The notes under the pieces: generated by a model
What the model was told of the DNA's origin: nothing
Database searches by the model: none
Seen by the model: the letters and a program-made list of their open reading frames with translations, nothing else
Shown here: positions 1 through 64,000 of the stretch, piece after piece
Layout: each line of letters starts with the position of its first letter
Position numbering within the stretch: position 1 is the first letter of the stretch
Source of the DNA: an uncultured Alphaproteobacteria bacterium
GTDB lineage: Bacteria; Pseudomonadota; Alphaproteobacteria; Rhizobiales; Rhizobiaceae
Assembly (NCBI GenBank): GCA_963699855.1
Contig: CAVOVL010000006.1
Span: 68,606 to 132,605 of the forward strand
Reading direction: 5' to 3'
DNA: 64,000 bases
Position numbers and translations under genes: made by a program

Positions 1-241
1 CATTGTGGGTGTGGACATGTTCGCCCGCCTCGATGTCACCGGAGGCGAAGCCGATGATCTGCGCATATTTGCGGACCGCTTCGCCCTTTGCGATCTTGCG
101 GGTGGCGACCTTGTGACCGCGCGGGACGAGGCCCAGCGTCGTGACGCCGTCCACCTTTACCCCGGTTTCCAGCGCCCGCGTAACCGTCACGACATTGTCC
201 GCCTCGTGCAGGCGGACGCAAACCTGGGCAACTTCGTTCAT
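1..241 (-). CDS. altronate/galactarate dehydratase (UxaA/GarD family) N-terminal SAF domain; 5' partial gene, start ATG at 241, runs off the window
   Basis: Reverse-strand translation from ATG 241 gives MNEVAQVCVRLHEADNVVTVTRALETGVKVDGVTTLGLVPRGHKVATRKIAKGEAV..., typical UxaA N-terminus. A GGAG RBS lies 7 nt upstream. Not in the supplied ORF track because it is truncated by the window edge. Confidence 0.6.
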   Translation of the reverse strand, partial: MNEVAQVCVRLHEADNVVTVTRALETGVKVDGVTTLGLVPRGHKVATRKIAKGEAVRKYAQIIGFASGDIEAGEHVHTHN

Positions 242-264
242 TGCACTGTCTCCTGGCCCGCAAT

Positions 265-1194
265 TCAGGCGGATTTGTAAAGGACCATCGCCTCTTCAAG
301 GCTTGGCATCGCCGGCGCGGTGCCAGGTCGCGTTACTGAAATCGACGCGACGGCGCAGCCGAACCGGACCGCCTCGAGCGGGCTCATGCCCCGCGCCAAT
401 GCTGCGGCGAACCCGCCATTGAAGGCATCGCCTGCGCCTGTTGTGTCAAGCACTTTTCCAACCCTGAAAGCCGGCACGATTTCGGAAATCCCGTGGCCGT
501 GGATCAGTGCGCCCTTTTCGCCGAGCGTGATGATCGCGGTGCCGACGCCCTTTGCCAACAGGGCCTGGGCGGCTGCCCGTGCGTCGGCATCCGTGGAAAC
601 CGACATGCCGGTAAGCGCTTCCGCCTCGGTCTCGTTCGGCGTCATGTAGTCGCAAAGCTTGAAGATCTCATCGTCGAGCGGCGCGGCCGGGGCGGGATTG
701 AGGATGGTGATGACACCCGCGTCCCTGGCGATTTCCAGCGCCCGCCTTGCGGCCGGGATCGGCTGCTCCAACTGCGTGATGAACACTTTTGATCCGGCAA
801 TGAGATCGCGCCGCGTCTCGATGTCGGCCGGGCTGATCGTCGCCGCCGCGCCGGGTGCCACGATGATGGCGTTGTTGCCCGTCGCTTCCTCGATGAAGAT
901 ATAGGCCGCGCCCGTATAGCTCGACGGGTCGCGCGTCACGGCGGGCTTCACGCCCGCCTTCTCCCAGGTCGCCATCGCCATTTGTGCGAAGGCGTCCTCG
1001 CCCAGCTTGGTGACGAACGTGACATCCGCGCCGGCCCGCGCGGCCGCCACAGCCTGGTTGGAGCCCTTGCCGCCGGGCCCCAGCACGAAGGAATTGCCGA
1101 GGATCGTTTCGCCCATCTTTGGCTGGCGCTCCGCCCGGTAGGCGGTATCGGCGACGAATACGCCGAGGATTGTCACCTTCTGCGACTGGTTCAT
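265..1194 (-). CDS. rbsK: ribokinase (PfkB family carbohydrate kinase)
   Basis: Intact 309-aa ORF. Has the PfkB motifs GGKGSNQAVAAARAG and DTTGAGDAFNGGFAAAL, and ribokinase-like overall. Confidence 0.85.
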   Translation of the reverse strand: MNQSQKVTILGVFVADTAYRAERQPKMGETILGNSFVLGPGGKGSNQAVAAARAGADVTFVTKLGEDAFAQMAMATWEKAGVKPAVTRDPSSYTGAAYIFIEEATGNNAIIVAPGAAATISPADIETRRDLIAGSKVFITQLEQPIPAARRALEIARDAGVITILNPAPAAPLDDEIFKLCDYMTPNETEAEALTGMSVSTDADARAAAQALLAKGVGTAIITLGEKGALIHGHGISEIVPAFRVGKVLDTTGAGDAFNGGFAAALARGMSPLEAVRFGCAVASISVTRPGTAPAMPSLEEAMVLYKSA

Positions 1195-1201
1195 TGCGCG
1201 C

Positions 1202-1651
1202 TCAAGCCTCCGGCGGGATCACGCCCTTGCGGAAGGCGAAGCAACCGTAGAAGCGCCGCTCATGCGTCTGGATCACGCAATAGGCCTGTTTCGCCCGCTC
1301 GTAGAAGGCATAGCGCTCGATCGACACCATCGGCCATTTCCGGCCCTCGGCCCTGTCGATCACCTTCTGCACCTCCTTCTGGACAGGCGGTATTTCCTTC
1401 GGTGCACCGACGATTTCCATGCGGGCCGCAGCGTCGTCGACAAACGTGTCCAGCGGATACACCGACAGGATCGCCGCGATCGCTGTGGCTGCGTCAGCGT
1501 CGATGCGCAGTACCTCGCCGAATACGGTTTCGCGCGCGACGGAGTCGGACGGAAAATTCGTGTCGGCCACGATCAGGTCGTCGCCATGGCCCATCGCCCG
1601 AAGCGCATAAAGCACGTCGGCATTGAGCAGCGGATGAATTCCCTTGAGCAT
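1202..1651 (-). CDS. RbsD/FucU family sugar mutarotase (D-ribose pyranase / L-fucose mutarotase)
   Basis: 149 aa with MLKGIHPLLN...MGHGDDLVIADTNFP and C-terminal YGCFAFRKGV, typical of RbsD/FucU. Directly upstream of rbsK. Confidence 0.8.
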   Translation of the reverse strand: MLKGIHPLLNADVLYALRAMGHGDDLIVADTNFPSDSVARETVFGEVLRIDADAATAIAAILSVYPLDTFVDDAAARMEIVGAPKEIPPVQKEVQKVIDRAEGRKWPMVSIERYAFYERAKQAYCVIQTHERRFYGCFAFRKGVIPPEA

Positions 1652-1672
1652 TGTCCCTCCCGATATTGCTGG

Positions 1673-2737
1673 TCAGATGCGTTTGCCGCTTGCCAGGTCG
1701 AACAGATGTGCCATTTGCGGGCGCGGCTTCAGGTGCACTTGAGTGCCGGGCTTGAAGGCGTGCCGCTCGCGAAACAGCGCGGTCATGTCGGTTCCGCCAT
1801 GACGGAATATCACGACGGTTTCCGAACCGGTCGGCTCGATGACCACGACATCCGCCGCGATCCCACCGTCGTCGAGGTCAAGATGCTCTGGACGGATACC
1901 GTAGATGACTTGCTGTCCTTCGGCGACGTTCGCGCCCGGCGGAACCGGCAGATGTTCGCCGGTCGCCAGCGCGACGGCAAGTCCGGACTTATCCTTCTTG
2001 ACCGTGCCCTGGAGCATGTTCATCGCCGGCGAACCGATGAAGCCGGCGACGAAAAGATTGTCCGGCCTGTCGTAGAGTTCGAGCGGCGTTCCGATTTGCT
2101 CGACAATGCCGTCATGCATCACGACGATCCGGTCGGCCATTGTCATGGCCTCGACCTGGTCGTGCGTGACGAAGACAGTCGTCGTCTTCAGCCGCTGGTG
2201 CAATTCCTTGATTTCCACGCGCATCTGGACGCGAAGCTTGGCGTCGAGATTCGAGAGTGGCTCGTCGAAAAGGAAGACCTGCGGCTCGCGCACGATGGCG
2301 CGGCCCATGGCGACACGCTGGCGCTGGCCGCCGGAAAGCTGGCGCGGATAGCGGTCGAGGAACGGCTTAAGCCCGAGAATCTCGGAGGCGCTGTTCAGGC
2401 GTTTTTCGATTTCGCCCTTGTCCATGTTCTTGAGGCGCAGCGAGAAGGTCATGTTGTCCTTGACCTTCATGTGTGGGTAGAGCGCGTAGCTCTGGAACAC
2501 CATGGCGATGTCCCGGTCCTTGGGCGGTATGTTGTTGACGATCCGGTTGCCGATGGAGATCGTACCGGCAGTGATGCTTTCCAGCCCGGCGACCATGCGC
2601 AGGAGCGTGGACTTGCCGCAGCCCGATGGCCCGACCAGCGCAACGAATTCGCCGTCGGCTATCGCGATATCGACCCCGTGAATGACTTCAAGCTCGCCGA
2701 AAGTCTTCCGGACGGCATTGATTGAGACCTCGGCCAT
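1673..2737 (-). CDS. sugar ABC transporter ATP-binding protein (MalK/UgpC-like)
   Basis: Walker [10 protein letters not shown], signature [14 protein letters not shown], and a C-terminal TOBE-like domain. The ORF track starts at 2818, but the likely start is [13 protein letters not shown] at about 2737. Confidence 0.85.
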
Positions 2738-2888
2738 TGCTCCTCCCGCCCCGGCATAGGCGGCGAAACCTAATTGTTGCAGACGGTACTGTCCATCGCG
2801 TTTAAGGCTCTCATGCACCTCTGCCGCTTCCGTGTCGGAAAATGTCGTTTTCCTTTCGTATTGGCGTATTTACGGGCAGCCGGTTTTG

Positions 2889-2917
2889 TTGACAGTCAAT
2901 CCGGTTCAACCATACTC
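2889..2917 (+). promoter_or_regulatory. putative sigma70-like promoter (TTGACA-N17-CATACT) containing the perfect palindrome TTGACAGTCAA, in the divergent intergenic region between the ABC ATPase and the SBP gene
   Basis: Read directly from sequence 2889-2917. Lies between divergently oriented genes. No experimental support. Confidence 0.25.
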
Positions 2918-3062
2918 TCGCGACGGCCTCAGCATTCCGGGAGGAGGGTGCCGCGCGTTCTGAATTGCGGCGCCGCCGGACGAAAGCGCGAAAGCGCGAT
3001 CCATGCATGGGCGCCGTTCGGTTGCCGGCCGGATAGTCCTGCCGGGCCTTGGGAGGTTGAAG

Positions 3063-4713
3063 ATGAAAGTCGAAGTGTACGAAAAACTGATGGCCCTGCA
3101 GGCAAGCCGCCGCGCCGTGCTGCGCGGAGCTGCCGGCGTGAGCGCCATCGCAATAGGCGCCGCAACCGGCGTTCCGTTCTCCGGCAAGGCATTTGCCCAG
3201 GACAATGTGCGCGCTGAAATCCTGAAGATTCCCGGCGTCGGCAAGGGGTCGCCCACCGATGCCGACTGGCAGAAAGTCGGCGAGATGTGCCTTGGCGGCG
3301 ACCAAGGCCAGCGTTGCCGAAGGCGAGTTCGCGGGCGTCGAGCTCACCTTCATGGGCCTCAACAACCAGAACCTGCACAACTTCCTGTTCCGCGGCTTCC
3401 TGAAGCCGTGGGAGGCCTATACCGGCGCCAAGATCAACTGGATCGACCTTGCCCAGGCCGACTACAACGCCCGTCTGCAGCAGTCGATCGCGACCGGCAC
3501 CGTCGATTTCGACATCATCGAGATGGGCGCGCCTTTCGAGGGCGACACCGCCGGCAAGGGCCTGCTCGACGAGATGCCCGACTGGGTAAAGCAGCAGATC
3601 GACATGGACGACTATGTCGGCTACCTGAAGCCGCCGGTCGGCACCTGGGACGGCAAGCTCTACCGCATCACCATTGACGGCGACTGCCACACCTTCTCCT
3701 ACCGCAAGGACTACTTCACCGACGCAGCAATCACCGCGGCCACAGGGATGACCGAAGCGCCCACGACGTGGGAGCAGGTGAACGAGTTCACCAAGAAGGT
3801 GAAGGGCCAGAAGGACCCGCTGACCGGCCTCGACGCCTACGGCTTCCTTGACCCGCTCAAGGGCTGGGGCGGCTTCGGCTTCTACTTCCTCGAAGACCGC
3901 GCATCGGCCTACGCCAAGTATCCTGGCGAACCGGCATGGCTGTTCGAACCGGACACCATGAAGCCACTCGTCAACAATCCGGCCTGGGTGCAGGCGATCC
4001 AGGACGTCATGGACAGCATTCCCTCGCTGCCCGCGGACCAGATCAACGCCGACCCCGGCACGACCGCGTTCCAGCAGTTCCTTGCCGGCACCGGCTCGAT
4101 GCTGACCTGGTGGGGCGACGTCGGCTCCAACGCACGCACGTCCGATACCTCGGTCGTCGGCGACGTTGTCGGCTTCTCGATCAACCCCGGTGCAAACCGC
4201 GTCTACAACTGGCGCAAGAACGAGTGGGAAACTCCCGCCACGCCGAATTTCGCGCCAAACATGGCCTATATCGGCTGGGGCATCTACGTCACCAACCGCG
4301 TGTCGGGCGACGAGAAGAAGCGCAAGGCGGCATGGTCGGCTGCAGCCCATCTGGGCGGCAAGGACCTGTCGCTGTGGACGGCGGCCTATCCTTCGGGCTT
4401 CCAGCCATACCGCGGCTCGCACTTCGACTACGCCGAGTGGGAAGCAGCGGGCTACGACCGTGCTTTCGTCGAGGACTATCTCGGTTCGAACCTCGAAAGC
4501 TACAACCACCCCAATGCCGCGATCGAGCCGCGCATTCCGGGCATCTTCCAGTACTATTCGGTTGCGGAGGACGAACTCGCAAAGGGATTTGCGGGCCAGT
4601 ACAAGTCGGCGCAGGAAACAGCCGATGCAATCGCCGCCGCCTGGGAGAAGATCACCGACCAGATCGGTCGCGACTCCCAGATCAAGCTCTACAAGGCCTC
4701 GCTCGGCATGTAG
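3063..4713 (+). pseudogene. ABC transporter sugar-binding protein (family 1 SBP) with Tat signal, interrupted by one apparent frameshift near 3285-3295
   Basis: The N-terminus MKVEVYEKLMALQASRRAVLRGAAGVSAIAIGAATG carries an RR Tat motif and sits in the frame of ORF 3003-3677. The rest of the protein sits in the frame of ORF 3259-4713. Junction is KVGE / ALAATKASVAEGEF. A GGGAGG RBS lies before 3063. Confidence 0.75.
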
Positions 4714-4726
4714 TCCATTGATGAAA

Positions 4727-4778
4727 CCCGGCGGCGGATGTTCGCCGCCGGGACTTCCAATCTGATTTGAATTTTTCT
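4727..4778 (+). terminator. rho-independent terminator-like hairpin (CCCGGCGGCG-gatgtt-CGCCGCCGGG) followed by a T-rich tract, between the SBP and permease genes
   Basis: Perfect 10-bp stem read from sequence 4727-4752, then ...tctgatttgaatttttctcc. Typical intra-operon attenuator after an SBP gene. Confidence 0.55.
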
Positions 4779-4795
4779 CCAGCGAAAAGCCGACT

Positions 4796-5917
4796 ATGAG
4801 TTCCCAGCAAGGCGATCTCCTGCACACGGTAGCGCCTGACGATATTAGCGCCGGCGCGCAAGAGCCTTGGACAGCTGCTGGTCTTCGGCACCGGCGCGGT
4901 GCTTGTTGCGATGATCCTTTTGCAGGCGCTGCACGACAACGGCTACGTCAACTTCGGCTTCGAAGGCTGGCGGCCGATCCTCTACGCCTATATCGCCTGG
5001 GGCGCGGCGCTGTGCGCGGCGCAGGTGATGGTGCGCGGCGAGCAGGGCAAGCGCGCGCTTTTCGTGCTTCCCGCGGTGCTCTTTGTCATTTCGATGGTCG
5101 TCTTCCCGCTGATCTTCGGGCTGCTGATTTCGTTTTCCAACTGGAACCTGAGTTCGCTTTCCGGTCGGCAATTCAACGGCCTCGACAATGTCTACCAGAT
5201 GATGGGCGACCCGTTTTACTGGAACGCGCTGCGCAACATGGTGCTCTACGTCGCCGCGGTGCATCATCGAATACGCCATCGCCTTTGGGCTGGCGCTGCT
5301 GCTCAATTCGCAGATCGTGGCGCGCAAGTTCTTTCGCGTCGTCTTCCTGCTGCCGTTGATGCTGAGCCCGGTTGCGGTGAGCTGGATGATCGGCAAGTCG
5401 ATGATGGAAACCCGCTTCGGCCCGCTGGCGACGCTGGCGCGCTGGCTCGGCTGGGAGAACCCGTCCTTCTTCGGCACGCCGGAAATGGCGCGCCTCATGA
5501 TCATGGCGATGGACGCCTGGACGTTCATCCCGTTCATGATGATCATGATCCTGGCCGGGCTTCAGGCGATCCCGCGCGACGTGCTGGAAGCCGCCAAGGT
5601 CGACGGAGCGACGCGCCTGGCAGACATTCTGGAAGGTGACGTTCCCGCTGATGCTGCCGGTTTCGATCACGGCGATCATGATCCGCGTCATCTTCAAGCT
5701 GAAGCTTGCCGACATCATCATCACCGTTACCTCGGGTGGCCCGGGCGGCGCGACCGACTCGGTCACCAGCTTCATCTTCCGCGAATACCGCGACCGATCG
5801 AATGTCGGCTACGGCACGCTGCTGGCGATGTTCTACCTCGTGCTGATCGTGATCTTCATGACCGGCCTGCTGAACCTGACGGCGCGCCTGCTGCGCCGTC
5901 CGACAACGATGAGCTAG
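4796..5917 (+). pseudogene. ABC transporter permease (MalF/UgpA-like), interrupted by at least 2 apparent frameshifts (about 5262 and about 5612); start uncertain (ATG 4796 or GTG 4899)
   Basis: Three consecutive frames carry permease sequence. They are ...FPLIFGLLISFSNWNL / EYAIAFGLALLLNSQIVARKFFRVVFLLPLMLSP...EAAKVDGAT / RWQTFWKVTFPLMLPVS.... The second shift is a one-base insertion (cgcCtggcag). Confidence 0.7.
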
Positions 5918-5927
5918 GGTCAGCGAC

Positions 5928-6846
5928 ATGGCAGAGGTCGAGTATGGCGAGAGCGGGGTAAGGGGCAAGGGAACGCTCGGCTGGTGGGCGATGCGCGTGC
6001 TCGTCTACGGCCTGCTGCTTTTCTGGACGATCGTGTGCGTCTTCCCGATCTACTGGACGATCACGACCTCGTTCAAGACAGCACCGAACGTCATGCAGGG
6101 CGCAATCATTCCCTTCATCGATTACTGGCCGGACTGGCGCGGCTGGCGCTCGCTCGGCCTTTCGCCCGATACGATCGGCGAGGTCTCCACCGTGCGCGGC
6201 GAGTTCATGGCGCGCTTTGCCAATTCGGTGATCATCTCCATCTTGTCGTCGGCGTCTGGCTGTGGTTCTGGGATCGCTCGCCGCCTATGGCCTGAGCCGG
6301 TTCTCCTACCGCTTCGGCTTTATGCGGAACTCCGACATTTCCTTCTTCTTCCTGTCGCAGTTGATCCTGCCGCCGGTCGTGCTCGCACTGCCGTTCCTCG
6401 TCCTCTACAAGGGGCTGGGCCTGCTCGACTCGCGTATCGGCATGATCATGATCTACACGCTGATGGTGCTGCCCATCGTCATCTGGATCATGCGCGACCA
6501 GTTCGCCGCGATCCCGGTGGAACTGGAGGAGGCCGCGCTGGTCGACGGGCTTGGCGTATGGGGCGCGTTCTTCCGCATCATCTTCCCGCTGGCGCTGCCC
6601 GGCATGGTCGCGGCTTTCCTGCTTTCGCTGGTGCTGTGCTGGAACGAGTATTTCTTCGCGGCACTGCTGACCAGCACCGACGCCAAGACGCTGCCGGTGA
6701 TGATCGCCAGCCAGACCGGTTCACAGGGCATCAACTGGTGGTCCATGGCAGCGCTTGCTTCAGCCGGCATCTTCCCGCTGTTGCTGGTCGGCGTCTTCCT
6801 CGAGCGACACATCGTCAAGGGCATGACCGCCGGCGCGGTCAAGTAA
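5928..6846 (+). pseudogene. ABC transporter permease (MalG/UgpE-like), one apparent frameshift near 6250
   Basis: ORF 5928 carries the N-terminal TM segment. ORF 6262-6846 carries the EAA-loop region (AALVDGLGVWGAFFRIIFPLALPG) and the C-terminus. Confidence 0.75.
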
Positions 6847-7591
6847 TCAGGGCTTCAGGATCGACAACAGCCGGGCGCTGATGAGATCGCGGGCCTTCGC
6901 GCCAAGTTCGGCCGATGCGTCTGCGGCGCTCCGCGTGTACCAGGCGGTGTTGTCGCCGATCGCGCGCCGCGTCCACGGCCTGCGGGCATATCGCCAGCAT
7001 CAGGGACGTTTCGCCTGCGCCGGCATGGTCGAACGGATATTGCGCAATGATGTCCGCCGACATCAGCGGGTGGATCTTGATCCAGTTGAACGGATCGGCA
7101 CCGGCCGCCTGCTTCGAGTAGTAGTCGACCATCTTTTCGTCGCCCCACCAGCCTTCGCCACGCTCCTTTTCCAGGAAGCGGAAGATCGCCTGCCGCGCGC
7201 CGAAGCGAAAGGCGAGGTCCGTCGGCATGCCGGGCGTGAAGTTTTCGGTCTGGTGATGGATGAAACCATGGATGTTGCGAAAACCGATGCGCAAAAGTCC
7301 GTGGAGCATTTCCTCGGCAAGCGGCGCGAGCTTGCCGGCGTCGACATGCACGGAGCCGTTGCCTTCGGGCCCGGCCACGGCATAGCTCGACGCGCCGTAC
7401 CAGAATGGCGGCAGGATCACGATGTCGAGTTCGGGCTCGACGATTTCCAGCATCTTCGTCACGGCAAGCGTGTCCATGCCCACCGCCATGTGCTCGCCAT
7501 GGTATTCAAGAACGCCGATCGGCAGGACGACGGGCCAGTTCAGGGCGATCGCGGTGCGGATCTGGTGGGGCAGCATCATCTCGTAGCGCAT
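6839..7591 (-). CDS. creatininase (creatinine amidohydrolase) family protein
   Basis: Starting from the internal ATG at 7591 gives MRYEMMLPHQIRTAIALNWPVVLPIGVLEYHGEHMAVGMD.... The C-terminal about 40 aa look non-homologous, so a possible frameshift at the end. Confidence 0.65.
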   Translation of the reverse strand: MRYEMMLPHQIRTAIALNWPVVLPIGVLEYHGEHMAVGMDTLAVTKMLEIVEPELDIVILPPFWYGASSYAVAGPEGNGSVHVDAGKLAPLAEEMLHGLLRIGFRNIHGFIHHQTENFTPGMPTDLAFRFGARQAIFRFLEKERGEGWWGDEKMVDYYSKQAAGADPFNWIKIHPLMSADIIAQYPFDHAGAGETSLMLAICPQAVDAARDRRQHRLVHAERRRRIGRTWREGPRSHQRPAVVDPEALIT

Positions 7592-7595
7592 CGGG

Positions 7596-8096
7596 CTACT
7601 CCATGTTGGTGTGGCGGGCGCGCATGGTATCGGCGTTTCGCCGCGCAATTCAGCTATGCGTGCGACCATCGCCTCGAACAGCAGGAACATTGACCCCTCG
7701 AAAATCGATCCCATCGGCAATGTGGTGCTGGCTTTTGCGCCTGTGTCGCTGGCCATGGTCTGCGCCGGCAACAGCAGCACGAAGTCGGCGAGCGAAGCAT
7801 CCGGACTACCGGCCTGGATGTCAGGATCATGCGCGCGCGCCGGCCTTGTTGGCTTTTCGGCATAGCGCGTTGACGGTGGACAGGTTGCCGGGGCCGGAGC
7901 TTGCGAAGAACAGGTCGCCTTCGCCGAGCGGGGGCATGTCCATTTCGCCCACAAAAGTGGCGTCAAGGCCGCAATGGTGAAGCCGCATCGCCAGCCCGCG
8001 CATCATCAACCCCTCGCGCCCGCAACCATAAAGGCCGGTGCGGGGGGCCGAGGCGATCATGCGGCAGGCCTCCTCGATCTGGACGGGATCGACCAA
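7596..8096 (-). pseudogene. SIS-domain sugar phosphate isomerase (HxlB / 6-phospho-3-hexuloisomerase-like) with two compensating frameshifts
   Basis: ORF 7827-8096 encodes the N-terminal SIS motif GCGREGLMMRGLAMRL. The middle (...SPDASLADFVLLLPAQTMASDTGAKASTTLPMGSIFEGSMFLLFEAMVARIAELRGET) lies in the frame of ORF 6839-7966. The C-terminus NADTMRARHTNME-stop is back in the original frame, with its stop at 7596-7598. Confidence 0.7.
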
Positions 8097-8144
8097 GGCC
8101 AGTGCCTTGCCGAGTTCACCCAGCGCATTGCCGAAAAATCGCGC

Positions 8145-9652
8145 TCATGGCGCAATCTTCTCGATATCTGCCATCAGGTCGCGGGTCCGGTCATAGATGG
8201 CGCGCCAGATACCGGTCTGCCGTGCATGCAGTTCCGCGAATTCCGTGCGTGGCGAGATCTCGCCTTCGACCGGGTTCCACATCGAGATATCGCCGGTCTC
8301 CACGTCGCCGACGGCAAGGGCCGCGAGGAAGGCGTTGCCGAACGACGCGCCGGTGCTGCGCTTCCTGACGGTCTGGGTCACGCCGGCAATGTCCGAAATC
8401 GCCTGAGACCACACCTTGTTGTTGACCCCACCGCCGACAGCAAAGACTTTCCGGGGCGCCTGGCCGATTTCGCGCCAGGTGTCGATGACATGGGCGGTGC
8501 CTTGCGCAATGCCTTCGAGCAACGCGCGGTAGATGTCGCCGCGCGTGTGCGTCAGGTTCAGGCCGAACAGCACGCCCTTGGCGTGGGGGTCGTTGACCGG
8601 CGTGCGCTCGCCGGAAAAATAGGGCAGCAGCAGCAGCCCGTTCGCGCCAGGCCGCGAACTTGGCCGCTTCTGCCGCAAGCGCGGGAAAGGCGTCCTTCGG
8701 GTCGAGTTCGCGCGCGAACTGGTCGCGGAACCAGTGCGTCAGCGTTCCGCTCGTCGCAAGCCCCGCCATGGATGCATGCTGGCCGGGAAACAGCCATGGC
8801 GCATACCAAAGGCGGGCATCGGCTATCCGTTCGGCCGTCAGCATGATGAAGAACATGGTCGAGCCATACATCAGCATCAATTCGCCGTCCTCGATCACGC
8901 CGACGCTGACGGCTTCCGACGCCGCGTCGATGGTGCCGCAGGTGACTGGCGTGCCCTCGGCCAGGCCGGTGGCTTGCGCGGCTTGCGCCGTGACATGCCC
9001 GGCGATCTCGCGTGGAAAACAGGATTGTCGGCAGGCGTTCCGGCTCGATGATGTCGTTCGCCAGCGAGGTGTCCCAGCCAAGCGTGTCGATGGTGTAGAG
9101 CGGCGAATAGTTCGCGGCCGTGTAGTGGTCGATCACCGTTTCGCCGGTCAGCCTGCGCACGATGAACGAAGTCGAGGTCATGACCTTGTCGGTCCTGGCG
9201 AAGATCTCCGGATGGTTGCGCCTGAGCCAAAGGATCTTCGGCCCGACCGATTGCGAAGTCAGTGCATTGCCGCAGCGTTCGACCAGCCTGTCCTCGCCGA
9301 TGCGGGTGGTCAGTTCCTCGACCTCGGCCTGCGCCCTTGTGTCCACTCCGTAGAGCACGCCGTTCATCAGCGGATCGCCGTTCGCATCCACCGGCAGCAT
9401 GCAGGGCCCGATGGCGCTCGCCGCCACGGCCCGGATCGACTTGGGATCGATGCCGCTCGTCGCCAGCATTTCGCGGGTGATGTGGACGAAATCGCCCCAC
9501 CAGTCTTCCTCGGGGCGGTGTTCGGCCCAGCCCGGACGCGGCACCAGCATCTTGTGGGGCCGGGAGGCTTGGGCAACCACCACGCCCGCCTCGTCGGTGA
9601 TCACGCCCTTCGATTCGAAAGTGCCGATGTCGACGCCGAGATAGTGCTTCAT
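8145..9652 (-). pseudogene. FGGY-family carbohydrate kinase (xylulokinase-like), at least 2 apparent frameshifts
   Basis: The N-terminus MKHYLGVDIGTFESKGV... starts at ATG 9652, inside ORF 8558-10087. The middle lies in ORF 8191-9081. The C-terminus (GGGVNNKVWSQAISDIAG...) lies in ORF 8145-8678. Confidence 0.75.
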
Positions 9653-10712
9653 GACGAATAGTCGTCCCGATCGAGGCTGAAGCCTGAATCGATGGCGCCG
9701 GCCGCCTTCTCGAGCAGAAGCGCCAAAGCCGACGAGATCGGCAAGGTCGCACACTTCCATCGCCGAATGCGAATAGCGGCACGGAAATCCGGCATCGATC
9801 ACGGCGACACCCTCTTGCGCAAGCTGCACATAGGAAGTCTCGGTGAGCGCCCCGATATGTGCGCTGCGCTGCAAGGGCAGCCCGTGCTTGCGCGCCGTGC
9901 GTTCGAACAGCGCGACGAGGGCGGGGTGCGGCAGCGTCCCGTTAAGCGTGCCGCGTCCGTGGAACGAATAGAGCGACATCGCCGGCCCGCCGCCAAGCGT
10001 CACCTCACCGCGATGGGCCATGTCCGGCGTGTCGGTCGCAAGGATGAGGTCGATCTGGATGGCGATGTCGGGCTTCAGCGCGTTCACCGCCGGTCATGGC
10101 GCCGCGAAGGTTGAATTCCTCCTGCACCGAAAAGACGAGATGCACGGTCGGCCGCACCGGCGCCTTGGCGAACCGGCGCGCAAGTTCGATCTGCACGGCG
10201 CAGCCGGCACGGTCATCGACCGAGGTGCCGGCGATGCGCCCGCCCGCCAGATCGACCACGTTCGGCATGTACACGACTGGCGTGCCGATATCGACGCCGG
10301 CCGCCCGCACCGCTTCCGCGCTGCCGAGCCCGGTATCGATGTAGATATCCTGGTAGGGAACGACCTTGTACTTTTCTTCCGGGCTGGTCGCGTGGTGGCT
10401 CTTGTTGGCGATCAGGCCGGGAATGTCGCGGCCTTCGCCGACGCACAGCAGCACCGCTTGCGCTGCCAGTGCGCGCTCCGGCACGCCGCCGAGCCGCTCG
10501 ACGCGGACGAAGCCGTCGCTTTCGATCTTGCGCACGATAAGGCCGAGCTGGTCCATGTGCGTGATGAACATCACCGACGGCGCGTCGGCGTCGCCCTCGA
10601 TGGTAGCAACAAGGTTTCCGAGCCGGTCGGTCCGGGTGGAAAGACCGATCTGCTGCAGGCTGGCAGCGATTGCCGCCCGGACGCGGCCCTCATGACCGCT
10701 GAGGCCCGGCAA
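9649..10712 (-). pseudogene. M42 family peptidase (FrvX/SgcX-like aminopeptidase/endoglucanase-like), 2 apparent frameshifts
   Basis: The N-terminus lies in ORF 10005-10712 (MPGLSGHEGRVRAAI...). The C-terminal part is the first 120 aa of ORF 8558-10087. The true C-terminal end ALALLLEKAAGAIDSGFSLDRDDYSS-stop is in a third frame. The stop TGA overlaps the FGGY ATG (ATGA). Confidence 0.7.
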
Positions 10713-10786
10713 TGCGCATCAGCCTGCGCAGATCCGCGCCGATGCGCTCAGACGCCGCTTCCAGTTCGGGCGATTGCCTCATTGTT

Positions 10787-11596
10787 TCAGCCCCGCGCCT
10801 TGCGCACGACCGCCATGAAATCGGCGGCGCGCTCGGGGTCGACCGCATTCCAGGTGTGGCCGTCGACCTTCAACGAAGAGCCGACGATGCATCCATCGGC
10901 GATGCGCAAGACGTCGGCAACGGTGGCGTGCTTGACCCCGGTATTGGCAAGCACCGGCGTGTCCGGGAGCACCTTCTTGACCGCCTCGAGGTCCGACAGC
11001 CTCGCCGCCTCGCCGGTGATCTGGCCGGAGACCAGCACCGCATCGGCAATGCTGGAAAACACGGCGCTGCGAGCCCGGTCGGGCAGGCTGCGCCGGTCGA
11101 GCGAGTCGGCAAATTCGGCCGAGACATTGTAGAGCATGGCAAGGTCGGAGCGCCCGAGCGCATTGCGATAGCGCATGGCCTTGCCGGCGTCCGGCGCCCA
11201 AAGGCCCATGTCGGAGGCATAAAGCCCGGTGAAGATCTCGCGTGCGAAAACTGCCCCTGTTGCTGCCGCAAGCGCCATCGTCGCCATCGGGTCCCACAAC
11301 ACGTTGACGCCGAACGGCACGCGGATTTCGTTGCGCAGCCGACCGATGACATAGGCCATTGTCGCGGTGGAGGCTGTATCGACGGCCAGTTCGTAGGGAC
11401 GGTCGTTCTCGTTGCCGAACATCACGGCATCGACGCCTGCCGCCTGCAGCGCTGCAAGGTCCCTGCGCGCCGTCTCGATGATCGCTTCCACCCCGCCTTT
11501 CTGATCATGCAATGGCGCGCCCGGCAGCGCTCCAAGGTGTACCATCGCGATAACCGGCTTGATGCTGCCGAATACGCGCGTGAAATTGCCTGCCAT
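10787..11596 (-). CDS. BtpA/SgcQ family protein (TIM-barrel, often in sugar operons)
   Basis: Intact 269 aa: MAGNFTRVFGSIKPVIAMVHLGALPGAP...FGNEND..., characteristic of the BtpA family. Confidence 0.75.
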   Translation of the reverse strand: MAGNFTRVFGSIKPVIAMVHLGALPGAPLHDQKGGVEAIIETARRDLAALQAAGVDAVMFGNENDRPYELAVDTASTATMAYVIGRLRNEIRVPFGVNVLWDPMATMALAAATGAVFAREIFTGLYASDMGLWAPDAGKAMRYRNALGRSDLAMLYNVSAEFADSLDRRSLPDRARSAVFSSIADAVLVSGQITGEAARLSDLEAVKKVLPDTPVLANTGVKHATVADVLRIADGCIVGSSLKVDGHTWNAVDPERAADFMAVVRKARG

Positions 11597-11718
11597 TCCT
11601 GCGATCCTCCATCCCCGGCGAGTGGTAACACCTGCCCATGCGGCTGTAAATTACGGCGCTTGCGCTTCAAAGCGCTGCCGTTGCATGATCGGGCAACCAT
11701 GAAAAGGCGGGAAGAATC

Positions 11719-12738
11719 ATGAAGAAGCGGCATTGGCAGCGCGGTGACAGATCCATCGAGTTCACCGAACTTGGCTTCGGAGCCGCGCCCCTTGGAAATC
11801 TCTATCGTGCGGTAAGCGATGAGCACGCGCAGGAAGTGCTGGAAGCCGCCTGGGCGACCGGCATGCGCTATTTCGATACCGCGCCGCTTTACGGCCTTGG
11901 GCTTTCCGAACGCCGGCTGATGCCTTTCCTGCGCACCAAGCCGCGCGACGAATACATCATCTCGACCAAGATCGGCCGGCTGCTGAAGGTTTCGACGCCG
12001 GAAGAACGAACCGGCATCGGCAAGTTCTTCGATACGCCGAGCCGCCGGGAGGTCTACGACTACACTTATGACGGGGTGATGCGCTCGCTCGAATTCTCGC
12101 TCGAGCGCCTTGGCCTCGACCATGTCGATATCCTGCTGGCGCATGACCTCGACCTCTTCACCCACAAGTCGCAGGCCGTGGTGGACGAGAAGATCACGCA
12201 GTTCATGTCCAGCGGATACTATGCGCTCCTGTCGCTGCGCGAGCAGGGGGTCATCAAGGCCTTCGGCGCCGGCGTGAACGAATGGGAAATCTGCCAACGC
12301 CTCGCCGACATGGGCGATTTCGACCTCTTTCTGCTGGCCGGGCGCTACACGCTGCTGGAGCAGGAAGCTCTGGAGACTTTCCTGCCGCATTGCGAGCGGC
12401 GACACCTCGGCATCATCCTTGGCGGGCCCTACAATTCGGGCATCCTGGCGACCGGGCCGAAGGAAGGCGCGTTCTACAACTACGATCCTGCTCCGCCGCA
12501 CATCATCAAGCGCGTCGCCGAGATCGAGGCTGTCTGCAAGAAGCACGGCGTCCGTCTCATCGAGGCGGCGCTGCAATTCCCGCTGATGCACCCCTCCGTC
12601 GTTACCGTCATTCCCGGCGGCCAGACCGTTGATGAGGTCGCTTCCAACGTGGCCAATCTCAAGGTGGAAATACCCCCCGCGTTGTGGGCCGATCTAAAGC
12701 AGCAGGGGCTGATGCGCGAGGACGCGCCGACGACGTGA
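11719..12738 (+). CDS. aldo/keto reductase (NAD(P)-dependent sugar/aldose dehydrogenase-like)
   Basis: Intact 339 aa with the AKR N-terminus IEFTELGFGAAPLGNLYRAVSDEHAQEVLEAAWATGMRYFDTAPLYGLGLSERRL. Confidence 0.8.
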   Translation: MKKRHWQRGDRSIEFTELGFGAAPLGNLYRAVSDEHAQEVLEAAWATGMRYFDTAPLYGLGLSERRLMPFLRTKPRDEYIISTKIGRLLKVSTPEERTGIGKFFDTPSRREVYDYTYDGVMRSLEFSLERLGLDHVDILLAHDLDLFTHKSQAVVDEKITQFMSSGYYALLSLREQGVIKAFGAGVNEWEICQRLADMGDFDLFLLAGRYTLLEQEALETFLPHCERRHLGIILGGPYNSGILATGPKEGAFYNYDPAPPHIIKRVAEIEAVCKKHGVRLIEAALQFPLMHPSVVTVIPGGQTVDEVASNVANLKVEIPPALWADLKQQGLMREDAPTT

Positions 12739-12744
12739 TGCGGC

Positions 12745-13189
12745 CTAGAGCACGCCCTTCTTCAAGATGAAGCAGCCGTATGGCCCCGGATCCGAGGTCT
12801 GCACGATAGCGAAGGAACGCTTCGCCGCCTCGTAGAAGGCGAAGCGTTCCAGCGATTGCATGCCGACCGGCTTTCCTTCCGCTGCGTCTGCTGCCACCTG
12901 CATGTCGCGATGCGCCTGCACGAGTTCGTCCGCCGGTCCGCCAACCACCTGCATGCGCGTGACCGGCGCGTCGACGAACGTGTCCAGCGGAAAGTGCCTG
13001 AAGGATCGCGCGCGAAAGCTCCGGCAGGGTGGCGCCCGCGATAATGATCAGCGATCCGTGCGTGGTATGTGCGGCTATGGTCGCGGCCGGATGGTTGCGG
13101 TCGCAGATCACCAGATCGTCGCCATGGCCCATGGTCTGCATGACGTCCAGCAATTCGCCCGTCAGAAGCGGGTCGATGTGTTTCAGCAT
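12745..13189 (-). pseudogene. second RbsD/FucU family mutarotase, one apparent frameshift near 12960-13020
   Basis: The N-terminus MLKHIDPLLTGELLDVMQTMGHGDDLVICDRNHP lies in ORF 12659-13189. The C-terminus ...ERFAFYEAAKRSFAIVQTSDPGPYGCFILKKGVL lies in ORF 12745-12954. Confidence 0.7.
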
Positions 13190-13198
13190 GGCTACCCC

Positions 13199-14097
13199 TC
13201 AGTTTTCCATGAATTTCATGACCGCTTCGGCAGTTAGCAGGCGTCGCTTGTCCAGCGGAGTCGAAACCAGCAAGGCTGCTGCGGCTTGCGCAAAGGGCAG
13301 GGCGGCTTCGACGCTTTCGCCTGCATCGAGCCGTGCGGCAAGCGCGCCCGCGAACATGTCGCCGGCGCCGTGGGTCGAATGAACGGCAACCCGATGCGCG
13401 GGGAAATGTCGTGCCGCGCTGGCGCCAGTTCGCAGCACCACGCCGTCTCCGCCAAGGGTGAGGACAAGCGAGGAAAACCCGCCCGCATGCGCGGCAATTT
13501 CGAGGGCATCCTGCCGGTTGTCGCAGGCCTGTCCGAACAGCACTGCCGCCTCGATGCGGTTGACGATCAGCACGTCGCAAAGCGCAAGGAACTGCGCGTC
13601 CATCGTCCGCATCGGCGCGGCATTGAGAATCAACGATTGCGCCAGCGTCCTTGGCGAGTTCCGCCACATGCCGGTTCACGCTTTCGGGAATTTCGTTCTG
13701 CAGAACCAGAACGCGCAGATCGGGCGGCAGCGTGACCGCGTTCGCATCGATCGTCTTGTTGGCCGCCGAGACCACCACTGCGCCATAGTCGCCCGAACGC
13801 TCGACGATCGCTGCGCTCATGCCGGAACGCTCGCCTATTCCCTGCTGGATGCCCGAAATGCCGACACCGGCGGATTTGAGATTCTTCAACCAGGATCGGC
13901 GCGAAGATGTCATCGCCGACCTTGCCGGCCATGTGGGTAACGGCGCCCATCCGCGCTGCTGCGACTGCCTGGTTGCCGCCCTTGCCGCCGCACACATAGT
14001 CGACGCCGTCGCCCATCAAGGTCTCGTCGGAGGCGGGAAGACGCGGCGCACGCACCACCACGTCGAGATGCAGCGATCCGGCGACCAGCACGCTCAT
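13199..14097 (-). pseudogene. PfkB family sugar kinase (ribokinase-like, second copy), apparent frameshifts in 13650-13900
   Basis: The N-terminus MSVLVAGSLHLDVV...GGKGGNQAVAAARMG starts at ATG 14097, in the frame of ORF 13630-14307. The C-terminus with HGAGDMFAGALAARL lies in ORF 13199-13669. Confidence 0.7.
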
Positions 14098-14098
14098 T

Positions 14099-15110
14099 TC
14101 AGCTTCTGCCGTAGAGCGCGGCGTTGACGATTGCCATGCTTGCCGGCGCGTCCTGCCGAGCGATGGCCGCGGCAAGGGCGGCGTCCCGCGCCAGCACATC
14201 CGCAACTTCGTCGAGCCGCAGCACGATGTCGATGTTGGTCCGGCACTCGGCCACCGGGTCGAGGCCGGAATGGTCCGGGAAGGTGTCGAAATAGATCGCG
14301 CCTTCATAGCCGATGCGCTTCAGCGTCACGAGAAGTTCCAGCGTCTGGACCGGGTGCACGCTCGCGGCCATCAGTCCGTCGTCGCGCTTGCCATAGCCGT
14401 CGTTGAGATGAACTCCCAGCAGCCGCGAATGGCGCGAAACCAGATACGCCGAATGCGCCGGCATTTCGTCGGCATAGAGCACATGGGCAAAATCGAGCGT
14501 CACGCCCAGATTGGACGCACCGCATTCGTTGATCGCGAGCAGGGTGGTCGCGATGTCCGGCATCAGCGAGTATGAGCGCGGCTCGTTCGGCTTGTATTCG
14601 ATGGCGATATCCACGGCGCGGTCATGCGCGCACACGGCTTCTAGGCACTCAAGCGTCGTCTCCCACATGCGGGCGTAGTCGGCCTGGAACGAGTAGTCGA
14701 AGCCGTCCTGGCCCATCCACAGTGTCATCAGGCTGCCGCCCATTTCGCGCAGCGTGTCGATGCCGCGCCGGGTGATGTCCACTGCCGCCCTGCGCACGGA
14801 AGCATCGGGATGCGTGAAAGCGCCGAGCTTGAAGCCGGGATCGGTGTAATACCGCATGGCAAGGCCGTTGAGCGCGACGCCGCTTGCGTCCATGGCGGAT
14901 TTGAGATCCGCCGTGCGTACGCCCTCGAAGTGATCGGGGAAATTGAGGTCGGCGGCGTTGAGCCCGTCCACCGTCGCAGCCCGTTCGATCAGGTCGATCG
15001 GTGGTGATGCGGTTCTTGCCGGGCCAGTATTTCTCCGCCCCGATCTTGAACGCGTTGAGGCGTGCGGCAAACCGCCGGTTGTGGTTCGATTCGGCCATGC
15101 GTTCCTCCAC
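14099..15110 (-). pseudogene. sugar phosphate isomerase/epimerase (xylose isomerase-like TIM barrel), one apparent frameshift near 14995
   Basis: The main body is ORF 14099-15148 (..HLNDGYGKRDDGLMAASVHPVQTLE...). The N-terminus MAESNHNRRFAARLNAFKIGAEKYWPGKNRITT lies in ORF 14649-15110. Confidence 0.65.
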
Positions 15111-15161
15111 TGGTTCGGCAAACTGATTGCCACCATTTGGCCGCGCACGGCAAGGGATGCG

Positions 15162-15437
15162 TTACACGAGCACCGGCTCGAGCAGCAACAGGGCGGCGAC
15201 GATGATCATCGGCGAGAAGGCGATGCCGAGCGTTGCGGGCGCCGGCAGGCGGTTGCGCAGGGCGAAGCCCAGCAAGGGCGCGGCGAAGCACAGCACGATC
15301 ATCGCCACGAGGAGAACCGCCTCAGGCATCTGCGGCCCGGTGTTGTTGACGCCCTGCAGGATGAAGCCCGAAACCGCAACCAGCAGGACGCCCAGCGAGA
15401 TGTCGGCAATTGCCGCGATTACCAGCGCAATTCGCAT
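15162..15437 (-). CDS. small hydrophobic hypothetical membrane protein (91 aa, 3 predicted TM segments)
   Basis: ORF with strongly hydrophobic composition. No family recognised. Confidence 0.35.
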   Translation of the reverse strand: MRIALVIAAIADISLGVLLVAVSGFILQGVNNTGPQMPEAVLLVAMIVLCFAAPLLGFALRNRLPAPATLGIAFSPMIIVAALLLLEPVLV

Positions 15438-15573
15438 CGTAGTTCCCCCCGCAGTTTCTGCAAACTAGCACGCGCCGTGACGCGCGCAACCGCGGGCATT
15501 GCCGATTGACCGCGAGGCTGCACGGTCACTAAGCTTTGGCTGGGCGCACGCTGGCGCCGCGAGGCGCGAGGAA

Positions 15574-17188
15574 ATGGCGGCATTCGAAACGAAACTGGAT
15601 ACCCGCGGCGTGGAATTTGCCGCTAACCGCGATCACATGCTGGAATTGATCGCCCGGCTTCGCGCGATCGAACAACGTGCGGTCGAACAATCAGCCCGTG
15701 CCAAGCCGCGATTTGCCGAACGCGGCCAATTGCTGCCGCGCGAAAGGGTAGCGCTGCTGTCCGATCCCGGTTCGCCGTTTCTTGAACTGTCCACGCTTGC
15801 GGGCTGGGGCCTCGACACGCGGGACGAGGAGAAATCGGTTCCCGGGGCCGGGGTGATCTGCGGTATCGGTTTCGTCTCGGGAATCCGCTGCATGATCAGC
15901 GCCAGCGACAGCGGCATCGCGGCCGGCGCGCTGCAGCCCATGGGCCTCGACAAGCAGTTGCGCATCCAGGAGATCGCGTTGCAAAACCGCCTGCCTTACG
16001 TGCAGCTCGTGGAAAGCGCGGGCGCCAATCTGATGGAATACCGTGTCGAGGATTTCGTTCGCGGCGGCGAGATTTTCCGCAATCTCGCGCTGCTTTCCGC
16101 CGCCGGCCTCCCCGTAATCACGGTCACGCATGGCTCGTCGACCGCGGGCGGGGCGTACCAGACGGGCCTTTCCGACTACATCGTCATGGTGCGCGGGCGC
16201 ACGCGCGCATTCCTTGCCGGGCCGCCGCTGTTGAAGGCTGCAACCGGCGAAATCGCCACGGAGGAAGAACTCGGCGGCGCGCAGATGCATACGTCGATCT
16301 CGGGGCTAGGCGATTATCTTGCTGAGGACGACCGTCACGCGCTCGGCATCGCCCGGCGGATCGTCGCCAATCTGGGTTGGGAAGGACACAGGCGAGCCGG
16401 ATGTGCCGTTCGAGGAGCCGCGATACCCGGCAGAAGACCTGCTCGGCATCATGCCGGAAGACCACCGCCAGCCCGTCGACATGCGCGAGGTGATCGCGCG
16501 GCTCGTCGATGCCTCCTGTTCGACGAGATCGGCAGCGACTACGGCAGCGCTACGGTTTGCGGATTTGCCCGCATACGCGGCCGGTCAGTGGGCTTCATCA
16601 CCAACAACGGTCCGATCAGATTCGCCGGGCGCGAACAAGGCGACGCATTTCATCCAGCTTTGCTGCCAGTCAGGCACGCCGATCGTCTACCTCCACAACA
16701 CCACGGGCTACATGGTTGGCCGCACCCATGAGGAAGCCGGCATGATCAAGCACGGCTCCAAGATGCTGCAGGCGGTGGCGAGCGCCAACGTACCGCAAAT
16801 CGCGATCCATTGCGGCGCATCTTTCGGGGCCGGCAATTACGGCATGTGCGGGCGCGGCTTCAAACCCCGTTTCGCGTTCTCCTGGCCCAATGCGAAAACC
16901 GCCGTCATGGGCGCCGAACAGGCCGCCGGTACCATGGAGGTTGTGGCGCTGGCGGCGGCGCAGCGGCGCGGCGTTGAGCCGCGACGCGGCTGAACTGGCG
17001 GCGCAGCGCGACCGCATCACGACCTTGTTCGAGCGGCAGATGAGCGCCTTCCACACCAGCGCCCGGCTGCTCGACGATGGCATCATCGACCCGCGGGATA
17101 CGCGCAACGTGCTTGCCGAGGTCTGGCCATTTGCCGCGAGGCGGAGCAAAGGCCAGTGCGTCCGGTGCAGTTTTCCGTGGCGCGGCCA
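15574..17188 (+). pseudogene. acyl-CoA carboxylase carboxyltransferase (beta) subunit, methylcrotonyl-/propionyl-CoA carboxylase beta-like, at least 4 apparent frameshifts
   Basis: N-terminus MAAFETKLDTRGVEFAANRDHMLELIARL (ATG 15574). Conserved blocks alternate between the frames of ORFs 15499, 16319, 16890 and 17077, for example GTTLVCGFARIRGRSVGFITNNGPI, HFIQLCCQSGTPIVYLHNTTGYMVG, GAGNYGMCGR and [16 protein letters not shown]. Confidence 0.75.
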
Positions 17189-19154
17189 TGAGTGCAATGA
17201 AGACGCCGTTCCGCACGATCCTTGTCGCAAACCGGGGCGAGATCGCCTGCCGGATCATCCGCACCGCAAGGCGTCTCGGCTACCGGACCGTGGCCGTGCA
17301 CATGGGCGATGAATCGGCCGCCCTGCATGTGCGCATGGCTGACGCGGCCGTGGCCTTGACGGCGAGACGCTGTCGCAGATGCCTTTCTGAGTATCGATGC
17401 AATGCTCTGTGGCTGCGCAGGTTTCGGGAGCGGATGCCATCCATCCAGGCTACGGGTTCCTGTCTGAAAATGCCGATTTTGCGCAGGCCTGCGCCAGTGC
17501 CGGGCTTGTCTTCATCGGCCCGTCGGCAGGCTCGATCCGCCTGATGGGTGACAAGGGCGCAGCCAAGCAAGTCATGGCAGCCGCCGGCGTACCCTGCATC
17601 GCAGGTCATGACGGCGCGGATCAGTCGGACACGAGCGCTTGCGCAAGCGGCGGCGGCTATCGGCTATCCTGTGATGATCAAGGCCGCTATGGGCGGCGGC
17701 GGGCGCGGCATGCGGCTCGCCGAAAACCACGCCGTTTTCGTCGAACTGCTGCGGGCGGCGAAGGCCGAGGCGCGCACCGCCTTCGGCGATGACCGCATCA
17801 TCATCGAAAAAGCGATCCCCGATGCGCGCCACGTTGAAATCCAGGTGTTCGGCGACCGCCATGGCAACGCCATTCATCTGGGCGAACGCGATTGCTCGGT
17901 GCAGCGCCGCCACCAGAAGCTGATCGAGGAAGCGCCGTCGCCGGCCATGACGCCGCAATTGCGCGAGGTGATGGGCAAGGTTTCGTGCGACGCCGTGCGG
18001 GCAATCGGCTACGAGGGCGCGGGAACGCTGGAGTTCCTGCTCGGGCCCAACGGTGATTTCCATTTCATGGAAATGAATACGAGGTTGCAGGTGGAGCATC
18101 CGGTCACGGAGGCGATCACGGGACTCGACCTTGTCGAACTGCAATTAAAGGTCGCGGCGGGCGAACCGCTCGGCATCGCGCAATCCGATATCCGCATCGA
18201 CGGCCATGCGATCGAGGCAAGGCTCTGCGCCGAGGATCCGGCCGACGGTTTCCTGCCGCAGACCGGAAGGGTCGGCCTGTGGCGCATGCCGCACGGTTTG
18301 CGCGCCGACACGGCGATGGAGACTGGCGCCAGCGTTTCGCAGCACCATGATTCGATGATCGCCAAGCTGGTCAGCCATGGTCCCGACCGCGAAACCGCGC
18401 GCAGGCAACTCATCGCCGGACTGGAAAGGGCTGACGTTCTCGGCATACGCACCAACCGCGAATTTCTTGTAGCTGCGCTTTCCCACGGCACATTCGCGAC
18501 GGGCGAAGCGACGACCCGGTTTGTGGAAGCCAATCTCGATGCGCTGACCGCTCCCGCCGCGGACAGTACCGCTCCCTTCGTTGCTGCCGCGATCCTGCGC
18601 CTGCCGCTCTCCGGACTGCTGGCTGCGCCGGCATGCCGTTCGCCGCGCCGTTGAAGTTCCTGCTCGACGATAGGCCCGTGGAAGCGTCGGCGGCCTTTGT
18701 GGCCAAGGATATTGCTCAGGTGACCATCGAGGGTGATGCCGTGACCGTCGAGATCATTGCGATGGAAGGCCATGACATCCGCATGCGCATCGATGGCGTC
18801 GAGAGCGTCGCCACCCGCGTGTTGCAGAAGGGCGAGGGTGGATTTGCCTGGATGGGCCGCAGCCACATTCTTGTGGACAGGACGCTCGAACCTGCTGGTT
18901 CCGCGGTGGAAGGGCATGGCGACGGCGTCTTGCGCGCCAGGATGGCGGGACGGGTTGTCGCTGTCCGCGGCGCGCCTGGCCATCTCGTTGCGGCGGGTCA
19001 ATCGCTCGTCATTGTCGAGGCGATGAAATTGCAGCATGCCCACGCCCTGCCGGCTAGCGGAAGGGTGGCGCAAGTGCTGGTGCGCGAGGGCGACCAGGTC
19101 GCCTCAGGCCAGATTCTGCTGCGGCTGGAAACAGAAAAGGGCCCGACCGCATGA
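17188..19154 (+). pseudogene. acyl-CoA carboxylase biotin carboxylase + biotin carboxyl carrier (alpha) subunit, 3 apparent frameshifts
   Basis: N-terminus [32 protein letters not shown]. Pieces in ORFs 17077, 17397, 17548-18654 (ATP-grasp, EHPVTE) and 18633-19154 (biotinyl domain, VIVEAMKLQHA). The junction with the beta gene at about 17185 is approximate. Confidence 0.75.
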
Positions 19155-19173
19155 CGGTCAGGCCCTCCAAAAT

Positions 19174-19218
19174 TGGCTCCCCGGGCCGGATTCGAACCAG
19201 CGACCAACCGGTTAACAG
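19174..19218 (-). repeat. 45-bp direct repeat identical to the 3' end (incl. CCA) of the tRNA-Asn gene at 42837-42911; putative island attachment-site remnant (attR-like)
   Basis: TGGCTCCCCGGGCCGGATTCGAACCAGCGACCAACCGGTTAACAG occurs at 19174-19218 and at 42837-42881, in the same orientation. Sequence diverges immediately afterwards. Confidence 0.8.
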
Positions 19219-19567
19219 ATAATTACTTTCCTGTTTGGGAATGTGAACCGGTGTGGACGGAATTCGACCTATCCGCTCGAAGCTGGATAGTTAAGCCGAC
19301 AATAGCTGAGGCAATATCGTTATGGCAAAGATGGCTTCAATCGTCTCGCGGCGTCGTATCAAGAGGGTGTCACCGTCGTTGATCAATTGCCACCTGCTCC
19401 GTTGCCAACATGACCTTGACCGTTCCCGTCGACCCGACCACGATAGCGCTTTCAGTGCGCGGATCACCGCCGCTACCGTCCTGACGGGCTCAGTATCGTT
19501 GGAGCATAAGCTCTGAAATCTCAGCGTTGCGACCACGCGCGTTTGGCCGGTTCAATCTCATGCCAGT

Positions 19568-20979
19568 TCAGTTCATGAATGCATGTGATGGTCGGCAAGC
19601 ATGCCAGCCGGTGACCGATTGATAGGAATGGCCCGCGCGCAGCAGGAGTTCCTCATCGACGTGGCGGCCGACGAATTGCATGGCCAGCGGCATTCCGGCG
19701 CTGTCGATGCCCATCGGCAGCGTCAGCGTCGGGCTTCCGGAGAAGTCGAACGGCGCGGTGAAGCGCAAGATGCTGTTCAGTACCGTGGGGTCTTCGCCAT
19801 ATTCGCTCATTCGCTTGAGATCGGGCACCGGCATGGGCATCGCCGGCACGATCAGCATGTCGGCTTCCTCGAACATCGCCTTGAGCGCGCCGTTGAACTT
19901 CAAACGCTCCTGGAGGATTTCGGCGATTTCGACCCCTGTCATTGCGTGTCCCTGGTCGATCAGTTGCGCCAGGTCCGGACCATATTCCGACTTTCGTGAG
20001 GGGTATGTTTGAATATGCGCGGCGGCAGTCTCGACCGAGCACATGGGGATCCACATGCCGACCAGGCGTTCGTAATCCGGAAAGCGGACCTCGCGCACCT
20101 TGGCGCCAAGATCGACCAGCACGCGCTCGGCTTGCGACATGGCGGCCACGATCTGCGGATCGATGCCTTCATGCATGTAGCGCCTGTCGATGCCGATGGT
20201 CAGGCCGCGAATGCCCTTGCGGATCGACGCCAGGTAGTCGGGCACCGGATCGGCCAGACTGGTAGGGTCGTGAGGATCGATGCCCGCCATCACCGCCAGC
20301 ATGGCGGCCGCGTCGGCGGCGCTTCGCGTCATCGGACCGACGTGATCGAGCGAGTCCGCCAAGCGGAAAGATGCCATGCCTGCTGACGCGGCCCCAGGTC
20401 GGTTTCAGGCCGGTGAGGCCACAGGTGGCGGACGGAAACCGGATTGAGCCGCCGGTGTCGCTGCCGATGGAACCAAAGCACAGCCCTGCGCGAAGTCGCG
20501 ACGCCCGAGCCGGTGGAGGACGATCCGACCCAATACTCGGGATTCCAGGGGTTGCGTGGCGCCGGGTCTTCCGGATGGTGGCTGGTATAGGCGCCTTCAG
20601 TCATCTTCAGCTTGCCGAGCGTGACAGCGCCCGCAAGCTCCAGCCGGTCGACGATGGTGGCATTGTAGGTACGGCACGTAGTCCGGCGAGTATTTTCATG
20701 CCCGCCGTGGTCGGCGCGAAGGTCGTGCGGCAAAGGTCCTTGAGGCCGATCGGCACGCCGTGCAGCGGGCCGCGCCATATGCCCTTGGCCGATCTCCGCG
20801 TCGGCAATCCGTGCCTGCTCCATTGCCCTTTCCGGCAGCACCGCAAGGTATGATCGCAGCCGCCCGTCCAGCACCTCGATCCGCTCGAGAAGCGCCTTGG
20901 TAACGTCTTGCGAACTGAGCTGCCGGGTGCGGATTCGCTCGGAAACATCGACGAGATTGAGATAGTGGATTTCGCTCAT
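19568..20979 (-). pseudogene. amidase (amidase signature family, GatA-like), at least 3 apparent frameshifts
   Basis: The N-terminus MSEIHYLNLVDVSERIRTRQLSS... starts at ATG 20979. The signature region GPLHGVPIGLKDL...TTAG lies in ORF 20607-20948. The C-terminal half lies in ORF 19568-20377. Confidence 0.7.
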
Positions 20980-21162
20980 GCCGATCGCGTCCCGTTGGCT
21001 GGAGCATCGATTGGCTGCCATGACCGGGTCCTGGTCAAGCGCGTTCTGCTGAAAATCAGGACAGCGATGCAACTCCGCGATTGCCTGCGCCACATCGCTT
21101 GCTACAGTGCGGGTTCACAATTGAGGGGAGGGCAGAGCTTGGACTGGTTACGCAGCAGCTAC

Positions 21163-22122
21163 ATGGGAAGAAAGGGCGTCGCGGGCGGCAAGGCTGGCGC
21201 GCGCCACCATCTCACCGAAAAGGCGCAGGGCCAGTATCACTACGTCTATGGCCCGTACTCGGAACCGGTCATGCGGATAAAGCCCGGCGACGTGGTGGAG
21301 GTCGAGACGCTGGACGCCTTCGGCGGGGCGATCAAGTCCGAAGCGGACATGCCCTCGAAGGTTCTCAACATGCCCTTCGTCAACCCGCAGAACGGGCCGA
21401 TCGCCGTGGAGGGTGCGCAAAAGGGCGACGTGCTGGCCGTCTATGTCCACAGCCTGTTGCCGCGCGGACCGCAACCCGTGGGCACGACGGCGCTGATCCC
21501 GGACTTCGGAGGCCTCGTCGCTTCTTCGGCATTAATGCTGAACGCACCCATTCCCGAGCGCGTGAAGAAGATGGAAGTGACGCCGGACGGCGTCAAATTC
21601 TCCGACAAGATCATGCTGCCCTACGAACCCTTTGTCGGCACCATGGGCGTGAGCCCGGAGATCGAGGCGGTGAGTTCGCTGCAGCCTGACTATTGGGGCG
21701 GCAACATGGACCTTCCCGACGTGGCGCCCGGATCGGTGATGTATTTCCCGGTCCAGCGCAAGGACGCGCATTTCTTCATCGGCGACTGCCACGGGCGGCA
21801 GGGCGACGGCGAACTGTGCGGTGTCGCGGTGGAGATACCCGCGACCGTCACCGTGCAGATCGACCTCATCAAGGGATGGTCGATTCCCGGCGTTCGGCTG
21901 GAGACACAGGATTTCATCATGGCGGTCGGCAGCGCCCGCCCGATGGAGGACGCGGCGCGCATGGCCTATCGCGACCTGGTGCGCTGGCTGGTCACGGACT
22001 ACGGATTTGAGGAAAGCGAGGCGTATTTCCTTGCGACGCAGGCGGGCAAGATGCGCGTCGGCAACATGGTCGATCCCAAATACACGCTGGGTGCGTCCAT
22101 GCTGAAGAAGTATCTGGATTGA
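21163..22122 (+). CDS. acetamidase/formamidase (FmdA_AmdA) family protein
   Basis: Intact reading frame. MGRKGVAGGKAGARHHLTEKAQGQYHYVYGPYSEPVMRIKPGDVVEVETLDAFGG... is typical of the family. Start ATG 21163 chosen within ORF 20908-22122. Confidence 0.75.
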   Translation: MGRKGVAGGKAGARHHLTEKAQGQYHYVYGPYSEPVMRIKPGDVVEVETLDAFGGAIKSEADMPSKVLNMPFVNPQNGPIAVEGAQKGDVLAVYVHSLLPRGPQPVGTTALIPDFGGLVASSALMLNAPIPERVKKMEVTPDGVKFSDKIMLPYEPFVGTMGVSPEIEAVSSLQPDYWGGNMDLPDVAPGSVMYFPVQRKDAHFFIGDCHGRQGDGELCGVAVEIPATVTVQIDLIKGWSIPGVRLETQDFIMAVGSARPMEDAARMAYRDLVRWLVTDYGFEESEAYFLATQAGKMRVGNMVDPKYTLGASMLKKYLD

Positions 22123-22132
22123 GGGGAAACAC

Positions 22133-22895
22133 ATGGATCTTGGATTGAAGGGGCTGCGCGTCCTTGTGACAGGCGGCAGCAAGGGTATCGGCCGCCATTG
22201 CGCGGAAATATTCGCTTCGGAAGGCGCGCATGTCTCGATCTGCGCGCGCGATGCCGGCGGTGTGACGTCTGCGGTCGAAAGCCTGAAGTCGAAGGGTGTC
22301 ACGGTCATCGGCCGGGGCGTGAACGTGGCCGACAAGCATGCCCTGAAAGCCTGGGTGAGCGACAGTGCGGCGACCCTTGGCGGCATCGATATCGTCGTCG
22401 GCAACGTTTCCGCGCTTGTCGGTCGGAGAAGATGAATCCGACTGGGAAGCGACTTTCCAGACCGACATGATGCATTGCGTGCGGCTGGTGAACGCGGCGA
22501 TGCCATTCCTCGAGAAGTCGAAGGCCGCATCGATCACGCTCATCTCGTCGGTCTCGGGACGCGAGGTGGACTTTACCGGCTATGCCTACGGCGCCTTCAA
22601 GGCGGCGATCGTGCATTACGCACAGGGTCTAGCGTTCAAGCATGCGGCCAAGGGCATTCGCGCCAACACCGTGTCGCCGGGCAACACCTATTTCGACGGC
22701 GGTATCTGGCAGTCGATCGAGAAGAACAACCCGGCGCTGTTTGCGCAGGCGCTGGCGCTGAACCCCACGGGCCGCATGGCGAAGCCCGAGGAAATCGCGC
22801 GGGGCGTGGTGTTCCTGGCAAGCCCTGCATCGAGCTTCACCACGGGCACGAACCTCGTGATCGACGGTGCGCTGACGAGGGGCGTGCAGCTCTAG
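22133..22895 (+). pseudogene. SDR family oxidoreductase (short-chain dehydrogenase), one apparent frameshift near 22410
   Basis: N-terminus MDLGLKGLRVLVTGGSKGIGRH (Rossmann TGGSKGIG) in ORF 22133. The remainder, with the YGAFKAA catalytic region, lies in ORF 22365-22895. RBS GAGGGGAAAC before the ATG. Confidence 0.75.
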
Positions 22896-22899
22896 CGGT

Positions 22900-23196
22900 T
22901 CAGCGTTCGAACACCTCATGCGCGGTGACGACGGTCACCGCGCCGTCGAGGCTGTCGCCTGCTTCGGCGAAGAATCCCTTCGAGCCGGCGCCATTGTTGT
23001 GCCGGTCCATCGCCACCTTGTCGGTGAAACGCTCGTAGGTCGTGAACACGCAAGGATCGGACGGGTCCTGCGCCACGAAGAAGTCAACCGTGTCCGGCTC
23101 GTTGGCGCGCACGAACGCGCCAACCTTGACCAGCGCGTCGCGCACTTTCGCTTCATGGCCCGGCTTTGCCCGGATAATCGCCGTCAGGGTTTGCAT
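22900..23196 (-). CDS. antibiotic biosynthesis monooxygenase (ABM)/Dabb-like small protein
   Basis: Starts at MQTLTAIIRAKPGHEAKVRDALVKV..., with an AAGGAG RBS 7 nt upstream of ATG 23196. The ORF track begins earlier, at 23238, overlapping the upstream gene. Confidence 0.65.
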   Translation of the reverse strand: MQTLTAIIRAKPGHEAKVRDALVKVGAFVRANEPDTVDFFVAQDPSDPCVFTTYERFTDKVAMDRHNNGAGSKGFFAEAGDSLDGAVTVVTAHEVFER

Positions 23197-23215
23197 CGCT
23201 ACTCCTTGCATTCGT

Positions 23216-24961
23216 TCAGGCGGCGGGGGTAAGGCCAAGTTCGGTGATCATTGCTTCCTGCATCTTGAACTTCTGCGCCTTGCCGGTGGCGGTGAGCGGG
23301 AATTCGTCGACGATGCGCACGTGTCGGGGGATCTTGTAGTGGGCGATCTTGCCGCGGCACCACTCGCGCAATGCCTCGCCCGTGAGGCCGGAGCCCGGGC
23401 GGGCAATCACCCAGGCCGCGACTTCCTCACCCATTTTCGGGTCGGGCAGGCCGAAAACCTGAACTTGCGCGATGTCGGGATGGCTGGCGAGAAACTCCTC
23501 GACCTCGACGGGATAGACGTTTTCGCCGCCGCGGATCAGCATGTCCTTGCTGCGGCCGACGATCTTGCAATAGCCTTCGGCATCGATGGTGGCGAGATCG
23601 CCGGTATACATCCAGCCGTCGCGGATCGCCTCGGCCGTGCGCTCCGGATCGTTCCAGTAACCTTTCATCACCAGGTAGCCGCGCGTAACCAACTCGCCCT
23701 TCTGGCCGATGGGAAGCGTGTTCCCGTTCTCGTCGACAACGCGGCACTCGGCGTGCGGCTGGATGCGGCCGACGGTCGATACACGGCGCGATACATCATC
23801 GTCGGTGGATGACTGAAACGAGATCGGGCTCGTCTCGGTCATGCCATAGCCGATCGTTATTTCCCGGCAGTGCATCTCGTCGATCACGCGCCGCATCAGC
23901 GGTTCGGGGCAGGGCGAACCTGCCATGATTCCCGTGCGCAGCGACGACATATCGAAGGTGTTGAAGTCCGAGTGATCCAACATGGCGGCGAACATAGTCG
24001 GCACGCCATGCACGGCATTGCAGCGTTCCGCCTCGATCGCCGAAAGCGTTTCGCGCGGCTCGAAAGCTTCGCCCGGTATCACCATGGTGACGCCGTAGGA
24101 ACAGGCAGCGAGATTGCCCAGCACCATGCCGAAGCAATGGTAGAACGGCACGGGAATGCACAGCGCATCGCCGGGCCGCAGCTTCATGGCGCGCGCGGTC
24201 GAGATGGCGTTGTTGACGATATTCTTGTGCGTCAGCGTCGCGCCTTTCGGTGCGCCGGTGGTTCCTGACGTGAACTGGATGTTGATGGGATCGCCTGGGT
24301 TCAAGGAAGCGGAGATGGCGTCGAGGCGCGAACGCACCGCCGAGCGCCCCCGGCTCATGACCTCGTCGAAAGAGAAGCAGCCGGAACGCGGGTTCGGGCC
24401 AAGCTGGATGACCGCCTTCAAATGCGGCAGTCGTTTGCTTTGCAAATGACCCTGCGGGCAGTGCGCAAGCTCCGGGGCAATTTCCTCCACCATGGACAAG
24501 TAGTTCGAGTTCTTGAATTGCGGAGCGACGATCAGCGTCTTCACGCCTGCCTTGTTTAGCGCGTATTCAAGTTCGCTGGTGCGATAGGCCGGATTGATGT
24601 TGACCATGATCGCGCCGATGCGCGCAGTGGCGAACTGCGCCAGCAGCCATTCGGGGCGATTGGGCGACCAGATGCCGATCCGCTCGCCCTTGTAAACACC
24701 GATCGACAGCAGCCCCGCGGCCAGCCGGTCAACCAGCCGGGCAAACTCGGCGTAGCTCCAGCGATCGCCGGTCTGGCGGAACACCGCTGCCGTACGCTCG
24801 CCATGGCGGCGCACCACCTCGGCGAGGAAGGCGGGAATGGTGGCATCGAGCAGCGGACGTTCCGTGGATCCGGCGACGTGCGATATGCCGTTCATCGGGA
24901 CGATGCCCGGCCTTGCCGTAATCGTTGCTGCCATGGCCCGGGCCTCCCGTCCCGCACTCAC
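23216..24961 (-). CDS. AMP-dependent acyl-CoA synthetase/ligase
   Basis: Intact 581 aa. AMP-binding motif [18 protein letters not shown] and ...GYGMTETSP.... The start overlaps the upstream stop (ATGA). Confidence 0.85.
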
Positions 24962-27321
24962 ATCTTCCGCCAGTCACCTGCCTGTTCGAAGGCGCCGGCG
25001 GCGCGATAGATGGTGCTTTCCTCGTAGCGCCTGCCCACGAGTTGCATGCCGACCGGAAGGCCTTGCGAAAAGCCGCACGGCACATTCATGGCCGGATGGC
25101 CCGACACGTCGAACGGCGCCGTGTTGGCCAGCATCTCGAATGCGCGCTGGCACCACAATGCCAGCGAGCTGTTGGCCGGCGGCAGCGGCGTCGCCTTCAT
25201 CGGCGTCGTGGGCATCAGCAGCAGGTCGTAGGAGGAAAGCATCTTGTTGTACTCGTCGCGCAACTGCCGCGACAGGTTCTGCGCCTTTGCATAGTAGTGA
25301 CCGCGAGTGTGCTTGAGGTGGTACATGCCCACCAGCATGCTGATCTTGAGCGTGTCGGAAAGCTCGTCCGCGCGCGAGCGCCAGTGCGAATGATAGTCGA
25401 GCAGCGAGGTGGTGTAGAGGCCTTCCCAGCCGGTGCCCATGCCGTTGCCGAGCATCATCTGGTTGGTCAGGCCCTCCAGCGCTATCGGGGTCCAGATCGC
25501 CACCCCCTTGAGGTGCCATGGCACCGAAACCTCGTCGACGGGAGCGCCGAGCCGGCGGAAGAGTTCGGCTGCCGCGCGCACTTTTGCATCCACATCGGCT
25601 TCGGCGCCGACCTGTCCGAAGCCTTCCTTGACGACGCCGATACGAAGGCCCGAAACGCCGCGATTGACGGCGCTCGTATAGCGGTCGGTCTTCACGTCGT
25701 ATTGGCGCGGGTCCAGCCCGTCGGCGCCGGCTATCACTTCCAGCATCAGCGCGTTGTCGATGACGTTCTGCGTCATCGGGCCGGTGTGGTCGATGGTGGC
25801 CTCGATCGGCATGATGCCGGTATAGGGAACGAGGCCGTGCGTCGGCTTCATGCCATAGACGCCGCAAAAGGAAGCCGGCATGCGGATCGATCCGCCCTGG
25901 TCTCCGCCAATGGCCATGTCGACGAGGCCCGCGCCGACCAGCGCGCCGGAACCGGACGACGATCCACCGGCGGAATAGCCGTGCTTGTGCGGATTGTGGA
26001 CCGGTCCCGTCGCGTTGGTGTGGCTTCCGCCGGACAGGCAGAAATACTCGCAATGCGCCTTGCCGGCGATGATCGCACCGGCGTCGAGCAGGCGCGTCAC
26101 GATCGTCGCGTCAATGTCGGGCGTGTAGCCCTTCAAGGTCGCGGCGCCGTTCATCATCGGCACGCCGGCGAGGCAGACATTGTCCTTGAGCGCCACCGTG
26201 CGCCCGTGCAGGGGACCGCGCGGCGCACCCCTGATCTCGGTCTTCACGTACCAGGCGTTCATCGGGTTTTCCTCCGCCGTCGGGCGGTAGCCCGATGTGC
26301 GCGGATAGAGCACCGGCGGCAGGTAATCGGGCAGCGCATCGACGACATCGTAGGCGTCGAGGGTGCCTTGCATCACGTCAAGGAATTCCTGGACGCGGGC
26401 GTCCGACATGTGCATTCCAAGTTCTGACACCACATCCTTCATCTGGGCCAAGGTCGGGCGCTGGACCGTCATGTAGGATATCCTTTCCTGGAGCGATGCC
26501 TGGACGGGCAGGGGGGCGGAGCCGGCCCCGGCGCCTGCCGTCGATCTTGACTGTGCCGCGGGCGCGGCGAGCTTGGGAACCGTTGCTTTCGACGCGGGCT
26601 TTGCGCCGCTGCCGCCAAGGCCGGTGAACTCCTCGATCAGCGCCGGATCGGATGCTTCCGACCCCGATATCTCGCCGATGATCGCGCCCTTCTGGATCAG
26701 CAGCACGCGATCCGACAGGGCCGTGATGAAGTCGAGGCTCTGTTCCACCAGCACGATGGAAACACCCATGCGGCGGTTGAGGCCTTTGAGAAGGTCGATG
26801 ATCTCGTCGATAATGGAAGGCTGGATGCCTTCCGTGGGCTCGTCGAGAAGAATGAGATCCGGCTGCGAAATCAGGCAACGCGCCAGCGCAAGCAATTGCT
26901 GCTCGCCGCCGGAAAGCGCGCCTCCGTCCCGGTCGAGAAGCCGCTCGAGCCGGGGAAAATCGCGCAGCACCTGCTCGATCGCCTCGTCCTCGTCCAATTC
27001 ATGTGCCGCAACACCCATGCGCAGGTTGTCGCGTACCGTGAGGTTCGGGAAAATTCCGCGTCCTTGCGGGACGTAGCCGATGCCGAACTGCGCGCGCTCC
27101 GATGAGCGCATGCGCGTCAAGTCATTGCCGTCATAGCGCATGTCGCCACCGGTAACGGGAATAATGCCCATCACGGTCTTGAGCAGCGTGCTCTTGCCCA
27201 TGCCGTTATGGCCAAGGACGCCGAGGATTTCGCCTGCGTCGACGGAAAAGTCGACGCCGTGCAATACGGGCACGCGGCCATAGCCGGAACGCAATCCCTT
27301 GACCTCAAGCAGTGTGCTCAT
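24958..27321 (-). CDS. single 787-aa ORF fusing a LivF/UrtE-like ABC transporter ATP-binding domain (N-terminus, about 235 aa) through a low-complexity linker to a complete amidase-signature amidase (about 500 aa)
   Basis: N-terminus [15 protein letters not shown]...[11 protein letters not shown]...[15 protein letters not shown]. Linker [41 protein letters not shown]. Then [15 protein letters not shown]... with [11 protein letters not shown], the amidase Ser-cisSer-Lys region. No stop in this frame. Confidence 0.7.
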
Positions 27322-28064
27322 GCGCGGTGCCCCAGATAGACTTCGCGGGCGCGCTTGTCCGACGAGATGGCGTCCATCGTGTCCTCCATGAGGATGCGGC
27401 CCTCATGGAAAAGCGTCACCGTGCGCGAGATCATGCGAATGAACTGCATGTCGTGTTCCACCACGATGAGCGCCGCCGAATTGTTGATTTCGGAAATCAG
27501 TTCAGCCGTACGGGCGGTCTCTTCGTGGGTCATTCCGGCCGCCGGCTCGTCCAGCAGCACCAGCCAGGGTTCGGCCGCGATCACCATGCCCAGTTCCACC
27601 CATTGCCGCTGTCCGTGCGCTAGGCGTCCAACGGTCGAGCGGCGGATGTCGCCCAGCCGGAGGCGGTCGATCGTGTCGGATGTGAGCGAGCGGGCCTTCG
27701 CCTGTCCGTGCCAACGCCGGGCCGAAAGCCAGATGTTCTCCTCTGTCGTCAGCCCGTCGAATACGTTCGGCACCTGTGTCTTGATGCCGACGCCCATGCT
27801 GGCGACTTCGTGCGGTTCGGCGCCGGTGGTGGTGGTGCCGCGAATGCGGATTTCGCCTTCGCTTGGCACCAGCTGGCCGGTGAGGCATTTGAAGAAGGTC
27901 GACTTGCCCGCGCCGTTGGGGCCGATGAGGCAGCGCAGTTCCTTGTCGAACAGGGTGAAATCGACCTGGTCAACGGCCCGCACCCCGCCGAAATGCATGG
28001 AGAGGCCGCGCGTCTCGACAACGGCATCGCGCGTGCGGATCTTGCCTTCCACCGCCATGTTCAT
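27318..28064 (-). CDS. LivG/UrtD-like branched-chain-type ABC transporter ATP-binding protein
   Basis: MNMAVEGKIRTRDAVVETRGLSMHFGGVRAVD..GPNGAGKST. Start ATG 28064 overlaps the LivM stop. The track ORF begins earlier, at 28136. Confidence 0.8.
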   Translation of the reverse strand: MNMAVEGKIRTRDAVVETRGLSMHFGGVRAVDQVDFTLFDKELRCLIGPNGAGKSTFFKCLTGQLVPSEGEIRIRGTTTTGAEPHEVASMGVGIKTQVPNVFDGLTTEENIWLSARRWHGQAKARSLTSDTIDRLRLGDIRRSTVGRLAHGQRQWVELGMVIAAEPWLVLLDEPAAGMTHEETARTAELISEINNSAALIVVEHDMQFIRMISRTVTLFHEGRILMEDTMDAISSDKRAREVYLGHRA

Positions 28065-29105
28065 TTCACACCTTCCGGCTTGCGCACGGCCCGGCGGCGG
28101 CGGACCGGTCCGCGCCTGCGCTTGGCGTTTGCCCAATCGATCACGGTGGGCGCTATTCCCTTGGGGACCAGGAGCACGAAAACAATGAGGATGATGCCAA
28201 GCACCAGATTGTTGTTGAGCTGGCTTTGCGCGCCCAGTGACGATGTCAGGTAGAACAGCGCGAAGGTGGCGATCACCGGTCCGATCAGCGTTCCGCGCCC
28301 GCCGACGATGACCCAGATGATCGTCAGCGCCGCGTTATAGAGGCTGAATACATCGGGCGTTATGCGTCCCACGCCATTGCAGAACAGCACGCCGCCGATC
28401 GCGGCAATGCCGGCGCCTATGGTGAAGATGCCGAGCTTGTAAGCGCGCGTATCATAGCCCAGCAGTTCGGCCCGAAGTTCGTTCTCGCGGATCGAAACGC
28501 AGACCCTGCCGAAATGCGTCGTCACGAGCCAGCCGGCGAATACAAAGCACAAGATGAGCGCGGCCATCGCGACATAGAAAACGTGTTCCGGCGACAGCAG
28601 CGCCTTCGTATCCCACGGCAGGTTTATGGGCGGCGAGGTTATGCCGTTAAAGCCACCCAGCAACGATTTGCCGATCTTGAATTCCGGACCGGACGTGCGG
28701 CGCATCAGCGAGAAGAGAATCAGCGTTACGGTGAGTGTGATGACGCCGAGATAGACGTCGGAAACGCGGCCGTAGAAAATGAAATAGCCAAGCAGGGCGG
28801 CAAAGGCGCAGGCAACAGCCACCGCCAGGAGGATCGCCCAGGAGGTGCCGCCAAAATTGATGGCAGCGATCGTATAGGCATAGCCGCCAATGCCGAAAAA
28901 CGCGACCTGGCCGAAGCACAAGATGCCGCCGAATCCCCAGATCAACGCGAGGCTCAGCGCAAGCACGGCAAGGCCGATCACGGTGGTGAGGTTTATGATC
29001 GTGAAGAGCTGCAGCACATGCGGCGCTGCCAGCATGAAGACGATGCCAATCAGCCGCGAAAATCAGCGTCGCGCGCATCTCGCGAAGGGTTCCGGAACCG
29101 TTCAT
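28061..29105 (-). pseudogene. LivM/UrtC-like ABC transporter permease, probable frameshift near 29045
   Basis: The main body is intact in ORF 28061-29035. A likely N-terminus MNGSGTLREMRATLIF sits in a different frame (ORF 28647-29105) and overlaps the LivH stop. Confidence 0.65.
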
Positions 29106-29971
29106 AGTGATTTCCGGAAGAAGCGACCGGTAATGCCGGTGGGCATCAGGCGCAGGAGAATGATTGCCGTCACGAGCAGCGCAACTTCGCCGATCGTCGG
29201 ACCGGTAAGGAACGTCACGATGCCGTTGATGCCGCCAAGGAGGATCGAGCCTGCCGCGGTGCCGGCAAGTATCGAGGCGCCGCCCGAGATGACCGTGATG
29301 AAGGCCTTGGCGATATAGGTTGCGCCCATGGTGGGCAGTACGCCGGTGACCGGCGCCAGGAGGCCGCCGGCAAGGCCGCTAACTGCCGCGCCGAGGCCGA
29401 ACGTGATCATGTAGATGCGGCTGGTCGAGACGCCGAGCGAGGAAGCCATCTGCGCGTTCTGCATGGTGCCGCGCGCCAGGAGCCCCAGTTTCGTCAGCTT
29501 GAGCGTTGCGTAGACCGCAAGCAGGAGCAGCGCGGTCACGAAGATCAGAAACAGGTCGTAGCCCGAAATCGTGTAGCCGCCGATCGGGAGTGCCCCGATC
29601 GGCGGCGAGATCGTGGTGGTGGTTTGCGCGCCGAAGATCGACGTCACGATACCGATGAGAAGGAGGGAGAGCCCCCAGGTGGCCAACAGCGTGTCGACCA
29701 TGCGGCCATACAGCCAGCGGATCAGCAGCCTTTCGACGATGACACCGATGATTCCCACGACCAGCGGCGCGAGAATCAGCATGGCGATCCAGATGTTGAC
29801 CCCGTTGTTGGTCGCGACGACGACCGTATAGCCGCCGAGCATCAGGAACTCGCCATGCGCGAGGTTGATCACCCGCATCATGCCGAAGATGATCGCGAGC
29901 CCGAGGCTTATCAGCGCCAGGTTCGCGATGCCGTAGATCAGCTGCAGACCGATCGCGATGACCTGGTCCAA
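29102..29971 (-). CDS. LivH/UrtB-like ABC transporter permease
   Basis: Intact 289 aa, hydrophobic, LivH-like (MDQVIAIGLQLIYGIANLALISLGLAIIFG...). Confidence 0.8.
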   Translation of the reverse strand: MDQVIAIGLQLIYGIANLALISLGLAIIFGMMRVINLAHGEFLMLGGYTVVVATNNGVNIWIAMLILAPLVVGIIGVIVERLLIRWLYGRMVDTLLATWGLSLLLIGIVTSIFGAQTTTTISPPIGALPIGGYTISGYDLFLIFVTALLLLAVYATLKLTKLGLLARGTMQNAQMASSLGVSTSRIYMITFGLGAAVSGLAGGLLAPVTGVLPTMGATYIAKAFITVISGGASILAGTAAGSILLGGINGIVTFLTGPTIGEVALLVTAIILLRLMPTGITGRFFRKSL

Positions 29972-30008
29972 TGGGCTCTCCCGTATTGTGTTCCGGCGAG
30001 TGCCGGCG

Positions 30009-31257
30009 TTACTTGATGCCTGCCGCCTCGAGTCCGTTCTCGAAGAAGAAGACGGACTGGTTCGGATTGGCGACGAGGTCGCAGACGAGCTGGGTGTCCG
30101 AGGGCGGCTGCGCTTCGTAGGTCTCGACGATCTGGAAAACTTGGTCTTTCAGCTCGCCCAGAACGACGTTCTGGATGCAGTGATTGGTCTTCGGATCCAC
30201 GGTTATCACGCCCGACGGTCCATCGTAGCTCAGCGGGGTCCGTAGCGCTTCGGCGACCGCATTGCGCTCGATCGAACCGGCCTTCTTCACCGCCTCTGCC
30301 CACAGCATCGCGCCTTCATAGGAACGTGTCGAAAGCTCGTTCATGACGGGGCGCTTGTCGCCCAGCTTGGCCGTCAGCTTTTCGAGGAATGCCTTGTTAG
30401 CCGGACGGTCGACTGCCTCGAAATAGGAGTAGGCAGCAAGCAGGCCGTTGCCTTCCTCGGCGGAGATCAATGTCTGCTCGTTGCCGACGCCGAAGGTTGT
30501 CGAGGCGATCGGGATGCTCTTGTTCATGCCGGCCGCGGCATACTGCTTGTAGAACGACACGTGTGCGCCGCCTACCAGAGCCGAGATCACCATGTCGGGC
30601 TTTGCAGCCTGGATTTTCTGTGATGGTCGGTCCGAAGTTGGTGACGTCGAGCGGGAAGAATTCAACCGCAACCGTTTCGCCGCCATTGTCCTTGACGAAA
30701 CGCTGCATCCACTGTGCCGTGATCTGGCCGTAATTGTAGTCGGCTGCGACGATGTAGACCTTCTTGCCCCATTTGTTCATCGCATAGGGAACAACCTTGG
30801 CGACGGTCTGGGCGGGCGTGGAGCCGGTATTGAAGTTGTTGTAGTCGCACACGCCGCCTTCATACTGCGTATTGTAGAAATAGAGCGTGTTGTAGCGGGC
30901 CAGCGTCGGGCGGATCGCCTCGCGGCTGGCCGATGTGATGCCGCCATGCACCGTCGCGGCCTTTTCGCCGGCTGCCGCCTCGGTGGCGAACTGGGTATAG
31001 AGCTGGATGTTCGACTGTGCGTCGTACATCTTCAGCTCGACTTCGCTGCCGAGCAGGCCGCCCGCGGCGTTGATATCCTCGATTGCAAGCTTGGTCGCCT
31101 CGGCCATGGGCGTGCCGTAGATGTCGAGGCCGCCGGAAAGGTCGAGAATCGATGCGAAGATGATCTTGTCCGCGGCATGCGAGCGGCGGATGAGTGCGGG
31201 CATTGCTAGCGTGAAGGCGGTGGTGCCGACGAGGAAATTTCGACGCGAGATGGACAT
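30009..31257 (-). pseudogene. Liv-family (UrtA/FmdD/AmiC-like amide/urea-type) periplasmic substrate-binding protein with Tat signal, one apparent frameshift near 30620
   Basis: N-terminus MSISRRNFLVGTTAFTLAMPALIRRSHAADK in ORF 30397-31257. The C-terminal half lies in ORF 30009-30686. Confidence 0.7.
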
Positions 31258-31315
31258 TGCAGGCTCTCCTGTCTTGAGTTCAGGCTGGCGCGTGAAGGCG
31301 TGCTTGGCCGGTGCG

Positions 31316-32946
31316 TCAGTCCTCTTTGGCGGGCTTCGACTTGCCCGTTTTCCTTGCGGGGCGAGCCCCGTTTCCGCGCCGGTCCAGCTGGGCCGTCAGC
31401 CCGCGAACGCCGTCGCCGATATTCATTCCGACTTCCTCGCCAAGCCGCTGGACGGCAGGCAATTGCAGCGCCATTGACAACACGCCGTCCACCAACTGGT
31501 TGACCGTGCTTCCCTCGCCGCCGCCCTCGCCATTGGAGGAATGGCCGTTGAGGCCATTGATCTGGTTGATGCGGATGCTTTCGATCTTTTCCGCCGGCTT
31601 CATGATGCGCTCGACAACTTCTGGCAGCGCACGCAGGCGCGCCTCGTCCAGCTTCATCGACATCAATTCCGGTGTCTGCGCGTTTTCCGCCGATATGACA
31701 CGCGGCGCGGCCTTCGGCTTCGGCCAGCAGCCTGTCGCGGGCGGCATGGGCCCGCTCCAGCGTCGCCTTCGCTTCCGCCTCGGCCATTGAAATGAGCGTG
31801 CCGACCTCGGAGCGCACACGCGTGTCGTCGACTTCGGCCTGCTCGGCGGCGCGCACAAGGGCAAGCGCCTTGTCGCGCTCCGCTGCCGCCATTTCACGCG
31901 TGGTGCGGACCTGTTCCTCGGCTTCGACTTCCTTGACCTTGGCCCCGATCGCGGCGGCTTCCGCCTTCGCTTCCTCGACCTTCTTCGCGGCAAGCGTCAC
32001 GACATTTTGCGAACGGGCAAGAGCCGTCGATAGCTCGGCTGCGAGGGTCTGCCGGCGAAGTTCGAGATCCTTCTCAATTTCGGTGAGGCGCGTCTGGCGT
32101 TCCCGTGCAATGCGCGCGGTTTCGCGCCGCTTTTCCGATTCGGCCTGTTCCTCGGCGGTGTCCGCAACACTGCGCGAGCGGGCAATCTCGATCTCGCGCT
32201 GCTGGGCGATCATCGCCTCTTCCTCTTCGCGCGCGATGGTCAGCTTGCGCTTGGTCGCATCTAGCTGGCTTTGGCGTACCGAAACCTCGGCGTCGGCCTC
32301 GATGGCTGCGCGCTCCTTCTTGTTGACAGTAATGATCTCCGCGAGGCGGCGCATGCCGAGGGCGTTGAACGCGTTGTTTTCGTCGAGCGCGCTGAAGGGC
32401 GTCTGGTCGATGCGGGTGAGCGACACCGATTCCAGCATCAGCCCGTTCTGCGCGAGGTTATCCTTGAGGACTGCCGAGACTTCTCCCGCGTAACCCGCAC
32501 GATTGTCCTGCAGTTCGTCCATCGTGTAGCGCGCCGCGACCGACAGCATGGCATCGACCAGCTTTCCTTCGAGCGTTTCGGCGAGTTCGGCGGCACGGAA
32601 AGTCTTTCCGGCAAGCGCCTGCGCGGCGGTAGCGACACCTTGTACGGTCGCATGGACGCGCACGTAGAACTCCGCGCCGACATCGACACGCAGGCGGTCC
32701 TTGGTGATGATCGACTTGCGCGCCGAGCCGCTCGATTTCGAGCTTCGTCGTGCGCATGTTGACTTCAGACACCTTGTGCAGGAATGGCAGCGCAATGCAG
32801 CCTCCGTCGAGCACGACCTTTTGCCCACCCGCACCTGTCCGCACCACGCTGATCTCGCGCGTCGCCTTGCGATAGTATCGGCTGAGAAAGAGGATGATGA
32901 GGATTGCCGCGACAAGCAGGACTACGAGACTGACAAACCACGTCAT
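31316..32946 (-). pseudogene. flotillin / SPFH (band 7) family protein (YqiK-like), at least 2 apparent frameshifts
   Basis: N-terminal TM + SPFH start MTWFVSLVVLLVAAILIILFLSRYYRKATREISVVRTGAGGQKVV in ORF 32458-32946. A long coiled-coil region lies in ORF 31206-32915. The C-terminus (ARVISAENAQTPELMSMKLDEARLRALPEV...) lies in ORF 31316-31993. Confidence 0.7.
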
Positions 32947-33162
32947 CGGCGCTGGCTTTCGAACAACAGAAATCGGTTAGCCGGCGAGTTCCCTCACCGG
33001 GCATTTGGTCGTGCCGGAGTTCTGAATTTCCCCTGGATGTGACGCTATAAGCGGCAGCGCCGGAGTCAAGGTGAAAAAAGAGACAAATGCAGAATTGTGA
33101 CGAAATCCGCATCGTCGGCGTTCATAAAGCAAGCAACGCAACTTATTGATTTAAAAGCAGGC

Positions 33163-33747
33163 CTAACGAAGCCCGTCCTTGCCTTCCGCAGCGTCGTGCG
33201 TCAGCCCGCCGACGCGGGCCAACGGACGGCCACTGTCAGTCACGGCGACGGCAACCATGATTTCCCCTGCGCGCGGGGCATCATTGAGGCGCACTTCAAT
33301 GCCGTCGAAATGGCTGCGCACATAGGCCGCGTCCTTGTGGCCAAGCGGAACGTCCAGCACCTGGCCAGGTCCGCCCATCTTCTTCGAGGATGGCACGAGC
33401 GCCGCGCCTTTTTCGACGGCCTTTCGCAGGGGTGCGCCGAGCTTTGGATGAAGGATCGCGGCTGCGTGTTCCAGTTCGCCGGCTTCCCCGACCATGGCGG
33501 CCTTGCCATAGCTTTGCGCCTGTGACGGCTCGATGCCCAGCGCCTCCACGCAGCGCTTGCCAAGCAGGCCGCCAAGTTCCTCGCCGATGTCGATCAGCGG
33601 CGTCAGGTCATCTTCGAAGCGCCCGGCAAACGGGTTGGCGATCACGGCGATTGCGACCGCCTTGCGCGTCGGATTTTCGAGAACTTGGCCTGCCTCGCGC
33701 CGCGTCTCCTCGACCCACACGGCCAGTTTGCGAATATCGGCGCTCAT
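33163..33747 (-). CDS. amino acid synthesis family protein (DUF1185 / PF06684), copy 2
   Basis: MSADIRKLAVWVEETRREAGQVLENPTRKAVAIAVIANPFAGRFEDD..., from the internal ATG 33747 of ORF 33163-34035. Paralogous to the upstream gene. Confidence 0.65.
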   Translation of the reverse strand: MSADIRKLAVWVEETRREAGQVLENPTRKAVAIAVIANPFAGRFEDDLTPLIDIGEELGGLLGKRCVEALGIEPSQAQSYGKAAMVGEAGELEHAAAILHPKLGAPLRKAVEKGAALVPSSKKMGGPGQVLDVPLGHKDAAYVRSHFDGIEVRLNDAPRAGEIMVAVAVTDSGRPLARVGGLTHDAAEGKDGLR

Positions 33748-34328
33748 CTCAATCCGTCCTCTCCGGCTATATCCTTCGCGGCAAGTCCTCCGGCGCGGTC
33801 GTGAATGCGTGGGCCTGTCGTCATGACCAGCACCAGCGCCATTTCGTCGGCGCGCGGCGAATCGTTCAGCCCGACTTCCATCGAGTCGAAATGGCTGCGC
33901 ACGTATGAAGCATTGATGTGCGTTACCGGTACGTCGAGCCGGGTGCCGACCGTTCCCACCTTCTTGGTGGAAGGAACGATCGCCTTTGCTCCACCCAGCA
34001 CTTCGCGCATCGCATAGCCTCCGGGCGCATGCCAAAGCGCTCCGTGTTCCAGTTCGCCCGCCGAACCGATGATCGCGCCCTTGCCATAGCCCTCCACGAC
34101 GGACGGATCGCCGCCCAGCAGCGCCACAAGCCGGCGCGCCATTTCGAGGCCGAGCGGCTTCAGGTCTTCCATGAAAGGCTGGATGTTTTCGACGTAACGG
34201 CCTGCGAATGGATTTCGGATCACCGCGATGATGGCGGCCCGGCGCAACGGCTTTTGCGCCCTCGGCCCGCCTTCGTGGTGGATTTCCTCCAGTGCGGTCG
34301 CGATCTTCCGGATCTCGACTTGCGACAT
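33744..34328 (-). CDS. amino acid synthesis family protein (DUF1185 / PF06684), copy 1
   Basis: MSQVEIRKIATALEEIHHEGGPRAQKPLRRAAIIAVIRNPFAGRYVENIQPF.... The stop overlaps the start of copy 2 (ATGA), suggesting translational coupling. Confidence 0.65.
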   Translation of the reverse strand: MSQVEIRKIATALEEIHHEGGPRAQKPLRRAAIIAVIRNPFAGRYVENIQPFMEDLKPLGLEMARRLVALLGGDPSVVEGYGKGAIIGSAGELEHGALWHAPGGYAMREVLGGAKAIVPSTKKVGTVGTRLDVPVTHINASYVRSHFDSMEVGLNDSPRADEMALVLVMTTGPRIHDRAGGLAAKDIAGEDGLR

Positions 34329-34341
34329 TGCTACTTCTCCC

Positions 34342-35193
34342 TCAACAAACACCGGCAAGGCAATGGGTGCGGCCTACGGCGGCAGCCCTGCCTTGCAGAA
34401 AAAGGGCCGCGGCGGCGATTTGGCCGCGCCCGACGAGTTCGCGCGACCTGACCGCGCCCGCGTTCAAGGCGGCGTCGCATTCGTCCGGCATCAGTGGTCC
34501 GACGCCGACCGTCACCAGGCGCCCGCCAAGATCGCTGTCCGGCTGAAGCCTGCTCGCAGGCTCGCGCGCGACAGCCGGGTGTCCCGGTATGTCCACGGCG
34601 TTGCCGATCACGGTCGCGGCAGCATCCGCCCTTGATGAAGTGCCCGCAAGCACCGTAACGGCATCGGCTATGCCAAGCGAGAAACTGCGTCCGACCCTGC
34701 CGCTTGTCGCGATGCCGCGGACAGGATCGGCCGCATTGATCTCGATGGCGCCCAGCGACACGTTGGCAAGGTCTGCAATCGCGATGCGGAACGACTGGCC
34801 GTCATCAAGATGCAAGGCGATGTCGCCGCCATTGTTGACGTAGGCGCGAACGAGCTTTGCCGAAGACACCATGGCTTCCAGGATTTCTTCGGCCACGGAC
34901 CCGGCAACTGCGGCCATGGGGGTAATGAAACCGGTGTCGCCATGCGGCAGCACCGCCTCGAACATGCGCTGAGCAATGCGCCCCCGCGGCCTCGCGCCAA
35001 CCGGGCTGCGCAGCAGCGGCAATTCCGCGACGAGTTCGTCCAGTACCGTGGCGAAACGCTGGCGCGCAGCTTCGAAAGCAATTGTGCGTTCGCCATCTGC
35101 GCCGATGATAAGGTCTATCGGTCCGTGCTGCAGATGCAACCGCTCGGCCCCTGGTGTGCGTCCTGGTAAAATCGCCGAGACAGCGCCGGTCAT
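34342..35193 (-). CDS. UPF0280 family protein (conserved partner of DUF1185 genes)
   Basis: Intact 283 aa ORF, MTGAVSAILPGRTPGAERLHLQHGPIDLIIGADGE.... The family assignment rests on recalled similarity and is moderately confident. Confidence 0.5.
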   Translation of the reverse strand: MTGAVSAILPGRTPGAERLHLQHGPIDLIIGADGERTIAFEAARQRFATVLDELVAELPLLRSPVGARPRGRIAQRMFEAVLPHGDTGFITPMAAVAGSVAEEILEAMVSSAKLVRAYVNNGGDIALHLDDGQSFRIAIADLANVSLGAIEINAADPVRGIATSGRVGRSFSLGIADAVTVLAGTSSRADAAATVIGNAVDIPGHPAVAREPASRLQPDSDLGGRLVTVGVGPLMPDECDAALNAGAVRSRELVGRGQIAAAALFLQGRAAAVGRTHCLAGVC

Positions 35194-36678
35194 CGCGGCC
35201 TGCTCCGCGATTTTCCCCAGCGGTAATTCTGCTTGTCCGTGGGGTCGGGCTCGCGCTCATGTGCGGCGACGGAACGGATGCCCGGCGCAAGCACGCTTTC
35301 GACAGGCTGGATGCGGTCGAGATAACCCCCGAGCGCCGCATAGTCCTCCCTGCGAAGCGTGAACTCGATGGGCGCGACCAAGGCTGGCGTCGGCACATAG
35401 CCGAAGGAATTGGAGGGCATCTTTGTCACGTCGACCATGACGGTTATGCCGCCGCCGGGCCAGACATAAGCTTGTGCGCCGCCACAAGAAACATAGGTCA
35501 GCGCGTCCTTCACCGAACGCGTCAAGCGGACGGGATTCGTCGTCACTCCGGCCCGCAATGATCCGCCAGCGCCGCCCATGAACAGCACCGAGCACATCGC
35601 GGGCTCGCAATTTTCAGCGATGATTTCCGCAGATGCTCGCAGGGCAGGCGGGGCTTGCGCCAGAACCGGGACGAGATTTGCGTCGAGTTCGTAGTAGGCC
35701 CATTGCTCGCCGGTCGTGGAAATCATCAGCATGCGCAGCCCCGGCCAGGCGATCTTCGGATTGAAGGGATCCGAGGATCGTCAGCGGATCGTCTATGCTG
35801 GTGCCGCCCCATCCGGTGCCCGGTTCGGCAACCTGAAAATAGCGTCCGGGCGTGGAGCGCCGGCCTTTCATTCTTATTCCTGTCGGCGGAATGTCGAGCA
35901 GCTTGCCCGCCTGGTGTTCGGAAAGGACGCCGGTGATGTGGTCATCGACGACAACCACCTCGTCGGCATTGCCCAGCCACTGCGTCGCGAACATGCCGAT
36001 GGTTGCCGAACCGCATCCCACGCGCATCAGTTTTTCGGGGACGCCATCGATGACGGGTGCCTTGCCGGCCTCGATCACGACGGTCGCGCCTTCGTCGATG
36101 GTCACTTCAACCGGCTCGCGGTTGCACAGCTTGAGCAACGCCTCGCAAGTGATGCGGCCTTCCTTCTTGGAGCCGCCGGTGAGGTGATCGACGCCGCCGA
36201 GCGACAGCATCTTCGATCCGTATTCGGCGGTCATGACATGACCGACCGGTTCGCCGTCCACCCTCACGATGGCGCGCTCATGGCCGATATGGCGGTCGGT
36301 GTCGATTTTCACCTTCACGCCGCAATAGCTGAAAATGCCCTCGGTAACGACAGTCACCATGTCGACGCCGTCGACTTCCTGGCTGACGATGAAGGGTGCG
36401 GGCTTGTAGTCGGGGTAGGTGGTGCCCGCGCCGACAGCTGTCACGAAGGGACGGTCGCCCTTGATCATATCCCCGTCCCAGTCCTGGCCGCCATTCCCGG
36501 CTTCAAGGAACGGAACCGCTTCCTCGCGGGCGGCGATGACGGTCAGCGGATCGAGCCGGACCAGTTCGCCGCCATGGTTGGCGTATCGGTCACAGGCGCC
36601 GGAGCGGCCTTCGGCGATATAGCAAAGCACCGGGCAGGCGTCGCAGCGGATCTTGTCCGCCGCAAGAACCTCATTCAT
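35190..36678 (-). pseudogene. Cys-rich N-terminal (putative Fe-S) protein of the family sometimes annotated 6-hydroxynicotinate reductase-like, one apparent frameshift near 35740
   Basis: N-terminus MNEVLAADKIRCDACPVLCYIAEGRSGACDRYAN in ORF 35614-36678. The C-terminal about 180 aa lie in ORF 35190-35732. Confidence 0.45.
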
Positions 36679-39366
36679 GGCCGGCCTCCTTCAACGCGGC
36701 GCGTACGAGCGCTGGCGTTGCCGGTACGCGGTGGAGGAGAACGCCAGTTGCATTGCGGATCGCATTGACGATCGCGGGAGCGGTGGGAATGAGCGCGTGC
36801 TCGCCCAGCCCCTTGGCGCCGTAAGGGCCGTGCGCATCGGTCTCTTCGATGATGATCGTCTCTATCGGCGGCACGTCGCCGATCGTGGGGATCAGATAGT
36901 CGTGCAGGTTTTCGGTCCGGCCCGGAATGAACTCCTCCATTAGGGCCATGCCTAGGCCCTGTGCGACGCCGCCATGCACTTGGCCCTCGACCAGCAGCGG
37001 GTTGATCGCCTTGCCGACATCATGCGCAGCGACAATCCGGATCGGGCGCACATTCCCAAGCTTCATGTCGACCTCGACAACCGCCAGGTGCGCCGCATAG
37101 CCGAACTGCGCATAAGGTTCGCCCTGGCCGTTTGCGTCGAGCGGTTTCGTGGGCGGATCGTAGCTTTCCACGGCGACGAGCACATAGCCTTCGTCATCGG
37201 CTTCCATGCGCGCCGGATCGAGCAGGTGGACACCGCTCGCATCGGCGATGCGAAGCGATCCCGACTGCGAAGCGTGATCACGGCATCTTCCGCGGCATTG
37301 CATTGGCGCAGGATCTGCCGGCGCAGCGCTTCGCCAGACAGGCGCGCTGCATTGCCGGTGACGAAGGTCTGGCGAGAGGCGGAGGTCTTGCCCGCATCGG
37401 GCGTGTTGTCGGTATCGGAAGACGCAAGTGTGATGGCGTCGAACGGAACGCCGAGCGCCTGCGCGAAGATTTGCGCAATGACCGTGTTGGAGCCCTGGCC
37501 GATATCGACTGCGCCCTGGTGCAGGACGATCGTGCCGTCACGCGCCGATCGCGGACTTGATCGTCGAGGGATTTGGCATGGAAGTATTGCCGCAGCCATA
37601 CCAACCTGCCGCCACGCCCACGCCACGCTTCACGGCAGCATTCTCCGCATTGAAACTCGCGCAATCCGCGAGCGCGGATGCGTAGGCCGGGCGAAGCGCC
37701 TCCAGACACGCCCTGATGCCGACGCCCTGCGCGAATACCTGCCCGCACACCGTGGGTACGCCGTTTTCCAGCGCGTTGAGAATGCGCAATTCCAGCGGAT
37801 CGACTTGAAGCGTCAAGGCAAGCGTGTCGATCGCCGTTTCCTGCGCAAGCGCCGATTGCGGCACGCCGAAACCGCGAAATGCGCCCGAGGGGGCGCAGTG
37901 CGTATAAACCCCGCGGGAGCGGGCCGTGTAGTTTTCGATGCGGTAGGGCCCCGAAGCGTGGATCGGCACGCGGGTCGCGACCGTCGGCCCCCAGGAGGAA
38001 TAGGCGCCGGTGTTGAAGTCACCCTCGAACGTCATTGCACAAAGCTTGCCTTCGCGCGTCGCGCCAAGCCGGATGCGGATGGAGGAGGGGTGCCGCTTGG
38101 TCGTCGCCTGCATGGTTTCGGTACGCGTGTAGGCCATGCGCACGGGCTTGCCGGTCTTCAGCGGCGGCCAGCGCCAGATAGGGTTGCACAGAGACATCGA
38201 GTTTGGAGCCGAAGCCGCCGCCAACGGCCGTGGGGACGATGCGAATGTCCTTGCGGTCCATGGCGAGGATGTCGGCAACGGTCTCAAGGTCCATCACCGG
38301 CGCTTGCGTGCAGGCGTGGATTTCCAGCCTGCCGTCGCGCATCTGCGCAAAGCCCGCCTCCGGCTCGATATAGCCGTGCTCCACGAAACCGGTTTCGAAT
38401 GCATTCTCGACAACGATCTCCGCGCCGGCCAGGGCGGCATCCGCATCACCGCATTTAACGAAACCCCGGCACATGACGTTTCCGGGACGGTTTGCATGGA
38501 GCTGCGGCGCGCCTTCCGCCAGCGATGCCGGCGGCTCCAGCACCGAGGGAAGCTCGGTCCAGCGCACGGGGAAAGCCTGCGGATCGAAACGCGCCATCGT
38601 CTCGGCCTGCCCGACAACCGCTGCAACCGCATCGCCGCGGTAAAGCGTTTCCCTTTCGGCAAAAACAGGCTGGTCGATGAAGCCGGGGATGACGCCAAAC
38701 AGATTGCGCCCCGGCACGTCGCGGACGGTCAGTACCGCCTCTATGCCCGGATTTTCCGCCATGAATGCGTCGATATCGCCTAGCTCGAACAGCGCATGGG
38801 CAAATGGCGAGCGCACCACCTTGACCACCAACGTATCCGGCGGCGCGATGTCATCGCCATAGCGCTCGGTGCCTTCGACACGGGTGCGACCGTCGATCCG
38901 CCGGATCGATGTTCCAAGGCTGCCGTCGCCGTCCAGCCTCGCGCCATCGGAACCTGCGGCGAGCACTGCGTCGATGATCTTGCGATATCCGGTGCAGCGG
39001 CACAGCACGCCGCCAAGGGCGTCGCATACCTCTTCTTCGCCCGGATGCGGGTTCGTACGAAGCAGGGCCGTTGCGGAAACGATCATGCCCGGCGTGCAGA
39101 TGCCGCACTGCGCCGCCTGGTGATCCTCGAAACTGGCCATCAAGGCCGAACCCGCCGGGTCGGAAACGAGGCCGCGGACGGTCTCGACGCTGCGGCCCTG
39201 CGGCTTGATGCGCCGGCATCAGGCAGGCGCAAACGGGTTCGCCGTCGACAAGCACCGTGCATGCGCCGCAATCGCCCGCATTGCAGCCGATCTTCACTTC
39301 GCGCGCGCCGAGCCTTTCGCGCAGGAAGTGAGAAAGCCGTTCGCCGGCGTCAGCCGTTGCGGCCAC
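36671..39366 (-). pseudogene. molybdopterin-dependent hydroxylase (xanthine dehydrogenase/CoxSL family) with N-terminal [2Fe-2S] domain fused to the MoCo-binding large subunit, at least 5 apparent frameshifts
   Basis: [2Fe-2S] motifs CNAGDCGACTV and QCGICTPGM...LCRCTGY. MoCo-domain pieces lie in ORFs 38019-39143, 37538-38287, 37063-37626 and 36671-37303. Confidence 0.75.
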
Positions 39367-39414
39367 GCGCTTCGCCGTTCAGCATGATGGCGATCCGGTT
39401 TGAAAGCTGAACGT

Positions 39415-40255
39415 TCATGCGGGCATTGCCTTTGCCATTGCGGCTGCAAGCGCACGCGAAATCATTTCCGCAGCGGCCTCCCTGCGATACGTGCTGCTGC
39501 CGCGCACGTCGGATATCGGGGATAGGGGCGCCAAGTGCCCGGCCGCGATTTGCGGCAGGTCGTCCGTCCGGCGGCCGACTAAGTCTGCTTCCAGCGCCGG
39601 AAGCCGTTGCGCAACCGGCGAACATGCGCCGACCGCGATGCGGGTTTCGCCGATGCGGCCGTCGCGGACATTTAGGGCAACCGCGACCATGGCAATGGAA
39701 ATGACGAGATAGCGGCGAGCGCCCGCCTTGATGAAGCTGGAATGAAGGTCTTGCGCTAGTTCCGGCAAAAGTACCGCCGAGACAAGTTCTCCCGGCCGCA
39801 GGTCCGTACGCCGCACGCCAGCAATAAACCGGTCGAGCGGCAGCACCCGTACTGCGCCGCGTGACACGAGTTCAATGGAAGCGTTGAGTGTCAGCAGCGG
39901 CGGTACGCCGTCGGCTGCGGGGGAGGCATTGCAGATATTGCCGCCAATGGTTCCCGCATTCTGGATTTGAACTGAACCGACTTCGCGTGCAGCGGCCTTC
40001 AGACCGTCGAATGCAGGCGGCAGCTTTGCGCGAACGATGTCGCTCCAGCGGGTCGCGGCGCCGATGCGCCAGCCTGACGCTGTCTTTTCGATTCCCCTGA
40101 AACCCGGCAGGCGCGCCGACATCGAGAAGCGAGCGTGCGCCAATCCGTTCGCCCTGTGCGGGAAACCAGTCGGTGCCGCCGGCTACGGGCGCGGCGTCCA
40201 GCTTCTCGAGGGCGTCGAATGCCTCGTCCAGGGCCTTTGCAGACAGATATGCCAT
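39415..40255 (-). pseudogene. molybdenum hydroxylase FAD-binding subunit (CoxM/XdhB-like), one apparent frameshift near 40140
   Basis: N-terminus MAYLSAKALDEAFDALEKLDAAPVAGGTDWFPA in ORF 39872-40285. The remainder (QNAGTIGGNICNASPAADG...) lies in ORF 39415-40143. Confidence 0.7.
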
Positions 40256-40448
40256 TACCAGACCCGCATCTACGTTAAGCGACAAATAGAGAATGAGGCG
40301 TACAGGGCTGTCAAATGGATTCCGGCTTTTTCTTCAATGGTTGAAGCCGCAGGAATGTACAATTCAAGACGGCGCGCCGCCGCTTGCGGCCCGGTCAAAT
40401 TGCTGGTTCACTCCCGCCGTGGGGCGAAAAGGCAGGCGGGAGTGAACG

Positions 40449-41696
40449 ATGGCGCATGAACCGGCAGACCCAAGCGGTGGCGGCCCGACCAGGTTGGTGA
40501 TCCGCAACATCGGAATGCTGTTGTCGGGTCGTCTGGAGGAGCCGATCCTCGACGCGGATTGCCTTGTCGCCGACAATGGCAAGATCACCGCATGGGGCAA
40601 GGAAAGGGATCTCGAAACTGACGGCGCCACGACGCTGATCGACGCGAACGGCACGACGCTGTGCCCCGGCCTTATCGACAGCCATGTGCACCCCGTGGTG
40701 GGCGACTACACGCCACGCCAGCAGCAATTGAACTGGATCGACTCCACCCTGCATGGCGGCGTTACGACGATGATTTCCGCCGGCGAGGTGCACATGCCGG
40801 GGCGTCCGCGCGACGTGGTCGGCCTCAAGGCGATGTCGATCGCGACGCAGCGCTTCTACCAGAATTTTCGCCCGTCCGGGGTCAAGGTTCATGCCGGAGC
40901 GCCGGTTATCGAGCACGGCATGGTCGAGGACGACTTCAAGGAACTGGCCGCTGCCGGCGTGAAGCTGCTTGGCGAAGTGGGCCTTGGCAGCGTCAAGGAC
41001 GGCAAGACCGCAAAGCAGATGGTGGGTTGGGCCCGCAAATATGGAATTCAAAGCACGATCCACACCGGAGGTCCTTCAATTCCCGGCTCCGGGCTGATCG
41101 ACGCCGACATGGTGCTGGAAACGGGGACGGACGTCATCGGACACGTCAATGGCGGGCATTCGGCATTGCCTGACGACCAGATCATCTGCTTGTGCGAGCG
41201 CTGCGGAGCCGGGCTTGAGATCGTCCACAACGGCAATGAACGCGCCGCGCTGCTGACGCTCAACACGGCGCGCGAGTTGAAGCAGCTTGACCGGATCATC
41301 CTTGGTACCGACGGCCCGGCCGGCTCGGGCGTCCAGCCGCTCGGCATCCTGCGGATGATCGCGATGCTATCGAGCCTTGGAAATGTCCCGGCGGAAATCG
41401 CGTTCTGCTTTGGCACCGGCAACACGACGCGCCAGCGCAAGCTTGACACGGGCATCATCGAAAAAGGCATGTGCGCCGATTTCGTATTCCTGGACCAGGC
41501 GCAACATTCGCCGGGAAAGACCATGCTGGAATCGGTAGGGCAGGGCAACTTGCCGGGCGTCGGCATGACCGTCATCGACGGCGTCGTGCGCAGCGAGCGC
41601 AGCCGCAACACGCCACCCGCCGGACGCATTCCCGATCGTGGTGCCGGTAAGGCACTGATAAACATCACCCTGCCAGGATGTCGCTGCTCAGTATGA
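40449..41696 (+). CDS. metal-dependent amidohydrolase (enamidase-like / cyclic amidohydrolase family)
   Basis: Intact 415 aa with the HxH motif GLIDSHVHP. Amidohydrolase-fold family. The enamidase-like assignment is an inference from gene context. Confidence 0.6.
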   Translation: MAHEPADPSGGGPTRLVIRNIGMLLSGRLEEPILDADCLVADNGKITAWGKERDLETDGATTLIDANGTTLCPGLIDSHVHPVVGDYTPRQQQLNWIDSTLHGGVTTMISAGEVHMPGRPRDVVGLKAMSIATQRFYQNFRPSGVKVHAGAPVIEHGMVEDDFKELAAAGVKLLGEVGLGSVKDGKTAKQMVGWARKYGIQSTIHTGGPSIPGSGLIDADMVLETGTDVIGHVNGGHSALPDDQIICLCERCGAGLEIVHNGNERAALLTLNTARELKQLDRIILGTDGPAGSGVQPLGILRMIAMLSSLGNVPAEIAFCFGTGNTTRQRKLDTGIIEKGMCADFVFLDQAQHSPGKTMLESVGQGNLPGVGMTVIDGVVRSERSRNTPPAGRIPDRGAGKALINITLPGCRCSV

Positions 41697-42299
41697 GTTC
41701 GATGCCGGCCGCCCGCATCATTTCCAGTGCCGCCGGTCCGGTTGTCTGCGGATCGACGGCCGCCGATGCATCGGTGATGACGAGCGTTTTGAAGCCGAGG
41801 GCATGCGCGTCCATCGCAAGGCCGCTGACGCAATAATCGGTCGCGATGCCCGGTCACGAAAATCCGCTCGATGTTTCTTTCGCGCGCATAGCCTGCCAGC
41901 CCGGTCATGGTCTGGCCGTCGACCATTCGGAACGCCGAATAGCTGTCGACATGCGGCAGATATCCCTTGCGGATGACCAGTTGCGCGTGGGGAATGTCGA
42001 GGTCGGGGTGAAATTCGGCGCCTGGCGTTCCCTGTACAACATGATCGGGCCACAGCACTTGCGTGCCATAGGGCATTTCGACGGTGTCGAAAGGCTGCTT
42101 TCTGTCATGCGACGATGCAAAGGAAACATGCCCGCGCGGATGCCAGTCCTGCGTCAGCACGACATTTTCGAAACGCCGCGGCCACCTGGTTGATGACCGG
42201 CACGATCTCATGCCCGCTGGCAGTCGCGAGCGCCCCGCCAATGCAGAAATCGTTCTGTACATCGACCACGACAAGAAGGTCGTTCGGGCCAGGCGTCAT
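41660..42299 (-). pseudogene. pncA: nicotinamidase/pyrazinamidase (PncA, isochorismatase family), at least 2 apparent frameshifts
   Basis: N-terminus MTPGPNDLLVVVDVQNDFCIGGALATASGHEIVPVINQ in ORF 42105-42305. Middle FENVVLTQDWHPRGHVSFASSH... lies in the frame of ORF 41048-42274. After IERIFVTG there is a one-base insertion (accgGgcatc). The C-terminus IATDYCVSGLAMDAHALGFKTLVITDASAAVDP...ELILSSDILAG lies in a third frame. Confidence 0.7.
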
Positions 42300-42836
42300 G
42301 TTCAAGTAGTTTCTCGGATTACGTTTCTAGCCCCAAAACTCACACGAAAAGAACTTTCCGTAAAGCATCTACAAATGCGATTCCCAAGACAGCCTCAGTC
42401 CATCGGCAAACCATTTTGTTGGCGGAGAATGCGCAGGCGCTCTAGGAGGTTGCCGACAGCTGAAGTCTTCCGATGTCAATAGCAGTGCTGGCTGGCATCG
42501 CAATCGCGTCGCACTCGCGTGTGACGCACGAAGGTGGCGCTGGCAGTTTAGTACTTCAACGAGCCTGAATTAGTAACTTCAGGCATAGAATTAAAAAACT
42601 AGCTTAACATGCTGCAAAAAAAATAAAATCATTTGAAATACGTGAAAGTCTCGAAGGGAAATGCGGCGGCCGGGGCTCGAAGGGGCAACCGTCCCCCGTA
42701 CCCAGGCAAATCGATTTCTGGCATCAGATCTCAAGAATCCAACTCAAGAAAGAGCAAACAAAATCGCATTTCGTAGATATACCGTAGATCACGAAAAAGG
42801 GGTTAGCGCCAAAAATCGCTAACCCCTTGTTAAATT

Positions 42837-42911
42837 TGGCTCCCCGGGCCGGATTCGAACCAGCGACCAACCGGTTAACAGCCGGTTGCTCTACCGCTGA
42901 GCTACCGAGGA
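42837..42911 (-). tRNA. tRNA-Asn (anticodon GTT), with encoded CCA
   Basis: The reverse complement TCCTCGGTAGCTCAGCGGTAGAGCAACCGGCTGTTAACCGGTTGGTCGCTGGTTCGAATCCGGCCCGGGGAGCCA folds as a cloverleaf (acceptor stem UCCUCGG/CCGGGGA, anticodon loop CUGUUAA). Confidence 0.9.
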
Positions 42912-43023
42912 TCAGTGCTCTGTGGAAGGCGCATATAGCAAAGCGCCTAACGAATTGCCAACCCCAAAGCGGACAAATATTCACCGCGCCCAATCGTTGC
43001 ACCCGGGTGAAGCCGCCAGTTGG

Positions 43024-43236
43024 TCATTTGCTGGCTATGCCTTCCTGGCGCGCCACTGCCAGCGGGTCCTCGTCGTCGAGCTTGCAGCAGATGCGGTAGA
43101 TCTCCAGAAGCCGCTCGTCCATGGCGCCGGTGCGCCAGAAATACATCGCCGCCGCATAGCGGGTGCGGCCCGATCCGGGCAAACCTGTCGGCGTTTCCAG
43201 CAAGCGGCGCTGTCTTTCGTCCTCGCGCTCGTCCAT
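43024..43236 (-). CDS. small hypothetical protein (70 aa)
   Basis: ORF only. No family recognised. Confidence 0.25.
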   Translation of the reverse strand: MDEREDERQRRLLETPTGLPGSGRTRYAAAMYFWRTGAMDERLLEIYRICCKLDDEDPLAVARQEGIASK

Positions 43237-43240
43237 GGCG

Positions 43241-44476
43241 TCAGAAATCCGAGGGCGGGGTGGCCGTCCGCCGCGCCAGCTTCAGGAAAGGCCGCTCGAC
43301 GATGCGGGCGCGTACCATCATCTTGTGATAGCGCAGCTCGCGAAGGGCGTAGATTTCAGCCCAAAGCTCTCCATTTGCCGTATCGGCGTATTTGCGTTCG
43401 ATACTGGCGATAGCGATGTTGCGCTTGGTTGTGGGCGACCAGGTCGCCGCAGTGATGATTCCCGCCTCGCGGGTCTTGCGGTGGTACAGCAGTGCCATGC
43501 TGGCCGGTTCGTTGCCCTCAAGCTCCATGCCCACGAGTGCAAAACGCATCGCGCCCTTTGCCCTTGCGGCGGTGATGGCACGCTTGCCGTTGAAATGCGA
43601 CTTGGCCATGTCGACCATCCATTCGAGGCCGGTTTCGTCCGGAAAGCGCGTCCTGTCCGTCCGCAACGCCTTCTCGCTCGTGACGAAATCGGCGTTTGCA
43701 ACGATGAAGCCCGCTTCGATTCGCGCGCGGTTCAGTGCCGAATAGCCGATGGCGGCGATGCCGCGCAGCCGACCGGCTTCCCACAGGCGATCCCAAAGCG
43801 AAAGCGCCTTGGCTCGGTCGGCGAATAATTCGTAGCCAAGGTCGCCGGTGAAGCCGGTTCGCGAGATTAGCACCTCGCCGTTTTCATGCGGGAATGCTGC
43901 GATGTCGAACGGCTTCATCGAGGAAATCGCAAAGCCGGCATCGCGCAGGATTGCCGCCGAGGTCGGTCCCTGCAGCGCAAGGCCGGCGATGTCGTCGGTC
44001 TCTTCCGCAATTGCCACATCGAAGCCGTCCGCGCTGTCGAGCAGCCACGGCAAATGCCGCTCCTGGCAACAAAGCCGGAACCGGTTCTCCGCCAGCCGGA
44101 ACAGCGTGCCGTCATCCAGCAACTGGCCCTCGTCGTCGCACCAGGCGGTGTAATGCACCCGCCGCAGGCCGAGCTTGCGCACGTCTCGCAACGTCAGGCG
44201 GTTGAGGAAATCCACCGCGCCGTGGCCCTCGATCCGGTATTTGACCATGGGCGAGATGTCGAACAGCGCCGCGGTCGAGCGGATGGCGAAATACTCCAGT
44301 TCCTCGTCGCGGATCTTCGAAGGTGCGGCGTAGCCGGCCCAGTCATACCAGTCGGCTCCGGTCATCAATGCCGCAAGGCGCGAATGGAAGGGCGACTGGC
44401 GTTGTGGCGTCCGGAAATGGTCCTGCTGTGCAAGACGGGCAAGGCTATCGGCGGCGATTGCTGCGTTGGTGTTCAT
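43241..44476 (-). CDS. aminomethyltransferase family protein (GcvT-like; glycine-cleavage T / N-methyl demethylase-like)
   Basis: Intact 411 aa with the GcvT fold: ...FDISPMVKYRIEGHGAVDFLNRLTLRDV..., GYSALNRARIEAGFI. Confidence 0.7.
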   Translation of the reverse strand: MNTNAAIAADSLARLAQQDHFRTPQRQSPFHSRLAALMTGADWYDWAGYAAPSKIRDEELEYFAIRSTAALFDISPMVKYRIEGHGAVDFLNRLTLRDVRKLGLRRVHYTAWCDDEGQLLDDGTLFRLAENRFRLCCQERHLPWLLDSADGFDVAIAEETDDIAGLALQGPTSAAILRDAGFAISSMKPFDIAAFPHENGEVLISRTGFTGDLGYELFADRAKALSLWDRLWEAGRLRGIAAIGYSALNRARIEAGFIVANADFVTSEKALRTDRTRFPDETGLEWMVDMAKSHFNGKRAITAARAKGAMRFALVGMELEGNEPASMALLYHRKTREAGIITAATWSPTTKRNIAIASIERKYADTANGELWAEIYALRELRYHKMMVRARIVERPFLKLARRTATPPSDF

Positions 44477-46023
44477 TGGCCTCGCTCCGATGCCATGATT
44501 TCACGTGCCGCGTTGACTCCGGAAATTCCGGAAATGCCGCCGCCCGGATGCGCACCCGCGCCGCAATGCCAAAGGCCGCCGACCGGCGCACGGTAATTGG
44601 CAGTGCCGAAGACGGGGCGCAGCGCATAAAGCCGGTCGGCCTGCAATTCGTGGTGGTGCCAGTGCCCGCCGGGAGAGCCGAAAGTATCGCCGATCTCGAC
44701 GGGCGAAAGCAGGGCTGCGGCGAGCACGTGATTGCCGATTCCCGGGCTCGCAGCTTCCAGCCGCGCAATGACGGCGCGCGTCAGCGCGTGTCGCCCCTTG
44801 TCCCAGCCTTCCTTCAGATCGTGCGGGGTGTTGGCGATTGAAATCGAAAGAATTGCCGCCGCACCTTGCTTCGCCGATTGAGTGTCCGGCTGCTCGACAA
44901 TGAGTTCGAACGGCGGGTCCGCCGGCAGTTCGCCGTATTTCTGGGGGTTGAAGCTGTCCTCGATAGCGCGGATCGATGGCGCATGAACATGGCGCGCCGG
45001 AATATCGCCGTGGAATTGCGGAGGCCGGTCCAGCGCAATGAAGAGCTTGGAAACATTTCCCTTGCTGCGCAGCGATTTGATCGCGCTTGCAAAACCTGTG
45101 TCGAGTTCACGGCCCGGAAGCAGCCGCCCGAAAGTCTGCAGCGGCGAGGTTGCAGAAAGTACAGTACGGCAGACAATGGTTTCGCCGGCCACGAGCGTCA
45201 CGCCGGTGACCGTGCCTGCCTCCACGTCGATCCGCGCAACCGGGCTGGCGGTCCTGACTTCAGCTCCAGCCACGCGTGCAGCGCTTGCGAACGCCTCCAT
45301 CACCGCCGCCATGCCGCCAACCGGTATCGTCATGCCGCCCTGGCGCCCGCCCGATTCGCCGGACAGGCGGTGGTATAGACCCAGCAGCGAGGTCGGCGAT
45401 CGCGGCCCCAGCCGGATGCCGAGCGTTGCGTCGAAGGCCGTCAGCCCCTTGAGACGGTCATCGTCCAGCACCTCGTCCGCTACATCGGCAACGCACATCA
45501 GCGCCATGCGCAGGAACTGCCGGAACTCGTCCGCGCCGCTCATGCGCATACCCATCGCCACCCGCGCGATCTTCGCCTTTGCGCCAAGATCAGCGGTTTG
45601 CGGTCCGATGGGTGGTTCACCGTCAAATGCGCCCAGAACGGAAGCCTGCTTGAGGAGACGCTTGCGCAGCTGGGCAAACGCCTCCGCCTCGCCGGCGGGC
45701 ACGCCGGAAACCTGCTCGCCCCAAGCACCTGACAGGGTAATGGCGGGGGCATCGGCGCTAAGCGTCACCGTGGAAGCAAGGCCGCCATGTTTGAAGCCGT
45801 GCCTTTCAAGCTCGAGTGCCTTTTCCACGGATGCCGGCAGTCGATAAAGGGCAGGGGAGAGCGAGCCCGAAAAACCGGGCGCGAACTCCACCGCTCCGCC
45901 CAAGCCGCCGATGCGCGCAGATGCCTCAAGCACGACGACGCGCCTGCCCGATTTTGCCAGCATCGCCGCCGCTGCAAGGCCGTTATGGCCCGCGCCGATG
46001 ACCGCAACGTCAAAAGACTTCAT
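44473..46023 (-). CDS. FAD-dependent oxidoreductase (phytoene desaturase / amine oxidase-like family)
   Basis: Intact 516 aa, N-terminal FAD fold MKSFDVAVIGAGHNGLAAAAMLAKSGRRVVVLEA. Confidence 0.7.
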   Translation of the reverse strand: MKSFDVAVIGAGHNGLAAAAMLAKSGRRVVVLEASARIGGLGGAVEFAPGFSGSLSPALYRLPASVEKALELERHGFKHGGLASTVTLSADAPAITLSGAWGEQVSGVPAGEAEAFAQLRKRLLKQASVLGAFDGEPPIGPQTADLGAKAKIARVAMGMRMSGADEFRQFLRMALMCVADVADEVLDDDRLKGLTAFDATLGIRLGPRSPTSLLGLYHRLSGESGGRQGGMTIPVGGMAAVMEAFASAARVAGAEVRTASPVARIDVEAGTVTGVTLVAGETIVCRTVLSATSPLQTFGRLLPGRELDTGFASAIKSLRSKGNVSKLFIALDRPPQFHGDIPARHVHAPSIRAIEDSFNPQKYGELPADPPFELIVEQPDTQSAKQGAAAILSISIANTPHDLKEGWDKGRHALTRAVIARLEAASPGIGNHVLAAALLSPVEIGDTFGSPGGHWHHHELQADRLYALRPVFGTANYRAPVGGLWHCGAGAHPGGGISGISGVNAAREIMASERGQ

Positions 46024-47689
46024 GGGCAGGGCTCATGTGGCCGGAACGGCTTGGCCAGGTCGCGAAGGATCTCGAATGCAGCGTTTCTGCCCGGAGCGCC
46101 CATGACGCCGCCGCCCGGATGGGTCGAGGAGCCGCACATGTAGAGGCCGGGTACGGGACTGCGATATTGCGCATAGGCGGGAATGGGCCGGTTGAACAGC
46201 AACTGGTCGAAGGTCAGTTCGCCCTGGAAGATATTGCCTTCCGTCAGGCCGACTTCCTCCTCGATTTCGCGCGGCGTGCGCACTTCCATGTGAAGGATAC
46301 GCTCGCGAAAACCCGGCGAATATTCGGATATCTGGTCTACGACCGTTTTGGCGAAACCGTCGCGGTCGGCGGGCGTCCAGTCGCGTCCCTCGACCTTGGG
46401 CGGGCAGTATTGCACGAAGCAACTGACGAAATGCTTGCCCGGCGGCGCCATGGTGGGATCGAGCGTCGTCGGGATCATCATGTCGACGAAGGGGTCGGCG
46501 GACCAGCGCCTGGCCTTCCAGTCGTCATAGGCGCGCTCCATGCGCTCGACGCTGTCGGTGAAGTGAAGGTCGCCGCGGATCGACGGGACAATCGGCCGGC
46601 ATGGCCGGAAATTCGGGCAGGCTGTCGAGCGCGATGTTGAGCTTGCCGGAGGAGCCGCGCATCTTGAAATTGCTGACCTGCGAAACGAAGGTTTCCGGCA
46701 GGTCGTCGCGGTTGACCAGCTTGAGGAAGGTCCGCTTCACATCGGCATTGGAAACGATGGTTCGCGCCCGTAAGTCGTCGCCGTTGGCAAGGGCGACGCC
46801 GGTCGCGCGACCGCGTTCGACGATTACCTTGCTGACCTCGGCCTCGGTGAGGATGGTGCCGCCGCTGGCCCGCAGCGATGAAGCGAGCGCCTTGGTGATT
46901 GCGCCCATGCCGCCGCGCGCATAGCCCCAGGCGCCGACATTGCCGTCCACTTCGCCCATGTAGTGGTGCAGCAGCACATAGGCCGTTCCCGGCGACATCG
47001 GGCCGAGCGCGGTGCCGATGATGCCGGAGATCGCCAGATAGGCCTTGATGACGTCGTTCTCGAAATATTCGTCGAGGAAGTCCGAGATCGACATGGTCCA
47101 GAAACGCGCGGTCTGGGCCATTTCGGCAGGCGTCAGATTCCCGAACTTGCGCGCCAGATAGATGAGTTCGCCCACGTCGCGCGGCTTGAAGCTGGCCGGA
47201 TCGGGCGCCGTGCGCATCAGCAGCGGCTGCACGAAACGGCATTGCCGCGTTACGTCGCGCGAATAGCGTTCATAGGTCTCCGCGTCGCGCGGGCTGAAGC
47301 GGGCGAATTCGCGCCGGTGGGCGTGATGGTTGCGGTAACTGGCGAGGTAGTCGCCGTCGCGCGTGAACACCGCGCCGCCTTCATAGGCGATGACTTGCAG
47401 GCCGTGTCGCGGCAATTCCAGATCGCGCATGATCTCGGGCCGGAACAGGCTGCAGACATAGGAGCAGTTGGAATAGATGAATCCCCGGATGCAGTTCGCG
47501 GCTCACCGCCGCGCCGCCGATCCAGTCGTTCTTTTCGACCACGGCGACGTTCAGGCCGGCCCGCTGCATGTAGCAGGCCGCGACCAGCCCGTTGTGCCCG
47601 GCGCCGATGACAATTACGTCGAAACCGGTGGCGGACTTGGCGTCCCGCGTTGCCAGGTTTGCCGTTTCGGACACGTTGTAATGCCTCAT
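46020..47689 (-). pseudogene. second FAD-dependent oxidoreductase of the same family, 2 apparent frameshifts (about 47400 and about 46530)
   Basis: N-terminus FDVIVIGAGHNGLVAACYMQRAGLNVAVVE in ORF 47381-47689. The middle lies in ORF 46525-47430. The C-terminus lies in ORF 46020-46541. Confidence 0.65.
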
Positions 47690-47772
47690 TTTCGCTTGCG
47701 CCGATGAGTGACTTTGCCATGGGCCGGTCCCGCCTGTCCAGAGTTACTGAATGAATGTTCAGCAAATAAGGA

Positions 47773-48669
47773 TTGCATCCGCGTCTCCGTGGCGTATTGT
47801 CAATGGTGCTGAACCACGGAGGAGGCATGCACCGGGAGTCCGCCAAGGCCGGCGCGCAAGCGCCCGCAGGAGAAGATGTCGGCGCACAGGCGCGCGCTGA
47901 CGAGTATGACGATGCCGCGATCCGCTTTCTGGAGACGCTGTGGGGCGACGGCTTCCTGTCGCCGGGCGGACCGGAGGAAGTCGAAGAGATCGTGCGGGGC
48001 ATCGCGTTCGAGGGCAGGGAGGTTCTCGACATCGGATGCGGATCGGGTGGCATCACCGTGCTCCTGGCCAAAACAAAGCCGCTTTCCAGGATCACCGGTT
48101 TTGATGTCGAGGCGACAGTTATCGAAAACGCGGTTCGCAGGGCAAGCAGGGACGAACTCTCGGACAAGGCTGAATTCGTGCTCGGCGCGCCCGGCCCGCT
48201 GCCCTTTGCCGATGAAGCTTTTGACGTGGTGTTTTCCAAGGACGCGCTGATCCACGTTCCGGACAAGGACGCGCTTTTTGCCGACATTTTCAGGATGTTG
48301 CGACCGGGCGGCGTGTTTGCCGCCAGTGACTGGTTGATCGGGCATGACGGACCGCCCTCGCAACAGATGCGCGACTACATCGCGGCTGAGGGCCTCAGTT
48401 TTGCGATGGCATCGCCCACACGATATCGCGTCGCGATGGAGAGCGCGGGGTTCGTCGACATTGCCACGAGGAGCCGCAATGAATGGTATGCCAAGCGCGC
48501 TCGCGAGGAATTGGCGCTGATGGCCGGCCCACTCAACGCGGAACTTTGCCGTGTGGTCGGCAAGGCCTATGTGGACAAGAATATCAAGACGTGGACGATG
48601 ATGCTCAAGGTGCTGGAAAGTGGCGAGCATTGCCCGACGCATCTTTACGCGCGCAAGCCGCCCGGCTGA
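47773..48669 (+). CDS. class I SAM-dependent methyltransferase (start uncertain: 47773, 47800 or 47827)
   Basis: Motif I VLDIGCGSGGITVLLA. Acidic post-motif DVEATVIENA. Motif LRPGGVFAASDW. Confidence 0.7.
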   Translation: MHPRLRGVLSMVLNHGGGMHRESAKAGAQAPAGEDVGAQARADEYDDAAIRFLETLWGDGFLSPGGPEEVEEIVRGIAFEGREVLDIGCGSGGITVLLAKTKPLSRITGFDVEATVIENAVRRASRDELSDKAEFVLGAPGPLPFADEAFDVVFSKDALIHVPDKDALFADIFRMLRPGGVFAASDWLIGHDGPPSQQMRDYIAAEGLSFAMASPTRYRVAMESAGFVDIATRSRNEWYAKRAREELALMAGPLNAELCRVVGKAYVDKNIKTWTMMLKVLESGEHCPTHLYARKPPG

Positions 48670-48724
48670 CTTGCGTCCCGAATTAACGGCTGCTCCGTAC
48701 AGCCAAAGGCAGGAATGAACGGCA

Positions 48725-49393
48725 TTGACAGAGACTGTCACCGACAAGCTACCGAGACGGGCGCCGAAGTCCCTGAGGCGCGAACAGTTGATCAACGCGA
48801 CGATCGATTCCCTTGCGCGGCGCGGTTATGCCGCCACGACGCTCGCAGACGTGGCCGATGGCGCTGGTCTGTCGCGCGGCATCGTGAACTTCCATTTCGA
48901 GAGCAAGGACAAGTTGCTGATCGAGACGCTGCAGTTCCTCGCCGACGAATACAGCGCGAACTGGCGCGAAGCGGTAGCCAAGGCAGTCGACAGCCCCGCG
49001 CAACAGATGTTCGCGATCATTGTTGCCGATCTCGACGAACGGGTCTGCAATCCGCGCAAGGTTGCCGCCTGGTTTGCGTTTTTCGCCGAAGCCAAGTCGC
49101 GCCCGTCCTACCAGAAACTGAGTTGGGCGCGCGACGGCGACTATATGGATTTGCTGGCAAACGTGTGCCGCGATTTGAAGCATGAAGGCAAATATGGCTT
49201 TGATTCCAATCGTATGGCGGATGCCGTTTATGCGATGCAGGAAGGCCTGTGGCTGCGCCTGATGCTTGAATCGGACGAATTCTCACGCGAACTTGCGCTC
49301 GAGACCGCCTTGACGACGATCGGAACGCTGTTTCCGCGGCATTTCGATCAACAGGGACGACTTATCCGCAACATGAAAGGACACGTGGAATGA
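48725..49393 (+). CDS. TetR/AcrR family transcriptional regulator
   Basis: N-terminal HTH ...REQLINATIDSLARRGYAATTLADVADGAGLSRGIVNFHFESKDKLL. TTG start. The stop overlaps the next gene's ATG. Confidence 0.75.
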   Translation: MTETVTDKLPRRAPKSLRREQLINATIDSLARRGYAATTLADVADGAGLSRGIVNFHFESKDKLLIETLQFLADEYSANWREAVAKAVDSPAQQMFAIIVADLDERVCNPRKVAAWFAFFAEAKSRPSYQKLSWARDGDYMDLLANVCRDLKHEGKYGFDSNRMADAVYAMQEGLWLRLMLESDEFSRELALETALTTIGTLFPRHFDQQGRLIRNMKGHVE

Positions 49394-50476
49394 CGCATCG
49401 GACAATGAGAAGCGGCATTGCCGCAATCGCCGCGATCGCAATGCTGGGCGTCGCGGCAATCGCGCCTGCATCTGCCGAGGACAGCGAACTGACCGTATTC
49501 GACTGGTCGGGCTATGAGGATCCGGGGTTCCACCCCTCTTATGTCGAGAAGCACAAGGACTCGCCGGTCTTCGCCTTCTTTGCGGACGAGGAAGAGGCGT
49601 TCCAGAAGCTTCGTGCCGGCTTCAAGGCGGATGTCGCCCATCCCTGCTCGCAAAGCGTGGTGAAGTGGCGCGAGGCCGGCATTCTTGAACCCATCGATAC
49701 CAGCAGGATAGCCGAATGGGACAATGTCATGCCCGGCATCAAGGCGATGAAGAATCTGCTCACTTCCGAGGATGGCAAGGCGTGGCTGATCCCGTTCGAA
49801 TGGGGCAACACGGCGCTACTTTACCGCACCGACAAGGTCGATGCCAACGACGTCAAGTCGCTGAAGGCCTTCGCCGACCCGAAATTCGCCGGGCGCGTGT
49901 CGATCGGCGACAATGTCGATGACGCCTATGCGCTTGCGAGCCTCGTCATCGGCGTCAAGGACTGGACGACGATGACAGACGAGCAGTTTGCCGCTGCCTC
50001 GCAGTTCCTGCGTGATGTCCACAAGAATGTACGCCTTTACTGGACCGACAACACCGAACTCGTACAGGCGATAGCGAGCGGCGAAGTGGATCTCGCCTGG
50101 GCATGGAACGAGAGCAAGACAACGCTTGAGGGCGACGGCGTGCCCGTCGCGATGACCACGGACACTGCAGAGGGCATTTCGACCTGGGTCTGCGGCTATG
50201 GCCTGCTCGCGGGCGGCGAGGGCAACAAGGACAAGGCGTATGACTATCTCAACGCTGTTTTCGACCCGAAGGTGTCGTCGTACCTCGTGGGCGAGTGGGG
50301 CTATGGCCATGGCAATGCCAAGGGCATGGCAGATGGTCGATCCGGCTACACTGGCCGACAGCGGATACGGCGATGTGGCCGCGTTCGTGGACAAGACGCT
50401 GTTCCAGTCACCGGTGCCTGAGACCTTGCGCCAGAAAATGATCGCCGAGTTCGAGAAGATCAAGGCAGGCTACTAG
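49390..50476 (+). pseudogene. PotD/PotF-family periplasmic substrate-binding protein (polyamine/amine-type ABC SBP), one apparent frameshift near 50325
   Basis: Signal peptide MTHRTMRSGIAAIAAIAMLGVAAIAPASA. Body in ORF 49390-50421. The C-terminus ...MQMVDPATLADSGYGDVAAFVDKTLFQSPVPE...KIKAGY lies in ORF 50198-50476. Confidence 0.7.
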
Positions 50477-50516
50477 AACTCCGGGCGCGAGCCGCTTTGA
50501 TGGTGGCTCGCGCTCC

Positions 50517-51610
50517 TCATTCCTGCTTCAGCATGGCGACGAATGCTGCGTCGTCGTAGTCTATGCGGACCGGCGCGCCTTCCGGCAGATCGTCGGCGCC
50601 GAAATTGTTTGCCTCGACAAGTGTCAGTTCGTTTTCCTGGCCCTCCACGCGAACGACGAGGTGCGTGACGTCGCCGAAATAGTGGCGGTTCACCACCCGC
50701 GCAGCCAGTTTTGCCGGTTCGGCGCTTTCCCACACGAGCCGCAACCGTTCGGGGCGTATCCCGAATACGATGTTGTCGTTTGCCCCTCCAGCGCCTGCCG
50801 GGACCGCGCAAGAAATCTGCCCGAAACCTGGCGCCGTTGCCGACACAGTTCCCCCGTTCATGGTCGGGCCGGTCGTGGTTAGGAAGTTCATCCCGCCGAG
50901 AAAGTCGGCGACCTTCGTGCTGGCCGGCCGTCTGATAGATGTCTTGCGGCGCGGCGATCTGGGCGATCTTGCCGTCGAACATCACGGCTATGCGGTCGGA
51001 CATCGCAAGCGCCTCGTACTGGTCATGGGTGACCAGCACGAAAGTGATGCCGATGGCGCGCTGCAGCTTGCGCAGTTCCACCTGCATCTGCTCGCGCAGC
51101 TTCTTGTCGAGCGCGGAAAGCGGCTCGTCCAGCAACAGCACCTTTGGCCGCAGGACCAGCGCTCGGGCAAGTGCGACCCGCTGGCGCTGGCCGCCCGACA
51201 ATTCGCTGCCGTTGCGCGTACCCAGCCCGCCCAGTTCCACCAGCGACAGGGCTTCGCTGACACGCCGTTTCTCCTCCTCGCGCCCAAGTCGAAGGCGCTT
51301 CAGGCCATAGGCGACGTTCTCGTTGACATTGAGATGTGGAAAGATGGCGTAGCTCTGGAACACCATGTTGGTAGGCCGCAGATTGGGCGGAATGCCGGCC
51401 ATGGACGCTCCGGCGATGCTGATCGAGCCTTCGCTCGGTTCGTCGAAAGCCGGCGATCATCCGCAGCAAGGTTGTCTTGCCGCAGCCGGACGGGCCGAGC
51501 AGCGAAAAGAACTCCCCCTTGTGTATCTGTGCGGTCACGGCGTCGAGCGCGGTGAAATTGCCGTAGCGCTTGGTTACCCGGTCTATGCTGATGATGACTT
51601 CGGCTTCCAT
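50517..51610 (-). pseudogene. PotA-like ABC transporter ATP-binding protein, at least 2 apparent frameshifts
   Basis: N-terminus [23 protein letters not shown]...[17 protein letters not shown] in ORF 51023-51610. [15 protein letters not shown]...[11 protein letters not shown] in ORF 50473-51402. The C-terminal TOBE domain lies in ORF 50517-50891. Confidence 0.7.
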
Positions 51611-51626
51611 GGCGGCGGCGTCGCTT

Positions 51627-52443
51627 TCAGTTGGCGCTGGTAGAAATGTTGCGGGCGGCCCTGCGGCGGACGACTTCGGCCAGTGTCAGCAGCAGCAGCG
51701 ATCCCAGCAGCATGATGGAACCGAGCGCCAGCACCGCCGGCAGTTTCGCGGCGAAGCGGAGTTGGCCCCAGATGTATACCGGCAGCGTCGGCTCGTTGCC
51801 GCCGAGGAAAAACGCCAGCATGAACTCGTCGATCGAGATGGTGAAGGAGACCAGGATGCTGGAAAGGATGGCAGGAAAGAGCACCGGTATGGTGATGCGG
51901 CGCAGAGTCTGGAACGCCGTATCGCCGAGGTCGCGCCCCGCCTCTTCGAGGCTAGGGTCGAAGCCCTCGAAGCCGGAGACCAGCACTGAAATGGCATAGG
52001 GCGTGCAGAACAGGACGTGCCCGAGCGTGATCGTCACCAGCGACAGCGGCAGCCCAATCGCCAGCAGCACTATGAGCAGCGAAACCGCAATGATAATTTC
52101 CGGCAGGATCAGCGGTGCCATGATCAGTCCGCTGGCGATCGCCTTGCCGCGGAACTTGTACCGCGTCATTGCCCGGGCGGCGCACATGCCCAGGATCGTG
52201 CTGATGACGGCGGTAGCAGATCGCAACGATGAGGCTGTTCCACGCGGCGCGGTGGAGCGTCGCGTTGCTGCCCAGGCTCTTGTACCAATCGAGCGTGAAG
52301 CCCGATAGCGGCAGGCTGGGCGTTGCCGAGGCGTTGAAGGAAAACAACGGCAGCAGCAATACCGGCAAATAGAGGAACACGAGAAACGCGATCGCATAGG
52401 CGAAGAGCGGGTAGCTCCCGGCGCGGGCCAGCCTCATCGCATG
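51627..52443 (-). pseudogene. PotC-like ABC transporter permease, one apparent frameshift near 52200
   Basis: The N-terminus MRLARAGSYPLFAYAIAFLVFLYLPVLLLPLFSFNAS lies in the frame of ORF 51952-53484. The C-terminal part with the EAA loop (SLEEAGRDLGDTAFQTLRRITIPV) lies in ORF 51627-52397. Confidence 0.65.
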
Positions 52444-53366
52444 GCGCTCCTGAACATGCGTAGCGCAAGAACGAATGCGCCGGCCATGATCGACACCGCC
52501 ACCATCGTGACGATGGACAGCGCTGCGCCGAGCGGCCAGTTCGCCGCGCGCCCGAATTGCACCTGGATCGCATTGGCGATCATGATGCCATCCGTTCCGC
52601 CCACGATGCGCGGCGTGACGAAATCGCCGACGGTCGGGATCATCACGATCAGCAGCGCTGCGGTGACGCCGGGCAGGGACAGCGGCAGCGTGATGCGCAG
52701 GAAACGGCGCAGGGCGTTGTCGCCCAGATCGGCGGCCGCTTCGAGCAGTGTCCGGTCCATCTTCTCCAGCGAAACGTAGATCGGCAGGATCGCGAAAACC
52801 ACCCAGGTATGCGCAAGCGTGATGATGACCGCATTGATGTTGTAGAGGAGCGAGGCGATCGGTTCGGTGATCACCCCGGTCCAGATCAGGCCAGTGTTCA
52901 GCACGCCGCCATAGCCAAGGATCACCTTCCACGACAGGATCCGCAGCAGGTAGCCGGACCAGAATGGCACGGTGATCACGAAAAGCCACAGCCCCTTGTT
53001 CCGTCCGCCATGGAACGAGATGAAATAGGCGATGGGGTAGGCCAGCACCACCGTGACGACGCTCACCACCGCCGACACGAAAAGCGAGCGGCCGAGGAGG
53101 TCCAGATAGAGCGGTTCGGTCAGCGCGGTGCGGTAGTTCGCGAGCGTGAACGTGCGGTCGATCGTGAGGTAGTCCTGCGTCCAGAAGCTGTGCGCGATGA
53201 CGACGAGGATCGGTCCGGCAAGCAGCAGCAGCGCATAGAGGAAAGGCGGGGAGATCGTCAGCCAGCCGCGAAGACCGGGATTGGAAAGCAGCCGGGCGGC
53301 GGAGGAAATCTTCACCGTCGGCCATCCTCCGCCTGCCGCATGCCCGCAAGGTATCCGGTTCATCTG
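52434..53366 (-). CDS. PotB-like ABC transporter permease
   Basis: Body of ORF 52434-53459, with the EAA loop LLEAAADLGDNALRRFLRITLPLSLPG. Start uncertain; ATG at 53366 chosen. Confidence 0.7.
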   Translation of the reverse strand, partial: QMNRIPCGHAAGGGWPTVKISSAARLLSNPGLRGWLTISPPFLYALLLLAGPILVVIAHSFWTQDYLTIDRTFTLANYRTALTEPLYLDLLGRSLFVSAVVSVVTVVLAYPIAYFISFHGGRNKGLWLFVITVPFWSGYLLRILSWKVILGYGGVLNTGLIWTGVITEPIASLLYNINAVIITLAHTWVVFAILPIYVSLEKMDRTLLEAAADLGDNALRRFLRITLPLSLPGVTAALLIVMIPTVGDFVTPRIVGGTDGIMIANAIQVQFGRAANWPLGAALSIVTMVAVSIMAGAFVLALRMFRSAMR

Positions 53367-53572
53367 CTTGCACCCCTTTGCGGCCCCTAGGCCAGCCCCT
53401 GCGGATGGTGAACACATCGGAAGTTGAGCGCATCGCGCAGTTGAAATCAAGCAGGCCATCTGTCATTATTGATTGAACGGCCATTCAATAACGGCTTTTT
53501 CACCAGTTTGCGGGTCCGGGCCGTTGTAAGCCGGCAGCCGTCCGCCTGTCCAGTCGGAATCGGGGAGATCGC

Positions 53573-54968
53573 ATGAACGCCGAAGCACGCACGCGCCCGA
53601 TTGTTGCCGGAAGGCAAGACCGCTTGCCGCTGATCGCGCCCTGGTCCTACGCCGGTACCATCGGTACGGTCGCCAAGGAAGCGATCGTCGCGGGCGACGG
53701 CGTCTATGTCTGGGATGAGCATGGCAGGCGGCTGATCGACGGGCCGGCGGGCATGTGGTGCACCAATGCCGGTCACCGCAACGCCATGCTTGCCGACGCG
53801 ATGCGCGAGCAGGCGATGGCGCTTTCCTACAATACGCCCTGGTACACCTCGAACACGATTTCCGCCGACCTTGCCGCGCGGCTGGCGGAACATGCGCCCG
53901 GCGATCTCGATCATGTGTTTTTCACCACCGGCGGATCGACCGCCGTCGAGACGGCGCTGCGTTTCGCGCAGTTCTACAACAATGTCCGCGGACGCCGGGA
54001 GAAGAAGAAGTTCATCTGCCGCGAAGGCGGCTACCATGGAAGCACCTTCCTCAGCGCTTCGCTGAATGGCAGGCCGCGCACGCGCGAATGGATGGACCAA
54101 GCCGAAGACCATGTCATTCGCCTGTCGAGCCCAGATCCTTTCCGCCGGCCGTCAAGCATGAGCATCTCGGCGTTTACCGACCATCTCGTCGACGAGTTCG
54201 AGGCAGCGGTCGAAGAGCATGGCGCGGACACGATCGCGGCATTTGTCGGAGAACCGGTGATGGCTTCGGGCGGCGTTATCGTGCCGCCGCCGGGCTATCT
54301 GGAGCGGATTCGCGCGCTGTGCGAGCGCCACGATATTCTGTTCATCGCCGACGAGGTTGTGACCGCATTCGGCCGTCTGGGACACGTCTTTGCGTCCGAG
54401 AGAGGTGTTCGGCATCGTTCCCGACATGATCACCTTCGCAAAGGGCGTCACTTCCGGCTATTTCCCGCTGGGCGGCGTCATGATTTCACGCCGGCTGATG
54501 GAGGAACTGCGCGCGTCCAACCATCCTGAGGCCATGTTCGGTCATGGCTTCACCTATACCAGCCATCCGATCGGCTGTGCCGTCGCACACCGCAATCTCG
54601 ACATCCTCGAAGGCGGGCTGGCAGAGCATGCACGCGCGGTTGCGCCGTACTTCCTCGAAAGGCTCGAAACCCTTTCCGACTTGCCGCTGGTGGGGGAGGT
54701 GAGGGGGATCGGCCTGATGGCCTGCGTGGAATGCGTGGCCGACAAGGAGGTCAACAATCCGATCGCGCTCGACACCGATGTCGGCGTGCGCATCGACCGC
54801 CATACCCAGGCGCTCGGCCTGCTGGTGCGGCCCATCATCCACATGTGCGTGATGTCGCCGCCACTGATCATCGGCGAGGAGCAGATCGACGACATGGTGG
54901 CTATCCTGCGCGAAGGGATTTCGCGGACGCAGGACGATCTTCGCGCCGAAGGTATCTGGAACGGCTAG
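53573..54968 (+). pseudogene. class III (omega) aminotransferase, PLP-dependent, one apparent frameshift near 54400
   Basis: N-terminal part in ORF 53573-54529 (...YHGSTFLSASL..., DEVVTAFGRLG). The C-terminal part, containing the lysine-bearing region ...ITFAKGVTSGYFPLGGV..., lies in ORF 54390-54968. Confidence 0.75.
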
Positions 54969-56171
54969 GCGGTTCCGGCACTCGCCAGTTCGCGGTTTGC
55001 GGCGGTCAGATCCGTCGGCTCTTCTTCCAGCCGCGTGACCGGCAGGATCGCCCGGATATGGTCGTGATGCGACCGCAAGCCGTATTCGAGATCCGACAGG
55101 TAGAAGCCCGGGAAGAACTTCGACGCCATCGATTCGTTCGACCAGATCGTAAGCTGCACGTCCTCTTCCGTGGTTTCGCGATCGATGCGCATGGCAAGAT
55201 AACGCGCCAGCCGCTGCTCGCGCGTTTCCTGGCGGTAGCGGTATGTCGCGCCGCGCAGGATCGTCTTGCCGACCGAGAGCGGAAACTCCTGGTAGAACTG
55301 CATGGTCTCCGGCGTCACGGCGATCACCGTGTTCGGGAACAAGCCGTAGTAGATCCAGGCGCGCCGCAATTCCTTCGGCAAGTGCGCGGGTGGCGTTGTC
55401 AGCTTGACATAGTGGCGCACGCTCCACCGGCGGCCGCCCGTTTCCGTCACGTCCGCGAAGGAACGGCAGACCCCGCCGACAAACGGTTCGTCGAAATAGG
55501 TGCGGCCGTAAAGATCCTGCAAGGCGGGATGCGCCAGCGCCACATGGTAGCCTTCGTTGTCGACGTCGCGCACGGACTTCCAGTTGACCGGCGAAATCTG
55601 CGACCAACTGCGCCCGGACGGGATCATGTCGGGCATCTTGTAGTGCGCGATTTCCGCGGCAAAGGGCTGCATCAGCTCGGCGACCGAAGGCTGCGGCCCC
55701 GGAAGGAAGCGGACGAAGACCAGGCCGTTCCAGATTTCCATTTCCACAGGCTTCAGGCCGAACTTCTCCCGGTCGAGGCGCGGGAAGGTTTCAGGCCGCG
55801 CCGCGCCGCGCAACTTGCCGTCAAGCTGGTAGACCCAGCCGTGGAACGGGCAAACGATGGCGCCTTTGCAAACTCCGCTCTTGGGCAGAGACGACGCGCG
55901 AACCGCGATGGCGGCAAATGTTCAGGAATGCACGCACTTCGCCATCGTCGCCGCGGATGACGAGAACGCGTTCGCCGACGATGTCGAGCGTAACGAATGC
56001 GCCGTGCTCGGTGAGATCGCTGACATGGCAAACAAGCTGCCAGTGCCGGCGGAACAACTCTTCCTTTTCCAGTTCGAGCAGGGTTTCGCTATGGTAGCAC
56101 CATGCGGGCAGGCCGCGACGGTCCCAATTGGCAGGGATCGATATGTCCCGGTTCGAAAGCGGTGATTGCAT
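54965..56171 (-). pseudogene. Rieske [2Fe-2S] non-haem iron oxygenase alpha subunit (GbcA/Stc2/CntA-like N-demethylase candidate), one apparent frameshift near 55840
   Basis: N-terminus MQSPLSNRD... with the Rieske motif CRHRGSRV in ORF 55821-56294. The catalytic domain lies in ORF 54965-55813. RBS GGAGAGGAAAGGG before ATG 56171. Confidence 0.7.
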
Positions 56172-56578
56172 CGCGGCAGGCCCTTTCCTCTCCTCGAAAC
56201 TTGCTGAACGTTCATTCAATAGTACGACAGTTGCCGCGATTTGGGAAGGATGTAGACGCCGCTTTGCAGGGGTAAAGCGGAGGGGGCGCCGCAAAGAAGG
56301 CGCAACGCGGGCGAGTTAGAACAAGCAGGCAAGCCGTTCCAGCGGGGATTGGCAGTCACGTGAAAAGTGCTGGGCGCTGTTGGCGAAAGTTGCTTGCCCC
56401 ACGCCGTTTGCGCTATCGGGCAACCGCTCCACGAAAGCTGGCGGCCTCGCCCGCCGGCCTGACGGCGACTGAACCGTCCCGATTGGCCGAACTCTTGCTT
56501 GTCGTGAACATGCGGGCCGATTTCGCCCCCGCGCGATGCCATTGCCGGCAATGTGCCCAAAAAACAGGCTGAGATTGA

Positions 56579-58324
56579 ATGTCCGTAAACCCGAGAGCCA
56601 GATCGTTTCAAGCATGGCGGGCAATGTCGCCCGTCGAGGCTGTCGAAACCGCCTACGCCACGATCGCCTTGCATGGCGACGATGCAATTTTCATAACACT
56701 GCGCGATCGTGAAGATGCGCTCATGGCTGCGCGCAAGCTCCAAGGGGAGGGCGCTGCGGGCAAGTCGCTTTTCGGCCTGCCTTTCGCGGTCAAGGACAAT
56801 ATCGATGTTGCCGGTATGCCGACGACGGCCGCGTGCCCGCAATTTGCCTACACGCCGGAAGTTTCGGCGCACGTGGTGGCATTGCTGGAAAAGGCCGGTG
56901 CGATCGTCATCGGCAAGACCAATCTCGACCAGTTTGCCACCGGCCTTGTCGGCGTGCGCTCGCCCTATGGCGTTCCGAAGAACACGCTGAGTCCGGACTT
57001 GGTGCCAGGCGGCTCCAGTTCCGGATCGGCAGTTGCCGTGGGTGCCGGTATCGCAGCGTTTTCGCTCGGCACTGACACGGCAGGCTCGGGGCGCGTGCCG
57101 GCAGCGCTGAACGGAATTGCCGGCCTGAAACCCAGCCTTGGCCTGCTTTCGGCAACGGGCGTGGTTCCAGCCTGCCGCACGCTCGACACCATATCTGTTT
57201 TCGCCTCGAACGCCGCCGATGCCGCAGAAGTCGCGGCAGCAGCTTCCGGTTTCGACGCCGCCGATTTCATGTCCCGTAGATTGCCGCCAGCGGGCATTGC
57301 AGCCGTGCCGCCAGTGTTCCGTATCGGTGTTCCTCGCAAGGTCGACCGGCAGTTCTTTGGAGATGCCATCGCCGAAAATGCATATGAGGCGGATCTGGAA
57401 CGGCTGGCCGCGTCGGGTGGCGACATCCGCGAGATCGACTTCACGCCGTTCTACGATGTGGCGCGCCTCCTGTACGAGGGTCCATGGGTGGCGGAGCGCT
57501 ATCATGCCGTGCGAGGCATCATCGAACAAAACCCGGATGCAATTCACCCGGTCACGCGCGCGATCATTTCCGGCGCATCGAAGTTCAACGCGGTAGATGC
57601 ATTCGACGCAATGTACCGGCTGGCCGCGCTGCGCCGTGCCGTCGAGCCGGTTTTGAACTCGATAGACGTGCTGGCGGTGCCGTCGATCCCGACCGTCTAT
57701 ACTGTCGCCGAAGTTCTGGCCGATCCGGTGCGGCTAAATTCGAACCTCGGGACATACACAAATTTCGTCAACCTGCTCGACCTTGCGGCTTTCTCGGTTC
57801 CCGCTGGCTTGCGCGAAGACGGTCTGCCGTCATCCCTTACGCTGATCGGCAAGGCCGGGTCCGACGCACTGCTCGCGGGCCTTGCAAGCCTCGTCGAAAC
57901 CGGGATCGCTACTCCCGCGACAATACCGGCCCAGGAGATACGGCTCGCGGTCGTTGGTGCGCATTTGTCGGGAATGCCGCTCAACCATGAACTCACCAGC
58001 CGAAACGCAAGTTTCATCGAAGCGACGTCAACGACGTCCGACTATCGCCTGTATGCCTTGGCGGGAACCGTGCCGCCCAAACCGGGTCTGTTGCGTGTTG
58101 AAGACGGAACCGGCGCGGAAATCGCGTTGGAAGTCTGGTCTATGTCGCGGGAAGCCTATGGCAGTTTCGTTGCCGGAATACCGGCGCCGCTGGGCATCGG
58201 CACATTGCGCCTGAAGGGCGGAGCAGCAGTCCAGGGCTTTCTCGTCGAGGCGCAAGCCATCCGTGGAGCGCAAGACATTTCGGCCTATAAGTCCTGGCGA
58301 GTCTTTGTCTCGGCATCTGCCTGA
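56579..58324 (+). CDS. atzF: allophanate hydrolase (amidase-signature domain + C-terminal allophanate hydrolase domain)
   Basis: Intact 581 aa. FAVKDNIDVAGMPTTAACP, GGSSSGSAVAVG, and a C-terminal about 120-aa domain typical of AtzF/DUR1,2-type allophanate hydrolases. Confidence 0.8.
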   Translation: MSVNPRARSFQAWRAMSPVEAVETAYATIALHGDDAIFITLRDREDALMAARKLQGEGAAGKSLFGLPFAVKDNIDVAGMPTTAACPQFAYTPEVSAHVVALLEKAGAIVIGKTNLDQFATGLVGVRSPYGVPKNTLSPDLVPGGSSSGSAVAVGAGIAAFSLGTDTAGSGRVPAALNGIAGLKPSLGLLSATGVVPACRTLDTISVFASNAADAAEVAAAASGFDAADFMSRRLPPAGIAAVPPVFRIGVPRKVDRQFFGDAIAENAYEADLERLAASGGDIREIDFTPFYDVARLLYEGPWVAERYHAVRGIIEQNPDAIHPVTRAIISGASKFNAVDAFDAMYRLAALRRAVEPVLNSIDVLAVPSIPTVYTVAEVLADPVRLNSNLGTYTNFVNLLDLAAFSVPAGLREDGLPSSLTLIGKAGSDALLAGLASLVETGIATPATIPAQEIRLAVVGAHLSGMPLNHELTSRNASFIEATSTTSDYRLYALAGTVPPKPGLLRVEDGTGAEIALEVWSMSREAYGSFVAGIPAPLGIGTLRLKGGAAVQGFLVEAQAIRGAQDISAYKSWRVFVSASA

Positions 58325-58959
58325 AGCATTCCGGAGACGTGCTGCCAAGCATCTTCCACGCGCCCGATATGGGCAAGCATGGCCGATTGGGCAACGGTTC
58401 GCTCACCGCGCAGTATCGCTTCGACGATCATGCCGTGCTCGCAATGCGATGATGCTATGCGCCCCATCGCGGCAAATTGCGCCCGCCGGAACGCCTGCAG
58501 GCGCAGACGCGTGTTGGTCGTGATCTCAGCCAGATAGGCATTCTTCGTACCCTCGTAGATGGCCGAATGAAAAGCCTCGTTGGCAATGGCGTAGCCTTCC
58601 GCGTCGCCGGCGCGCACCATCGCGCCCATCCGCTCATGCATCTGTTCCAGGCGGCTGCGCTCGGCCGGGCTCATCTTCACCGCGCTCAGTCCGGCGCACA
58701 GCATTTCCAGATGCGCCATCACTGCGAACATTCCCACTAGCATTTCCGGATCGGGCTTGCTGACGGTAGTCTTTCTATGGGCGCGATGCTCGACCAGACC
58801 AAGTGTCGCCAGCTTTCGCAGCGCCTCACGTACCGGCGTGCGCGAGACGGAAAACTCTGCGGCGAGTTGTGTCTCGTCCAGGACGCTTCCCGGTTCTATC
58901 CGGCGGGTTACGATCCGGCGCGCCAGTTCATGGCGTATGGCTTCAGCGGAGGTTAGCAT
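58285..58959 (-). CDS. GntR family transcriptional regulator (FadR/FCD C-terminal domain)
   Basis: N-terminal wHTH ...ETQLAAEFSVSRTPVREALRKLATLGLV. Intact 224 aa. The 3' end overlaps atzF by about 40 bp (convergent). Confidence 0.75.
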   Translation of the reverse strand: MLTSAEAIRHELARRIVTRRIEPGSVLDETQLAAEFSVSRTPVREALRKLATLGLVEHRAHRKTTVSKPDPEMLVGMFAVMAHLEMLCAGLSAVKMSPAERSRLEQMHERMGAMVRAGDAEGYAIANEAFHSAIYEGTKNAYLAEITTNTRLRLQAFRRAQFAAMGRIASSHCEHGMIVEAILRGERTVAQSAMLAHIGRVEDAWQHVSGMLQADAETKTRQDL

Positions 58960-58981
58960 CAGGTTTCAATAGCAAGGGCGC

Positions 58982-59392
58982 CTATGGCGCGCCAGCGTCT
59001 GGCGCCTCGATGATGCTCACATGTGCGGCCACCACCTTCCAGCCGGCCTCCATGCGCACCCAGGTCTGCATCTGCCGGCCCACCTTTCCCGGTGTATTGT
59101 CGCGGTGAAACAGCGTCGATGCCGTAGCGAAATCGGAACCGAAAGTGGTGATCACGGTCCTGGACAAATCCCGCGCCAACCCCGCCAATGGCCGCGCCTT
59201 TCGAAAGGCGAGGATCTCGCCGATCCCGTAAAGATTCTCGCCGATGCCGTATCGCACTACGCGCTCGTCCTGCCAGAACAATTCGTCGAGAACGGCAATA
59301 TCGTTTGCGACCAGCGCCTTTTCGTAGCGCTCGAACACGGCACATACCTCGGCATGAACAACCGGATCGTTGACGACCATGTCAGCCTTCAC
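58982..59392 (-). CDS. NTF2-like/SnoaL-like small protein (DUF3225/DUF4440-like; AtzH-like candidate)
   Basis: 136-aa ORF, MKADMVVNDPVVHAEVCAVFERYEKALVANDIAVLDELFWQDERVVRYG.... NTF2-like fold inferred. Sits between atzE-like and atzF. Confidence 0.5.
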   Translation of the reverse strand: MKADMVVNDPVVHAEVCAVFERYEKALVANDIAVLDELFWQDERVVRYGIGENLYGIGEILAFRKARPLAGLARDLSRTVITTFGSDFATASTLFHRDNTPGKVGRQMQTWVRMEAGWKVVAAHVSIIEAPDAGAP

Positions 59393-60161
59393 CGCGTTGC
59401 AGCATCCGTTCGCGCAATGCTTTCAGGAACGGAATACTTTCGTACTGGTCCTGCTGCACGTATTCCCACGCGACCCCGCGTGGGCGCGGCGCGGTGTTTC
59501 CGGTGACGATCAGTTCTTCTTCTGTTGCAATGAAATCCAGCGGCGAGTCGTGCTTCATCATGAACACGCGGGAATTGTCGACGATTTGCGAAGAGTGGAC
59601 TGTCGTCGCGATGGGGGTTCCATCGGTGATGATGCCGAGTTCACGGAATATGCCGGTTTCAAGGTCGGCAAAGCCCGCGCCCTTGCCGGTGCGGCCACTC
59701 TCGCGGCTCACCGCGACCGAGCCGACAACGCAAAAATCGAGCGGCTCGACTTCCTCGAACTCGATCCGTTCGCCATGCGTCATGTATCCCTCCGATGTTG
59801 CCGCCAGTTCAAAGGAGATGCCGTTTGCCTTCAGCCGCTCCGGGTCGATGCGCAGATACGGAAAGTCCTTCGTGAGGTAGGGCACGGGCGCATAGAGCAC
59901 TTTGCCTTCGTAAAGCGCGCGGAGGCGTAACGGAATTTGCGGCGGATCGGGATTGCACTTCACCGTGCGCGCGCGCTTCCACGCCTTGGTCTGCGCAAGA
60001 CGCCAGGCAGCCATGTCGGCGCCGATGAAGTTGGGAATGTGGCTCCAGACCGGCCCCAGCGCCATGCCGCCATTTTCCAGCGCACCCCAGACCGCATCGC
60101 GGACATTGTCCTTGTCGTTGTTTCGCCCCGCCCAGCGGCCCTTGGGTTCCATGTCATGCAT
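59382..60161 (-). CDS. 5-formyltetrahydrofolate cyclo-ligase-like (5-FCL family) domain protein, encoded in-frame downstream of the AtzE-like amidase C-terminus with no intervening stop
   Basis: C-terminal about 260 aa of ORF 59382-60980: ...LYAPVPYLTKDFPYLRIDPERL...GRTGKGAGFADLETGIFRELG.... Possible starts MHDMEPKG at about 60161 or 60152. Confidence 0.45.
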   Translation of the reverse strand: MHDMEPKGRWAGRNNDKDNVRDAVWGALENGGMALGPVWSHIPNFIGADMAAWRLAQTKAWKRARTVKCNPDPPQIPLRLRALYEGKVLYAPVPYLTKDFPYLRIDPERLKANGISFELAATSEGYMTHGERIEFEEVEPLDFCVVGSVAVSRESGRTGKGAGFADLETGIFRELGIITDGTPIATTVHSSQIVDNSRVFMMKHDSPLDFIATEEELIVTGNTAPRPRGVAWEYVQQDQYESIPFLKALRERMLQRGEG

Positions 60162-60190
60162 CCTTTGCGATCGGAGCGCGAACCACGCCG

Positions 60191-61557
60191 GCTGCTCAAG
60201 CTGATGGGCGATGCGAAGGGCGATGTCCTCGCGCCATGGGGCTGCGATGATCTGGACGCCGATCGGCAATTGCTCGCCTTCGGTCCAGACCGGAACGCTG
60301 ACCACCGGAAGTCCGATGAACGAAACAGGCTGAGTGAAGAGACCAAGGTTGGGCCGCACCGGCATTTCCACGCCGTCGATCGTCATCAGCCTTTGGCCGA
60401 TACGGGGCGCGCGGCAAGGCGTTGCCGGCGCGATCAGGGCGTCAACATTCTTGAAAATATCGAGCATCTGCGCGCGAAAGGCGCGGCGCAGTTTCTGTGC
60501 CTTCGCCACCCACGCCCCGGGGACCATGGCGCCGGCGATCAGCCGGTCGCGTACGTCCGGGTCGAAATCGGCATGGCGCGAACGCAGGCGTTCCAAGTGC
60601 AGCGATGCACCCTCGGACATGGTGATGAGATAGGCTGCCCCGCGCGCGGCCTTCGCGTCGATTGCGACCGTGCCGTACGCATCGAGCGCCGCCGCAATGC
60701 GGTCGACCGCATCGAACGCCTCCGCATGGCCGCCGGTCGAGAAATAGCCGCCGGCTCTCGCGATCCGTAGTCCGGCGATGCCGGTCTTCAAATGCGGCGT
60801 TACTGGCTCGAATGGCTCCTGCGAGCATGTCGGGTCGGCCTCGTCCACGCCGGTCATCGCGTCGAGGGAAAGTGCGAGGTCTTCCGTGCTGCGTGCAAAC
60901 GGGCCGAGATGATCGAGGCTGTCGACAAATGGAAACGTGCCGGTTCGGGGCAGCCGTCCATAGGTCGGTTTAGAGTCCAAAAATTCCGCAAAGCGAGGAA
61001 GGCACCCGGATAGACCCGTTGGTGTCGGACCCCAGCGCCAGTGGGACCATCCCCGCGCCTACGGCCGTTCCGCATCCGCCGGAGGAGCCGCCGGACATGT
61101 GATGTGTGGAGTGCGGGTTTCGCGACGGCCCGTAATGTATGTTATCGCCCGTGAAATCATAGGCATACTCGCCCATGTTCAACGCGCCTGTGAGGATTGC
61201 TCCTGCTCTCTCCATTCGGGCGACGAGCGTTGCGTCCGCCGATGCGGGGCTGTTGTCGCGGTTGATTTTCGAGCCGGCAAGAGTGACGAGGCCTTCAATG
61301 TCGAAAAGGTTCTTCGCCGCGAAGGGCACGCCGGCCAGCGGGCCGGGGTCTTTGCCAGCGGCAACCAGGGCATCCACTTCGGCGGCCCTCGCCGTCGCGG
61401 CGCGTTCCGCCGTGACCGCCGTGAATGCGTTGAGCCTTGGGTCAATCCTGGCGATCCGCTCAAGGGTCTGCAATGTCACATCGGATGCGCTGAACTTGCG
61501 GCCTCGAACGCCTGCTGCTCGAATCTCAGCCGCTGTGAAGGATGCCAGACCGGTCAT
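60191..61557 (-). pseudogene. atzE: amidase-signature amidase, AtzE (1-carboxybiuret hydrolase)-like, about 457 aa, one apparent frameshift near 60975
   Basis: N-terminus [28 protein letters not shown]...[14 protein letters not shown]...SLCGIFGL in ORF 60970-61749 (ATG 61557). The C-terminal 263 aa are the first part of ORF 59382-60980. Confidence 0.6.
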
Positions 61558-61742
61558 GGATGGTAGACCGGCGCCTGTTCGGCCTCGTCTTCGAGATCGA
61601 CACCCAGCACATCCTGCGCGATACGGTGGGCTGCGGAGAGGTGAGCGGCAACCCCTGGCCTGTATTCGGCGGGTATTTTGAGATCCACGAATGGAGCCAT
61701 CGCATCGATCAATTGTTCTGGATCGAAAGGCTCGCTGCTCAT
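61554..61742 (-). CDS. atzG: small AtzG-like protein (DUF4089, GatC-like partner of AtzE), 62 aa
   Basis: [62 protein letters not shown] from the internal ATG 61742 of ORF 61554-61886. Directly upstream of, and overlapping, the amidase start. Confidence 0.5.
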
Positions 61743-62417
61743 TTGGCATCCCCCGCCAATGCTGCCTTCAAGGCGGAAAGCGCCGCCGCCCAACCGACGA
61801 TACCGCCCTGCGCCGTGATCATTCTGATCGTATACGCCTTGAACTCCGGGAAATAGCTCTCCGTGGCGTCTGTGACCAGCAGGCATTCATAGCCGCGGTC
61901 ATTGGCCTCGCGCATCGATGTCTGCGACGCAGACTTCCGTCGTGACACCGGCAAAGACCAGGTGGGTGATGCCGGCGGATTGCAATTTCTCGTGCAGTCC
62001 GGTGGCAAAGAACATGCCCTTGCCGGGCTTGTCCACGACCATCTCGCCAGGCAGTGGCGCAAGGTCGGCGACGATCTGGTTTCCCGGTTCGCCCGCGACG
62101 AGGAGCCTGCCCATTGGACCCTCTTCGCCGATGCGCGGAGATGCATTGCCGCGCGCGATCTTGGATGGCGGACAATCAGACAGGTCCGGTCGGTGTGCCT
62201 CACGGGTGTGGATGACCGGCCAATCCCGTGTCCTGAAAAGTGACAGAAGCTCGCCCACCACGGGCACGATCGCCGTCAGGCGCGAAACGTCGTTGCCGAG
62301 CGCCGCGCCGAAGCCGCCCGGTTCGACGAAGTCGCGCTGCATGTCGATAACGACCAGCGCCGTGGCATCTTCGGGCATCGTGAACGGGTAGGGTTCGGCA
62401 GCTACCGTGATCATCAA
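61739..62417 (-). pseudogene. isochorismatase-family cysteine hydrolase (BiuH/RutB-like biuret hydrolase candidate), copy 1, one apparent frameshift near 62200
   Basis: N-terminus [30 protein letters not shown]...[14 protein letters not shown] in ORF 61899-62417. The C-terminus ...[20 protein letters not shown]... lies in ORF 61739-62203. Confidence 0.65.
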
Positions 62418-62557
62418 TGTCCCGCCATGTGTTTGCCGATGGTGTTGCGGTCCGCCTCCGCTACCGGTGCGACATAGGTGATGCTGCCGCCAGACATGAC
62501 AGCGACCCGGTCGGACAGTTCAAGGATCTCGTCCAGATCCTCCGATATCAGCAGCAC
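62414..62557 (-). pseudogene. remnant: C-terminal about 47 aa of a CUT2/BMP-type sugar ABC transporter ATP-binding protein
   Basis: [48 protein letters not shown]-stop. No upstream ATPase body. The frame joins the isochorismatase copy 2 sequence at ...ECLLLEDCCGAT. Confidence 0.45.
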
Positions 62558-63188
62558 CGCCGCGGATTGTGCTGGAAGGTCTGCGCGTCGCGCCGCAGCA
62601 ATCCTCCAGCAACAGGCACTCGAAGCCGCGGTCGTTTGCCTCGCGCATGGTGGTGTGGACGCAGACATCGGTGGTGATGCCGGCCAGGACGAGGTTGCGC
62701 ACGCCGAGTGTATGCAGGAGCATTTCAAGATCGGTGGCGCAGAACGATCCCTTGCCCGGTTTGTCGATCACCGGTTCGCCGGGGAGGGGGAGAGTTCCGG
62801 AATGATTTCCCAGCCCGGTTCGCCGCGCACGAGGATTTGTCCGCACGGCCCCGTATCGCCAATTCCCGGCGCCGATCTGCTGCGAACGCCAGCGTTTGTT
62901 GGCAGGCAGGTCCGAAAGGTCGGGCCTGTGTCCCTCGCGGGTATGGATGATTTGGAACCCGAGGCCCCGCATCGCCGCCAGCACGGATCTTGTCGGCGCA
63001 ATCGGCGCGCGGGTCAGCGATATGTCGTAACCCATGCTGTCGACATAGCCGCCCTTGCCGCAGAAATCCGTCTGCATGTCGATGATGACGAGCGCGGTGT
63101 TGCGTGCCCGCAGATCGCCGTCGAACGGCCAGGCATAGGGTTCCGCATTCACCGGACCGGCTCTTGTCTCCCGTGCGAAAGCGTTCAT
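62520..63188 (-). pseudogene. isochorismatase-family cysteine hydrolase (BiuH-like), copy 2, internal compensating frameshifts and a disrupted C-terminus
   Basis: MNAFARETRAGPVNAEPYAWPFDGDLRARNTALVIIDMQTDF...[16 protein letters not shown]...[27 protein letters not shown]. The middle segment [26 protein letters not shown] lies in another frame (ORF 62768-63001). Confidence 0.6.
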
Positions 63189-63196
63189 CGAGGCTC

Positions 63197-64000
63197 CTAC
63201 TTGACGATTGAGAGTTCGCCCGGCGCCTCGCGCGCGGAGGATGACGAACGTGCCGAGGTGATCATGATGAAAAGCGTGAGGATGTAGGGGGCGGCGTTGA
63301 AGAAGTAGTAGCCCTGGCTGATACCGACCGACTGGAGCGCAGGCCCGATCGCCCCCGCCGCGCCGAAAAGCAGCGCGGCGAGAATGCAGCGCAATGGATT
63401 CCAGCGCGCGAAGATGACAAGTGCAACGGCCATCAAGCCCTGGCCGGAGGAAAGGCCTTCATTCCAGCTTCCCGGGTACGAGAGCGAGAGGAACGCGCCG
63501 CCGACGCCGGCAAGGAAGCCGCCCATGGCCGTCGCGATAACGCGGACCATGATCGGATTGACGCCCATGGCCCGAGCGGCGGGTTCGGAGTCTCCGGTCA
63601 TGCGAACGACAAGGCCGGCCCGCGTGTTGGCGAAGGCCCACCACATGATGCCTGCTGCAAGAATGCCGGCGAAGAAGAGTGGATTGATCTCCAGCGCCTG
63701 GCGCAGTGCCGGCGTGGAAGCCCATTCGCCGAGCGGCAGCGATCGCAGCCGGGGAGCGGAAGGCTGGATGTATGGTTTTCCGAAAAAGAATGCGAGGCCG
63801 ACGCCGAGCGACATCATGGCTAGACCGACTGCGATGTCGTTGACGCGCGGCAGGCTGCAAATGACGCCATGCATCAGCCCTAGCAGCACGCCGGAAAACC
63901 CGGCGGCAAGCACGCCAAGCCAGGGCGAGCCGGTTTCGTAGGAAACGCCGTAGGCCACCATGGCGCCAAGTACGAGATTGCCTTCAAGGCCGAGATTGAT
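63197..64000 (-). CDS. ABC transporter permease (sugar/nucleoside BMP-type), 3' portion; gene continues beyond the window end
   Basis: Hydrophobic C-terminal 254 aa (ORF 63197-63961), ...GVNPIMVRVIATAMGGFLAGVGGAFLS.... Confidence 0.65.
   Translation of the reverse strand: MNLGLEGNLVLGAMVAYGVSYETGSPWLGVLAAGFSGVLLGLMHGVICSLPRVNDIAVGLAMMSLGVGLAFFFGKPYIQPSAPRLRSLPLGEWASTPALRQALEINPLFFAGILAAGIMWWAFANTRAGLVVRMTGDSEPAARAMGVNPIMVRVIATAMGGFLAGVGGAFLSLSYPGSWNEGLSSGQGLMAVALVIFARWNPLRCILAALLFGAAGAIGPALQSVGISQGYYFFNAAPYILTLFIMITSARSSSSAREAPGELSIVK

Follow-up and report, generated by a model that had tools for sequence, protein, structure and literature searches.

The region described here lies within a 64-kb window, by which we mean the whole stretch of DNA analysed, and quite probably represents one copy of a conserved operon, found among marine and soil Hyphomicrobiales, that draws nitrogen from the urea-like compounds triuret and biuret. 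In its assembled form, the cluster carries five single-base frameshifts and one 1,479-bp deletion. All of its parts belong to known kinds. Operons of the trtA-biuH-atzF type that include a GntR regulator gene and an ABC cassette were already published (PMC7948467), as were the chemistry of AtzEG and AtzH and the existence of atzGEH clusters without atzD (PMC6219798), and the novelty is therefore smaller than a preliminary description of this DNA had claimed.

Gene content and synteny

In intact relatives, the operon begins with genes for a Bmp binding protein, two permeases, in some cases a nitrilase-family amidase, BiuH and an ABC ATPase, and continues with TrtA, AtzG, AtzE, a PF01812 protein, AtzH and a GntR regulator, with AtzF convergent at the end. 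A Salaquimonas metagenome-assembled genome (L001, about 85% nucleotide identity) carries the identical gene set in intact form. The same operon is present in Oricola (L081) and Hoeflea (L083), where Bmp and CN_hydrolase genes are added, and the gene order is common to a Labrys metagenome-assembled genome (L032). The BiuH-ATPase-TrtA core is more widely found, in about 20 loci of Rhizobium, Mesorhizobium and Agrobacterium. The seven gene families listed in the preliminary description were all recovered by profile matches in the order given there.

At one end of the cluster, atzF (56579-58324, plus strand) is intact, encodes a 581-residue protein and converges with the operon. Its earlier designation as a convergent allophanate hydrolase is borne out by a full-length product that scores 760.7 bits against TIGR02713 (cut-off 511) and carries PF01425 and the AH_C domain PF21986; the gene shows no indel against L001 and a dN/dS of 0.11. 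Its 3' end shares a 40-nt overlap with the last gene of the operon, an intact gene for a GntR/FCD-family regulator (58285-58959, minus strand; 224 aa, PF00392 and PF07729) that occupies the identical position in L001, L081 and L083. At the other end, the operon extends beyond position 63188, where the preliminary description had drawn its boundary, into a gene for a BMP-type ABC transporter permease (63197-64000, minus strand) that runs past the end of the window. The permease is 99.3% identical in amino acid sequence to that of L001, and its Oricola and Hoeflea orthologs carry PF02653.

The most novel item is the cyclo-ligase-like gene located between atzE and atzH (59382-60152, minus strand; alternative start at 60161). 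It is intact and encodes an uncharacterised 256-residue protein of the 5-formyl-THF cyclo-ligase (MTHFS) fold, with a PF01812 match of 59 bits and none to the NCBIfam models. The AF2 model has a pLDDT of 93.6, and its top Foldseek matches, at 14-19% identity, are MTHFS structures. The gene is conserved next to trtA in L001, L003, L032, L039, L056 and L081-L085. Neither this gene nor the ABC-ATPase remnant discussed below appeared in the preliminary description.

The TrtA and BiuH hydrolases

The preliminary description had assigned two isochorismatase-family genes to BiuH paralogs. The family assignment stands, and sequence comparison resolves the pair into a predicted TrtA ortholog (61739-62414, minus strand; its copy 1) and a predicted BiuH (about 62587-63188, minus strand; its copy 2). 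After correction of a 1-nt insertion at 61925, trtA encodes a 224-residue protein that scores 309 bits against the TrtA structures 6XIX/6XJE vs 181-197 bits against BiuH structures, and does not reach the NCBIfam BiuH cut-off (239.6 vs 370). Its ungapped alignment retains F35, N41, E160, C162, Q202 and I205, and the five specificity residues (PMC7948467) are conserved. For the second protein, the preference is reversed (348 bits against BiuH 6AZO vs 199 against TrtA). This gene lacks one nucleotide at 62786, has an extra one at 62868 and is missing its last 36 codons, which include the substrate-positioning Gln loop. Its NCBIfam BiuH score of 365.8 vs the cut-off of 370 comes from a match that stops at position 189 of the 221-position profile; for the L001 ortholog, the score is 417.6 bits.

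The AtzG-AtzE-AtzH trio

Downstream of trtA, atzG (61554-61742, minus strand) encodes a 62-residue small partner subunit of AtzE, and its proposed AtzG-like character is upheld by a PF13318 match of 52.7 bits (cut-off 24). The atzG stop and atzE start overlap as ATGA. The preliminary description had placed an amidase of about 457 residues in a single reading frame; the AtzE family membership was correct and the single frame was not. One extra nucleotide at 60972 and one missing nucleotide at 60195 break atzE (60154-61557, minus strand), and the missing one lets the frame run on into the following gene, giving a 532-aa ORF. The frame-corrected 467-residue protein, of the 1-carboxybiuret-hydrolase family, reaches 697.6 bits against the AtzE equivalog model NF006631 (cut-off 461). 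Assignment of the amidase to GatA or the malonamidases was rejected on scores of 246 and 120 bits, respectively, vs 481 bits to AtzE of Pseudomonas sp. ADP (PDB 6C62). The third member, an intact NTF2-fold protein of 136 residues (58982-59392, minus strand), belongs to the DUF3225 AtzH/HpxZ/TrtB family (PF11533, 188.6 bits), and alignment shows that the AtzH catalytic residues Tyr22, Arg46 and Arg73 are kept, in agreement with its earlier naming as an AtzH candidate.

The NCBIfam model that names this last protein is the HpxZ equivalog (195 bits, cut-off 135), and its best match among solved structures is 2RCD (162 bits) and not AtzH 6BJT (139 bits), so the trio could act on another ureide. 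Under such a reading, the three proteins would form an HpxX-HpxY-HpxZ-type system for oxalurate or another ureide of purine catabolism, situated beside an independent TrtA/BiuH/AtzF module; that atzGEH-like trios are common in genomes without atzD and atzF (PMC6219798) is compatible with it. We consider this improbable. The trio is translationally coupled within the trtA operon, with atzG overlapping both trtA and atzE, and its arrangement with TrtA, BiuH and AtzF is kept in Salaquimonas, Oricola, Hoeflea and Labrys. Moreover, the cluster lacks a gamma-glutamyltransferase-like HpxW gene, the amidase passes the AtzE-family equivalog model, and 1-carboxybiuret, the product of TrtA, is an established AtzEG substrate (PMC7948467, PMC6219798).

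Proposed triuret and biuret pathway

Characterised homologs suggest a route for each step of triuret and biuret catabolism, with substrate assignments that are predicted from 55-75% identity to characterised proteins. The ABC transporter would import the substrate, and TrtA, a putative Cys-Asp-Lys hydrolase, would remove one terminal amide from triuret to yield 1-carboxybiuret, a step standing in for ring opening by AtzD. AtzE together with AtzG would deamidate 1-carboxybiuret to 1,3-dicarboxyurea, which AtzH would decarboxylate to allophanate. By a second branch, 1-carboxybiuret may decarboxylate spontaneously to biuret, which BiuH would convert to allophanate. AtzF would then hydrolyse allophanate to ammonia and CO2, with the GntR/FCD protein as the probable regulator of the operon. 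The AtzEGH and BiuH branches together appear redundant.

TrtA is a known non-AtzD source of 1-carboxybiuret (PMC7948467); if it acts on triuret here as predicted, AtzD is not needed and no gap is left in the pathway. The earlier proposal of a carboxybiuret-like substrate in preference to s-triazines thus holds up. An even less probable reading is that the genes serve the later steps of cyanuric acid (s-triazine) degradation, with the AtzD/TrzD ring-opening gene elsewhere in the genome, as might be suggested by Rhizobium- and Agrobacterium-type cores (L086, L016, L021, L030) in which atzD is positioned between biuH and the ATPase gene. Against it, a tblastn search of the whole 64-kb window with a Rhizobium AtzD query (E<=1e-3) returned no match, as the preliminary description had stated for AtzD/TrzD, nor was AtzD found in stretches of ~20 kb around the syntenic L001, L081 and L083 loci; with TrtA as the source of 1-carboxybiuret, the cluster makes sense without AtzD.

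Relationship to known systems

The closest parallels to the triuret/biuret operon are found in several described systems. With the trtA-biuH-atzF operons of Herbaspirillum sp., it shares a BMP-type ABC transporter, a GntR regulator, AtzF, TrtA-made 1-carboxybiuret and an ABC ATPase gene that separates the TrtA and BiuH paralogs. The Rhizobium locus L086 has the identical BiuH-ATPase-TrtA core order, but also has atzD and a cupin gene. A supplementary legend includes trtB and atzD in the gene contexts of the strains studied (PMC7948467); relative to the operons as that source presents them, the present cluster is without trtB and atzD, is damaged, and has trtA followed by atzG-atzE, the PF01812 gene and atzH.

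The atzDGEHF cluster of Pseudomonas sp. ADP (Esquirol et al. 2018, PMC6219798) has the same atzG-atzE-atzH order and AtzF, with AtzE roughly 55% and AtzH 56% identical (Tyr22 and Arg46 among the residues kept). In contrast to that cluster, TrtA replaces AtzD here as the putative 1-carboxybiuret source, BiuH is present, the PF01812 gene separates atzE from atzH, and atzF is convergent, not co-directional. Many Proteobacteria carry atzG-atzE-atzH without atzD or atzF, and in beta-proteobacteria the trio occurs with allophanate hydrolase and ABC transporter genes (PMC6219798), a combination that, like the absence of atzD, is shared with the present cluster. As far as the main text of that paper describes these clusters, their allophanate hydrolase gene lies upstream on the same strand, and neither TrtA/BiuH-type cysteine hydrolases nor a PF01812 gene is mentioned. 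Finally, hpxWXYZ, which in Klebsiella and other Enterobacteriaceae serves the oxalurate branch of purine catabolism, encodes a homologous trio of small subunit, amidase and NTF2-like protein, whereas the present cluster lacks HpxW and allantoin genes and has its trio embedded between trtA and gntR/atzF.

Frameshifts and the deletion

The indels and the deletion were mapped by comparison to L001. The preliminary description had overlooked that three enzyme genes are frame-broken, one of them also truncated. Frame breaks are present throughout the window, as expected of a decaying genome, and truncation affects both biuH and the ATPase gene. These features would fit a true pseudogene relic, in which every frameshift, like the deletion, is genuine and triuret/biuret catabolism has been lost amid genome-wide gene decay. 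Such decay is nonetheless unlikely. Genuine pseudogene sets usually contain nonsense as well as frameshift mutations. Here, no same-frame stop was found to interrupt any window gene in a set of 13 verified gene breaks and about 30 suspected ones, no in-frame stops remain in the broken genes once frames are corrected, and in seven other window genes a single Pfam domain crosses a frame switch. The dN/dS values of the broken genes (0.09-0.12) equal those of the intact genes (0.08-0.15). Indel-prone assemblies typically show such a pattern, with frameshifts only and roughly one every 2 kb, and in another public assembly, L085, the operon is fragmented in like manner. Given frameshifts without premature stops across the window and low dN/dS whether or not a gene is broken, the five single-base indels in atzE, trtA and biuH are quite likely assembly errors.

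The 1,479-bp deletion at 62587 removes the last 36 codons of biuH and about 456 codons of the ATPase gene. What is left of the latter is a 3' remnant of ~55-60 codons between trtA and biuH (62414-62587, minus strand) that aligns with the 516-aa ATPase of L001 and gives C-terminal matches to an NCBIfam ABC ATPase. The clean junction, flanked by extra small indels, resembles a real mutational event and is in keeping with decay; we regard the deletion itself as likely to be real.

Implications for the organism

In the assembled sequence, none of trtA, atzE and biuH can yield a full-length protein, and the organism may therefore lack a working pathway altogether. A real deletion would mean the loss of import by this transporter and of the biuret branch; the route through TrtA, AtzEG, AtzH and AtzF would remain.

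Gene content and an intact reference locus

The window carries a damaged copy of a conserved triuret/biuret operon whose enzymes belong to known families. The open reading frame (ORF) listing and profile searches recovered the gene families and the gene order named in the preliminary description; its observation is confirmed in part and its interpretation is supported in part, the families and order stand, but the single amidase of about 457 aa and the naming of both isochorismatase-family proteins as BiuH-like do not. The allophanate hydrolase AtzF (56579-58324, + strand) is intact at 581 aa and scores 760.7 bits against TIGR02713 (cut-off 511) and 157 bits against the AH_C domain model PF21986. 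Convergent with it, on the - strand, lie a GntR/FCD regulator (58285-58959), an AtzH-like NTF2 protein (58982-59392; PF11533, 188.6 bits), a PF01812 protein (59382-60152; 59 bits), the amidase AtzE, a 62-aa AtzG-like protein (61554-61742; PF13318, 52.7 bits) and the two isochorismatase-family genes, copy 1 (61739-62414) and copy 2 (62587-63188). The amidase is spread over ORFs of 259 aa and 532 aa, copy 1 is split, and copy 2 switches frame twice, with its ORF terminating in foreign sequence that matches an ABC ATPase C-terminus.

An intact counterpart was found via AtzF in a genome scan, on a Salaquimonas sp. metagenome-assembled genome (MAG) contig, L001, whose AtzF is 89% identical and whose DNA is about 85% identical to the window, with collinearity over window positions 56484-62587 and 62587-64000. 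All of the L001 genes are intact: atzF on the + strand, followed on the - strand by genes for GntR, AtzH, the PF01812 protein, AtzE (465 aa), AtzG, isochorismatase 1 (224 aa), an ABC ATPase (516 aa), isochorismatase 2 (236 aa) and a permease. A megablast search of the plasmid collection returned only short matches of 77-82% to the isochorismatase genes and no close relative.

A predicted triuret hydrolase paired with a predicted biuret hydrolase

The residues that separate the triuret hydrolase TrtA from the biuret hydrolase BiuH were identified by Tassoulas et al. (PMC7948467), and these, together with bit scores, distinguish the two isochorismatase-family copies. Frame-corrected copy 1 scores 309 bits to TrtA (6XIX/6XJE) vs 197 to RhdBiuH and 181-185 to Rhizobium leguminosarum BiuH, and falls under the NCBIfam BiuH equivalog cut-off (239.6 vs 370 bits). 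Its alignment with 6XIX is ungapped over residues 1-220, with F35, N41, E160, C162, Q202 and I205 all identical; in TrtA, Cys162 is catalytic and the other five residues form the specificity shell (PMC7948467). Judged by sequence, copy 1 is thus a predicted TrtA. Copy 2 matches 6AZO, the BiuH of R. leguminosarum, at 348 bits vs 199 for TrtA, carries Y/Y/D variants at the positions of TrtA F35/N41/E160, and possesses the motifs GGYVDSMGYD and TTDVCV. Even when frame-corrected, copy 2 stops at position 189 of 221 of the NCBIfam BiuH model NF050097, reaching 365.8 bits against a cut-off of 370, whereas its intact L001 ortholog passes at 417.6 bits. The missing part includes the C-terminal KMQGGV loop with the substrate-positioning Gln and Val; the protein terminates instead in ...CCGAT. 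Since copy 1 is closer to TrtA and copy 2 closer to BiuH, the supposed BiuH paralogs are better described as one TrtA and one BiuH.

AtzE, AtzG and the AtzH-like protein

Frame-corrected AtzE (467 aa) scores 697.6 bits against NF006631 (cut-off 461) and 273 bits against the GatA model, and among PDB sequences it matches Pseudomonas ADP AtzE (6C62) at 481 bits, GatA at 246 and malonamidase at 120. The amidase-signature motifs AAKNLFD, GGSSGG and GSDTNGSIR, which hold the Lys/cis-Ser/Ser triad, align with identical or near-identical motifs in 6C62. Because the AtzE model is passed, 6C62 is the top match and the motifs are intact, the amidase belongs with AtzE rather than with GatA or malonamidases, as had been proposed. 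The AtzG-like assignment of the 62-aa ORF likewise holds; no match to AtzG was found among PDB sequences, so that its family membership rests on Pfam. The gene lies directly upstream of atzE, with its stop overlapping the atzE start. It is the context, an operon shared with TrtA and AtzF, that favours 1-carboxybiuret over oxalurate or other ureides as the substrate of AtzE-AtzG.

The NTF2-like protein, proposed as an AtzH candidate, belongs to the AtzH (DUF3225) family by its PF11533 score and keeps Tyr22, Arg46 and Arg73 in alignment to AtzH 6BJT. NCBIfam assigns it to HpxZ, and its best solved relative, 2RCD, outscores AtzH. The supplement to PMC12625717 groups the carboxybiuret decarboxylase TrtB with AtzH and HpxZ in one family, and sequence therefore cannot fix which of the three subtypes the window protein represents. 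Homologs that adjoin atzE share 60-76% identity with the window protein; three that lie without atzE beside trtA and the PF01812 gene (loci L039, L056 and L085) are 55-59% identical to it and 45-50% identical to ADP AtzH, and at least two others that have no atzE close by reach 62-64% with the window protein. The divergent proteins of L039, L056 and L085 may represent the TrtB subtype.

A predicted route from triuret without AtzD

The absence from the window of a ring-opening AtzD/TrzD, pointed out in the preliminary description, was borne out: tblastn with R. beringeri AtzD (E<=1e-3) gave no match there, and the same search detected AtzD in six other loci (L003, L016, L021, L030, L064 and L078). 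TrtA converts triuret to 1-carboxybiuret, the intermediate that AtzD also yields from cyanuric acid, and 1-carboxybiuret, whose half-life is about 20 min, loses its carboxyl group spontaneously to leave biuret (PMC7948467). AtzEG then deamidates 1-carboxybiuret to 1,3-dicarboxyurea, AtzH forms allophanate, and AtzF mineralises it (PMC6219798). In the cluster, TrtA would supply 1-carboxybiuret in place of AtzD, AtzEG would deamidate it, the AtzH-like protein would yield allophanate and AtzF would carry out the final step, while BiuH would turn spontaneously formed biuret back into allophanate. With TrtA feeding 1-carboxybiuret into AtzEG, AtzH and AtzF, the puzzle of a lower pathway lacking a ring-opening enzyme disappears; with these enzymes downstream and BiuH rescuing biuret, the cluster is predicted to encode a complete triuret/biuret route.

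Relationship to known operon types

The operon also occurs in Oricola (L081) and Hoeflea (L083), where genes for Bmp, two permeases, CN_hydrolase, BiuH, ATPase and TrtA precede those for AtzG, AtzE, the PF01812 protein, AtzH and GntR, with atzF convergent; a Labrys MAG (L032) shares this order. Among 80 AtzF-anchored loci surveyed for context, two simpler operon types predominate. The Rhizobium/Mesorhizobium/Agrobacterium type comprises permease, BiuH, (AtzD), ATPase, TrtA, cupin and AtzF, and the Bradyrhizobium type comprises AtzF followed by GntR, AtzH and AtzE. In the Rhizobium/Agrobacterium core (L016, L021, L030 and R. beringeri pRlX1, L086), atzD lies between biuH and the ATPase gene, and in pRlX1 a cupin gene follows trtA, whereas the window has atzG-atzE-PF01812-atzH at that place. 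In L039, L056 and L085, atzE is missing and the PF01812 gene and an AtzH-like gene come after trtA. The window operon looks like the union of both simpler modules plus the PF01812 gene. A trtA-biuH-atzF set with a GntR regulator and an ABC cassette has already been described (PMC7948467), as has atzGEH without atzD (PMC6219798); in the literature searched, no description was found of the combined form or of a PF01812 gene in such a context.

An MTHFS-fold protein conserved beside trtA

The 256-aa PF01812 protein, annotated everywhere as '5-formyltetrahydrofolate cyclo-ligase', is not a canonical MTHFS by sequence: it matches no NCBIfam model and has no significant match among PDB sequences (best E=0.5-0.6). 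Its fold is confidently predicted (pLDDT 93.6), and Foldseek matches it to 2JCB, 1YDM and 3HY6 (E 1e-9 to 1e-6, target-normalised TM 0.6-0.7); its clear structural relatives are MTHFS enzymes only, at 14-19% identity, and it is about 60 residues longer. The family comprises 2,346 homologs in 1,845 clusters at 50% identity, and the best 120 hits show 73-93% identity, a conservation above that of the neighbouring proteins. Lys14, Arg18 and an R-x-G-x-G-x-G-x-x-D motif are near-invariant, and we take these, from a weak 1WKC alignment, to resemble the ATP-binding residues of MTHFS.

In every fetched locus where it occurs with triuret genes (L001, L003, L032, L039, L056 and L081-L085), the PF01812 gene adjoins trtA. 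A relative of 36% identity is part of a different Bmp-type ABC operon (L088), and one from an archaeon has housekeeping genes for neighbours. We tentatively suggest, as a possibility we would not rate highly, that the protein is an ATP-dependent enzyme for a step that has so far gone unrecognised in the breakdown of triuret or ureides; its substrate could, for example, be a ureide bearing a carboxyl or formyl group, with a carbonyl that the enzyme activates or cyclises.

Frameshifts and a deletion

Base-level alignment of the window with L001 mapped the damage. In atzE there are a 1-nt deletion at 60195 and a 1-nt insertion at 60972, besides two in-frame 3-nt insertions; in trtA a 1-nt insertion at 61925 leaves ORFs of 172 aa and 154 aa; and in biuH a 1-nt deletion at 62786 and a 1-nt insertion at 62868 were found. 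For atzE and trtA alike, assembly errors could account for the broken frames. An apparent AtzE-cyclo-ligase fusion, the 532-aa ORF that runs into the PF01812 domain, was rejected as an artefact of the deletion at 60195, because atzE and the PF01812 gene are separate in L001, L081 and L083, where they either abut or share a few nt.

With five indels in 2.7 kb and none across the 3.7 kb of atzF-gntR-atzH-PF01812, decay confined to the cluster was considered; similar switches occur window-wide, and it was rejected as the main reading. Codon-usage segmentation showed that many coding segments throughout the window abut another on the same strand that is read in a different frame. Outside the cluster, a single Pfam domain bridges the switch in seven genes: a pfkB kinase, an SDR, a Peripla_BP_5 binding protein, a nicotinamidase-like protein, a class-III aminotransferase, a Rieske oxygenase and an ABC permease. 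Frame-switched genes include those at 4848-5896 (+), 12992-14100 (-), 22133-22877 (+), 30012-31317 (-), 41674-42172 (-), 53567-54965 (+) and 54983-56162 (-). Intragenic switches are estimated at about 30 in 64 kb, roughly one per 2 kb, so that five in the cluster represent no excess.

Such a density could reflect very recent genome-wide decay or an indel-prone assembly. No same-frame stop interrupting a gene was found in the window, and the cluster genes contain no in-frame stops after frame correction; a candidate nonsense mutation near 13193-13201 proved to be the point where a pfkB kinase gene ends at its normal stop and the next gene begins. Relative to L001, dN/dS is 0.09-0.12 in the broken cluster genes and 0.08-0.15 in the intact ones. 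This frameshift-only pattern in genes under purifying selection makes genome-wide decay the less likely explanation, and we consider it quite probable that the single-base indels are assembly errors. In a search for a same-species contig, a 35-mer beside the atzE frameshift had no metagenome match, and a 21-mer retrieved six contigs of only 65-70% identity. The L085 locus (GCA_036704275.1, JBAJGS010006001.1), a cluster variant without atzG-atzE, is similarly fragmented, its isochorismatase, Bmp, permease, amidase and AH_C genes being called in pieces, and frameshift-rich assemblies of these bacteria therefore exist. With a frameshift in about every 2 kb, interpretations of the window that rely on ORFs are unreliable pending an assembly check.

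The largest lesion is a 1,479-bp deletion at 62587, which takes out the final 36 codons of copy 2, present in L001, together with about 456 ATPase codons. Its junction is clean, and the adjacent ATPase remnant carries further small indels. We regard this deletion as likely to be real, in which case the C-terminal substrate loop of BiuH and the transporter ATPase have been lost in this organism. Identity to L001 rises at the same position: it is 84.9% over 56484-62587, left of the junction, and 92.4% over 62587-64000, and the permease right of the junction has 99.3% protein identity to L001 and a lower dS (0.24). The junction may also be a recombination breakpoint.

Other catabolic genes in the window

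A second region of organic-nitrogen catabolism spans 19607-31317. It holds a partial amidase (19607-20368) that covers only profile positions 182-445, an acetamidase/formamidase (21172-22119), a branched-chain-type ABC transporter and the frameshifted Peripla_BP_5 protein, an amide/urea-type binding protein (30012-31317, -). At 24961-27402 (-), an 814-aa ORF runs without a stop from a LivF-like ABC ATPase domain into a complete amidase-signature domain, which could be a true fusion or the product of a frame error. Additionally, a tandem pair of PF06684 ('amino acid synthesis' family) genes, each full-length at about 240 bits, lies at 33175-34328 (-) beside genes whose translations, judged by eye, resemble molybdopterin oxidoreductases.

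Implications for triuret catabolism

The conserved MTHFS-fold gene in the operon provides a concrete experimental candidate, and if its product does catalyse a step in triuret or ureide catabolism, the published triuret pathway is incomplete. The hybrid operon, which is widespread in marine and soil Hyphomicrobiales, places the deamidating AtzEGH branch and the biuret branch of BiuH behind a single triuret hydrolase, and its recognition helps to annotate the potential to scavenge nitrogen from urea-fertiliser impurities and the products of uric-acid oxidation.
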